From Octopus vulgaris (lineage: Eukaryota), in NCBI GenBank assembly GCA_951406725.2, contig OX597816.1, forward strand, positions 143,902,001 to 143,966,000: 64,000 bases of DNA, in the 5' to 3' direction. Below are positions 1 to 64,000 of the stretch, piece by piece. Both the position numbers and the translations under genes were made by a program. The notes below the pieces were generated by a model that saw only the letters and a list, made by a program, of their open reading frames with translations, had not been told where the DNA came from and did no database searches. How positions within the stretch are numbered: the first letter of the stretch is position 1; the number at the start of each line of letters is the position of its first letter.

Positions 1-132
1 AAATGGTACTTTATTTTATTTACCCCGAACGGATGAAAGACAAAGTTGACCTCGATCGGACAGGAACTCAGAACGTAAGTTACGACACCGAGCATTGTGT
101 TCGGTGCGCTAATGATTCTGCCAGCTCGCCGT
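1..132 (-). mobile_element. tRNA-derived SINE, family A (partial)
   Basis: Matches the GGCGAGCTGGCAGAA...TTCTGAGTTC...GTCGACTTTGCCTTTCATCC...AAGTACCA consensus seen in many copies in this window. Confidence 0.8.
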
Positions 133-539
133 CTTAATAATACCGGTTTGAGATACATTCTATGGGGAACTATCGGTTTGAAATACATTCTTCGGGTACG
201 GAAGAACCGTGCGAGATACGCACAGAGCGATAGAATCATTTTGCATGTCCGAGGACTGCTGATTTGTGGAATTATATCGAACAGCTATTGTTGCTTGTTT
301 GAGGAATCCGGTTATTGGCCGAGAACATCGTGAAGATCACTCCACTAGCTACCTTCAATCCGACAGAGCAGGTATTGTTCTTCTGTCAAGTGATTTTGCC
401 GAGGCCAGTTTTGCCTTTCCTCCTTTCGGGCGCCATGAAATAAGTGCCAGTTAGGTAGTGCTTAACCGGTCTGTGTCATCTATTAAAACTCCTCTAACAT
501 TGCTAGCTTTGTGCCAAATTTTGAAACCATTATTATCAA

Positions 540-963
540 CTAGCTTAAAAGCCGCACTCCGTGCGGACTTTTAAGTTAGATCCTGCAGAGGGCTAATTGG
601 GCCTGCGGTCCAAAACTAAACAGAGCTAAATAGCATGACTATAATATGTCTATAATGGCTATGTGCCCCGGTGGTGTTCTATTGTTCCAGTCCCGAGTTG
701 AATTTCAACTGTTGGCCAATTTGTCGCAAAGTTCTTATCCCGACGCAAAATTAACGAACGTCAATCAAGATGACGAGAATCAGCTGAGCTTTACTTGCTA
801 GAATGATTTTAGATCAAATCCAAATGCTGGATGTTCAAGAACCAAATGAATGGCAGATTTCCAATCCCGGGATCATCTTGATTCCATGTCTATGTAGAGC
901 AAATATAGACTGAGATACAGGGGTCCCGGACAGACAGAATTTCGCGTTTATTATTATAGAAGA
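540..963 (-). mobile_element. Non-autonomous Helitron
   Basis: Minus strand starts TC (TCTTCTATAATAATAAACGCG) and ends with hairpin CCGCACGGAGTGCGG followed by CTAG; inserted between A and T. Confidence 0.7.
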
Positions 964-1284
964 TATTTTGCTTATCACCGAAGTTAAGCGTGTTTTGGAT
1001 ACTCCGTGCGTTTGTCCTTTCTGCTTAAGAAGAACTACAATAGAATGATAAACCGCTTTTGTTCACTTACTCTCTAGGGCAATTGTTTTTTTAAAGAAAA
1101 CTTTTCGAAGCATAGAAAAAAATTTCAAAAAGCTTCGTTTATGCCAGTTAACTAAAAATAAAAGGTCGGAAAATATTCTTAAAGTGAAACACTTTTTCTC
1201 AGTCACCTCCACCATACAACACCATACACGTAGTAGTTACATAAAAAAGAAACAATAACAATAACAAGTGACAACAATAACACA

Positions 1285-1603
1285 ATAAGAGGACCACTGG
1301 TAGTACGAGGGTCCCAACTGATTCGATCATCGGAACATCCTGCTCGTGAAATTAACGTGTAAGTGGTTGAGCACTCCACGGACACGTGTACCCTTAACGC
1401 AGTTTTCAGGGAGATAGAGCATGACACAGAGTGTGATAGGGCTGGCCCTTTGAAATACAAGTTCTACTCATTTTTGCCAGCTGAGTAGACTGGAGCAGCG
1501 TGAAATAAAGTGTCTTGCTCCAGGACACAACGCGTTGCTGGGAATTGAACTCACGACCTTACGATCGTGAGTCGAATATCCCAACCACTAAGCTACGCGC
1601 CTT
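1285..1603 (-). mobile_element. tRNA-derived SINE, family B (CORE/Meta-like body)
   Basis: tRNA-like head with A/B boxes (GGCGCGTAGCTTAGTGGTT...GAGTTCAATTCC) then TGTGTCCTGGAGCAAGACACTT; related copy at 28683-29018. Confidence 0.75.
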
Positions 1604-2019
1604 CAACCCCCCCCCCACGCAAACACACACACACAAATACACAAACACAGAGTTTCCAAAACGCGTTCAGCTTTGGCGGTAACCAACAACAGTAGTAAGA
1701 ACAGAAAAAATAATGATCCTTTCTGTCGCAGGCACAAAGCCAAGAATTTGTTGGGTGGGGTTAGTAAATGTCGTCGATCCTTGCACTTGACATGTTTCAT
1801 TATATCAACACTCATGGAATTATAAAAGGCGAAGTTGACTGCGGCGGGATTTGAACCCATAATGTAATGAGTCATAAACAAGTACATATATACATTAAAA
1901 AATGCATCTTTCCCACCCGCCTCTATCGACTCTAAGAAGTTATATTACGTCGATTTTGTTTGGAAAACAACGATAAAAAGAAACGAGAAAATAAAGTGAT
2001 ATGAAAAAATATATGTAAA

Positions 2020-2425
2020 CGTGCCCACAAAGGGCTAAACATAGAGGGGACAAACAAGGGCAGTCAAATGGATTAAGCCGTTTACATCGAACCAGTGCAT
2101 AACTGGTACTTAATTTATCGACCCCCAAAAGGATGAAAGGCAAAGTTGACCTCGGCGGAATTTGAACTCAGAACGTAGCGGCAGACGAAATACCTATTAC
2201 TTTATTACCCACAAGGGGCTAAACACAGAGAGGACAAACAAGGACAGAAAACGGATTAAGTCGATTATATTGACCCCAGTGCGTAACTGGTACTTATTTA
2301 ATCGGCCCCGAAAGGATGAAAGGCAAAGTCGACCTCGGCGGAATTTGAACTCAGAACGTAACGGCAGATGAAATACGGCTACGCATTTCGCCCGGCGTGC
2401 TAACGTTTCTGCCAGCTCGCCGCCT
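2020..2425 (-). mobile_element. Tandem SINE family A (full copy 2196-2425 plus headless copy 2020-2193)
   Basis: Two consecutive copies of the body and tail; only the upstream one retains the tRNA-like head. Confidence 0.85.
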
Positions 2426-3104
2426 TAAATATACGTAAACGTGTGGATGAGTAAGCTATTCAGGCACAATCAGAGAAGCCTACACAAAAGCCAGAACTGT
2501 TCCACCCGCCAAAGATAAGTGCTCATCCTCAAACTCATCCCACGACCTACCTACAGGCTCTTGCAATAACTTTTTGGACAGTCATTGTATATATATCTAT
2601 CATATCACTTGAAACAAATTACAGCTCACAACCTAAAAAAGAAGAAACTCAGTTAAGATATTAGCTGTTTGACTGAACTGATTATCTGATAAGCTGAAAA
2701 TATCATAAGCAGGAAAACACATAGTTATCATATTAGGTAAACATAAGTATAATTATACAATGATAGGTTGTCAATTAAAGGGTCTTCACCTTTTTTTAAA
2801 AATGTATTTGTGAATTTATTACTGTCCTGTCGATTTCGAGTCAGTGATAAAATGCACAAAGTAGCCGACCCTCGGAGATGAAATGCATTAATAAAGGCCA
2901 GCATTTATATCTTAAGGAAGTTATTTTCGATCGAAAGGCTGGCTTTATATATTACGTATTTAGTACAAACCTGAAAAATGTCTACTTCATTTTATTCAGT
3001 TTACTTTCATTAACGAATAATACGTATACGAACACACACACACAAAATGATGTACGTATTATGTATTGTCCACTTCTGTATTATTTTGATCCCTTAGAAC
3101 CCGA

Positions 3105-3465
3105 GAACACAGCTGGTACTTATTTTACCGATCCTGAAAGGCTGGAAGGCAAAGTTGATATCGGCGGAATTTGAACTAAGAGCATAAAGACGGATGAAAT
3201 GCTGTTAAGCATTTTGGCCGGCGTGCTAACGATTCTTATTTATTTACTGCCCACAAGAGGCTACACACAGAGGGGACAAACAAGGACAGACAAACGGATT
3301 AAATCGGTTATATCGACTCTAGTGCGTAACTGGTACTTATTTAATCGACTCCGAAAGGATGAATGGCAAAGTCGACCTCGGCGGAATTTGAACTCAGAAC
3401 GTAACGGCAGACGAAATACCGCTAAGCATTTCACCCGACGTGCTAACGTTTCTGCCAGCTGGCTG
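3105..3465 (-). mobile_element. Tandem SINE family A
   Basis: Same consensus as 2196-2425, two abutting copies. Confidence 0.8.
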
Positions 3466-3470
3466 ACTTC

Positions 3471-3506
<36 letters not shown>

Positions 3507-3828
3507 ATAATAATAACAATAATAATGATGATGATGATTATGATGATTTCTTTTAAAATCTCATAGTTATTTCGAAGCTTCTGGCTTTCTTTTATACATT
3601 TCATTGTACACTCACTGTACATCATGCATACATACATACGATCATACACACACAGATATATAGTTGAGCGATTAGCCACATCAAAGTGGCAGATGAATGT
3701 TACTACTTGTTTAATTCCAGGTGGGTTCTCCATCTGCTGGTTTTCGGTGCAAACCCTTCGCCCTTTATATACAATATATCGCTAGTAGGGGTAGCGAATC
3801 CTTACTATCCTTCAGCAGCTGACAGGTT

Positions 3829-3873
3829 CGCGGGACCGGCCAGTTTCGAGCTATTTGGCTCACATCAGCCGCG
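3829..3873 (-). ncRNA. Type I hammerhead ribozyme motif (A9-to-U variant)
   Basis: cgcgg-CTGATGT-gagc caaata gctc-GAAA-ctggccg-GTC-ccgcg; helices I, II and III all pair. Confidence 0.7.
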
Positions 3874-3878
3874 CGATA

Positions 3879-4252
3879 TCTTTCTCTATATATAAACGGC
3901 AGTTTGTCTGTGCGTGTTTCTGTGTGTCTGTTTGCTTGTACCCTCACCCTGACCACGGCTTTCAACCGATTCTGATGAAACTTGACACACACATAGCCCA
4001 ATGTCATAATTCAAAACTAACGCAGCGAAAATTTTGAAAAGTTCCCCCAGTTCTGAAAAAAATCGATAAATTCGACATGGGGTCGAGAATCAGAAACACG
4101 AACCACAAACTGTCTAGGGGACGCAACTCCATCCTTTTTTAACTCTCAAAAAAATTTACCATATTTTTTTCCATTTTTTGGCTATAACTCTCTTAAAATG
4201 CTTTATAGTTATTTCCCTTACAAACCTGAGCAACGCCGGGCGATACTGCTAG
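3879..4252 (+). mobile_element. Non-autonomous Helitron
   Basis: Starts TC, ends with the CCTGAGCAACGCCGGG hairpin then CTAG; A|T target with no TSD; removing it restores the host inverted arm. Confidence 0.8.
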
Positions 4253-4421
4253 TTGTATATAAAGGGTGCAAAGCTTGCACCGAAAACCAGGTGGCGGAGG
4301 ATCTGCCTGGGGTTAAACTAGTGGTAACATTCATCGGCCACTTTGATGTGGCTACTGGCGTTACTGTTTAGTGTACATTAATACTCTATGTCTTCTTGAT
4401 ATTTTATAAATAGCTATTTTG

Positions 4422-4469
<48 letters not shown>

Positions 4470-5040
4470 TGTGTAAGCGCGCGCATATGTATACATGCAG
4501 ACACATACACATGCATGCATATATTCATAAGCGTTGTAAAAGGTTGATTTTGATTGGACATGGTTTGAGAAACAGAATATACTTATGGCAACTGTTTTGA
4601 ATTATGAAAGTCATGGCACAGATCCTTATCGTATTTGGGGAGTTTTACAAAAGCATACATTTCAGAAGTTAATGATGCAACGTGAGATTTAGAGAAGCTG
4701 CTGACTTTGTCATAGAGAAAGTCTAATGACGAATGAGGATTGGCTAGTTTTGAGTGCACATCTCTGACTTTGTGGGCTAAAGAAGGAAACAAGGTTTTGG
4801 CGAAGAGAATATACATTATACATACATGTATATAAGAGTGTATGAGCGTATGTGTGTACGTATGTGTGTGTTTAACTTCGTAAACCATATCGCTTAACTG
4901 AATTATATATACTCTAATTATGTTCAACGACCAAATAATTTACCTTATAATACCCTGTAATAATTGTGATTTTAGTTGAATGTCACTAATAGAATGGGAT
5001 CTAACTAAATACTGTGGGGGGTTTATACTGAGTGTATAAT

Positions 5041-5199
5041 AGGCTCAAGTATGGCGGTATTGTATGAAGTTTGCTTCCCAACCATTTGGTTCCGGGCTCA
5101 GTCCCGTTGCGTGGCACCTTGGGTATCTTCTACTATAGCTGCAGGCCAATTAAATTTTTGTGAGTGGATATGGTCGATGAAACCTGAAAGACGCCTGTC

Positions 5200-5200
<1 letters not shown>
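5041..5200 (+). mobile_element. tRNA-derived SINE, family C (degenerate)
   Basis: Similar to 43861-44160 and 61960-62371. Confidence 0.6.
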
Positions 5201-5247
<47 letters not shown>

Positions 5248-5339
5248 GCTCACAAAATGTTTGATACAAAAAATGTGTGACGTTTTAACTACTTGTTTCT
5301 CCCCAGAATTTTAGAATATTTCTAATTATAATTGATCTA

Positions 5340-6660
5340 TGCCCTGGGAATGAAACTAAACTGCATCCGGCTTATTCCCAAGTGCTCTCTGATCCGGGGA
5401 GGTAGTACCTGTCAGGGTGCAGTCTATAGGTTAAATAGTTTTAGTGGCAAGGCATATTGAACAGACTCGACATGCCCAAATCCTGAGTGCATGGACATGT
5501 CTTGTAGCATCCAGTAGCCCCACTCCAGCCTGGGTAGCTGTTCCTGTGTCTCCAAGGAAGGTTTTTGAACCAGAGGCTAGGAGGAGGAAACTCTGATATA
5601 AAACCTACAATCCAATGCTCTCGCTGTTACCGTCGTCCCAGTTTTCTGGGCCATGACAGATGAACCCGGATGTAAAGGACAGGACCAATTCAGTGACCAC
5701 TGATTTTCACCTAACAACTCTACTGCTCTGGCTCGAAGGCCAAGTCCCCAACCACCAATCATTCTAAGCCCTATAACGATGGGAAAGTGACGCAAACGGT
5801 AGATTGAAGATCACACTGGAAGTCGCAGTCCCAGTCTTGTATGTTGGCGGTTCAAGATATTTGTCGTCTGATGTTGACCCGGGGACGACGAATCGTTCAG
5901 TACACCTTGGATGAACAAGCAGCTTTCTTCAGAGACAGGACAGTTTACTCCACATGGATAGGAGCTTAGAAATGGTGGTCTAAACATAGCTCATCTTGTA
6001 CACCTCCAGCTGGCAAACAACGGGCATCTTCTCAACATAAAAAAGGAAAAGATACGCACCCACCTGCAAGGATGTGAAAAGACTGAAAATCGCATGCTGG
6101 AACATCAGAACCATGCTAGACACAGCCGACAGCAGTCGTCTAGACTGCATGTTGACATAGCTGCTCCCAGTGAAGTCTACTATCCACAGGACAGCCGCCT
6201 TCAAGAATATGGCACTGCATACACTCTCTACTGGTCAGGCAAACCAGCAGCAGAAAGACGTATTTTGGACCTGTCTTCATGATCAGAAACTCTATTGTTT
6301 TCCATCTTGAAAACTTTCTAAGAGGTCATTCTGACTGCATCATCTCTATGCACCTCCTACTTAGTAATGAGCAATATGTTATGCTCTTCAGTGTATGCTC
6401 CCCAACTCTTCAAGCAGATCGTGTATAAAAGGCCAGATTTTCCACTAATCAGCGCAATCTCTTACAAAATATTCTTGCAAACGACATGGTAATAATTCTT
6501 GGAGATTTCAACGCGAAAGTGATTCGAGATTCTATAACCGAGAAAGGAATACTTGGTAGACATGGCATTGGTTGCTGTAACGACAACAGGTGTTTGCTGT
6601 TGGAGTTTTGCAGAGAGCAACAGCTCGTCACTACGGACACCATCTTCCAGCAGAAATATT
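5340..6660 (+). pseudogene. RTE-clade LINE 5' part (UTR plus AP endonuclease), disrupted
   Basis: Motifs KIACWNIRTML, YTLYWSGKP, IILGDFNAKV and GRHGIG..NDN..LLLEFC..QQLV lie in different frames. Confidence 0.75.
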
Positions 6661-7769
6661 TTTCTCTAATTCTTAGTAGTTTCACTCTCTTTCACGACCT
6701 ATTTTGGCTATGTGTTTCAGTTTAATTTGAAAACATTTCAATGGATTTAGTAAAATAACTTTTCTATTATATAGCTGATGCTTGGAACATAATTTTACAA
6801 AAACAGATAAAAAAACTTATAATGGAATATTGCTATTTCAATATAAATATCGGCGGTCTCAAGCTGTTTAGTTAAGTGATTTTCGTCGTTCAGTAAGCTG
6901 TAATTTACTTTTGTTTTATATTTTTCATTGTGTATGCTTTTCAGGGTTGACCGTAACAAGCATTAGTTTATTTATTGTGTAAATAGACCCAGAAAGGTTG
7001 CAGTCTTAACACTGTGCACTGATCCACTTCGAAGCGAGTCTTATATGAATTAGAATAATGTTTGTTAATTAAGCGCATAATTCACGAGTAGCAGAGCTTG
7101 TTGGTTGCAAAGTTTCAGGATGTCCTTATACAACTGGGCGTATATCTTCTAACTAACATGTATCAATCTACTATTTTCTGACTAATAGTCATCTTTCTAC
7201 TAGCGTCAGGAACGAAATAGTTCCTATTAATCTGAGCACTGAAATTCACAAGAATGAGTTACATACTTAACGTTCTCATCAGTCATTAAGGTTCCAAACA
7301 AAATCACAATGACGACACTATATTCCTATTATATTTTGTTAGAGGATATACAATATCTTTATTATTAATTATAACTACAAGGATGTGGATTGGCAGAATC
7401 GTCTGAGTGTCGCAGTATTTAGTCTAGCTATTTACCTTCTGAGTTCAACTCCCATCCTTCTAGGGTTAAGTAAATTAGTTGTCAAGTAATGAGGTCGATT
7501 TCATGAACAGTTCTCTCATCCCAAATATGATGCCTTTAAGGTAAAAACTATGGGTTATAATCCCGCAGAGGTTATTTCTGCTGTTCATCTTTCCAGGTTT
7601 GATAACATTAAGTACCAATCATTAACTTGAGTAGATTCAATGATACGCCTTTCCCGAATTTGTGACTAAGTACCTTTTTTGGATTTCGTCCGTCTTTATG
7701 CTCTGAGATAAAATAAGTGCCAGTTGAGCACAGAGGTCAATGTAATCATCTAGCTGCCACCCCTTAAAT

Positions 7770-7912
7770 GTCGAACGCTTTATCGCTGAATGAAACCCCT
7801 CCGCAGCATTATTTGTTCTGATTAACATTCCATACAGCTTTCGGGAATGTAGGTGGTTCTCTCCTTCGTATAGCATCACGTCCTCTCACAATGACTTACA
7901 AAGTCAATCGAA
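7770..7912 (-). mobile_element. MULE transposase fragment
   Basis: RTNNAAEGFH motif; near copy of 9500-9641. Confidence 0.7.
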
Positions 7913-7954
7913 GTGCCTATAATAGAAAGGATTATTTGAAGTAATAATTTAAGC

Positions 7955-8170
7955 CGGCGGGCTGGGAGATTTGTTAGAGCGTCGGAAAAATTGCTTTGCT
8001 GTATTTCTACCGGCACTATACATTCTGAGTTCTAATGCTGCCAAGTCAGTTTAGCCTTTCATCCTTTCGGGATGGATAAAATAAACTACTAGTCAAATAC
8101 TGGACCATTGGTATCGATCTAGCCAATCGTTAGATTATCTGGTCTTGTGCCTAAATTAGAAACCATTATT
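7955..8170 (+). mobile_element. SINE family A-related, diverged
   Basis: Head plus GCCTTTCATCCTTTCGGG core, different tail. Confidence 0.6.
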
Positions 8171-9034
8171 TTTGGTAATTATGGCAGGGGCGATAGATAG
8201 CAGAATTCATAAAGCGACAAATAGAAGTTGAAATATATTAAAACAAGATATTATGAAAAGATAGTAAGCAGAAAATTGTTCTACACCTAATTCAGTCAAT
8301 CTACTTTGAAACCCATACAAAATTCTAAGCAAATTCATTTGCCGTGAGGAGTGTACAATATAACACTTCGAACTTAGACCTTCCCTTCGTTTGGAAGTGT
8401 AGAAAGGAGTGGCTTTACCTTCTCCCAGCTCCAAACTACAATATGACGTTCTACCTTCCTTATCCTCATATAAGGTGGGGTTTCGGGCGTTAGATTATAT
8501 ACACTCCTTACAACAAATGAATTTATCAAACTCATCTGCTGACTTATTTGTTGTCAACATACAGAGCAACACCTGTTTCCTCGACTTCCGGAGTTTACCC
8601 TATTCTGCCCTGAAAAGTAATGGTTGCAGGTGTGGAGAAACCATTCTGTTCACCACTCATCTTTTTTTTTTTTCAGTTAGTCGTCAGAAAAAACGGACAT
8701 ACAATTGTTCTGGCTCAAAATCACTTCAAATCATCCGATACTCCCAAAATTCTTTCTAAACGCCAATCGTCGCTGGTGGTCATTCGATTATATCCTGTTG
8801 TACATCAAGTTCTCTAAAAATAAAAATAATAACTCTTAGTTCTTCTAAGCTGTAAACGTTTGAAAGTAATTTCTACATAGATATGTTCAATATAATCATC
8901 ATCATCATCATCATCATTACTACTCAAATTCCGCTGAGGTCGACTTTGCTTTTCATTTTTTCGGGGTCGATAAAATAAATACCAGCTGAGTAATGGGGTC
9001 GATGTAATCGACTAGTCTCCCACCCACTAAATTT

Positions 9035-10958
9035 CTGTGACCCGACTTTTCGTCCGATGTTACTTTGTTCAACGTCACTTTGTCCACATCTTTTCGTCCG
9101 ACGTATTTTTGTCCGATGATTTTTTTGTCCAACGACATTTTGTCCGATTTTAGATAAACTCTTTAGAAAACAAGGTGAACATGAAAATCAAATAATCATT
9201 GAGAATTTTATTGATAGGCTTCAAGTAAAATACTGTGGGAAAACGTATTTAAAAAAAGTCCTTTTTAAAAAGTAATGATACAACTATTGATTTATTATGA
9301 TCACTTAAAATTGATGCAAATTATATGCCATACACTTCAAAAAAAATATTCAGTGAACAATCTTTTGAGGCGTTCTGTTATTCTTCGATATCGTGTACAT
9401 GAATTTGACGGATCTCCTCGAAAAACTTGAGTCATTTTACCTTGAACCTTCAGAGTTTTGATTAATTTCCAAATATTCAAATGTGCTCCACCTGCCAAAC
9501 GCTTTATCGCCGAGTGAAACCCATCCGCAGAATTATTTATTCTGATTAACATTCCATAATCATACAACTTTCGGGAATGTAGATGGTTCTCTCCTTCGTC
9601 TAGCACTACGTCCTCTCACAATGCCTTACAAAGTCAATCGAAATAAGCGATGAATTCAGCAGGTATTTATTCGTCGTCTATTTATTCTTCATAGACCTCT
9701 TTGACATCTTCGACGAGTAGAAAGGCTAATACTGAAAAACATTGAATTCTAAGACAGAATTCAGGATCTTTATTGTATTTTACTTTGAGGCCTAAATCTG
9801 TAATTTTTCAAAATACTGATTGGCTCAAATGAAACAAACATGACACAATAGATGAACTAGGGAATGATGAATTAAATGTCTTATGAACTGCAACTTCGAA
9901 ATCTGCCATGAGATCAAGCGGATATGCATTAGGTTGCATAATTTTCAATTGCTCGAAAAATAATTCATATATCTGCTTTGTTTTATTCGGCAGTAATGCA
10001 AAGACCCATGGAAAACTGCTACCTTTAACTTGTACATGAATGCTAAACAGTTGAGATCACTGTTCTGACGCAATTTTGAACGTTCCATTACATGCCCAAT
10101 GGCGATATGATGCTATATCCTGCAGAGCACTTTCTGATGCAAATACTTGTATGCGTTGTTGATCCGCGATACCCGAATCGTATCTCAGAAACTGCCTGCC
10201 ATTATCAAGTTTACAATATTCACCAGGTATTTCAAAATCAGTTCTAGCCCCTGGATTAGCGAGAAATCCAGAATTTTTTTGTCGGCACCTTTGAACAATC
10301 CTGGAAAGTACAGGTAAACGAGGAAGTTGTGAGCAAGTATTTTCTGTTAGCTGCGTAAACATAGCCGTTATTATGCTACGCGAACTTGCTGCTAAGTTTT
10401 CTACCGCTTCATGCTTTATTTCTGCAACTGTTTTTCTAGCATTTAACGAATCTACTTCAGCTGGATGAAGGTACTCACTAGAAAGATAAATAATTTTCGG
10501 TTCATTGTTTTCCGTTATGATGTGAATTAGCACTGAGCATAGCCTTCTTTTCTCACATCTCCAGGATTTTTTTCCTAGTTTTGCATTGCTTGAATGAAAG
10601 TCGTAATTGTAATTTCCTCAACTACTTTTCTTTTGTTTTCGGCCGACACTATGAACTTTGTCATTTCGGGATGAGTAAATCAAAAATGTGTACACTCAAT
10701 TTGCAGCACTCTCTATACACAGCTCCGTACTTAAGAGAGAGAAGGAAAAAGAGGAAGTAAAACTGTTAAGAGAGAAGGAAAAAGAACGATAATAACAATC
10801 CTAGAATGAGGTTCGTTATAGTTCTGTGAATATATCATTAGAGATATTTCACCTTGTTTTCTAAAGAGTTTATTTAAAATTGGACAAAAATCGTTGGACA
10901 AAAAAAAAATCATCTGGCAAAAAGACGAAGTAACATCGGACGAAAAGACATAGCACCC
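9035..10958 (-). mobile_element. Mutator-like (MULE) DNA transposon with degenerate transposase, inserted in a SINE
   Basis: TIRs built from TTTTCGTCCGA-type subrepeats (9035-9150 / 10876-10958); ORF pieces with FLRYDSG..RIQVFAS..WACNGTFK and RINNSADGFH; AAATTT on both flanks and the SINE resumes after it. Confidence 0.85.
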
Positions 10959-11384
10959 AAATTTGAGGCTTTGTTCCTATAAAGTGGAGATGGCAGTATT
11001 GGTTGAGTGTTTTCCATTATTTCCATAATTACTTCAAATCCTACCGGTGTTACCATTTTTGTTACTATAGAGTCGAATAAATAAATGCCAGTCATATGTT
11101 GGAGTTAGCTCAGTTGATTTCACGTCTTCCGCACAAAAATTATGACCTAGAAATCGTTATCATTTTATCTGATAAACTACTGAATACATCCTGCCGCTCG
11201 ATAGGTGTCTTGACAACTTTTCAAATTGGATGAACATACTCTTAAGATACTTTTACATACCCTTACATACAAGTAAGTGTTTAGCTTAATCTTTTGAGTA
11301 TAATAAAACAAACAGAAATGACATCGTTTTTATCGACATCATCCTTATCTTTAAAAAGTTTGTAATTTGTTTATATTTATTTTT

Positions 11385-11899
11385 ATTATATGGAAAATGC
11401 GAGCATGAAAAGTAATATTCTTAAGATTATAAATCTGAAAAAGTACAGGACAAGTTATTACACCTGTAAAAGTATAGGACAAGCTATTAGTTCTAGTAAA
11501 GAATAAGAAACTTTTTACTTAAAATATTGCAGCAAAGAATGCCAGTTCTTATAATTTATCACTCTTAACAGTTCTCATATTCTAAATTTATTGTACAAAG
11601 CTGTTCAGCTAATTTGTAAGTTTGTCTAATTAGTCACTTATTACTGTATTTAAGGTAGTAAATTAGCCAAATTCTACTTAAATAAGTATAGTGTTATTTG
11701 TAAAATATAATAAAATAAGTCTTAATATTCAAATTGTAATTTTAGCTGCAATATTTTAAGTAAAAAGTTTCTTAATCTTTACTTTACTAGAAGTAATAGC
11801 TTGTCCTATACTTTTACAGGTGTAATAACTTGTCCTGTACTTTTCCAAGTTTATAATCTTAAGAATATTACTTTTCAGACTCGCGTTTTTCCATGTAAT
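11385..11899. mobile_element. AT-rich MITE with ~150-bp TIRs
   Basis: ATTATATGGAAAATGCGAG...AATATTGCAGC mirrored by GCTGCAATATT...CTCGCGTTTTTCCATGTAAT. Confidence 0.8.
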
Positions 11900-12729
11900 T
11901 CATTATTTTTTCCAGGCATTGCTGTTATAAGATAATTAATAATGTGTCAATTAATAATTTAAGATTTTACCTTATAAAATACTGAAGATAATGTTTAATT
12001 TAAATATATGTTGTGATTGAATTATTTGATATTACCCATCCACACCAAATAAATGGCAAGGATTTTTTCCATGTTGCTGGTTGCCCCATGGCTCACCAAA
12101 AGTTACAAACAACAAGACCCCCAAAACCATCAGTTACCAGGCTCGCCTTAAGTAACCTAATTTTGCAATATTAGGAGGTCACAGGAATTCATTCAACGAA
12201 AAAAAAAATTCCAGTGATTCTGGGATTGATGAGGGGGGGGGGGCGACCACCTCATTTTTTCCGAACCAAAATTAGGGATTTGCAGCATATTAGGAGGTCA
12301 GGGTACTTGATTCCACGCAAAAAATCAGTTTTTTTTTTTCTTAGTGAAAATCGTGCGGGTGTTAATATAGAAATTTACCATAATGTTGCTATTTAGCCTC
12401 AAATCAACCCTGATACAGTAAACCTATCATCAAAGACATTCCGGCCTTCAGAAACCGTCTTTTTAGGGATAATCTAAGACATTACATACAATGGACGTGT
12501 GATTTAGGTATGGGATACCTTGGCTGCTATTTTAGCGTGTCGAGCGATCAGGTAGAGGCTCTTTCATTGGTTTGATTGCGTGATGAGATTGTTTTACACA
12601 TATATGTAATATGTATATATATCATCGGCAGAAGTTAGAGAGTAAGTCAAAAGCCGAGAGTTTCGTGTTTTGGCACTTATCAAACACGAATTTATACATT
12701 GTCACCCACCCTGTAACTTCTGACGAAGT

Positions 12730-13025
12730 AACTTCTAAAATACAAAATTTTGTCAAAAACGTTAAGAGTAAATCCTGTTCTATGTGACACATTCTACCAG
12801 TATCAGAAGTTTGAAAGTGTTTAATTTTTTAAAATTAATTAAATAATCTGCACGTCTAATTGAATAGATCCGAAATGTATGAAAGGCAAAGTCGACCTCG
12901 GCGGAATCTGAACTCAGAACGTAAAGACAGACGAAATACAGCTTCTAAAATAAAATTTTTTGTCAAAAACGTTAAGAGTAAACCCTTTTCTATGTGACAC
13001 ATTCTACCAGTATCGGAAGTTTGAT
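12730..13025 (+). repeat. ~85-bp direct repeat flanking a SINE body fragment
   Basis: CTTCTAAAATA...GACACATTCTACCAGTATC.GAAGTTTGA at ~12732-12815 and ~12942-13024; SINE piece at 12869-12940. Confidence 0.7.
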
Positions 13026-13039
13026 TTCACGTATGAGTT

Positions 13040-15133
13040 AACAAATAGATGAATTTAAAAATTTTACATAAATATGAATAGTTCGAATGATAACATATGC
13101 AAGACAACAATACAGAATGGGGTGGGGAGGCGGGATATGCTCGGACCCCACGACCCGTCTCACCACTGATGCTTTGGGTTCTTCCTGCGTTGTATTCATG
13201 TGGTTCCATCCATTCGTGCGACATTCTTCCATCGATCTTGGAACATTTTTGCGGACGGGCATTTTTTCTCTAACCCTATTTTCCTTCTTATGCACCCACT
13301 GAAATTCACCAAGCCAGGGCCAGAGATAAAAATGCCTGTTATTAACCCTTTCATTCGCGTCTTCCAAATCGCCTCTCTCGCAATTGCTACTACGATGAGA
13401 AAGCAATTCTTACCGTCTTTCGATAGGAAATCCGGTGGGTCAGTTTTTACTATTGACTCAGTCGATAGCTGTACTCTTCCTGTACTTGACAAATGTTGTT
13501 CGGCATAAACCCACATATCGGACACCTCAATACACTCGGCGGGGGATGGCCTATGACTGTGGGGAAATATGATTTTAGTATTTCAAGGTTTATATTGTCT
13601 ATTTGTATTATCATAATTCCTTCAGGAAGTTTTGTATAATGTTCTATGAAGATTTCTGATGTAGGAATATTTTAAATTCTAGATGTAAATTGTTCGTTCG
13701 TGGCATTTATTGACACTAATAGTAATTTGTTTTGCCATATTTTTTTCCGGGACTGGAGGGGAGGGATGATTTTCTTGGGCTGGTCGAGGGGATGTACGAG
13801 GGGAGGGATATCGGGACTGGAGGATGGGGATTAGAGAGGTGAAATATCAGGGCTGGGTGGGAGGGAGGAGAGGTTATCAGGGTTGAAAGGAGGGGATATT
13901 GGTGGGCTTTTTTGGGAGGGATAGTGGCGAGGAGGGGTAGTTTGAGTTTCGTGTGTGTCTGTTGAGAGAGCTTTTTTCTTGTTCGATCTGGAAGTTGAGG
14001 GGGTGGGATTTGGATTCTTCTTTTTGGTTAATTTCTTCCTTTTTACTGTAGACCACCCGTCTTCACTCCCAGCTGGTTGAGTGTTTTCATTGCAGGGAGC
14101 CTGCTGGTCGGCCTTCTGTGTCTCTGTATCTTCTGCATCATTTTTTGGGCCGTCTCTACCTTACGAGTAGGATTGTTTGCTCGAATGTGGCCTTTCTCTC
14201 CATATTCGAAGCACCGGGGTCTTCTTCCCTCCACCATTACTGGTAAGGTGCTTTTTTCTCCGAGGTGTATGTTCTCTACGATCATTTCCAGGGTCTGAGG
14301 CGCCGCTTGGATAATGACCTCGAGGCCTTGCCCCTTCCAGTTCTGCTGGTGTATTTTTGAGGCCTCTAATATCGTTATTTCTTCTATCCCTATTAGTAAG
14401 GCTGGGAGTAGCCATGATACGTTTATTTCTGGCGGGATCTCGTCCATCGTGATTTTTGATATGCGTCTACCAATTGTATTGATATGCAATACAATGTCCG
14501 TAGTTTTCAAAGGTTGTACTGAGTATGTTTTTGCTTTGTCTTCACTTTTGAAATACACTACTACCGTGGCAAAGCGTTTGCCTCTGGTTAGGTATTCTAT
14601 GTCCTGCCAGATCGGCTGTAGGCATTTTCTATAGCTTTTGGTGCTTTGTCTAGTTTCTTTTCCTTTACAACAAGAGTTTTAAATACGACTATTTTTTTTG
14701 CGGTTTCTTCGATAATTTCACTCGGGAGGGTGGCTTTTACGTCGTATCTCTCCTTTGCAAACATGTTTTGGTGCTGCATTAGTACATTTTTGTCAATACA
14801 TAGTTTTTCTTTTTTCACTCCAGCCGCAGCTGCAAAATTAAACTTTTTTGCCGGTTCGACAAGTTTTTCTGCCATCGGCATACTTTATATTTTACAGTTC
14901 TTTTCACAGTTTTCGTCTACAGAGGAAGTATTCATTTTTAACAAAATAAATTGTGGAGAAACACCACAAAAAAATTAATAATTCCCACCCCCCTCACAGA
15001 GGGGGATAAAAGTTCACTCCGTCTGCCGCACGCAGAACGCTATTAAACACAACAATAAAAGAATTCAGCAACAACAATTTCAACACTAACCTTGAAGCAA
15101 AGAATACACCACACAATTAATCACACGTAACAA
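13040..15133 (-). mobile_element. Internally deleted L1/Tx1-like LINE (5'UTR, broken ORF1, last ~110 codons of ORF2, 3'UTR)
   Basis: ORFs 14597-14881 and 14043-14558 resemble ORF1 at 30355 (VEGRRPRCF..GEKGHIRA); 13196-13525 resembles the C-terminus of ORF2 at 31677. Confidence 0.85.
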
Positions 15134-16079
15134 AACCGCAAGCGTTTCACCCGGCGTGCTAACGTTTCTGCCAACTCGATTTCTTTTATTTAGGCACATG
15201 GCCTTTATAAAGAGGAGACACCACAAGGACAGACAAAACAAGACATTGGCGTACATATAAAACATATATCAAATGGACTATAACTATGATAAAAAATGAG
15301 GATCAAATGGCTTACTCGCCCCACCCCTAAAGCAAGCAGCTTCATTTCACTGTTCTTTTAAATTACAGTTCACTTTACAGTCATGTATCTTTTTTATATT
15401 AACACACAATTACAACAAATATTGCATAAGATCATCGAAAATTACAAGAGGCGGCAACTCGTATCTAATCTGAAGTGGTGATACTTCAATTTTTTTTCCA
15501 AACAGTTCTGCTAATCTCTCTCCCCTCTCTCTCTCTCTCTCCAATAGCACACCCTTCTTACCTTCTGAGTTTGCCAATTTCACTCTGATAATATTTTTCA
15601 TCTTTGTTAACCTCTTTTCGATTTCAACACTTTTTTCGTATTCTACGAGGTTTCGTAAATTTCTCCCTGTAGGTATCTTTCTCTACTCTCTTCGTCCGAC
15701 ATATATTTCTCTGCCTCAAATTCGCTGTCTCTTTCGTTTTCATTCTTCTGTCGTGCTCCTTTTTCCTTACTGGTTGAAGGCAACGGTTCCCGTGTTCGCA
15801 TTTCACTTGATTTTCTGTTTTTCTTCTTTTCTTTCTTGTTCTCTTCCTCGTTTGTTTTTCTTTTTTTTCCTTGAGGCTTTTAGGTGGTGATTCTAAATTC
15901 TTTTTTCTTTAAATTGCTCGTTCATTTTCTCCTGCTACATCTTTACTCTCTTCTTGAATTTCTGTTTCTATTATTTCCTCCTCGTGTTTCTGGGGACACT
16001 TGGCCTTCATGTGTCCCCTTACTCCACACGCAAAACATACTGGATATCATAAATATCCATATCATTTTAATGGAATGAG

Positions 16080-16506
16080 GGATCTTTTCGGTTTGAACGG
16101 TAGTTTTTTCTAGCGGTGTCATATGAAATTATCACCCATAATTATGACTCTAGTATCGATCTATTGCATTTCAATCTATGTTAGGGTTAATTAGGGTTAG
16201 GGTTAGGGATGGGGGAAGGGTATCTTTTTTTCTTCAGAAATGTAAATAAACCCAATCTGTTTCTTAAACGAGGGACATATTCATACGGCACAGAATGTTT
16301 TCACCACAATAGACGGTCATTGATTGGTTGAAATTGCAGAAATTGAAGAAAAAAAACAACAAATATCTTACAAACTATAGAATTTTCTCAATAAAGCCAA
16401 GAGAAAAAGATGTTTTATAAACACATTCTACCAGTATACGAAGTTTAAAAGTATTTAGTTACGTAGAAATTATTTTTAAAAACTGCCGTTCAAACCGAAA
16501 AGATCC
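16080..16506. mobile_element. MITE with ~29-bp TIRs, 8-bp TSD and internal TTAGGG repeats
   Basis: GGATCTTTTCGGTTTGAACGGTAGTTTTT / AAAAACTGCCGTTCAAACCGAAAAGATCC; flanks GGAATGAG / GGTATGAG. Confidence 0.8.
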
Positions 16507-17069
16507 GGTATGAGTATCATTAAGAAATAAATGGTTTTTGACACATTCATTATTCTTGATATCATGTTTTGAATATTTTCATATGTATTTCTGCTGCTCT
16601 ACCGGATGCTCCTTCACCTTCCTATTCCAAAGGAGTGTGCTGTATTTCCTCTTTTTTTGTAAGGGCTTTGAAGTTGTATTTAGATTCTACATTTGTTCTT
16701 TGTGTTAAGTTTTGTTTTGTTGTTTCGAGTGTTATGTTAATGTTTCGTCTATTTGTTTTGTGGACGTTGTGCAATGTGAACTGTGTTATTTTGTTGGCTG
16801 GTGATTGCGTTTAGTACATGTTGAATGAGATACGCTGTGTATCAGTGTCTGCTTGTAACTATGTTGAGTATGTGTTGTGCAAGTGGTGTTATAGTATTGT
16901 GTAACACTTGTCTAAAATATGGGTTGTCAAAGTAGTTTGTAATATGCGGGATATTCTGTGATATCATTCGTTGATTATGCTTGAGTGTTTCATTGGATAA
17001 TTGCATAAAATATCTAATAAGTGAATAGAGAAGGTTGTGTTATTTTATTGGATGGCAATTGTATAGAAA

Positions 17070-17345
17070 GGAGGCGCAATGGCCCAGTGGTTAGGGCAGT
17101 GGACTCGCGGTCAGAGGATCGTGGTTTCGATTCCCAGACCGGGCGTTGTGTGTGTTTATTGAGCGAAAACACCTAAGAAAAGCTCCACGAGGCTCCGGCA
17201 GGGGGTGGTGGCGACCCCTGTTGTACTCTTTCACCACAACTTTCTCTCACTCTCTTTTCCTGTTTCCCGTCTAGCTGGGGGGAACACATACGCCACAGAA
17301 ACCGGGAAACCGGGCCCATGAGCCTGGCTAGGCTTGAAAAGGGCG
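17070..17345 (+). mobile_element. tRNA-derived SINE, family D
   Basis: GGAGGCGCAATGGCCCAGTGGTTAGGGC...GGTTTCGATTCC head; second copy at 59825-60180. Confidence 0.8.
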
Positions 17346-17599
17346 ACGAATTGTATAAAACGTGCTTTGTGTTCTGTAGAGAGTGTCCTATATAAATTGT
17401 TATTGGACCGAAAATGTTTTACGCAGTATGTTAGCTGTGCTTTGCTGTGCCCAGCTGTGCTATTATAAAATTGTGTATAAAATTGTGAATCTTTAAACTA
17501 GAGTTTTATAAGTTTTTATTCATATCTTTTTTTAAATCATACTTAATGGTTCAATTATTATTTGTACTGTTGTCACTTTTATACCACTCAGCCTTCTTG

Positions 17600-18050
17600 A
17601 TTCAGTAGCAAAATTCTTGTATCTTGTTTCTTTCTCCACCACATTTTAGGCGATCAGAATTGATTGAGAATGTTCTGAAAATGTACAGAGAATTTCGTTC
17701 TTCCACTGATAACTATATCTATCAGTATATCTGGGTGGTGTGTCACAGATCCTCTTGTCAGTATGGAGAGGCATGTTGCAGAAGATTTGATCAGGTCGTT
17801 GTCATGTATTCTGTTAGGTATGTAACTATACTACTTCTTATCCCTGTTCAAGTAGAAATACCGGCATATTTTCAATTCACGTGTAGACTCATATTTGTGG
17901 ATATACTCGGACTTTGCAAGTACTGAGCAACCAGAAACAATATGGTCAGTTGTTTCATTGTATTAGCTACACTGAAAGTTGGCCTCTTGCTTGTTATTTT
18001 CTTCGTAAAGTATAGTCCTTGAGTCAACCTCTGAGAGCTTCTCTAGTATA
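17600..18050 (-). pseudogene. R4/Dong-like (RLE) non-LTR retrotransposon C-terminal relic
   Basis: Manual translation gives ETTDHIVSGCSVLAKSEYIH and HTDKRI..HHPDIL, resembling the CCHC knuckle and PD nuclease motifs. Confidence 0.55.
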
Positions 18051-18394
18051 TGTTTAAACTACCTTATTTCTGTTTATAGCTCGTAACACAGAGTAACCTC
18101 CAGTGTATGAATTCCTTAAAATCTGTCATACTTAAAGACAAAGTTTCTCTCAATTAAACCTGAAAAAACAAAAAAAAAACAAAAAAGCAGAGACAATGCG
18201 ATTAATTATTTCTTCGCAGCTTCCACAAATTCTGAAGGTACTTAATATATTCTTTACTATGCTGGTTTCTAGAGGGAAGGCTTTGCTCCTGTTTCTTTCC
18301 ACCCTTTCCTTTATTTTTTTTTTCAAGTATTCGCCATATAGGGGTTTTTTTTCTTTCTATCGCTTTATTATGAAATTTTTAATATTTACAGGAC

Positions 18395-18800
18395 TAAGAC
18401 GGTGTACTGGCAGAGATGTTAGTAGGCTGTGCAAAATCTTTAACGGCATTTCGTGTGTCTTTATTTTCAGAGTTCAAATGCCGGTGGGGTCGACTTTGCC
18501 TTTTATCCTTTCGGGGTCCATAAAACAAGTGCCAGTTAAGTTCTAGGAGTCGATGTAATCAACTAGTACCCTCTCTCGAACTTTGAACCAAAATTTGAAA
18601 CCGATATATAGGAATTTAATACCCCGGGAAAAATTCTTAACAGCATTTCGTCTGTCTTTGCGCTCTGTGTTCAAATTCCGCTGAGGTCGACTTTGCCTTA
18701 CATCTATTTAAGGGTCGACAAAATAAGTGCCAGTTGAGCACTGGGGTCGATGTAATCATTTACCTTCCCTCTAATTACTGGCCTTGTGCGAATACCATTA
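18395..18800 (+). mobile_element. Two diverged family A-related SINEs
   Basis: GTCGACTTTGCC...GGGTCGA core occurs twice. Confidence 0.65.
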
Positions 18801-19204
18801 TTAGAACTGTAAAGTGCTGGACAATGTTTCGCGCTATTTACTTAAGCTTTGTTTAACCTTGTGCTTTAACTTGCCAAAGTCTATAAAATAAGTTGCAGTC
18901 AAGTAGTGTGGTGAATTTAATAGACTGTTTTTGCTCTCAAAATGTGTGTCCTTATCTCTGTTAGAAATTATCGTTTATATTTTATAATACGATATAACCA
19001 AGAACTTATCGTTGATTTTTATGAATTGACTGAGATAAAAATAAAATGTTTATCAATATTGGTGTTAACAACAAGTGTTCATTGTTGAGTTGCTATTTTA
19101 TTTTAATATTTATCTATATATACTTTCGTTTGTGAATTTAGAGTTTTCTAATCTGTTGAAGCAGTTCAACAACGAAACGTTGCAGCAGCAACAACATTAA
19201 TAAC

Positions 19205-19460
19205 AACAGTAGTAGTAGTAGTGGTGGTGGTGGTGGTGGTGGCGTTGGCTATAGTAGTAGTAGTAGTGGTAGTAGTAGTATTGGTAGTAGTAGTAGTAGT
19301 AGTGGTAGTAGTAGTAGTAGTAGTAGTAGTAGCAGCAACAGTAGTGGTGGTGGATGTGGTGGTGCTGCTGTTACTTGTAATGGTGCGGGTGATGATGATG
19401 ATAGTAGTAGTAGTAGTAGTAGAGGCAGCAACAGCAGCGGCAATTGTAGTGGTAGTTTGA
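19205..19460. repeat. (GTA/GTG)n trinucleotide microsatellite
   Basis: Directly visible. Confidence 0.9.
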
Positions 19461-19712
19461 TTAATGGGTTGTTATATATATATATCTAATATCTGTCAAC
19501 TTTAACCTACTTGAGTTAACATTTAATCAAAGTATACAAAATTGTTATCATTGCAGGGAAATACAGGGGAAAACAAACAATTCTACAATTCAATACACAT
19601 TTTCATGCACAGCCTCCTCTACCGTCACCTCCTACTTTCATATAGGCGAATATTTAATCTCATTTTCTCCGTGACACATGCATATGCTTTCTCTCTTTCA
19701 CTCTTCCAGATA

Positions 19713-19759
<47 letters not shown>

Positions 19760-19842
19760 GTCCTTTATATTGTATCAAAATTTGTAAAGTTGAGGAAGTT
19801 GTTAAAAATTGAAACCCATCAATGACTTTTGGGACACCCTGT

Positions 19843-19895
<53 letters not shown>

Positions 19896-19907
19896 TACAT
19901 ACATATA

Positions 19908-19945
<38 letters not shown>

Positions 19946-20049
19946 GCATAAATACATACATACAAACATACATATATATATATATATATAATATATATAT
20001 ATATATAGAGAGAGAGAGTTAAACGCAGGTGTCATTCAAATTCTTTTAC

Positions 20050-20135
20050 TTCTGTCACATGTTTCGAAGATATCATTGGTATTATTCCAAAGGAAAAAAT
20101 GGTGTAAAACAATGTAATCTTCTCTTCAGGGAAAT
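20050..20135 (-). ncRNA. Degenerate type I hammerhead motif in a PLE pLTR-like remnant
   Basis: ttcc-CTGAAGA-gaagat...atcttc-GAAA-catgt-GAC-agaa; cleavage triplet mutated; related to 21531-21914. Confidence 0.5.
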
Positions 20136-20369
20136 GAAGAAATAAAACTTGTCAATAAGACAGTTTAACAGAATATGATGGATATGTATAGTGATGAACT
20201 GAACGCTATTAAGCTTTAAAAAAAATGTTAGAGGATATAACGTCAAAGGTAGCCTATAGAAAGAGAAGGTGTAAAGGAGGTGTTACGCCCTTTTTACTTG
20301 CGTTATTTGTTGCTACCCTGGTAACTGTTTATCTATTTTTCCGTGTTAATTGTAAGCAAAGGGAAAATC

Positions 20370-21475
20370 ATTTACGGCATCTCCTGCTCTCTCTCTGCCC
20401 TTCTCTATACATCAGGCAAACGGGACGCTGTTTTACTGACCGGTTTGCGGAACACCTCCAAGACATCCGACTCGGCAATGACACCCCGGTCTTGCGCCAT
20501 TTCCGCTCTACCCGTCACTCTTTGCAACACTTGTCCGTGTTCGGATTGTCCTTGCACAGGGGCCATACAGACTCCTTTTTGCGCCGTGAACAGAGATTAA
20601 TCTTCTCTCTTCGCTCCTTTGCGCCACATGGGCTCAACTCTCCTTCCCTCTTCATTTAACCTCCTCCCCTCGCCTCTCTCCCCCTCACACCTACTTCCTC
20701 CCACCCAGCTCCTCTCTTGCTCCGACTTCTACTTCTCTTCACTCCTACTCTTCTTCTCTCGTCTCTTCACTACTACCCACCTTCTCCTTCCCCCTTAATC
20801 GTCACCCCTCCCTCGTAAGCCCACCCTTACACATTCCACCCCACCTTCCTTATCCTTCCCATCCCACCCCGCCCCAACTCGTACACCCACTCCCATATAC
20901 CCATTTGTACTCTCACCCTCCGCCTAACCACATACCCCACCTCTCCCCCACCCCAGCCTAACCCATACCCTCTTGCTTTCTCCACTCTCGCCCCCATCTT
21001 CCAACACCTCACACCACACACCACTACACCTTACACCACCATACCACACAACACATCACATCACAACACACCACCACGCACACATCAGTACTGACCACTT
21101 CCTAGACCCACATTTTCACATCTACACATACACACACGCACACGTCAAGACCCCCAGCCCTCTTCCACACGTACATACAAGCTCTCTTATAACACGCACT
21201 CGCACCTTCGTTTTCGGATCATTCCTTCTTTATTACCTCCCCTTCTCCCTAGCTCTCTTGTGTGACCCTTCTGTCCGGCATTCACCATGATAGATCACTT
21301 GCCACTACACATTCTTTATTTTCTCTCCTTGTTTTTTACTGTGTTCCTTTCTGTGGAAGAGCGTAGGCTCGAAACGTTAAAGACTTTTTCACTTCCCGAG
21401 CGTTATACTAATACATCTGTTTGTTGTCTACACCACCTGACTTCGTCTTTTGTTTTTTTTGTGAATTCTCCCTAC
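20370..21475 (+). mobile_element. 5'-truncated PLE (GIY-YIG C-terminus plus pLTR)
   Basis: LYIRQTGRCFTDRFAEHLQDI...HF...REQRLIFSL...PHGLN; close relative of 23090-23370 in opposite orientation. Confidence 0.85.
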
Positions 21476-21530
21476 ACACACACACACACACACACACTCA
21501 CACACACACACACGCACACATATATATATA

Positions 21531-21914
21531 TATGAATAAATGAAAGAATGGAGTCGAACGACGATTTTAACAAAATTCCTTTACTCCCGACACATCTTTC
21601 GAAGGTTGCTTATTCCCTAATTCCGAAGGAATAAAGGATGAATTATGCCGCCATCTCATCAGGAAAGACAAGGAGATTATGTCAGCACCATGAAGAGCAA
21701 AAACTTTTAGATGACATGATCATGTGGGCAGTCATCTAAAAGTTTTTGCTCTTCATGGTGCTGACATAAGTTCCTTGTCTTTCCTGATGAGATGGCGGCA
21801 TAATGCACCCTTTATTCCTTCGGAATTAGGAATATGCAGCCTTCAAAACATGTGTCGAGAGTAAAGGAATTTTGTTAAAATCGTCGTTCGACGCCATTCT
21901 TTCATTTATTCATA
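21531..21914. mobile_element. Palindromic element (~185-bp arms) with a hammerhead motif on each strand
   Basis: Arms 21531-21715 / 21731-21914; CTGATGA at 21784-21790 (+) and 21656-21662 (-). Confidence 0.8.
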
Positions 21915-22072
21915 GTTAAAAAAACACACAAAATTTACACACGAGAGCACGGGATCCCTGCCCTTGGCATATAGCTTCAACCGTGTTTTCTGACGTGAAT
22001 TTGCTACCCAGGTATCGGTTAACCGAATTATCCATACTAGGATAATTCATTCACCTTCTTAAATATATATAT

Positions 22073-22456
22073 ATATAACGGGAAGCTTTATGAAAATAGA
22101 CAAAAGACGAAGGCAGGTGGAAAACAAACGAACAATTGTATTAGTATGGCGCTCAGGAAATATAAATAAAACAAGTCTTTAACGTTTCGAGCCTACGCTC
22201 TTCAACAGAAAGATACACAGAGAGAAAAAAAAACACAGAAAGAAGGAGAAAAAAATGCGTGCAGTAGCTAACGAATCAACATGGCGATCTGATTTCGGCC
22301 AGAGGTCAAAGATCAAACATGAGACGCGAGAGCGAAATAAGGGGAGATAATAGGGTTGATAATAGGGTTGATAATAGGGTTGAAGGACCAGCTAATAGTG
22401 CGTAGGAGGGGTCTGGAGTGTGTATGTATAGGGTTGGTGTATGTATTAGTATGTAT

Positions 22457-22497
<41 letters not shown>

Positions 22498-22800
22498 AGA
22501 GAGTATTAGTGCGTAGGATTGGTCTGGACGTGCGTATGTATGGGGTTGGTGTATGTATTAGTATGTATTAGTATGTATTAGTACGTATTAGTATGTATAA
22601 GTGTGTGTGTGTGTGTATGAGAGAGTATAAGTGCGTATGAGGGGTCTGGACGTGTGTATGTATAGGGTTGGTGTATGTATTAGTATGTATTAGTATGTAT
22701 TAGTACGTATTAGTATGTATTAGTTGGTGTATGTATTAGTATGGCACATCATATATGGTGTGATGTGTAAAGTCGTGTGGTGTAGTGAGGAGAAGAGGGG
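22073..22800 (-). repeat. PLE 3' pseudo-LTR
   Basis: Near-identical to 26543-27250 apart from microsatellite length and a few substitutions. Confidence 0.9.
22177..22213 (-). ncRNA. Minimal variant hammerhead motif in pLTR (copies at ~26647-26683 minus and ~21347-21383 plus)
   Basis: tcttt-CTGTTGA-a-gagc gtag gctc-GAAA-c-GTT-aaaga; palindromic ACGT helix III. Confidence 0.55.
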
Positions 22801-23084
22801 GAGGGGAGAAGAGGGGAGAGAGAAGGGGAGGGGAAGAAGAGGGGGAGGAGAGGAGAGGAGGGGAGAAGGAATGGGAGGAGGGGGAGGAAGGAGGAAAGAG
22901 GGAGAGGGGGAGAGAGAAAGGGAGAGAGAAAGGGAGAGAGGGAGTGAGGGAGCAGAGGGAAGGGGAAGAGGGAAGGAGGGAGGGAGAAAGAGGGAAGAAG
23001 GGAAGGGGAGTAGGGGTGAAAGGATGAAGGACTGAAGAAGTAGGGGTCGGGGGGAAAGGATAGGTGAGGAGGGGGAGAGGGGGT

Positions 23085-25924
23085 TAGATGAGGAGGGGGG
23101 AGAGTTGAGACCAAATGGCGTATAAGAGCGAAGAGAGAAGATTAATTCCTGTTCACGGCGCAAACGGGAATCCGGATGGCCTCTGTGTAAGGACAAACCG
23201 AACACAGATAGGTGTTGCAAGGAGTGACCGGTGGAGCGGAAATGGCGTGAGACCGGTGTGTCGTTCGCAAGGTGGATGTCACGAAGGTGTTCCGCGAACC
23301 GGTCAGCCAAGCGGCGTCCCGTTTGTCCGATGTACAAGGAATTGCAGAGAGAGCAAGAGATGCAATAGATAATATTCTGGAGGTGCAGGTGAAGGAGTGG
23401 ATGATGGGATAGGGTCGATGGTGGGTGCTAGTGAGGCGGGTGGTGTTGGAGAGGTAAGGGCAAGTGCGGCAACGTGGGCGGGAGCAGGGGAACGAGCCGG
23501 GTTGGGAGGTAGGGTCAGGGAAGGAGCTATGGACCAAAAGGTCTCGAAGGTTGTGGGCTCGTTTGAAAGAGGGGAGGGGTCGGTTAGGGAAGAGGTGTGA
23601 AGTGGACGGGTCGGACTGGAGATGACGGAAAGCTCGAAGAATGGTGCGTTGGAGACGTAGGGTCGTGGGGTGGTAAGTGAGGGGAAAAGGGAGGCGGGAG
23701 ACTACAGGGCGGGTTCGGGGAGAGAGAGCAGATACACGGTCCACGGACCGTGCTCTGGCAAGGGCGGTGTGGATAGTGGTGAGGGGGTATCCACGTAGGG
23801 TGAAGTGGTGAGCCATACGTTGAGACTGAGTCTCAAAGTCATGGTCGTCACTACAGAGCCTACGTAGACGGAGGAATTGGGAATAGGGGATGGAAAGCTT
23901 GGTGTGTTCTGGGTGGGAGGAAGAGAAGTTGAGGTATGAGTGTGAGTCTGTGTGTTTGTAGTGAATGGAGGTGGTAAGAGTGGAGTGAAGAATGCTAACC
24001 GAAATGTCGAGGAAGGAGACAGAGGTGTTGGAGATAGTGGAAGTGAAGTGGAGGGCTGGATGGAAAGATTGGACGAAAGAGAGGAAGGAATCTAGATGTT
24101 CGCGGGAGAGTGAGGTGGCACCGATAATGTCGTCAATGTAACGACCATATAGTTCAGGAGTGGGACCAGTGAAATTAGAGAATATTTGGGCCTCAACATA
24201 GCCAACGAACAGGTTCGCATAGTTGGGGCCCATTCGCGTTCCCATGGCCACTCCCGAGACCTGATGGTAGAACTCGCCCGCGAACGAGAAGCAGTTCAGA
24301 GTAAGGACAAGTTCGGCCAGACGAATGAGTGTGGAGGTGTCAGGTACAGGGTTAGAGCGGAGGTCAAGAAAGTGTCGAAGGGCCTGCAGTCCTTCGTGGT
24401 GAGGGATAACAGTATAGAGGCTTTGGATGTCCATAGTAAAAAGGATTTTGGAGGAGCCGGGAGGAAAGGAGAAAGAGTTGAAAAGCCGGAGAGCATGGTT
24501 GGTATCGTGGATGTGGGAGGGAAGAGATGCCACTAGGGAGGCAAGGACACGGTCGAGGTATTTAGAGATGAGCTCCGTGGGGCAGTTACAGGCGGAGACG
24601 ATGGGGCGGCCAGGGTTGTTGGGTTTGTGGATTTTGGGGAGGAAGTAAATGGTGGGGGTACGTGGGGTTCGCACAATTAGGTTGGATGCGGTGCGGGGGA
24701 GACGGGAGGACGAGATGAGGTCGTGGACAGTAGAGGATACCGTCTGTTGGTAGCTACGTGTGGGGTTAGAGGGCAGAGGCGAATAGAAGGAGGTGTCATT
24801 GAGTTGGCGGAAAGACTCGGCCCTATAGAGGTCCGCGCGCCACACCACTACAGCTCCACCCTTGTCAGCCGGTTTGATGATAATGTCAGCGCGCCGTTGG
24901 AGGGAACGAAGAGCCAAGAGCTCAGCCGGGGAGATGTTGAGGCGGCGTTGGCGCCTGGAGCAGTTGAACCGCTCCAATGCACGCTGACAAGCGCCCGCGA
25001 AAAGATCCACTGCTAGGATCTGGCCAGGGGCAGGCGTCCACGGGGATGGTCGGCGGCCCAGGCCAGTGAAGCAGTCCTCTTCGTTGGGTGTGGGTGGCGA
25101 GTCGTGGTAATGCGTACCCAACCGGACACGGCGTACAAAGCTGTGGACATCAACTCGCGTCTGGAATTCCTTACAGGATGGAGTGAGGGGGATGAAACGC
25201 AGACCCCTACCAATGACGGAGCGTTCAGCCGCAGAGAGGGGAAGATCGGGGGGAATGGTAACAACAGACGGAAGTGGAGAAGGGGTGGGTGGAATAGAAG
25301 TAGGAGGGGTGGTAGGTCTCGTGGAGGTCTGAGGGGGAGGGATTGGGGAGGTGTGTGGGGGTGGTTGGGCGGGGCAGTAGGGTTAGGTGTAGGTGGATGG
25401 AGCCTATCGGGAGGGGAGAAGGGTGGTGGAGGAGTTTGGGTAGTGGCGTCGGGTAGGGTGGAATGGAAGAGTGATTGGAGTTTACGAAGTTTGGTATCAG
25501 AAAGAAATTGATGGAAGAGTTGATTCAAATGGATAATGAAGCGTAGCGTGTTTGGAGCATAGAGAGGCGGCAGAGAGGAGAAGAAGGTGGTGAAAGCAGG
25601 AGGAAGAAGGCGGTTGATGGCATGTAGTTTGGAGAGATTGGAGCGAATGGTGGCCCGCATAAGGCGGTAAGATGTGGTGCGGAGTATGGGTAAGATGGAA
25701 GAATCCGAGTGGAGAGCAGGGTGGAAGTGGAGGCGGAAACCTTTAGGGATGAGTCGGTGATGTAGGCAGCGGCTTAGGAAAGAGACATGGCTAGAGAAGC
25801 GGGTTTTTTTAAAAAGAAGTAGAGAGAGATTAACGGACGGCTGAAGGCAATATACAGGAAGAGAACGGAGATGATCCTTCAAACGGTGATGGAGGGTGAG
25901 GAGGTAGGACCTAGGATCCGGCAT
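23085..25924 (-). CDS. PLE polyprotein (N-terminal domain, reverse transcriptase, CxxxxCxxC linker, GIY-YIG endonuclease) split by two frameshifts
   Basis: ATG at 25924 (MPDPRSY...HVSFLSRC...IPKG); KPADKGGAVV, LPKIHK, GRPIVS, GVAMG, RYIDD in ORF 23142-25121; YIGQTGR...RFAEH in ORF 22720-23337; frameshifts near 25300-25450 and ~23375; 3' end approximate. Confidence 0.9.
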
Positions 25925-26542
25925 GATGGGATAGCGGAAAAAAAACGTTCGAAAAAACAAAAAAAACAAAAAACAAAAATTATCGTATGAAAAAAATAGA
26001 AAAAAAGGATAGCGAAAAAAAGGGGAAAAAACAAACGTTCAAAAAAAACAAAAAAATAATAATCGTATGAAAAAACTAGATAAGTAAGCGATAGGGGCAG
26101 AAAAGACGGGGAAACGGAAAAGGGAAAGAAAGAAGGGAAGCAGAGAGAGGGGGAGGCAAAAAAAGGGGGTGCAGGCAGAGGAAACGGAGTATGGACATCC
26201 AGAGAGGGAAGAAAGACGGAAAGGAGAACAAAAATGCAGGAAAATGTGGAAAGCATGAAATGAATGTAAAAAAAAGTGGTAATATAAGAGAAAATAAAAA
26301 TACAACAAACGGGACAGTTTATGCGAACAAGTTCAAGGTTGAAAGTTCAAGGTGAGAAATGTGTAGACGTCGTGGTATATTTTTTAAGGATTTCACATCA
26401 ATGCAAAGTCACTTTGATCCGCGAAAGAGAGGTGCAGCCAATGGTAAGTATCCAAGAGGTAAAGAAAATCCAAGGTAGAGGTAAGTGTTGATAGTGGTAT
26501 TGGTAGAATATAGGATGAAAGTGAGACCACGTGAGCGCATAA

Positions 26543-27371
26543 TATATAACGGGAAGCTTTATGAAAATAGACAAAAGACGAAGGCAGGTGGAAAACAAAC
26601 GAACAATTGTATTAGTATGGCGCTCAGGAAATATAAATAAAACAAGTCTTTAACGTTTCGAGCCTACGCTCTTCAACAGAAAGATACACAGAGAGAAAAA
26701 AACACAGAAAGAAGGAGAGAAAAAAATGCGTGCAGTAGCTAACGAATCAACATGGCGATCTGATTTCGGCCAGAGGTCAAAGATCAAACATGAGACGCGA
26801 GAGCGAAATAAGGGGAGATAATAGGGTTGATAATAGGGTTGAAGGACCAGCTAATAGTGCGTAGGAGGGGTCTGGACGTGTGTATGTATAGGGTTGGTGT
26901 ATGTATTAGTATGTATAAGGGTGTGTGTGTGTGTGTGTGTGTGTGTATGAGAGAGTATTAGTGCGTAGGATTGGTCTGGACGTGCGTATGTATGGGGTTG
27001 GTGTATGTATCAGTATGTATTAGTATGTATTAGTACGTATTAGTATGTATAAGTGTATGTGTGTGTGTATGAGAGAGTATAAGTGCGTATGAGGGGTCTG
27101 GACGTGTGTATGTATAGGGTTGGTGTATGTATTAGTATGTATTAGTATGTATTAGTACGTATTAGTATGTATTAGTTGGTGTATGTATTAGTATGGCACA
27201 TCATATATGGTGTGATGTGTAAAGTCGTGTGGTGTAGTGAGGAGAAGAGGGGAGAGGAGAAGAGGGGGGGAAGAGAAGGGGAGGGGAAGAAGAGGGGGGG
27301 AGAGAAGAGGAGGGGGAGAGAGAGGAGGGGGAGAAGGAAGGGGAGGAGTTGGTGTATGTATTAGTATGGCA

Positions 27372-27378
<7 letters not shown>
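26543..27378 (-). repeat. PLE upstream pseudo-LTR (5'-truncated tandem copy)
   Basis: Direct repeat of 22073-22800; 27349-27378 additionally duplicates 27176-27207. Confidence 0.9.
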
Positions 27379-27410
<32 letters not shown>

Positions 27411-28283
27411 AAGCATTCAAACACTAAAGTTTGAAATAAGATGTCACTACTGTTAATATCATTCAGCGCATAAAATTTTAAATTGATGGTATCGACAGTA
27501 GTAACACAGGTGGTTCACAGGCAAATAGCATTATTAAGCTATAATATACAAGTTAGCACGAAGCATAAGGATGCAGAGAAGCATCAACCTGCTACAAATA
27601 AGACCTAAGGTCTTAAACCACCGTAAAACACCAAAATAACAGAGAAATAGGTAAGATCAACAAAAAAGTACACGATATGAAGATAGGAGCTAATAATAGT
27701 TTCTTACTTTAGATATACAAGTTCTAAAACACGCATTTTGTATGTATATGTGCAAACATCTATGTATATGTGTTTGTACACACTTGGAGTCATACATATG
27801 AATGTGTGTGTGTATGTTTTGTGAGACAGAAAGCACAAGTGATGTTCATAATGATTACATGTGTGTACGTCGATTCGTTGCGTCAATGGGTGTGTGTTAG
27901 TATGTGTGCCTGTATGTTATGAGACGGAACCAGTCTACTACGAAAGTGGCTAGACAATGTTCTCTCTGTTGAGCTTGTACCAGGTCAAATACTTACATCC
28001 ATTTCTACGTTACACATACGTTCAAACATACACACAAACAAACAAACAATCAAACACACATGCAGACAGAAACATAGATGTATATCCCGTGGCAGGGGGT
28101 AAAAATGAAGAATTTGCTGGAATATCTTACATTCACGCAAACTCATCGAATCTGTAAGAATGATGTCATTGTTTGGATATTTTAGACATGGAAGACGACT
28201 GTTTGCTTCTTGAATCTCGCCCATCGCAGTTTATTACGTAAACACTCTATTCTTATATATTTATCTATCTATATAACCATGTA

Positions 28284-28328
<45 letters not shown>

Positions 28329-28330
28329 CC

Positions 28331-28393
<63 letters not shown>

Positions 28394-28638
28394 CTATCTA
28401 TAATACTGTAAATTTAACGTTCCGTATCTCCGTTCTGTTGATCCTATTTTAAGTAAGACGATTATCATTTCGGTCAATTCTATGTGTTTCTGACAGATGT
28501 CTTGCTAAAGTTTCTGGCTTTGGATCCTGGTATGTATTTATTTAGTTAGTAATTATTTATTTGTGTATAAATCTAGGTTCGTATATGTGTGTCTATGTAT
28601 GTATGTATGCATATATATACGTAAGTATAAATAAATAC

Positions 28639-28677
<39 letters not shown>

Positions 28678-28682
28678 GTAAA

Positions 28683-29018
28683 GGGGGTAAAGACCCCCTT
28701 CGGTCATGAATGACCATGGGATTGCACCTAGAAAGTTACCCTCCTAGACACAAGTCTGGGCAAGGTTGTTAATGGAATACCAGCAGTCGCCCATGCATAC
28801 CAGCCTCCCCTCTCCACGCCACCAGTGTTATCCAAGGGAAAGACAAAGGTCGATACAGCTTGGCACCAGTGACGTCCAACTCATTTCTACAGCTGAGTGA
28901 ACTGGAGCAACGTGAAATAAAGTGCCTTGCTCAAGAACACAACACGCAGCCCGGTCGGGATTCGAGCCACAACCTCACGATCGTAAGCTCGACGCTCTAA
29001 CCACTGAGCCATGCGTCT
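28683..29018 (-). mobile_element. tRNA-derived SINE, family B
   Basis: GACGCATGGCTCAGTGGTTAGAGCG head and TGTGTTCTTGAGCAAGGCACTTTATTTCACG core. Confidence 0.8.
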
Positions 29019-29025
29019 TTAACAA

Positions 29026-29067
<42 letters not shown>

Positions 29068-29068
<1 letters not shown>

Positions 29069-29900
29069 TAGCATTAAAGACCCGTCGTTGCCGGGTCATA
29101 GTGCTAGTGCATGTATATATGTGTATATATATATATATGTGTACATATTACATGTACATCTATATATATACATCTACACATAAAATGCAAAATACAAAGT
29201 TATATCTTGATATCGCCAGTGATAGCAATACTCAAAATATATAACAGATTGGAATTGTTAGCTCTTCTTCTTTCTCTACATTGTATACTTTATAGACAAT
29301 AGTCTTTTCTTTAATTTAATTTTTTATTATCCATCTGGACTATTCCATTTCTGCACGCTAATTTTATTTTTAATTTATTCCCATTCATGTGAAACCACTT
29401 ATTCAAGTTCAAATCAGTGATACAATTTTATACCAATTGCTATTTTTACTTTTGTTATGTTACGATTATATTATACTTTAGTTTGATTTTAATTATTACT
29501 TACTACATATAATTCAATTGTTATTATTACTTTTATTGTTAAAGTGAAAGCATGACATAAAATAGAGAAATATTTTTGTTTCACTTTTAACACGTAATAC
29601 TGAAATAGTGGAGAAGATATGATATTGCTATGGGCTCGCTCTAGGCAAGAAGTCGAACATTTTTTTGCCCATGAAACTACATAGACCCTTAGTAAGGCAT
29701 GTGTAAAATTTGAATGAAATTGGTTGTGTAGTTCTCAAGTTTTAGGGAATCGTAGTGGAGAAGATATGATATTGCTGTGGGCTCGCCCCAGGCAAAAAGT
29801 TAAAATTTTTTGCCGATGACACTCCCCGGACCCTAAGTAAGGCATGTGTAAAATTTGAATGAAATTGGTTGTGTAGTTCTCAAGTTTTAGGAAAACACAC
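29068..29900 (-). mobile_element. Non-autonomous Helitron-like element, 5' end lost at the LINE junction
   Basis: Hairpin GACCCGGCAACGACGGGTC plus CTAG at the minus-strand end; internal ~140-bp tandem duplication 29606-29890. Confidence 0.65.
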
Positions 29901-30138
29901 AGTGCAACCAAAAGTATCAGTGGGGAGGCGGGGCTCGTGGGGTCCGAGCTGAACCCGCACCCACTCCATCTGTAATGTCTTCCGGTCTATTCCATCATTC
30001 GATTTTGTGTGTATTCTTGTAATTTCATGATATTTTTAAATCCGATTTTGTGTAAAAACCATCCGTATGTCTGACCCCAAATCAGATTGTTTTGTCCCCT
30101 CTATGTTCGCCCCTTGTGGGTAGTAATAAAACAACCTG
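29901..30138 (+). repeat. 238-bp direct repeat identical to the LINE 3'UTR
   Basis: Identical by eye to 35084-35321. Confidence 0.95.
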
Positions 30139-30354
30139 TCTGAAATCAATTTTTTGCGTGTATAGTAAGTTATTATATTGTGTATATTTTCTCCATTGTG
30201 ATCTACTGTGTGTCTAGCTGTCTTTCTGTGTTGTTGTACAACTATTGAAGTCGGCCTTCGTGCGAGGGCTTCGTGTTGGTGTTCCCCCCTCCGTGGGGGA
30301 AAAACTATCATTATCTTGGTTGTGCCAAGGGCTTGCTAAAGCCAGTTATCGGAG

Positions 30355-31365
30355 ATGGAATCCCCCATCTCTTATTCTCCTGTGACAAGTGATGCAGGAT
30401 CACCGGCGGTGTCGCCAAAGAAAAAGAGGCGGGGTCGCCAAAGGAAAAAAGATATTCCAGCACCAGCGAGAAAATTTTCGGAAGTAGCTGGGAAGAAAAT
30501 TAAAAAAATTAATGTGGAAAACCTGGGAAAACATGCGGACTGTGTGTCAAAAGAGGGCACGGAAGTAACCGTGGCTTCAAACGCCCAAAAACAGGAGGAA
30601 ATTTCAAATAGGAGAATAATCTATAAGACCTTCAGTATAACAAGCAGATCAATACAAAAAATAGAGGAGAAAAAAATCGAAAATTGCTTAAAGCCGATAA
30701 TGGATAAAATTACATATATCAATCGAGGGAAGAAATACGGCACAGTGGAGGTGAGATTCACATCAGAGGAGGTAGCGAAGAAGCTATCCATGGAACCCAT
30801 AAAAGCGGAGGATATTGTTCTCCTACCCCTGTATAAAGGCAAGAGAACTTCCAAGATCACAATGAACAACATTCCGCCAGAAGCGGATGCCGAAGTTCTG
30901 GTGGCAGCAGTTATGGTAGGCCTGGAGGAAAAAATAAACATCCTCCAGGCCACCGTAGAAGAAGAATTCTGGAAAGGGCAAAAGATAATAATAGCCATCC
31001 AAGCAGAAATACAAACCCTGGAAGAGATCCCAGAGACTCTAAAGATAAGCGAAGATGAAAGAGTCACAGTCTTCGTAGAGGGCAGAAAGCCGAGGTGCTT
31101 CGGCTGCGGTAAGAAAGGGCATGTAAGGGCAGAATGCCAGCCCCAACCCAAACCGCAGGAAGCAGCTCAGCCAAGTGGAAAAGCAGAAGCCGTGTCATCA
31201 GAAACAGCGCTGGTCGGCCCAGGAGGGACGACTGAAGGTGTGGAGGTGACAGAGGCAGCGGAACCAACGGAGGAGGAAAAAAAGAGCGAGGAAACGAAAA
31301 AGGAGGAGGGGTGGTCAAAAATCACTAGAAAAAAAGAAAAACTGAAACCACCCCTCCCAAAGTAA
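30355..31365 (+). CDS. LINE ORF1 nucleic-acid-binding protein (CCHC knuckle)
   Basis: 336 aa, basic N-terminus, CFGCGKKGHVRAEC. Confidence 0.85.
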   Translation: MESPISYSPVTSDAGSPAVSPKKKRRGRQRKKDIPAPARKFSEVAGKKIKKINVENLGKHADCVSKEGTEVTVASNAQKQEEISNRRIIYKTFSITSRSIQKIEEKKIENCLKPIMDKITYINRGKKYGTVEVRFTSEEVAKKLSMEPIKAEDIVLLPLYKGKRTSKITMNNIPPEADAEVLVAAVMVGLEEKINILQATVEEEFWKGQKIIIAIQAEIQTLEEIPETLKISEDERVTVFVEGRKPRCFGCGKKGHVRAECQPQPKPQEAAQPSGKAEAVSSETALVGPGGTTEGVEVTEAAEPTEEEKKSEETKKEEGWSKITRKKEKLKPPLPK

Positions 31366-31388
31366 ACCAAAAAAAAAAAAGGGAGTCA

Positions 31389-31667
31389 TTGAACTCATTT
31401 ATGGCCGTTAAGGCCACGAACAATAGACTCGGAAATGTGTTGGCAGCGATGGCCAAAGTAGAAAAAATAGGGAGGAAAAACGACTATGTTTTGTACAGAA
31501 TAGGCCGGAAGGATTACGGACGGATAAAGTCCGAATTTTTCCATGACGTAGGCCCGCTCAGAATGGATATAACATCTCCATATATATTCGAGGGCCTGCG
31601 TCAGACTCCCCCACGAGGCCCAGAAAAAGAGAAGGAAGAAGAAGAAAAAACCGAACCACTGATATAA
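31389..31667 (+). CDS. Probable frameshifted C-terminal part of ORF1
   Basis: This frame is open back to 31329, overlapping the end of ORF1 at an A7 run; it stops 9 nt before the ORF2 ATG. Confidence 0.5.
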   Translation: MNSFMAVKATNNRLGNVLAAMAKVEKIGRKNDYVLYRIGRKDYGRIKSEFFHDVGPLRMDITSPYIFEGLRQTPPRGPEKEKEEEEKTEPLI

Positions 31668-31676
31668 AGGTAAGTA

Positions 31677-34600
31677 ATGGATTACATTTATGTTGGTTGT
31701 TTGAATGTGCGCGGCCTGGGAGCAGGCTGGAAGCAAGGTCGCTTCCTGCATGATATCAGGTCGCGTAATTTAGATGTTATTGTTGCTACAGAAACCCGGT
31801 TAGAGGGGCCAAGAGGTCTACTCCCGCTGTTTGACGGCTACGAGAGTTTTTTCTCTCCTGGCAGTCCTACAGGCGGGAGTGGGGTGTTGGTCCTATTAAA
31901 AAGAAACCGGGTTTCTGAGAAAAAGTTAATTTTTGCAGATCCAGAAGGTAGGCTGGTCGTCATGGATTTGACGTTCAGTAATGGTAAAGTTATCAGACTG
32001 GTTGCAATTTACGCACCCAACCATACAGGGCAAAGTGATTATTTTCGTGAACTAGAAAACTTTCTTGGTACTTCGCATTCATTAGTGGTGCTAGGAGACT
32101 TTAACACAATTTGCAAAGCGGATGTAGATTGTGTTGGCTCGCGTCCAGATAGAAAAGGCAACAGTGGCTTCATGGAACTGCTAAGCCGCTTTGAGCTAGC
32201 AGATCCTTATAGGCTGGAATTTCCGAACGCTCCATTGTGGACATGGTCAAACAGCGACGGATCTTCCAGGTCATATTTAGATAGAATACTAATTAGAAAA
32301 GTAGACAGTAAAATAGCTAAGTGTCCACAGTTTTACCCGATCAGCTACAGTGATCATAAAATGGTCACTTGTAAGCTTGACATAGATAAGGTTAAAAATA
32401 GAGGATCCGGTTACTGGAAACTTAATACGTCCCTTTTGGCGATTAAGGAGTACAAAGACCGGATTAGGAATATAATTCAGAGGGCACTATCTGGTACCAT
32501 CATTAATAACAAATGGTGGTACGCCCTCAAACGAGCCATCAAGTTTGAGTCTATTAGATATAGCATAGGAGTAGTGGCTAGAGAGGCTAGAAGGGAAACT
32601 ACTCTAGTTAAGGAATTAGAGGAAGCCATGAAAACTGGCTCTGCGGCTCAGGTGGCGTCCAAGAGACTGGTGTTAAACCAGCACCTCGAGGCCAAACACA
32701 TGGGCTGCATTGTCAGGGCTAGAATCCGTCATATGGGATGTGAAGGAATCAACGCCGTGAGATGGGCCCGAGTGGTGGAAGCTCAGCATGGTAACGATGC
32801 CACGATTCGATCTTTGACGAACCAACAAGGTGAGTTGATAAACGAACCCGAGGAGATGTGTGAGGCCTTTCAGGAGCACTTCGCTCAGCTTTTCGGTGAG
32901 TGCGGCGGACTGGATAGGAGGAGGGCCTTTACGGACCTACTCGACGGTCTGCCGCGCTTATCGGGGCGAGATGCGGAGGGCTGTGAAGGGCCAATCACGC
33001 CTGAGGAGGTGGTTGAGGCAATGGCGGACTGCGGCGCGGGCAAGGCGCCGGGTTTGGATGGTCTACCCTATGAGTTATATAAGAGTATGCCAGACTTGTT
33101 CGGGCACCTACTGGCGGAGGTCTACGCGAACTGGCAGCAGAACGGGCTTATACCCAGATCTGTGCGCCGGGGAGTAGTGACTCTCGTCAGAAAGGACCCG
33201 AGCAAGGGGGAGTGCATTGATAATTTCAGGCCCATCACTCTGCTAAACACAGAGTTGAAGATTTTGGCCAAAGTGTTATCGAAAAGATTGGCGCGTGTCG
33301 CGGATGGTCTGATCGGAGGGGCACAGACATGTGCCGTTCCGGGCAGATCCATTCAGGATAATCTCCATCTAATGCGGTACACTATAGAGGGGTTTAATAG
33401 TGATTCTGGCAAGGGTGGGGCACTGGTCCATTTAGACCAATCTAAAGCTTTTGATAGGGTCGACCATCGTTACCTGGTATCTGCCCTGGCACAGTTCGGG
33501 CTGAGCCTTGGCTTCCTCAGGTGGATTATCCAAATTTATGATAACATCGACTCGGTAGTTCGGGTGAACGGCTTCTTGTCGAAGCCGTTCAAAATCAAAC
33601 GCTCGGTTCGTCAAGGGTGTCCGCTCTCCCCGCTTTTGTACGTGATGGCTCTTGAGCCATTACTGCGAAAACTGAGCGGCATCCCGAGACAGCCAGGTAA
33701 CGGAAAATCAGTGTCAGCGTACGCGGATGACATCACCATCATCGTAACCGAAATGGACCACCTATGTAAAGTAGGCAAGGCCATAGAGGTTTACGAGACG
33801 GTGACAGGAGCAAAAGTTAATCGCGAAAAGTCAGTCGGCTTGCAACTCGGCACCTGGAGAGGCAAGTCGATGCCTCCTGACAGCGTCGTGGGACGTTGGA
33901 CGGAGGGTCCGATTAAACTGCTAGGGGTCTGGTTCGGTCCAGACCTCCAAATAGAGAAGAATTGGGGCGAGGTAACGAGCAAGGTGGCTGCAGTAGCCAA
34001 GACCTGGTCTTGGCGGTGGCTATCCCTGAAAGGGAGGGCGGAGGTGGCCAATGTGTTTATCGCATCGGTTATCACCTACCGCCTTTCCGTCGTTCCTTGC
34101 CCTGATTCGTGGTTGATCAAGTTGGAAAGACAGCTCTTCTACTTCTTGTGGAAGGGCGGGAAACCACTTGTGAAACGCTCTACTTGCTGTCAACAACCGT
34201 TAAAGGGTGGGCTAGGGATGCCTTGGCTGATGATGCGCAGACATGCGCTGAGGTTAAGACATCTGTGGCTCTACCTGGATGGTGAACGGGTGTGGTCTTC
34301 GCTAGCAAAACTGATGTTTCCCAAGTTCACTAGTTTCGGTGGATGGGAAACCTGGCTGAATCGTAGATCGAAACTTGGTACTTGGTACACGGAGTGTCGC
34401 AAGGCTCTCCTGCTATTCCGTCGCTCGGGCAACGCCTGCGGTGGGGGTTCCACCACATTCTTCTATAGAGGGTTGGTAGAGGCGGAATGTGAAGATACCT
34501 TGGGGGAAACCCTAGGTCTCGACGATAATCAGCTGGCCAGTCTGTTCCGACGTACGTTCAAGCCGAGGACACTGGACAACTTCCAGAAGTCTCTGGCATG

Positions 34601-35072
34601 GCAATGCTACAGAGGAGCTCTACCTGTTCGGGATAAACTCGCAAGGCACGGTGGCCAAGACAGTCCGATATGTCCAAGATGCGGGCGGGATAGGGAAACC
34701 GTCCCGCACGCTATTGTTCATTGTCCGGACGTGTCTGAGGTGTGGGTTTATGCCGAACAGCTGTTGTCAGGTACACGAAGAGTACAGCTGTCGACTGAGT
34801 CGATTACAAAAATTGACCCACCGGATTTCCTCGTGAATGAAGGTAAGTTTCGTTTTCTCGTTGTAGTAGCAATTGCGAAAGAAGTGATATGGAAGACGAG
34901 AATGAAAGGTTTACAGTCAGGCAAGTTCATCTCCGGCCCTGGTTTGATGAATTACTTCATCTTTCACCTGAAAAGGAAGATAGGGCTGGAGAGAATATGC
35001 CTGACTAGGAGAGTGTATGAAGAACGATGGAAGGATGTAGCACGAAAGTTGCGAATGAAAGTTACAACATAA
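31677..35072 (+). CDS. LINE ORF2: AP endonuclease, reverse transcriptase, C-terminal zinc knuckle
   Basis: 1131 aa uninterrupted; LNVRGL, IYAPN, GDFN, SYLDRI, SDH, WKLN, KAPGLDG, FRPITLLN, KAFDRV, QGCPLSP, YADD, CPRC...ETVPHAIVHC. Confidence 0.96.
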   Translation: MDYIYVGCLNVRGLGAGWKQGRFLHDIRSRNLDVIVATETRLEGPRGLLPLFDGYESFFSPGSPTGGSGVLVLLKRNRVSEKKLIFADPEGRLVVMDLTFSNGKVIRLVAIYAPNHTGQSDYFRELENFLGTSHSLVVLGDFNTICKADVDCVGSRPDRKGNSGFMELLSRFELADPYRLEFPNAPLWTWSNSDGSSRSYLDRILIRKVDSKIAKCPQFYPISYSDHKMVTCKLDIDKVKNRGSGYWKLNTSLLAIKEYKDRIRNIIQRALSGTIINNKWWYALKRAIKFESIRYSIGVVAREARRETTLVKELEEAMKTGSAAQVASKRLVLNQHLEAKHMGCIVRARIRHMGCEGINAVRWARVVEAQHGNDATIRSLTNQQGELINEPEEMCEAFQEHFAQLFGECGGLDRRRAFTDLLDGLPRLSGRDAEGCEGPITPEEVVEAMADCGAGKAPGLDGLPYELYKSMPDLFGHLLAEVYANWQQNGLIPRSVRRGVVTLVRKDPSKGECIDNFRPITLLNTELKILAKVLSKRLARVADGLIGGAQTCAVPGRSIQDNLHLMRYTIEGFNSDSGKGGALVHLDQSKAFDRVDHRYLVSALAQFGLSLGFLRWIIQIYDNIDSVVRVNGFLSKPFKIKRSVRQGCPLSPLLYVMALEPLLRKLSGIPRQPGNGKSVSAYADDITIIVTEMDHLCKVGKAIEVYETVTGAKVNREKSVGLQLGTWRGKSMPPDSVVGRWTEGPIKLLGVWFGPDLQIEKNWGEVTSKVAAVAKTWSWRWLSLKGRAEVANVFIASVITYRLSVVPCPDSWLIKLERQLFYFLWKGGKPLVKRSTCCQQPLKGGLGMPWLMMRRHALRLRHLWLYLDGERVWSSLAKLMFPKFTSFGGWETWLNRRSKLGTWYTECRKALLLFRRSGNACGGGSTTFFYRGLVEAECEDTLGETLGLDDNQLASLFRRTFKPRTLDNFQKSLAWQCYRGALPVRDKLARHGGQDSPICPRCGRDRETVPHAIVHCPDVSEVWVYAEQLLSGTRRVQLSTESITKIDPPDFLVNEGKFRFLVVVAIAKEVIWKTRMKGLQSGKFISGPGLMNYFIFHLKRKIGLERICLTRRVYEERWKDVARKLRMKVTT

Positions 35073-35083
35073 ATGTAATACCA

Positions 35084-35321
35084 AGTGCAACCAAAAGTAT
35101 CAGTGGGGAGGCGGGGCTCGTGGGGTCCGAGCTGAACCCGCACCCACTCCATCTGTAATGTCTTCCGGTCTATTCCATCATTCGATTTTGTGTGTATTCT
35201 TGTAATTTCATGATATTTTTAAATCCGATTTTGTGTAAAAACCATCCGTATGTCTGACCCCAAATCAGATTGTTTTGTCCCCTCTATGTTCGCCCCTTGT
35301 GGGTAGTAATAAAACAACCTG
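35084..35321 (+). repeat. LINE 3'UTR / right direct repeat
   Basis: Begins 12 nt after the ORF2 stop, ends AATAAAACAACCTG, no poly(A). Confidence 0.95.
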
Positions 35322-35613
35322 GAGGAAAGCACCTTCGAAAAGTGTCTTGGTGCGATTATGAAAGGTATCTAATCAGAGGCGGTAAATTCGCCACAATAGA
35401 AACAAGGTTCGAGTCAACGGAGCGTGCAAGGGAGTACTCGACTCGAACTTGCAAAGTGTAAATATTTTATTTTACTTTTATATCTGGGACGTAGGACGTC
35501 CCGGAAAAAAATTTAAAATGCCCCCCCCCCGAAGTAGAGGTAGGCTGGATTGTAGCCACACTTCTATACAAGAGGGAGGTCAAGATACAATTGATCGAAA
35601 TTACAAGAGACGG

Positions 35614-35802
35614 GCTAACAATTCCAGTCTGTTATATATTTTGAGTATTGTTATCACTAGCGATATCAAGATATAACTTTGTATTTTGTATTTTATGTGT
35701 AGATGTATATATATTGATGTACATGTAATATGTACACATATATATACACATATATACATGCACTAGCACTATGACCCGGCAACGACGGGTCTTTAATGCT
35801 AG
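35614..35802 (+). mobile_element. Helitron-like 3' end, inverted copy of 29068-29262
   Basis: Reverse complement of 29068-29262; hairpin plus CTAG|T. Confidence 0.75.
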
Positions 35803-35982
35803 TATATCTATATTAATAGTTATCGCCAAGCTAACATGGCAGTCCAGAAAAACAGGACGAATACTGCCGTTAATTAGCTCCAAGAGGCTATCGCTTCTAG
35901 CTAGCTATGTGACACATAAACCTGAGTCCATTATAACCTTCGAATAGGGGAGGTCAGCCGCTTCCCCTTGCCGGTCTGGCAT

Positions 35983-36023
35983 CCACAGACTAGTTTCATG
36001 GTATTTGTCCCTTATCAATGTAG
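35983..36023 (-). ncRNA. Degenerate type I hammerhead motif
   Basis: ctaca-TTGATAA-gggacaaataccat-GAAA-cta-GTC-tgtgg; palindromic ACTAGT helix III. Confidence 0.45.
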
Positions 36024-36387
36024 AGTAGCCGAATGAGGCAGGGCCATATATATATATATATATATATATATAACTGTCTATTAGTATGCCGATTAAAGCA
36101 CATTCACCATTTGGGTTACGATATAATTTCCACTAGATCTACGTTAGGAAATCCGTAGTGTTTGTTGAGTTTATAATTGATGAAGGAAATGGGAGATGGA
36201 TTTAGTATTTCGTTTCGACCCATCCTGCAGTTGTCCCATGGGGATACGATATTGTGCATTTTATGTTGCCTCAATCAGTGGAAGCTGTATCACTTCAGAT
36301 AACCTTCGATGACGTCATTGCCATAAGATGAGCTGAGATCTCTTCACGAAACTGCAAATAGCTTCTGGTATAGAATGCAATATAGTT

Positions 36388-36546
36388 CATTATTTACATT
36401 ATTTACATTTGACGGATATTTGTCAAAGTTCGAAATTTCCCCCAAGATACCTGATGAAGGCTCGAGGGTATATCAGCCGAAACGTAGTGTTAACAACAAC
36501 GAAGATCAGGATAAATATCCGTCAAATGTAAATAATGTAAATAATG
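36388..36546 (+). mobile_element. Short fold-back (~36-bp arms) with a hammerhead-like core in the loop
   Basis: Arms 36388-36424 / 36510-36546; CTGATGA-a-ggct...agcc-GAAA at 36451-36482. Confidence 0.6.
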
Positions 36547-37481
36547 TACATAATTCCTCATCTCTTAAATATAGAACTGTATTATTTAATATAGTTGTTA
36601 TCTGAGGGAGGAAAGTTGTGTCACCGTCCTGAGCCCTTTTTCTGGTGAAGTTCAATCATACACTCTAACGTTTCAATGCAATACCTCAAATGCAGGAAAT
36701 GAATTGTCTCCCAATTCCACCGTGAACCCCCTCCCCGAGAAACCCCCCCCCCCCCACACCAGGAGTAAAGACTCCCCGCTCCCAGATTAAGTACCACTGT
36801 TTTACATCATGCGCTAATACACAACTCTCTTGTTTATACTTTTTATCTGCTTGATTCTGACATAGGCAGACCGTCAATTAAATGCTTAGTTTGGACTATT
36901 CAGTTAAAGGAAAAGCAAGAAGTACTCATATATTGAAGAATATGCATAACATCGGGAATTCTAAACGGTTAGTGTTCGAAAAGATAGAAAGACTGAGCCC
37001 CTGTATTTCAAGTACTTTTCTCGTTGAAACTTCACATCTCTTGTGATGGAAGAAATCCAGTTATCAAAGGGTGTTTTGGTCGACATCTTAAAGACTCTCC
37101 TAATAGCATTTGTCTGTGACAGTTAATAAAATATAGATTGATGTAGACAAAAATAGTGAGTGAGTGAGAGAGAGAGAGAGAGAGAGAGAGAAACAGACAG
37201 AGACAGAGAGACAGACAGTGACAGAGAGAGAGTGGGGGGGGGAAGGGAGGGGGATAAAGAAAGTGAAGGATGAGATATTTCGAGCAAATTTATACAAATG
37301 TCATATCTCTGAGTATTTAGTGACAAATGAAACCTTGAAATAAGATTATTCATACTTTTTTCTGAAAGGAAATTATGCATACACACACAAACACACATTT
37401 AATGAACACACAGATGGCCATATATGCATATATACACAATTTCACACAAACACATCCACAAAAACAAGAACGCACTCACAC

Positions 37482-37547
<66 letters not shown>

Positions 37548-37717
37548 ACACACACACATACAGCAGTCAACTAAAAAACGTTCATATAGGCACGTTAAGA
37601 TAGACAAAGGTTTCAAAGTCACCTATATAAATGTATGTTACTTAGCCTTTTAGTATTGGACAGAAAAAGCACGTCACACACGCGCGCGCCCGCCCGAGCA
37701 TGTACACGCGCACACAC

Positions 37718-37776
<59 letters not shown>

Positions 37777-38042
37777 GTACGTGATATACCGATCACCGCC
37801 GTGAAAGACCCACGATCTCTTTGCAGTTCTAAGAAGCTTGAATCTTTATTAGCGCTTGTAAAATGTATTTACTCATCAAATTTTTTTGTGCAAAAGCTTG
37901 TGCAAAACAACTATCTCCTAAATATGTTGCCATTAAACTGGCAAAATGTAAAACTACGAAAGACGACCAGAGACTACAAACACCACAGATGCCAAGCAAG
38001 AGTATCTTTCTTCCATAAGCATTATATATACCTATGCAATTG

Positions 38043-38085
<43 letters not shown>

Positions 38086-38183
38086 ATATTGCATTCCTAA
38101 ATCTCTCAGAGAGAGTTATGCAGTAGATAATGAATGAGATAAAAAAACCAAGGCTGTGAAGATTTTAGAATATTTATAAATAG

Positions 38184-38231
38184 GTCTTACAGCTGTTTAC
38201 AGGATATTTATTATATCCCTTCATCAGAGAC
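38184..38231 (-). ncRNA. Type I hammerhead motif (GAAA box altered) in a PLE-like remnant
   Basis: gtct-CTGATGA-agggatat...atatcct-GTAAA-cagct-GTA-agac. Confidence 0.55.
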
Positions 38232-38550
38232 GGTGTGAGAAAATGGTTAAGTAATAGTTAATTTAGATAAGATACGAAATAGAGAGTGAAGTGGAGGAAT
38301 GAAAATAGATGTGAGATATGCAGGGATATTGCATTTGTAGATCCATTATTTCGGCGGAATGATATACATATAAGATTTCAATACCTTGTGAGTAAAATCC
38401 AAATATACATGCGTATATATATATAATATGAGAGGTTTTGATATCCAGAAGATCCAAAAGGCAGGTAAGGCTTTGTAAGCGCTTTTAGATTCCTGGGTTG
38501 GATAATAGAATGAGTGAGAAGTCTAACACGAGTCGTGTATGGACACGTAT

Positions 38551-39018
38551 ATGTTAAATAAAATGAGACAACAAAGCCAAGGCAGTGTGAAATTTCTAGG
38601 ACATTTTATAAAGGGAAAGGTAGTCTTGCAGCTGTTCCAGGGATACAAAAAATATCCCATCATCAGAGACGATATAAGAGAGTTAAATACAAGGAAGTAG
38701 TAGAGTTCAGTATAAGAAGTTATTTTGGAAAGGGGGAGATATAGGAAGTATAAAGGGAAATGTTAGAATAAAGATTAAAATATATGATGGATGTTAAACT
38801 TGCTTTTATTCTTATACTTCCCTTTATATTTCCTCCCTTTTCAAAATAGCTTCTCATATTGAACTTTACTATTCCATTGTATTTAACTCTCTAATGTTGT
38901 CTCTGATAATGGGACATCTTTTATATCCCTGAAACTGCTGTAAGTCTACCTTTTTCTTTATAGAATGTCCTAGAAATTTTACACTGCCTTGGCTTTGTTG
39001 TCTCATCTTATTTAACAT
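38551..39018. mobile_element. Palindromic element (~200-bp diverged arms) with a degenerate hammerhead on each strand
   Basis: Arms 38551-38752 / 38812-39018; cores at 38903-38942 (+) and ~38627-38666 (-). Confidence 0.75.
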
Positions 39019-39027
39019 GTGTGTATG

Positions 39028-39094
<67 letters not shown>

Positions 39095-39402
39095 ATATTA
39101 GGGTAGCAAAAAATTCAATAGAAATTATTTTGCCACCAGCGGTCTAGTGAGAAAGAGGAAATAGTCAGAGACTATTAATAAATTCAACAACAAATTGGCC
39201 TTTGGAAGATTGACTTGATTTAATTTAATCAGGCTGGTTTACCATTAAAAAACGCTGAAACAATGCATTGTCTAAAGATGAATAGGGTAAATGTTTTTTA
39301 ATTTTTCATCTGATTCCGGAATTACTACTATTTGTGGTTGGAGCCCTGGTTGCTTCTTCTAGTGGGTCGAACGGCCTATTATAGCCGTTCCTCAATTTGT
39401 TG

Positions 39403-39440
<38 letters not shown>

Positions 39441-40207
39441 CGGTGAAGATTTATTTTTGTAACGGTTGAATTTTAATTGTGACGGCATGTTGTAAGATGT
39501 GAAAGATGAACAATGCATGAAGTTTTAAGGAAATATTTATTTTTACCGTTACATTATACAATACTCGACGGGCAGGTGATAAAATCGTAAAGCATGCGAA
39601 GTAAACATAGATGTCGTAGATTTTTTCTTGTATATTTTGTGTACACATCTTAGCAGTAATCCACAGAAAGAGATAGAGTGATGTTGTAATAGTGATGTTG
39701 TGAGCTAGTGAGAGTGAGAGAGTGTAGGACAAAAAACTGCTTCGTTGGAGAGATACCATAGTTGTTCTAGCCGGTCAGCCAGACTCCGTTCTCACTAAAT
39801 GAGTTGTCACCAAAGAGACTGAATGATTTTTGCTTGAGGGTTCTTGCTTTTATAACTATCCAGAAGGATAGACATATCATTGGGAACAATAAATTTAGTT
39901 GACGGTCTTGTTATCTTAATTCTAGCTTTTGGTAGTCTAGGAGAAGTTAGAAAGGTCAAGTGGTAAGACATCATCTCGGCCTCGCTGAGGCAATCTGGCA
40001 AATGTAAAACTGCTATCAAAGAAAAACTATTGTTCCACCGTGAGAAAAGTTCTGTTGAACTGTTACTTGAAATTTGGCTATAGTGAATTGAATCCACTTC
40101 ATGCTTGCAAGATTCACTACATATATATATATACATATACATATACATACATATATATATATATATTCACTACAAGATTCACTACATATATATATATACA
40201 TATACAT

Positions 40208-40267
<60 letters not shown>

Positions 40268-40311
40268 GTGTGTGTGTAGTGAATATTGCAAGCATGAAAT
40301 GGATATATATA

Positions 40312-40350
<39 letters not shown>

Positions 40351-40354
<4 letters not shown>

Positions 40355-41035
40355 GTCTTGCCCGCATTTTCGTTCTGGTGTCCGCTGAATTTTCCTCTAG
40401 AGAACATTCTTTTCTTTGTAGTTTGATCGTAGGTGATCTACTTCTAGCATACGGCCGACCACATAGTGGCTTGCTCTCCAAATATACACATGTATTAGAA
40501 TTTTCTCTGATTTTTCAGATTTTTGTATGCTAGGCTACTGGTTTTAAATTGATGTTAATTAAATTAATATTCAATTTATCTCCCTCGTTATTTAAATGAT
40601 AAAATAAATATGTTCTCTAATAGGTGGCATTAACTGCAGTAAATTATTTGCTGCGGTTTTTGTTTCCGGATTTTAGCGCGCCAGAACTAAGACGTTTGAA
40701 ATTAAAACCAATGTAATCGGTGAAGCTAAGCACGTGTCTGTTTTTATACAGAATACTGATGGTTAGCTTCACAAATTGCATTACCTATGGAACGCCCACA
40801 CTGACGAGCCTACGGACAATGGATTACATAAGGGATTCATTCGTTAATAGGTGAAACCGCCGGTCTGTGAGTAATTCTGATTTTTTATTTAATTTTCATC
40901 TGTCTTGCCCGCATTTTCGTTCTGGTGTCCGCTGAATTTTCCTCTAGAGAACATTCTTTTCTTTGTAGTTTGATCGTAGGTGATCTACTTCTAGCATACG
41001 GCCGACCACATAGCGGTTAGCCCTTCAAATATACA
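40351..41035 (+). mobile_element. Non-coding element with ~135-bp terminal direct repeats and an internal hammerhead
   Basis: ATCTGTCTTGCCCGCATTTTCG...GACCACATAG at 40351-40486 and 40898-41035; bounded by TA/TACA repeats. Confidence 0.75.
40797..40869 (+). ncRNA. Type I hammerhead ribozyme motif
   Basis: caca-CTGACGA-gccta...taggt-GAAA-ccgccg-GTC-tgtg; intact core. Confidence 0.8.
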
Positions 41036-41046
41036 TACATACATAT

Positions 41047-41507
41047 CATATTGTCCATTAACCATATAATTTTTTCACAATACGCACGCTACTCGAAAAA
41101 AGGTCGACAGAAATTTCTAAAAAATTCCATTATTACCATATCGGACCGATTTCAGGGTTAGCTCATTACAGCCCTCCCTTCGTCAGTGATACATGTGGCA
41201 AAAGAAATACATGTTGGCCTCAGTTCAAATCGCACGTGTCTCGAATGGGCTGGAGTATTTCTATTTTGGATGTATTTGGGGTACTTAATTGTGCTCGTGA
41301 CTTAGTGTTTGCTTCTTCCATGGGTATGAGTAAGTATCTCATTTATTTCTTTTGCCACATGTATCACTGACGAAGGGAGGGCTATTATGAGCTAACCCTG
41401 AAATCGGTCCGATATGGTAATAATGGAATTTTTTAGAAATTTCTGTCGACCTTTTTTCGATTAGCGTGCGTATTGTGAAAAAAATAATATGGTTAATGGA
41501 CAATATG
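41047..41507. mobile_element. Palindromic element (~163-bp arms) with an intact hammerhead core on each strand
   Basis: Arms 41047-41209 / 41344-41507; tatca-CTGACGA-aggg...ccct-GAAA-tcg-GTC-cgata at 41362-41414 (+) and ~41139-41191 (-). Confidence 0.85.
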
Positions 41508-41675
41508 TCCAATTTTTCGGCATATTTGGCATTATAAATTTTTCGGAATAACTTATTCCGAAAAAACTTTTCCTATCCGAAATGCATAAATAAACGACCT
41601 GTACCGCCAAAGCCTAACAGCCAACTGCTCCACTCCAACGAAGCACATGGGGAAGTTTACATATAATTCAGAATC

Positions 41676-41741
41676 AGTCTTGCTGATGAGTACGGTCGCA
41701 AATCTCTGCGGTAAGTACGAAATCACAGGTGATACAAGACT
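41676..41741 (+). ncRNA. Type I hammerhead ribozyme motif
   Basis: agtcttg-CTGATGA-gtac...gtac-GAAA-tcac ag gtg-ATA-caagact; 7-bp helix I, 4-bp helix II, 5-bp helix III. Confidence 0.85.
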
Positions 41742-41991
41742 AAATTCATTTTTTTAAATGTCTTGCTTTGAAAAATTGCATTGGGTATGATTAGTAAAAT
41801 TTTTGGTAGAAATGACTAATGTCCCTCTTAGCGTGAGGCATGTATGTATAATAATGCCCTCTATATATAAATTAATATGTTCAATAAGAAAGAATTATTT
41901 TCGAAATTTTTCTCTTATGAGGTTTTTCACGCTATCTACCTGATAATTTCTTGTTAAGATTCCTTATTAAGAAGTTATCCTTAATTGTTAA

Positions 41992-42039
<48 letters not shown>

Positions 42040-42427
42040 GTATATATATATGTGTGCGTGTGTACATATATATATACGTACATTTGTATATACATACATT
42101 TGTGTGTATGCGTGTATGTATGTATGTATGTATGTGTGCCTGTATGCATGTATGTGTGTATGTATGTAGATATTCCTGCACTACAGAAGTGTTGCGTTCA
42201 TGAAAATTGTTATCGTAAATAGCCGCGCAAAGCCTTTTTTCACTGATTTTCATGATAGAGGAATCACTGAACACGGGAGGTAAGCTAAAATGCATTTTAC
42301 TTTACGACATCAATTTCAGAAACGTAGATAGGGTATGTTTGCGTATGTGTGTGTGTGTGTGTATGAGAGAGAGAGATAGTAATATATGTTTTGGTTGCTT
42401 TTCATTTCTTTTATAATCATTCCACTA

Positions 42428-42625
42428 AGGCGGTATACTGGCGGATTCGTTAGCACGTCGAACAAAATATTTAACGGCATGCCATCTAACTTTTACGTTC
42501 TGAGTTTAAATTCCACTGCGGTCGACTTTGCCTTACATCTTTTCCAGGTCGATAAAACAAGTACTAATCGAGCACGTCTCCCTATCCTCCAAAATTGCTG
42601 ATCCTGTGCTAAATACTGGAAAGAT
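42428..42625 (+). mobile_element. SINE family A-related, diverged
   Basis: Head plus GGTCGACTTTGCC core. Confidence 0.6.
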
Positions 42626-43795
42626 TTATCATTCAATTAGCTAATGAACTCATTAACTACTCTGTTGTTTGATCAATCGTTTGATGGATCAATTTGTACG
42701 TCATAGTTCTTTTCTCGTAGTCTATGCCCATACCGATGAAAGATGTGAGATATGGTTCAGGGTCGAAACACTCAATGGATGTAGGACTTCGTCGGGAAGT
42801 TCAGATTACATCTTCCTGACCTCTGGTGTTCTCTTTCTTAGTATTCGTTGCCTCATCTTCCTTTCTCGTCCCAAATGGCCGCTTTCATTCGTTGAAATCT
42901 ATGCGCGTCAGTTTTAAATGATCTTTTCAAATAAACAGCAGACTACATTCCTTTGTTAATATACGACAGTAAAAAATAGACTGCAGGATAAGTGATTGAG
43001 ACCAAGTACAAAATATCAATAACTTGATTTTAAAAGTGTTTAGAAGGATCGCAGTGAACGAGACATGTAGAAATGTAAAGTGTGGTATGAGGGAGGCGGG
43101 TGGATGAGAGTGGTTCGTGTAAGATGTAACGTTTAAAATGGATCATAAAAAGCAAACTATTAATTAGTGAACGAATTCCCAAGTTTGGTATTTTCTCTGA
43201 CCGAGATCTATTGATCTGACACCTATTTACTTTCATAGACATCGTTAGTTTTGTTTTAGCTATGGATATATTAAACAATGTCTTTTTTTTTTCTTCATAT
43301 TAATCGCTTGATCTCTTTTTCTCGCTACCTAAAATCCTGTCTCTGTCTGTCTGTCTCTGTCTGTCTGTCTGTCTGTCTGTCTGCCTGTCTCTCTCTCTCT
43401 CTCTCTCTCTCTCACTCACCACTTGTTATTTTTCAACATCTCTCATCCCCATACCCTTGTTCATTTTTCTCGTTCTCATCCTAGTTGTCTCTTCCCTACT
43501 CCACACTCTTTCTATCTCTGGTTCCAATGCAGTACTATCACTTGTTGCTATGACAACAATGACATATTAATGTGTGTGTGTGTGTGTATGTGCGTGTATG
43601 TAGCATTTTTACAACGTGACAGGAAACTAGCGAACAAAAAATTTGACATGTTTTAGCCTTCCACATACAAATACACACATCCATGAACACACACACACAC
43701 ACGCACACACACGTATATATGTGTATATGTGTTTATATATACGTGTGTGTGTGTATGTGTGTGTGTGTGTATATATATACAAACATGCATACATA

Positions 43796-43856
<61 letters not shown>

Positions 43857-43860
43857 GTAT

Positions 43861-44160
43861 AGGCGCAGGAGTGGCTGCGTGGTAAGAAGCTTGCTTCCCA
43901 ACCACATGGTTCCGGATTCAGTCCCACTGCGTGGCACCTTAGGCTAGTGTCTTCTATGTATGTATTTGTGTATCTGTGCTAGACAACATATGTTTGTGTG
44001 TTTACGTCCCCGTAACTTAGCTGTTCGATCAAAGATCCAATAGAATAAGTAGTACTAGGTTTACAAAAAATAAGGCCTGTGGTCGATTTGTTCGACTAAT
44101 GGCGGTGCTCCAGCGTGGCTGCAGTCAAATGCCTGAAACAAGTAAAAGAATAAAAGAAAG
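43861..44160 (+). mobile_element. tRNA-derived SINE, family C
   Basis: AGGCGCAGGAGTGGCTGCGTGGTAAGAAGCTTGC head; tail GCGGTGCTCCAGC...GAAACAAGTAAAAGA. Confidence 0.75.
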
Positions 44161-44276
44161 AATATATGCGTGTGTGTATACATACATACATACATACACA
44201 CACACACACGTATATATACAGCCCAAATGTATGTATGTATGTATGTATGTATATGTCTATGATTGTGTGTACACAA

Positions 44277-44332
<56 letters not shown>

Positions 44333-44653
44333 ACACAAACATATATATATATATATATATATTACGGAGATGTACTTGCATAGCAAGTCACTTGATCTGA
44401 GATCGCGTGCTGAAACAAAAGCTATTGTAACTTGGAAGGTGTTTATAAGCCATTTGAAAAGCTGACAAAAACCATTAGATTCACTTCAACAATTAAATTT
44501 AATTTGACTTAATTTGTGTTAAAATATATTCGTCGTTTCGAAACCGCGACCTGTTCACTGACAACATTTCGTGCTGCATCTCTAAATGGGTTATAAACAC
44601 CTTTCGTGCTGCATTTTAAATGGCTTATGAACACTTTTCATACTGCAATTGTC

Positions 44654-44715
<62 letters not shown>

Positions 44716-44771
44716 ATATATATTTGTTTTGCAAGTTTCCTGATGTGAAATCGTGCGTTGAAACAGATATT

Positions 44772-44948
44772 TTTGTATTTCGGGATGATCATTTTATTTA
44801 TCATTATTTTTTTTCTTCACTTGTTCATTTACTGTTCTTATTTTAAGAACAGTAATAAACCAATGAAGTAAAAAATATATAGAGCGTGTATTTATTTGTT
44901 AAAAAAAAAAGAATATATATAAATAAAATGACCATCCCGAAATACAAC
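44772..44948. repeat. Short inverted repeat pair (~28 bp)
   Basis: TTGTATTTCGGGATGATCATTTTATTT / AAATAAAATGACCATCCCGAAATACAA. Confidence 0.65.
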
Positions 44949-44950
44949 AT

Positions 44951-45034
<84 letters not shown>

Positions 45035-45546
45035 TAGCTGGTGTAACCGGTAATTCCCGGAGGTAAATATGTTCTATTGAAACGCCTTATTATTCTGATA
45101 TAAGAAAGCAATTTCGTTATAACTGCCACAAAAGATGCATTTTCCGTCACGAAAATCTACAAAAAAACTGTCCATGCATAGTCTTCTGCTCATATAGGAT
45201 TAGCCTTTCATCTGATGATATGTTGCGGTAGAGTCGTGCAACTTCTTTGCGCATGTATTTTAGGTTGTCAGGCAAAGAGTGTTGCTGAAGGAGCTGCCTT
45301 CCAAGTCATGATGTTATCAGCTTTATGTATGCAAACTTGGTCAAAGGATGCACTTTAACGCTTGGTGGTTAAAAGATGTTGCCGAAGGGATGTGATTGTC
45401 ATTCAAAGGCATTTTGATCAATGTTTACGTTTACGTTTACGTTTTAGGTAGAGGCGGTCTACATCACTGTTTATGTGGAAATTATGTTTGCTTGTTAGTA
45501 TTTTTCGGGTTTTCACATCAATAGCTCGGGTCTCATCAAGCAGCCC

Positions 45547-45577
<31 letters not shown>

Positions 45578-45657
45578 TGTATGTATGTATGTATGTATGT
45601 ATGTATGTATGTATGTATGTATGTATGTATGTATGTATGTATGTATGTATGTATGTA

Positions 45658-45711
<54 letters not shown>

Positions 45712-45715
<4 letters not shown>

Positions 45716-46981
45716 GTCGTCAAGTATGAAATTTGTTGAAAAGAAAAAAGTTTGCTAATGTTTTATAAATACAAGGAATAGTTTTATTCATCAAAGTATG
45801 CACCCATATTTTCAATACACTTTTGCCATTTCAGCAGAAGCTTGTCCACCCCGGGACTATAAAAGCTTGGCAATCTAGGGTCAATAGAATCTTGGAAGGC
45901 CTGTTTTACAACATCGTCGGAATTCATTTTTTTTCCTATTAAAAAGTTACCCAAACACTGGAAGAAGTGGTAGTCAGTGGGGGCAAGATCAGGTGAGTAT
46001 GGTGGATGATGGAGAACTTCCAACTCCAACTCCTGTAGTTTCGCCAATGTCATTTTTGCGATGTGTGCTCTGGTGTTGTCTTGCAATAAAACAGGAGTGG
46101 ATCTGTTGACTAATCTAAACTGTTTTTGTAAGTTTCTGCATCATTTGGTCCAGTTGGCTGCAGTATACTTCGGCTGTGATTGATGAGCCAGGTTTAATGA
46201 AATCATAATGGATCAGACCTGCACCAGACCACCAAACACTCACCATCAGCTTCTTTTGATGAATTTTGATGAATTTTGATGAACTTTGGATTGTGTTTTG
46301 GTGGCTTTTCTTTGTCCAATCATTGTGCTGAATATTTACAGTTGTATTGGATCCATTTCTCATTATATGTTACAATTCGATTCAAAAATGATTCATTTTT
46401 GTGACGGGAATGTAGCACAATGCAGGCTTCCAAACGTTGCAGTTTCTGATTTTCATTGAGTTCATGTGGAACCCACTTATCCAACTTTTTCACTTTACCG
46501 ATTTGAACTAGGTGAGTAAATACTGTTTGTTTGCTAACACCAAATAACAACAATAATTCACAGGCACTTTGAAATGGATCTGACTCGACGGTGGCTTTCA
46601 GTTCGTCATTATCCAGCTTTGTTTCTGATCGACCACGTTGCTCATTTATGAGGTCAAAGTTATCAGAACTAATTTTGCCAACCAATTTCATGCTGTCTGC
46701 TGTGTAATAACATTAGAAAGAAATACTCCATTAATATTCCGAGCTGTCAGTGATGCTGTATTTCCAAGAGAGACCTCATATTTCAAAATTGTACGAATTC
46801 CCTAAACAAAAATAGCAAAAAACGATTTATAAATACCGTATAAAGCGCATAATGAGTTAGAATAAAGAAATAGATGTGTCAGCTTTCTAACAAAAAATAA
46901 AGATTGTCAAAAAATAATAATGGCGCAAAATGTCAAAGTTGACTATATACCTTACTACAAATTTCATACTTGACGACCTAA
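45712..46981 (-). mobile_element. Full-length mariner transposon with disrupted transposase
   Basis: 25-bp TIR TTAGGTCGTCAAGTATGAAATTTGT at both ends, TA flanks, 1270 bp; WVPHEL, QDNTRAH and HPPYSPDLAPTDY motifs in separate frames. Confidence 0.93.
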
Positions 46982-47064
46982 TATATATATATATGTATCT
47001 ATAGAGTGTTTGAAGTGGTGTACAGATATAATACCTCTCGATATTAATACTGCCTCTGCCGCTA

Positions 47065-47109
<45 letters not shown>

Positions 47110-47205
47110 AAAAAGGAGGCAGTCAGAATTTTGGATAATTCTTTATTGGCGCCTTTTGTTCGTTTTTTGAACTAGTCCAGACAAAATTAAAATCAAAATC
47201 AAAAT

Positions 47206-47271
<66 letters not shown>

Positions 47272-47782
47272 ATGAAAAGGAGTACTGAGTGAATGTCGCA
47301 GTGAAAACTTCAATAAAGTGTAAACACAATAGACCCGATATAATGATTTGGGTTGAGAATAGAAACTGTGTACAGTTGTGGAAATTTGCTGCCTAGCGGA
47401 TGTTAGCATGAAGCTGAAGATCAGTGAAGAAAATACCTACGCTGAAGTATTGAGAAATCTGCAGTCACTCTATTCAAATTACAAGTTAAGGTTTACACGT
47501 GTAATTATCGGGGCACTAGTATATATGTAACACACTGGCAAAATACAATCTTGGGAAATTAGGCTTCTTAAAACCAGAAAGGAAAAAGCTAATTCGAAGA
47601 TTACAGACCCAATCCATCACTGTAATTGTACCGATCTGTAAAACTTTCCAGAAGTTTATCATTTAAGTAAATATGAGTATGTCTAGATATGTAAGTATAT
47701 GCATGAGGAGATATACATAAAACAAAAGATACAAATCTGCACGTGTACATACATACATACATACATACAGGACAATATTTAA

Positions 47783-47819
<37 letters not shown>

Positions 47820-47852
47820 TATATAATTATGCATGGGTATGTATGTATATAT

Positions 47853-47909
<57 letters not shown>

Positions 47910-48997
47910 TGTTAGTTAAACAATAGACAGTATTGATTCAATACAAATATAACAGACTTAATATTGTTTCTCTAAACATAAAAACAAAAGTCATGTACTC
48001 TTACAGAGGACATTAGCTGCACGGCTGTGGAAAATGTCACGTCTACAGCTGTGTTGGCCATCAAACACATAGCTACTGATGCAATATACTTCATAACCAC
48101 ATACCACACTGTACACTAACTTTCAAGTGTTGAGTTTTGTTTAAACTAAGCATAGTAAAGTCTGATCGGCATCCAACAAATTTAGAATTTCTTCATTTGA
48201 CCCATTGACTGGGAATGTACTACTGCACATACTTTTACGGATCCTCACGCGTGCATACACACACACACACGCACACACACACACACACGTACATGTACAC
48301 ATACACGAATGCATGTGCGCACTTATGCACACACTCTCACACGTATACAGGACCACCGATATTTGATGCTGCCTTGTCGTGTTGAAGTCACTGAGTTAGT
48401 GCAGTACCAATAAAGATATTTCGGGAGAATGTCAGCCTAGGAGAATTCTTCCGTTTCCAAGTTATGAAAGAGATTCTATTACAACGCCAAGAAACGTTAC
48501 TTATGCTAAGACAAGCCATATTAACGAAATGACAGCGCAGTACTTTGAATACCAATAAACTTAGAGTTTTATGAGGGTCATTAATTGATACGTGGGTGTG
48601 TTTATGTGTGCATGTATGTGCTTGAGTGTGAGTGTACACACACGCGCATGCACACACACACGCACACACACACACAACACATATGCATACACACAAACAC
48701 ACATGTATGTATATGTTTCTCGTCTTCTGCATAAGATAAATATAATACTATACTTTGACAATTGCGTGGACTGAGATCCCTGTTCACACTTCACCGGAAT
48801 GTGATTGTAGCTACTTAAGTCTACTAATTTGGGCGGTAAAGAGTTGTGGTGTCGCTCTGGTGTTGTAGTTAGTTTAGTTATACGATATACAGCAGAGGCA
48901 ACGTTCGAATTACGCAGTCAATGTTGTGTAGCCTTTAGCACAGTCGACGTGGCGTTCACATCCTGCACGACTACGTTACAACTTTCTGAGTTTTCTA

Positions 48998-49110
<113 letters not shown>

Positions 49111-49164
49111 GCAACAACGTGAGTATAGGTAATATGTCCAGACAGGTATGTCTATAAATTGTCT

Positions 49165-49650
49165 CACTTCCTCCTGTGCTCTCGAACACATTTGCAACAA
49201 ACTGACGCAGCGGTTTCTCCTGTCATGTCAGTTATGCATGCTCTGCGCCATGTAGTTTTCGGCCTTCCTCTCCTTTTTCCATGCTGTCGTGTCCCATTTG
49301 AAAGCTAATTTTGAAAGGCATTGTTCAAGTAGCCGGAGTATGTGACCTGCTAGTTTTAATCTTCAGTCTGTTATGATTTCGTTTCGCTTTAGAATATCTT
49401 CATTGGTTATGTCGTCTTGCCAGTACGTTCTCAGAATGCTTCCCAAACGTCTTTGGTGGAACACATCTAATTTTCTGTCGATTTTCGTGGTACACTTTCA
49501 TGTTTTACAGGCATAGAAACTGTTGGTAGATCTTACAGCGCAAGATCTTTGTGTGCAGGCCAACGGAATCGGTATTTTCTGGAATACGGCCGCGGCTTTT
49601 CCAATTCCATGTTTGATGTTAGTTCCAATATTGCCGTTGTTACTAAGTGA
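49165..49650 (-). pseudogene. RTE-like LINE 3' relic
   Basis: Manual translation gives GIGKAAAVF, WQDDITNEDIL and AGHILR. Confidence 0.55.
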
Positions 49651-50192
49651 ATCTGTCTACTGCCTCGATATTCTAGTGATTTAATCTTTATGATCGTCGG
49701 TCATCGTTTGTACTGTTCAGTCTTCTCCACATTGATTCTAGGACTAATCTTTCCAACGTTCGGTCCTAGTTTCAAATTTTGGTTCAAGACCAGAAATTTT
49801 GGAGGTGAGTTTAAGTCGATACATCGACCCCAGTACTCAGCTGGTACTTATTTTATCGACCTTGTGTCACATATTAAATGTTATGCATAGAAAGTGGTTG
49901 TATTGCTTTAATACCAGTACTTTACTGAAACTGATAATTTTTCTATTACATGCCATTATTTCAGTTAACAATTAAATTAGGCCTACAATTGCATAAATCT
50001 GTCCAACCCTAATAAGTAAATTTAATCAGCAAAATATTTTATTAGGGCAGAGTCAATACTGACGTAATCAAACACCAACTGCATAGAATTAAAAACGCAA
50101 TTAGTAGATTATTTTCTGAATTAACTATTACAAAACATTGTTGTCAGCAGTGTATCATCCTTGTAAAATAGTCCTTCAAAGGCGGTTACGAA

Positions 50193-50282
<90 letters not shown>

Positions 50283-52179
50283 AATTCGCTTGCTCCATTC
50301 ATTATTTTAACAGATATGACGCCTGTTTTTTCGTTGCTTTTGTGCAGAAATTTAAAAAAATCCATCTGTTTTGCAATTGAGGTATGAAATCACTTTGTAG
50401 ATGCTTGCTGGTCGTACGTTTTTATTCATTTAGCGGCATAACTTTCTAATTTTGTAGGAATTTAAGTATTACTAACTCAGTACTTAAAATATGTTTTAAA
50501 AAGTTGACTTAAAGCTAATGTTAACAGAAATGAGTCGACTAACAAGTGATTTAACTAGTTTTGTAATTTGATGTAGAATGACAATTTTTGTGTTCAGTAA
50601 TAAAAATACAATCCGTCTTAAGTTTGTACTGCAAAAGAATTTGCTAATACTTAAAAAAAATATTTTTAGTGAAGAGGAAAAATTTTTTCTTCACTCAATT
50701 TACAGCTATTATAGAGGCTTGATTTACCAGTAGAACCTTCTACATTTACGAGAATTTATGAGATTGTAAAGCTACGATTTATCTATTCAATACCAATTAA
50801 TTTTCCTGCTATTAAATAAGCCCGTGCACCTAAAACCTAATGATTCCATTTTTTTAATATTCAACGAATAGCTTCTTTTATACAAATTGTGCGCTGTAAA
50901 AATGTTTAACCAAAATTTCTTAAAGAATATAAATAAATAAACATGTTAAATATGTTACATATCACATGTCAAGTTAATATTGGCACCGTTGGTTACTTCG
51001 ATTAAAGATATTCTATATGCGGTCCATACAAAAAGAAATTAAAGGAAGGATGTTATTTTTACGAAAATACATTTGCATGATAAAATTTCATCACCCATTT
51101 ATTTTCAAAGTTTGAACTACTCTTATAGAAGTATGATTTAATTATAGATATTCTTTTAAATTAGTATTATTGCAAATGCTGTAGGTTTGGTTGTGAAATC
51201 ACGAGCTTTATTTTAAGTGTTTGACCACATGGGTGGGTGTGGAGGATTTTGCAGTCTGATATTGTCTTTTCAATGCACACTAGAATGTTTGAAACTGTAT
51301 GTAGTTTAGGAAATTATAGATGGCTTGGTTTAGAAGCATAAATCTGCCAGTCGATGACCTGGTGGAGTTTCTTCGAGAAGAAACTGAATTTAAGCAACAA
51401 GTGAACTCTAAAGAAGAGGACTAAAATATAAAAGAGGTATATCAGGACTGCAGAAGTTGTGTGTGTGTTTCTGCTGTGAACTCACACTGAGAAAACGCAT
51501 CACCTTATCCTGAAGGATGCTGGGTAAGGTATAAAAAAAAAGGTTGCAATTCTTTTGAACTACCCAAATCAGAAGAACAATCTGCTACGATCAGTTGTGA
51601 AAATTCTTTTTAAAAAATGGTCCAAGGACCTTCTATTGTTTCTTCTTCTATAGCAGATGGTCTTTATGATCTCTTGTAAAAGAAAGCAGATTTCCTATCG
51701 GATTCTTTACTTTTTTTCAATAATTTTCTTCTCAGTTCAATACTCCACCCCACCACACCTTGCTGTCTCTTCGTTTTGGCTGAACCACCTGCCAGTATCA
51801 AGTAAGAAATTGTGCGATTTTGTAATTGCTAATTTGTAACTTTTCATTGTTCATTTGAAAGCGTTTTAAAAACAAACCTAAGTATTACAAAAGCAATAGC
51901 CTATTAGAGGAGTTCGAGACAACTATAAAAATTAGAAATCGATTTCCCCAAAGTATCACAATATTTTAAAAAACATCTTTGAGAACTGGAAAAGTCCTGA
52001 CATTAAAAACATCCAAAACTATTACCATTTAACATACTGTACTCTCAAGTACTATCTTGTCCTCTAACACCATCAGCTTACACTCAAAGATCTGGCTCCA
52101 TAATAGCATAGTTCTACCAACAGTTTTCTTTGTTAGTGAGATATGGAATAGCATCGTGAAAATAGACAACAAGCTAGAT

Positions 52180-52540
52180 GTTATCCATCAAAGATGCTTG
52201 AGGAGGTTTCTGAGAACGTACTAGCAAGACCATGTAACCAATGAAGACGTTCCAGAAAAGACGACTCAAGACCGATTAGCGAAATCATCACGAAACAAAG
52301 ATTGGAACTAGGTGGTCGTATACTTCGGTTACCAGAACAACGCCGTTCTAAAACAACTTTTAAATGGACACCACCAAAAGACAAAAAAGAGAGATGAAAC
52401 CGAAAACTACATTGCACAGAACATTCATAACCGACATAAGAAAGGCTAATATTGTATAGGCGGATTTAGAGAAAACTGATTCACCTGAAGCTATTGGCGT
52501 CATCTTGCCGGCAATGCGCTCGAGAGCACAAGAACTGATA
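52180..52540 (+). pseudogene. RTE-like LINE 3' relic
   Basis: GGRILRLPEQRRSKTTFKWTPPK..R.KPKTT motif typical of LINE RT C-termini. Confidence 0.55.
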
Positions 52541-52699
52541 CTATCAAGTCACGGCCTTCTTCAACACACTATTCAGTAACTTACATTAAGTGGTAGGACA
52601 CAAATGATCTTCAAGAAAAGACCCACAAATTTCCCGTTATCACCCCGTCACCTGTCTGCCTGTAATCTATAAACCGCTTTCCAAAATAATATTAACACT

Positions 52700-53530
52700 G
52701 TATTTCAAAATTTACATCAAAACAATATAATAGAAGGGAAATATAACAATCGACTAGTTCATTATTAATAAGATGATACTTAATGATACCAATGTACGAT
52801 AAAAGAAATTCTCGCTTGCATGGATCGATTCCATAAAGGTTTATATAGTGACTGACTTATAAAAATACAAGGACAAATTTGGCGACATGCAGTTGAATGT
52901 CTTTAAAACAACAATGAAGAGATGGAAGCTAACTCTTACAATCACCAACGACTTCATGAATATACGCTCCGGACTCACAGGGTTAGCTACTAGAATATTC
53001 CAAGAGACAGTACATCTGGGCTTCTCTTTATCTTATACTTATTACATTCAAGTTGGCTCATTCAAATAGTTAATTTAGGATATTATATAGGGAAGAGAGG
53101 AGTGGGCTCTTCTAGTATTTCTTCTTAGTGACTGATCTACTCTTGAGCACCGCAAACAGTTCTGCAGTTTCCTCAGTATTGTCAAGCAGTTTAACGAGCA
53201 GAAGAAATGACAATGAGCGAAGCAGATTTGTTAGTGGAACTGATGATTTGAGACTCCAGGAGTGGGTGGTAATAAAGGAACTGAAACTGTTCACATTCTA
53301 CAAATATTTGAACTTAGCTGCTTGTAAAATCAATACCAATAATTCCCTCTTGCCAGCAGCACATTTTCTGTATCAGTTATATCATCATAGGTCTATGGTA
53401 TCTGACTGGAACGTAGCGGAGCTAAATTCCGTAGACTAGGATACGAGAAAACTATTAAAGAAAACTCCTCCTAATGTATAATAATCTAGCAGCCACGACT
53501 GTACATATCTAGAAGAGAGGGACAAAGTAA
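52700..53530 (+). pseudogene. R4/Dong-like RT relic
   Basis: LAWID..K, IFQ-DS.S.LLF, W..AELNSVD..TRKLL and RLYISRREG remnants. Confidence 0.5.
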
Positions 53531-54752
53531 ACTAAAGAGATAGTAAGTGGAAATGGGGTGGTACGCAGGGACACGGAAGTTCCACTAATTTTGAGTGCAG
53601 AAGTTGAGCGCTTAGACCTTAACATACCCCTGGTTCCTGCTCAAGGAACCAGGTAGTCATTAGTCATTTTAGTAGGCAGTCATTAATGTTATCCACTATC
53701 TTTCCAACTCAACAAGAAGGCTCTTTACATGCTTTGCTTATTATAACAAAAAGGGTAGCAAATTGATTATATCCGCTGCAACAAAATTTTCACAAGTGTT
53801 AGTTTAGGCTTCCAGCAGTTAAATTCTGAAAATGAAGCGACATCATAACAGACATACTTTGTATTTGTAAGACCCCCAAACTCATGGTATGGCGCCTCAC
53901 AGCATGCATCCCAGGAAATGTCGCTGTAGAGACGGGTAATTTGATAAATGATACACAAAATCGGCGACCATTAAATTTATGGTAACATTTTCACGAATTG
54001 AATGTTCGTTATATAAACGAAGAAAATATAAATTATATCGGCAGAAAGAGCCGTAGAAAGTTTCGCGACGAATTACAAGACTCAAACATTTGAACCAACA
54101 ACGTCCTTCGTTATTGATATTGTCAGTAATTTAGTTTGCGTTAAATGCGAGTTATTTTCAACAGATAATATAACACGATGAATCGAAAATATTCAAAGTA
54201 AGAAGTTGTTGTCACTGTCGATGTAGTGGCGGTGACGGCAACCGTAGTAGTTTAGTATTTCTTTACACTCAACAGCCCAACTCGTTACAGTTTCTAAAAT
54301 AAACCCGTTCCTCTTATACATCAAGTATTTACTTTTAAAGAGTCACCTATCAATTTCTATTATTAAAAGATGTTACTAAAAATAAGAGATCCTCTGGCAA
54401 ACACGTACATGCAAACACACAAACGTCATTCACACAATCATATATGTGTGGTACTTAAATGTACAGTCATGCTGGGAGACACTCAAACCCATTTTTGATT
54501 TAAACAAATATTTTTACATCTTCAAAACACAACAAATGCGCATACACTCAATCGCTGACGCACAGACTCTAACAGAAACAACAGAATGAATACAAACAGA
54601 TAGTTGCACAATTTCAACAAACACATGTAGAGAGATACACATCCTCCTTCTCTTGTAGCTATTCCATTTGCCCAAAGGCAATATGATACTTTAAAATAAT
54701 TTGAATTTTCAGAATATATATACATACATACACAAACACATACATACATACA

Positions 54753-54823
<71 letters not shown>

Positions 54824-55625
54824 TGTAAACTTAGCATTATACGCGTAAACACCCTCTTCTACAAACTAGGTGATGTTTAGCCTGTACCACAGATCCTAAA
54901 CTATTATCTGATTCTCGAAGCCTGTAAGCATTTAAGCCTCCCAAATTGTAGTTGATAACTTTTAGTCTCAAACCAAAATAATATCTTCCACCTTCGAGAC
55001 GTTTTCCTTTCTTGCCTTTGTAAATCATTTTGGTTGATAGGATAAGTGAAGCCTAGAATTTGTAGCGATGTTAGTTCAGAATGCGCGCTTTTCATGTGTT
55101 GAGAGAAAGATTATTTGAAATCTCCTACCATGGAATCATTACTTAATTAACGTGAGATGTGTTGGCTTCGTGTGTGTGATGCCTTGATACAAGATTTTAG
55201 GGAGGAATAAATAATTAGGGATAAATAAATAAATATCTGTGTAGGTGATGTACATAGAAAGAATTGCCCAGGGAACAAACTTGAACCTTGGGAACAACAG
55301 AGTTGATAGTATGGTTCAGAGAGAGCTCTATCTGTACATTCTGAAACGTTATGATACAACTGGAAGCAACCAATCTAAAAGAGTGCAGATGGGTGGGTCC
55401 CATTGGCAGGCAAATTTACTAGACTAAATTTCCTGCCAGATACAGTAAAAAATCAAAACTATGTATTACATGTTCTTGAGTTAAGGAATGATTTCTTTTA
55501 TTGCTATAAAATTACCAAAAATAGTCCTTCTGTTGGTTATATGTGTAAATTAACTTTTACAGTCTTGAACTTCATTGACAGCTAAATTATTTCACGACAA
55601 AACAACTACACCAAGAAACAATATT

Positions 55626-55680
55626 TGTCAGGTACAAGAGGAGTGTCAGGTACAAGAGGAGTGTCAGGTACAAGAGGAGG
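55626..55680. repeat. 17-bp tandem repeat x3
   Basis: TGTCAGGTACAAGAGGA(G) repeated. Confidence 0.85.
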
Positions 55681-57767
55681 GAAATGCGATGAGTGTAATG
55701 TTATTTCAAAAGTATGAACACTGCACCAAATAACATGAACATTTTTGTAAAACAGAACTACCTATAACAAGGATGGCTACATGTCACAACAGATCAACTT
55801 CTCATTAACAAAACTGTGCTATCAGAGATACAGCAGTATAAGAGGTAATTAATTACAGTTTGGTTAGATTAAAAGGAAGTGGTCAACCCTGTTCCTCAAT
55901 CGTAAATGCTAGAGACCCTTCAACTTGCTTTATTTCAAGAGACCTTTATCAGAGCCATAAATAACCTGATTTCATCCTGATTTCATCCTAGAGTCAAATA
56001 AATATAGTAATTTATTGTCGCTGATAGGATTCAGTTTGACAGGAATAAATTTCATGGAGACGATATCTCTGTGATGATGTTTATATTTCCAGCTCACCGT
56101 TTTCCTTTTTGCTGAGGAAATGTAAAGAATACACAAATTGCTCGTTGTGGACTTCTTAAGAATATGCTCAATAATATGAATAGTATGAAGACGAGCTGAG
56201 ACTGAGAGTGCCAAAATATAACTGAGTGGAATTTTGGGAGGATAAATATTTCTGCGTGACTGAAAATCGAGGGATATATACAAGCTAGTCTAGCAACATC
56301 ACTATCAATGGCTTAACTATTTTCCCGGCATCTGTAAACAATAACACAGATGAAAATAAGTGCTCAACACCGCATTGATGGATATAATTTCTTTATTTGT
56401 GAATTACAGCTACCATTGGTTTCATGTTCAGAAAAGTAGGAAAATATCCTAATGTCTTAACAATTTTTCAAGCCGATCATATGGAGAAAGGTGTTCGCCT
56501 CCATTTTGGAAAACATAATCTCGTTTAGTTTGCGAAGATTCTCGTGAATAGAAGAATGTGTAGCAATATTGTTTTCTTCATTGCTATCTTCACTGTTTGA
56601 GAAAAATATTAAGAATGATCTCGTTTGAGATTACAAACATCTTTGGCTAGTTTAACCTTGTTGTGTCCACTGATTTGATTGGTTAGCATCTAAGCGTGGT
56701 CTGTCTCAACTTATTTCGCGCCAGTGTGTAAACTGACCAATCACGGCTTTCGGATAGGACTTTTCATTTGAGCCATCTTAACTCTTTAAATAGGCTGATA
56801 TATCACGATTCACTGTCTTTTGGCTAAAGACCTTTTAAGGTCTTGGTCGGAGACCACACAGAGCTTATTCAACCATGTTCCAGTTCGAAAGGCAGACGAC
56901 AGCCAAGCCAAACATAATAGGAAGACGCTATTGTAAACCAGCGACAGACATAACGTCATCACCAACATCGTCTCCATCTACGAAGATTTCAACTTGTACA
57001 CAAGATAAATACAGATTCAACTCATGCTGTTAGTGTGAAAATCTCACCACGGAAAAACAGTTGCAGTATATATATCTGAAAGAATATCTATATCAAGAGA
57101 AAAATATGCACAACAAGTGACCCAACTAATCTCGGCTCCGAGACTCAAATCTTGTATAGAACTCATTATCGTGTACTACATGAACTGGTAAAATAACTTC
57201 ATTTAACTCAAAATGTTGAGACTTCTCTTATGCTCTGTTGTATTTGCATAAACCTTATTCTGTACTTCTGTTGCACACACGAACACACGGACACAAAAAA
57301 TATTATAAGCATGCATCCATGACACAACACTACGCTAATAATAACAAATCATTTTGTACACTGTGAATAAAATCTATCTTCTCTTTATAAAAGTAGAACG
57401 GTTTTTGGAGTCCTTATTTCATATACTTTGGCACTGTTTATAAACATGTATTATGGCTTATATAATATCATATTATATTAATTATATTATGTTATGTTGG
57501 AATGCGGCCGGACGCCGAACAAGAGGAGAAATATGTCACCGAAACTCCTCACGTACGGTCGTTTTCTAACAAATGAATTAAGAACCGTTATTTTCAGGTG
57601 GCATTTTTTGAATGTTAGTCTTCCTTGGATTTGTCTTTTAGGCAAGCTGTTTTGTGGTCAATTGGTTTACCTTATTTTGATTTTGTTCTGGAGGTAGTTC
57701 GTCGTTGGGACATATTTCTTCTGCATGTGGAGTTTGTGTGCTATGTGTGTTCAGATTTCGCGTCCAG

Positions 57768-57804
<37 letters not shown>

Positions 57805-57966
57805 ACTTATAAACAAGGACAAAAGAAAAATTATTTCCATGCCAATATGCTGATAATAGACTTTAAGTCGTCAATTTCCACATATCATTATACACTCACT
57901 ATAAATACACGTCGTGCTGAAATCAGGAAAGATGGTCAACAGAATTTAAAAAAAAAGAGTTCGTTA

Positions 57967-58025
57967 TTTCTATATTGAATCAATTTCGGGATTAATCCCA
58001 TGGATTTTTTCCTCATCAGTAGAAA
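57967..58025 (-). ncRNA. Type I hammerhead ribozyme motif
   Basis: tttcta-CTGATGA-gg...cc-GAAA-ttg att ca-ATA-tagaaa; intact core, 6-bp helix I. Confidence 0.75.
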
Positions 58026-58214
58026 ATACGATAAGAAATAAATGAAATACTTACACGCATCCATGGAAAAAAGCAGAAGCAAAAGTCATGAGTACACCTA
58101 AATATAAAATCCTTTAACTAGCCTCAGCACACGTGTGAACTATTCCAAACCACAGTTTATAGTAGTTACCAGTCCCTAAGTGAATGGTGATAAATCTACT
58201 ATTAATATAGGATG

Positions 58215-58829
58215 AAATTGTTTTCATAAAAGAATTTCATCAAAAAAAAGGAGAAACATCGGCACCCCAGGCTAAAGAAGGTCGTCTTCTCCCACGTAAG
58301 ATACTCTTGCCTGTTTGGTGGAATATGAAAAGTTTAGTCTACTTTGAACTTTTAAACCGAAACCAAATGATAACAAATGAGATCTGCTGCGAGCATCTGG
58401 AGCGCCTTAAGTCAGCACTAGAAGAAAAACGACTATCTTTGGTGTCAAGACAAAAGGTGTTCTTCAATAAGTATTATGCTCAGCAACATACAGCGAGGAT
58501 GGCATTTCAAAGGCTGGAGCAGTTTGAATGGGAAATGGTGCCACCACTCTATATTCGCTGGACATTACCCCCATCTGAATATCATTTATTCTTCAAAATC
58601 ATTTAGACAGAAAAATTATGAATTCTGTAGACTAGGTCAGGACTGTACTGGAGGAATATTTTCGTCATGGACATGTGAATTTTGGAATAGGGGCCTTGCA
58701 AGTCTACCAGATAGATGGAAGAGCATTGTAGAAAATTTAAGAGAGTATATTTTAGATTAAAAAAGAACTTTATCTTAATTTTGAAAAATAAAATTATAAA
58801 AAAAACGTATTATTTATGGGATGACCCAA
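58215..58829 (+). mobile_element. Mariner transposon 3' half (second family), degenerate
   Basis: VWWNMKSLVYFELL, QHTAR, PSEYHLF and LPDRW motifs; TIR-like end TTATTTATGGGATGACCCAA|TA. Confidence 0.8.
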
Positions 58830-59121
58830 TATATCTTCGCTGACTCCGCTTAGGGTGTCTCTCTGCTATTCCAAGAAAAGCTAAAAAAAGTAACCAAACT
58901 TTCTCACTCAAATCACATCCTACCGTCTTGAAAAACGGAAGTGCACATTATACAATCTATTCTTGGGTGTATAAAAAATGGGAACATACCATAACGGCTG
59001 AAATTGCTTCGATCATAAATTAACTCTATCGGGTTTAAGCTAGGGTTAAACAACAATGTCAACAACATTATCAAAGAGCAGAAAGCTTAACGGATAGTGA
59101 AAATCTTCGAATCAGAATATA

Positions 59122-59347
59122 TATTTCTTTACTGCCCTCAAGGGGCTAAACATAGAGGGGACAAACAAGGGCAGACAGAGGGATTAAGTCGATTACATCG
59201 ACCCAGTGCAAAACTGGTACTTTATTTATCGACTCCGAGAGGATGAAAGGCAAAGTCGACCTCGGCGGAATTTGAACTCAGAACGTAACGGCAGACGAAA
59301 TACGGCTATGCATTTCGCCCGGTGTGCTAACGATTCTGCCAGCTCGC
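59122..59347 (-). mobile_element. tRNA-derived SINE, family A (near full length)
   Basis: Same consensus as 2196-2425. Confidence 0.85.
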
Positions 59348-59781
59348 AACCAATATAGGATATAGTTTATGAACTCAACTCCAAGCGCACATGTCAACGG
59401 TGGCCCAGAACTTGATATCAGTCAACAGAAGTAACTATCCTCTATTCAAGAGTTGGACGTCAGTTCAAGTACTTCAATTATCTATCAGCACAGTTTTTGC
59501 TGCCGTTATTGTTGTTGTTGTTGTTAATGATGATGATGTAGTGGTTATCGCATTTGTTGTTATTGATAATGATGACGATGTAGTGGTTATCTCTTGTTGT
59601 TCCTGTTTTCAAGTGTTTATTCCGTTGTTATTTTCGTCGTTTTGGTAGCAGTCGTTCCCGTCGTAGATGCTGAGGTTATTTTCGTTTGGTCGTAAGGAAC
59701 AAGAAGAGGAGGAGAAGGGAAGAAGAAGAAGAAGAAGAAGAAGAAGAAGAAGAAGAAGAAAAACAACAAGAACTACTACTT

Positions 59782-59812
<31 letters not shown>

Positions 59813-59824
59813 AGCAACAGCAGT

Positions 59825-60190
59825 GGAGGCGCAATGGCCCAATGGTTAGGGCAGTGGACTCGCGGTCGGAGGATCGCGGTTTCGATTCCCAGACCGGGCG
59901 TTGTGTATGTTTATTGAGCGAAAACACCTAAAGCTCCACGATGCTCCGGCAGGGGGTGGTGGCGACACCTGTTGTACTCTTTCGCTGCAACTTTCTCTCA
60001 CTCTTTCTTCCTGTTTCTTATCCCCGACTTCCTACGCAACCGCTGAGCCTGGATGCACATTCATCCATCCGTCGATGCTCTCGGTGTCGGGGTTGACCTG
60101 CTTTCTCTTCTGCGGGTCTTACGAACAGCAAAGGACCACGTTTCGGACTTCTCCCACTCTGGGACGAAGACCGCTTCGCTCAACAAACAA
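59825..60190 (+). mobile_element. tRNA-derived SINE, family D
   Basis: Homologous to 17070-17345; (CAAA)n tail. Confidence 0.8.
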
Positions 60191-61880
60191 ACAAACAAAC
60201 AGCAACAGCAATAGCAGCAGCAACAACAACGACGAATTCAACAGCGGCGGTGGCGGCGGCAGCGCTGACGATGATGACAACGTCATCAACAACGACCGAT
60301 TCCTATGTTTGATAGTTTTGAGACTATAGCGATTAATATCATGTCACAGATGAAAATGAACTGGTAGGACCTAAACACCTCGTTTTGACACATCTATCAG
60401 AAAATTCTGTCACGATGATGTTAATTTTTACAGACGTACTGCTTATATCAATAAACTCATACATTTCTAATGGACCTATAAGAATACAGTTGGACTGAGC
60501 TAGTGAGAGTTCAGCATCCTTAACTTCATTTACTTAGCGGAAGTCGTTGTTCTGATGTTTTTGATTGATGGTTTTACTGTTAATATTACTGGATGATTTT
60601 TTTTTTTTTTTGTGGCTTAGTCAGTTTTGCTCCTGACCTCCGCAGTCTCTCTACAGTGTTTAGTTCAGATCTTGGATAGTTAGACGCAATATGGTATACG
60701 AAAGAAGAGAAAATGTGTGTATTGGAAGTGCCCTAGTGGACCTCGTATGCAACTATCTGGTTCAGAGAAGCAGAAGCCGTTGTAACAGCAAAAAAATAGC
60801 AGAGTGAGAAGACAACAAAGTATGTAGTTGAGTGAGACTTTGATAATGTCTAGGATTTTGAGTTTAACAACAACACCGTCCTCCACGTGGGACTAATATT
60901 CAATTATGCACCTTCATTGAATTTTGTAGAGGGTCAGCACTTGATAAGAACTGAAGAATTTTCTTGCTCTTAGAATTCAGCCGAGTCTTCTGGACAGAGT
61001 TTTAGCTATGTAATATATGTAGGAACTTCGGAAAAAGCCCTTAGAGATTATGAGGCCGAAAAATTGTGCCACTTTTGAGGATTGTAAATGTTTGTTGCTC
61101 AAGATTAACGAAGGTGAGATGTGATATAGACAGAGTAACCTATAGCTTATCTTGGGCAGCCCTCAGCTGGTCAGAACACAGCCGATTTCTTCCTGTAAGA
61201 ATGAGAGAAGTGACAACCTCAGCTCGGGACCAGTAATTTATTTCTCGAAATACAAAATTGACTTCGGATGGATTTTAACTAACATCGCAGAAAGCCGGAA
61301 TGAATATCACAAGGCTTTCTTTCTGATATTCTGACAATTCTACCAATTCGTCATCGATAATCCTTTATAGATTGTACAAAAATACGCTAGACTTGTTGTA
61401 GCTGGAACAACTTTCATCGAAATCTACTTGATTGGAGCTGTTTTAGGAAATAGAAAAATACAGCAACAAAAGGGAGTTAACAGTTACATAAATAACATTA
61501 GCCACAAACTGAACATTATCAGCAAACAACAGCAACGTCATCAACGACGGCGACGATGACGATACGACCCCGATGACGAGAAGGACAGCAACAAAAGGAC
61601 GTTAGCATTAACATTTTTAACAACATCAGTCAATTGAATGTTATCAGCAACAACAATAACAACTACAAGTAGGGCATTATCAATATCAGCACGGATACTG
61701 TGGCTGGTAAACGACATGGAAAAGGACATGAACGCCCGTCGCACGTCAAGGTCGTTAGTACCAGTATAATGATCACCGTCATCAACATCAAGACCAGCGT
61801 CAATCACAAACATTCTCAGGGTTATCGACTTATTTACCTACTTACCACCTACTTACATGTCATCATCAGGATCACGACTA

Positions 61881-61952
<72 letters not shown>

Positions 61953-61959
61953 CACTCTT

Positions 61960-62371
61960 TACTCTTTACTCTTTTACTTGTTTCAGTCATTCGACTGCGG
62001 CCATGCTGGAGCACCACCTTTAATCGAGCAACTCGACCCGGGACTTATTCTTTGTAAGCCCAGTACTTATGCTATCGGTCTCTTTTGCCGAACCGCTAAG
62101 TGACGGGGACATAAACACACCAGCATCGGTTGTCAAGCAATGCTAGGGGGACAAACACAGACACACAAACACACACGCACATATATATATATTTATATAC
62201 ATATATACGACGGGCTTCTTTCAGTTTCCGTCTACCAAATCCACTCACAAGGCTTTGGTCGGCCCGAGGCTATAGTAGAAAACACTTGCCCAAGGTGCCA
62301 CGCAGTGGGACTGAACCCGGACCCATGTGGTTGGTAAGCAAGCTACTTACCACACAGCCACTCCTGCGCCT
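61960..62371 (-). mobile_element. tRNA-derived SINE, family C
   Basis: Reverse complement similar to 43861-44160; embedded in a (TAC)n tract. Confidence 0.8.
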
Positions 62372-62389
62372 ACTGATATTGATAATGCC

Positions 62390-62451
<62 letters not shown>

Positions 62452-62467
62452 CTTGCTGCTGCTACTG

Positions 62468-62537
<70 letters not shown>

Positions 62538-62582
62538 TAATAATAATGATGATGATGATGATGATGATGATGATAATGACGA

Positions 62583-64000
62583 TTTCTTTATTGGCCACAA
62601 GTGCCAAAACACAAAACAAATAGAGACAATACAATACAAGGGACAAGTGGGGTGTTGAACAATGACGAGTATAGAATGAATAGCAATAACAACAAGAAAC
62701 TTCTAATAACGAAAATCCCCAGTGGGGGGAGTTCCACCACAGCCAACTAAAGTATCCCACGCATCCTGGTCACCCCGACCGCCAAGAGCACCTCAGACAG
62801 GCACCCCTCTTCCCCTCAAAATACAGGCGTATGTTCAGAGTGGGCTCATTCACACGGGCCGTCTTCACCACATTCACCCACCTCTCAACTAAAAAAACTA
62901 GTGGAATGGAGGGAAGAACTTTCTTCTCTAACCTCACCTTTTCAAGTGGAACTTGAAAAAGTCGATGAGGGTTTGGCCGAAGAGGAAACAATCTGCCTTT
63001 AGTCCATTCAATCTCGTCCACCATAGTCACTAGTCAGAGGAAAACTGCTTTTCCTTCTCGGCCAAAGTAAGGCGGCGGGTCGATCTTCAGAGTTCCCCGG
63101 TAGCACTGACAGGCCACGGATTTCTGGAAGTTATCCATAGGCCCTGACCCGAAAGTCCTCCGAAAAAGACCAGTTAGTTGATCCCTGCCAACTCCCAGAA
63201 CTTCCCCGAAAATGTCTTCGCTCTTGCCCACCACTAATCCCCTATAGAACTCCATCGTCGAACTTCCACCGACTGCGTTGCCCGACTGCCAGAAAGCTGT
63301 GAACGTTTGCCGACAATTCAAGTGCCAAATGCCCTTTCCTGGTTTACGCTTGATCCAGGACTGTAGCCCCGTCAATAACACGAGCTTCGAAAAATCCCGC
63401 CTGAGAGACGGCGATGACACATGCTCACCGTTAAGAAAACGCTGGATATGTCACAATCTTAGCGCATGTCTGCGCATCATTAGCCACGGCATGCCCAGTC
63501 CTCCACGACGAGCAGAACATTTCCCTTCCACAGAAAGCGGAAGCGCAAGCGCTCCAGCTTGATCAGGCACTAAGTGGGGCCAGGGACGACGGTCAGGTGA
63601 TAGTAGATGGCGGAAGTGATGTACGCATTCGCCACCTCTATCCGACCCTTCAGGGACCGCTTCCTCTCTACTCATTTCTGAGTGAGACTGGCCACCCTAC
63701 TCGTCACCTCCCCCAAGTTCTTGTTCACCTGAAGGTCTGTACCAAACCAAACCCCAAGCAATTTAACCGGTCCTTCCCTCCAGCGCCATACAACGCTGTC
63801 GGTTGACAGGGAACTGCCTTTACAGCTGCAGGCTCACTGACTTCTCCCTGTTAATCTTTGCTCTTGTCACCGCTTCGTACTCTATTAGAGCAGTGCGGAT
63901 CACCTAGATTTCCGAGATGTCCGACATTATTACGGTGACGTCGTCCGCATAAACTACCACATCCTGGATCCAGGGGGACGCCCCTCGAAACATCCAGGCT
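62583..64000 (-). mobile_element. Degenerate L1/Tx1-like LINE 3' part (runs off the window)
   Basis: YADDVT, GGLGMPWLMMRRHALRL and MDNFQKSVACQCYRG match ORF2 at 31677; tail CTTGTGGCCAATAAAGAAA. Confidence 0.85.

Follow-up and report, generated by a model that had tools for sequence, protein, structure and literature searches.

The question raised by this locus is why a LINE should lie between two identical copies of its own 3' untranslated region (3'UTR), and whether that repeat works as a long terminal repeat (LTR) or is a trace of the way in which the element was inserted. The element occupies positions 29901 to 35321 of the window, that is, of the whole 64,000-nucleotide stretch of Octopus vulgaris DNA that was analysed. 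A sequence-only reading had described it as an intact L1/Tx1-like LINE with LTR-like ends and no evident target site duplication (TSD), belonging to a family that might make a terminally redundant or circular RNA, or use template jumping, and so regenerate a 3'UTR promoter. In the light of the comparisons described here, the repeat is most likely a side product of tandem formation whose left edge differs from locus to locus, and not a functional LTR.

Coding regions and classification of the element

The full-length unit lies on the forward strand and begins with a 5'UTR of 216 bp (30139..30354), which starts with TCTGAAATC and contains the hexamer GTAAGT at 30165. ORF1, as assembled, encodes 336 aa (30355..31365), and an open frame at 31329..31667 extends it beyond a 1-nt slip in an A7 run. 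ORF2 (31677..35072) encodes 1131 aa and is followed by the 3'UTR (35073..35316), whose repeated part is 35084-35316; this region has AATAAA at 35308-35313 and no poly(A).

The domains encoded by ORF2 and its best structural match uphold the assignment of the element to the L1-type LINEs. Pfam searches found an apurinic endonuclease (APE, PF03372), a reverse transcriptase (RT, PF00078) and a C-terminal zf-RVT domain (PF13966) above cut-off, and the best match in the PDB is human L1 ORF2p (E 1.5e-65, over aa 3-867). In ORF1 there is a weak CCHC knuckle (aa 247-261, E 0.052, below the Pfam cut-off), and this protein is homologous to ORF1 of the array-forming relatives discussed below (E about 1e-11). 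The element is probably a Tx1-like member of the L1 group. A fungal protein annotated as TX1-like shares 26% identity with its ORF2, and in Octopus vulgaris 13 L1-Tx1 families have been annotated as recently active (PMC13282606, excerpt). Searches of the open-access literature brought up no description of this family, nor of an L1/Tx1 family with family-wide terminal repeats, and the excerpts of PMC2861651 and PMC4758252 held nothing decisive.

The term LTR-like is not borne out. The repeat termini run AG...TG instead of TG...CA, and Pfam found no integrase, protease or RNase H domain in the element. A true LTR retrotransposon was rejected on these domains and ends and on the L1-like RT, and the element is neither an LTR element nor a Penelope element.

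The word intact, for its part, is right for ORF2, which is open throughout, and wrong for ORF1 as assembled, which halts at 31365 through a 1-nt frameshift relative to contigs assembled from sequencing reads. These contigs come from a set of 24 listed runs, 20 of which contain the stretch or part of it (8 studies, three organism labels); the contigs of four runs (X1, X3, X4 and X14) were aligned to 30095-35600. The summed depth of the contigs is not a copy number, and no run is recorded as RNA; the RNA status of X3 is only a guess, and its contigs are not taken as evidence of expression. Contigs of all four runs have an extra A at 31328 with respect to the assembly, which accounts for all the depth in X1 and X3, for 325 of 777 in X4 and for 530 of 2422 in X14, and this is exactly the position where the next frame opens, running to 31667. 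The ORF1 frameshift is either a real slip or a homopolymer error in the A7 run.

The terminal repeat and its host target

The repeat is as exact as had been claimed: 29901-30138 and 35084-35321 are identical at 238 of 238 positions (blastn, E 1e-121 within the window), and both copies end at the same base, in AATAAAACAACCTG, with no A-tail. It is made up of 233 bp of LINE 3'UTR and 5 bp of host target, ACCTG. The upstream 3'UTR copy (29901..30133, forward strand, blastn) begins 11 nt past the position of the ORF2 stop and has its own AATAAA at 30125-30130. The partial-tandem anatomy, in which a 3'UTR copy precedes a full-length unit, is borne out by blastn; the interpretation of this copy as a 5'-truncated second unit is argued below.

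The absence of a TSD, on the other hand, is called into question by the position of the 5-mer. ACCTG directly precedes the 5'UTR (30134..30138, forward strand), where it is the spacer that joins the two units, and directly follows the 3'UTR (35317..35321, forward strand), where it had been counted as part of the repeat. ACCTG therefore stands at either edge of the full-length unit, 30139-35316, as a 5-bp target duplication would. The outer flanks of the repeat pair differ (CACAC on the left, GAGGA on the right), which is not the 4-6 bp duplication outside both repeats that is expected of an LTR element, and there is no target duplication at the outer left edge, where the flank ends in CACAC and not in GATTTGAAC-ACCTG.

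The host origin of the 5-mer at the right end comes from contigs of the empty host repeat. In X1 and X14, respectively, 26 and 28 contigs align from 35317 and have other sequence upstream; this upstream sequence ends in GATTTGAAC, and the empty host then reads ACCTG-GAGG. As these contigs already carry ACCTG, the last five bases of the repeat are the host target at its right end, and the two copies share their end base because this 5-mer is derived from the host. The spacer before the 5'UTR is found again in an independent contig, X14 record 9 (172 nt, depth 102, from another species label), which aligns to 30134-30274, ACCTG included. Its 32 upstream letters are unaligned, so that no 3'UTR is aligned before ACCTG and the 5'UTR; these letters could be a diverged 3' tail. 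X3 record 23 shows the 3'UTR and ACCTG, followed by 15 letters that differ from the host, and could be the repeat junction in question. Since ACCTG has a frequency of 0.0006 per site within the window, its presence at all these joints is not due to chance; as regards a preference for a target sequence, it was seen in three contexts and at few loci. Among the matches listed (15 of 134 joints, and 32 of about 25,970 pieces), one contig speaks against recurrence of the junction and one is ambiguous.

The same contigs bear on the suspicion that the arrangement was produced by the assembly, either as a collapsed array or as a mis-join through the identical 3'UTR. The perfect identity of the repeat would be expected in that case, the homopolymer slip in ORF1 points to some remaining long-read error, neither junction of the locus is bridged among the matches listed, and the best run has only 0.71 of the sampled words. 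Against this, ACCTG-TCTGAAATC and 3'UTR-ACCTG each occur in independent runs, the window contains no N, and a mis-join would still require a 3'UTR-to-5'UTR junction somewhere, so an artefact appears very improbable. Minority alleles are also common to both copies of the repeat (G at 35134, with 21% of the depth in X1, and T at 35274, with 3%), which indicates that both derive from one young source.

The LINE sits between two inverted arms of host repeat. The left arm (29057..29268, forward strand, 212 bp) is not LINE sequence and is the inverted partner of 35608-35813, to which it is 93% identical (blastn). It is followed by the left host interior (29269..29900, forward strand), with a 144-bp tandem duplication at 29606-29894 (88%) and a short CA run at the junction. 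On the right, the host repeat with its arm (35322..35813, reverse strand) is very abundant, as judged from blastn and from the contig depth, which is the highest of the stretch in X1 and X14. The left interior does not continue like the empty host on the right, and for this reason host DNA was likely deleted between the two flanks. Rfam gave no match at gathering score in 28500-36500, with low-complexity miRNA hits only, and no match at six array loci of relatives, which argues against a tRNA, snRNA or ribozyme target. A Penelope element with pseudo-LTRs is also present in the window, at 22071-27338.

Tandem arrays in a sister lineage

Relatives of the element were sought with ORF2 at the protein level, which gave 32 matches, free of any sequence context, among 7999 candidates scored (the best with 58%, 39% and 37% identity), and then with an alignment of the query and four protein matches, which was searched against genome_contigs. 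This alignment detected 45 loci, of which 40 lie on 16 contigs that belong to a single record; these contigs consist of animal-type repeat DNA, although the record is titled as a bacterial MAG. With ORF2 alone as query no relative was found in genome_contigs, the alignment had no match in viral_contigs, the tail motif had 0 matches in either collection, and single-sequence folds of the tail revealed no convincing structure in common. In a quick tree of unnamed relatives and one fungal TX1-like protein, with no named animal Tx1 reference, the array ORF2s, P0001-P0003 and the ORF2 of the window form one 8-row clade (SH-aLRT 100). The ORF2 of the sister lineage is about 40% identical to that of the window, and the UTRs have no similarity at the DNA level.

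The 40 loci of the sister lineage form head-to-tail arrays with a period of 6.4-6.8 kb, built of near-identical units (99.8-99.9%). Five or more A after AATAAA were found at none of the 53 3' ends. The 12 nt that follow this signal have an identity of 0.91 when compared within a contig and of 0.38 across contigs, and they fall into 10 classes on the 16 contigs. In one array the 16-mer spacer is found in the adjacent empty twin of a host duplication, and in another the spacer is present at both array ends. The spacer of a third class closes two arrays whose right flanks differ, and two left ends lack it, which means that the spacer is at least partly carried by the element and is not always a local TSD. 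Such array-specific spacers without poly(A) suggest that priming may take place on the flank of each individual locus. Moreover, 3 of the 48 visible junctions run into a 5'-truncated unit. The absence of poly(A), the short spacers and the tandems with truncated members are normal for this lineage, in which no long terminal repeats came to light, and the tendency to form tandems, which had been suspected from the window, is well supported by these arrays.

The array starts are informative about the left edge. Within 1000 bp upstream, a piece of 3'UTR was found at 0 of 5 array starts in the relatives, in a search whose positive control worked, and an outer-left target duplication is present at 2 of the 5. 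In relatives further away, the flanks were long enough at 14 of 74 loci, and 4 of these have repeats around ORF2, a count that is to be read knowing that short-read contigs collapse such repeats. At two of the 4 the repeats were rejected as part of a duplicated U1 gene and as a host tandem unit, and the remaining ones are L062 and L069.

The full-unit arrays of the relatives, together with the host sequence missing on the left, bring in a second explanation, namely that full-length units first made a dimer, which later lost everything between the host CA run and the beginning of the first unit's 3'UTR. Such a deletion would account for the missing sequence in one step, and relatives do build arrays of the kind required. 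Nevertheless, the possible microhomology at the left joint is only AG (2 nt), an extra event is required, and the left flank lies outside the range aligned with contigs, 30095-35600; this history is regarded as highly unlikely.

Formation of the repeat and comparison with known systems

The preferred reading is that the repeat is probably a 5'-truncated second LINE copy, placed head-to-tail before the full-length copy and joined to it through ACCTG. With AATAAA at the extreme end of the element, transcripts would carry a few nucleotides of their own target duplication at the 3' end in place of an A-tail. Such a target-derived tag could anneal to a matching site that has been nicked, and reverse transcription would be primed from there. 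An inserted copy would offer a site of this kind in the duplication at its 5' junction, where a second copy of the same young RNA could land; alternatively, the enzyme might jump from the 5' end of one RNA to the 3' end of the next within one event. The second copy would have stopped after 233 nt and joined the upstream CA run, with the loss of some host sequence. As for the shared minority alleles, a single template would account for them, and so would two events separated by little time.

Several of these steps have parallels in other systems. In R1 arrays the units are separated by the TSD, and the arrays are explained by insertion into the duplication at the 5' end of a resident copy (PMC2718515, excerpt); likewise, here the spacer between units is sequence of the empty target (ACCTG in the window, the 16-mer in the relative). 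End-to-end jumping between templates has been described for the RT of R2 (cited in the same excerpt of PMC2718515), and in R2Ol, SART1Bm and R1Bm priming is better when a read-through 3' end base-pairs with the target (PMC6530143, PMC7265360, both excerpts). Inside a Mariner element, tandem SINEU-3 copies enclose a TSD between them, and Tx1D is the target of Tx1L (PMC4494074, excerpt).

Several observations go against the tandem reading. A truncation would hardly be expected to begin just 11 nt past the ORF2 stop, a position that does not look random; neither ACCTG nor GATTTGAAC stands at the outer left edge, and a deletion must therefore be assumed; and the arrays belong to another animal, with about 40% identity at the protein level and UTRs that are dissimilar at the DNA level. 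The spacer class that is not simply a local TSD, the SINE copies of the window that lack a following ACCTG, and the two possible readings of X14 record 9 and X3 record 23 also count against it.

The first of these points would fit a self-renewing pseudo-LTR, as in Penelope elements and HeT-A. In that case, transcription starting in the upstream 3'UTR copy, or read-through of a donor array, would run past the first AATAAA and give a terminally redundant RNA from which the repeat is inherited. The 100% identity of the repeat and the minority alleles in both copies would agree with this, as would a repeat that begins almost exactly at the start of the 3'UTR, and X3 record 23 could represent the junction in a second individual. 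The splice-donor-like GTAAGT lies 35 nt past the upstream AATAAA, and in 5 of 11 units of the relatives it is found 51-59 nt past AATAAA. In retroviruses a splice donor can suppress an upstream poly(A) site, and GTAAGT could conceivably suppress the first poly(A) site here. A splice acceptor at the start of the repeat (AG at 35084-35085) was considered and dropped, as there is no pyrimidine tract. On the other side, X14 record 9 has the 5'UTR without an aligned 3'UTR, none of the five array starts of the relatives carries a piece of 3'UTR, and ACCTG is host DNA. Besides, no piece bridging the junction and no go-back joint appear among the matches listed (a weak blank, at 15 of 134 joints). Taken as an account of this locus, inheritance of the repeat is unlikely, and the stronger proposal, that a terminally redundant or circular RNA lets the family renew a promoter in its 3'UTR, finds no positive support and is countered by the first three of these observations. 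Its most extensive form is distinctly unlikely, namely an L1-type family that has taken on the cycle of an LTR element, with the promoter in the upstream 3'UTR copy, the first poly(A) site silenced by the splice donor, and a redundant RNA whose target tag leads it back to the insertion site of its own locus, so that pseudo-LTR copies and arrays renew themselves without poly(A).

The same anatomy would also result if a circular intermediate, of RNA or DNA, were copied slightly over one round. DNA circles that join the 3' and 5' ends are on record for Zorro3, of the L1 clade (PMC3510499, excerpt). Nothing in the present data points to circles, and the join holds a host 5-mer that tandem formation explains directly, which makes a circle extremely doubtful.

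Tandem formation through a target duplication brings the element close to R1 of Drosophila 28S rDNA, which is also an APE-type LINE with head-to-tail units and target-duplication spacers. The two differ in that R1 uses one conserved 14-bp rDNA target (PMC2718515, excerpt), whereas here a 5-bp spacer lies in an abundant host repeat; in the sister lineage, moreover, the spacers vary by array (10 classes on 16 contigs), and R1 belongs to another clade. Tx1L of Xenopus is an L1-related APE-RT element inserted in the non-autonomous repeat Tx1D, and the crocodilian SINEU-3 tandems in Mariner-N4, with their sandwiched TSD, have been read as sequential insertions (PMC4494074, excerpt). In contrast to these, the element of the window lacks an outer left TSD, and its target specificity is only putative.

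As to elements in which a similar arrangement has a function, Penelope shows a 5'-truncated copy, mostly 3'UTR, upstream of a full-length copy (PMC2377424, excerpt). Penelope has its own RT class and a GIY-YIG nuclease, whereas the window element combines APE and an L1-type RT, and Penelope often has the arrangement (in about 30% of D. virilis copies), which there holds the promoter (PMC2377424, excerpt). HeT-A is a non-LTR element with head-to-tail units in which a 3' promoter drives the next copy, and TART has direct repeats in both UTRs; both are telomeric and jockey-related, whereas the element studied here is interstitial, and the subterminal repeat of TART takes in the beginning of ORF1 (PMC1636488, excerpt).

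Under the preferred reading, the locus is a further case of a known habit of LINEs, whose copies stack up at the target duplication that they have made, and it warns that a pair of this kind can be mistaken for an LTR element. If the repeat were family-wide and contained a promoter, an L1-type element would have reached independently the solution of Penelope and HeT-A. It is an old idea that LTRs derived from tandem non-LTR copies, and it would then gain a young and testable system.

Finally, the window contains tRNA-like SINEs, of a type that suggests an octopus host, which the sequence-only reading had taken as a putative partner of the LINE. The two share a 3' tail: the last 37-45 nt of the LINE match the SINE tail, and in the copy at 59122..59347 (reverse strand) the tail, 59129-59165, matches the LINE 3' end at 33 of 37 positions. 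A partnership with this LINE or with a relative is plausible. No ACCTG follows the SINE copies of the window. Two SINE tandems, at 2022-2420 and 3113-3469, have a full copy upstream and a shorter copy downstream; they fit a tandem-prone enzyme, but do not bear on the origin of the repeat.

Sequence at the insertion point and host junctions

The LINE is inserted in an abundant host repeat, and the sequence ATTTGAAC is found at the insertion point both in the window's empty host site (contigs that align from 35317 onward) and in that of c17, a relative array whose empty site lies in locus L130 (5180-5205, reverse orientation). These are the two cases in which it was found, and it was not seen at the insertion point of relative arrays other than c17. 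In reverse, ATTTGAAC reads as a tRNA B-box-like motif. A single low-depth contig from read run X3, with a loose end at 35317, connects the 3' end of the LINE, or of the tRNA-like SINE, via AACAA microhomology with host-arm sequence near 35622, and it may reflect either a deletion at the LINE locus or a second insertion into this host family.

Relatives of the LINE and their flanking sequences

In a record titled Arenicella MAG (G001), arrays of the LINE lineage, with 82 ORF2 matches, occur on no fewer than 16 contigs (loci L070-L111) that are made of animal-type DNA. The spacer sequences are specific to the array, and poly(A) is absent from the LINE-lineage array units in the G001 contigs.

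The splice-donor-like motif GGTAAGT is located immediately upstream of the LINE ORF2 start (31670-31675). Among 11 relative units, most of them close kin of one another, the motif lies 13 nt before the ORF2 ATG in 10, and a second GGTAAGT is present 14 nt past the ORF2 stop in eight.

A more distant L1/Tx1 relative (L109) has a complete U1 snRNA gene on one side and, on the other, a 163-bp duplicate (99.4%) consisting of the 3' part of this gene plus flank, the U1-related copies being placed at 3036-3232 and 10008-10170. U1 is also found downstream of another distant L1/Tx1 relative (L014, 9202-9356).

Other repeats in the window

The Penelope-like element at 22071-27338 (minus strand) is a natural pseudo-LTR example adjoining the LINE: its RT ORF (23142-25382), with an overlapping frame upstream, lies between 827-bp direct repeats (22071-22892 and 26542-27338, 95%), and an inverted, diverged 3' fragment is found at 20363-20700.

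Older, broken relatives of the LINE are located on the minus strand at 13083-13537, 14181-14639 and 62937-63966 (64%, 47% and 38-58% protein identity, respectively). An open frame at 10057-10617 (minus strand), possibly a transposase remnant, gives a weak FLYWCH zinc finger match that is below the cut-off (E 0.0068). Besides, foldback or MITE-like inverted repeats, with arms of 100-184 bp that are 87-97% complementary, occur at 38551-39018, 41047-41507, 11394-11889 and 21616-21830.
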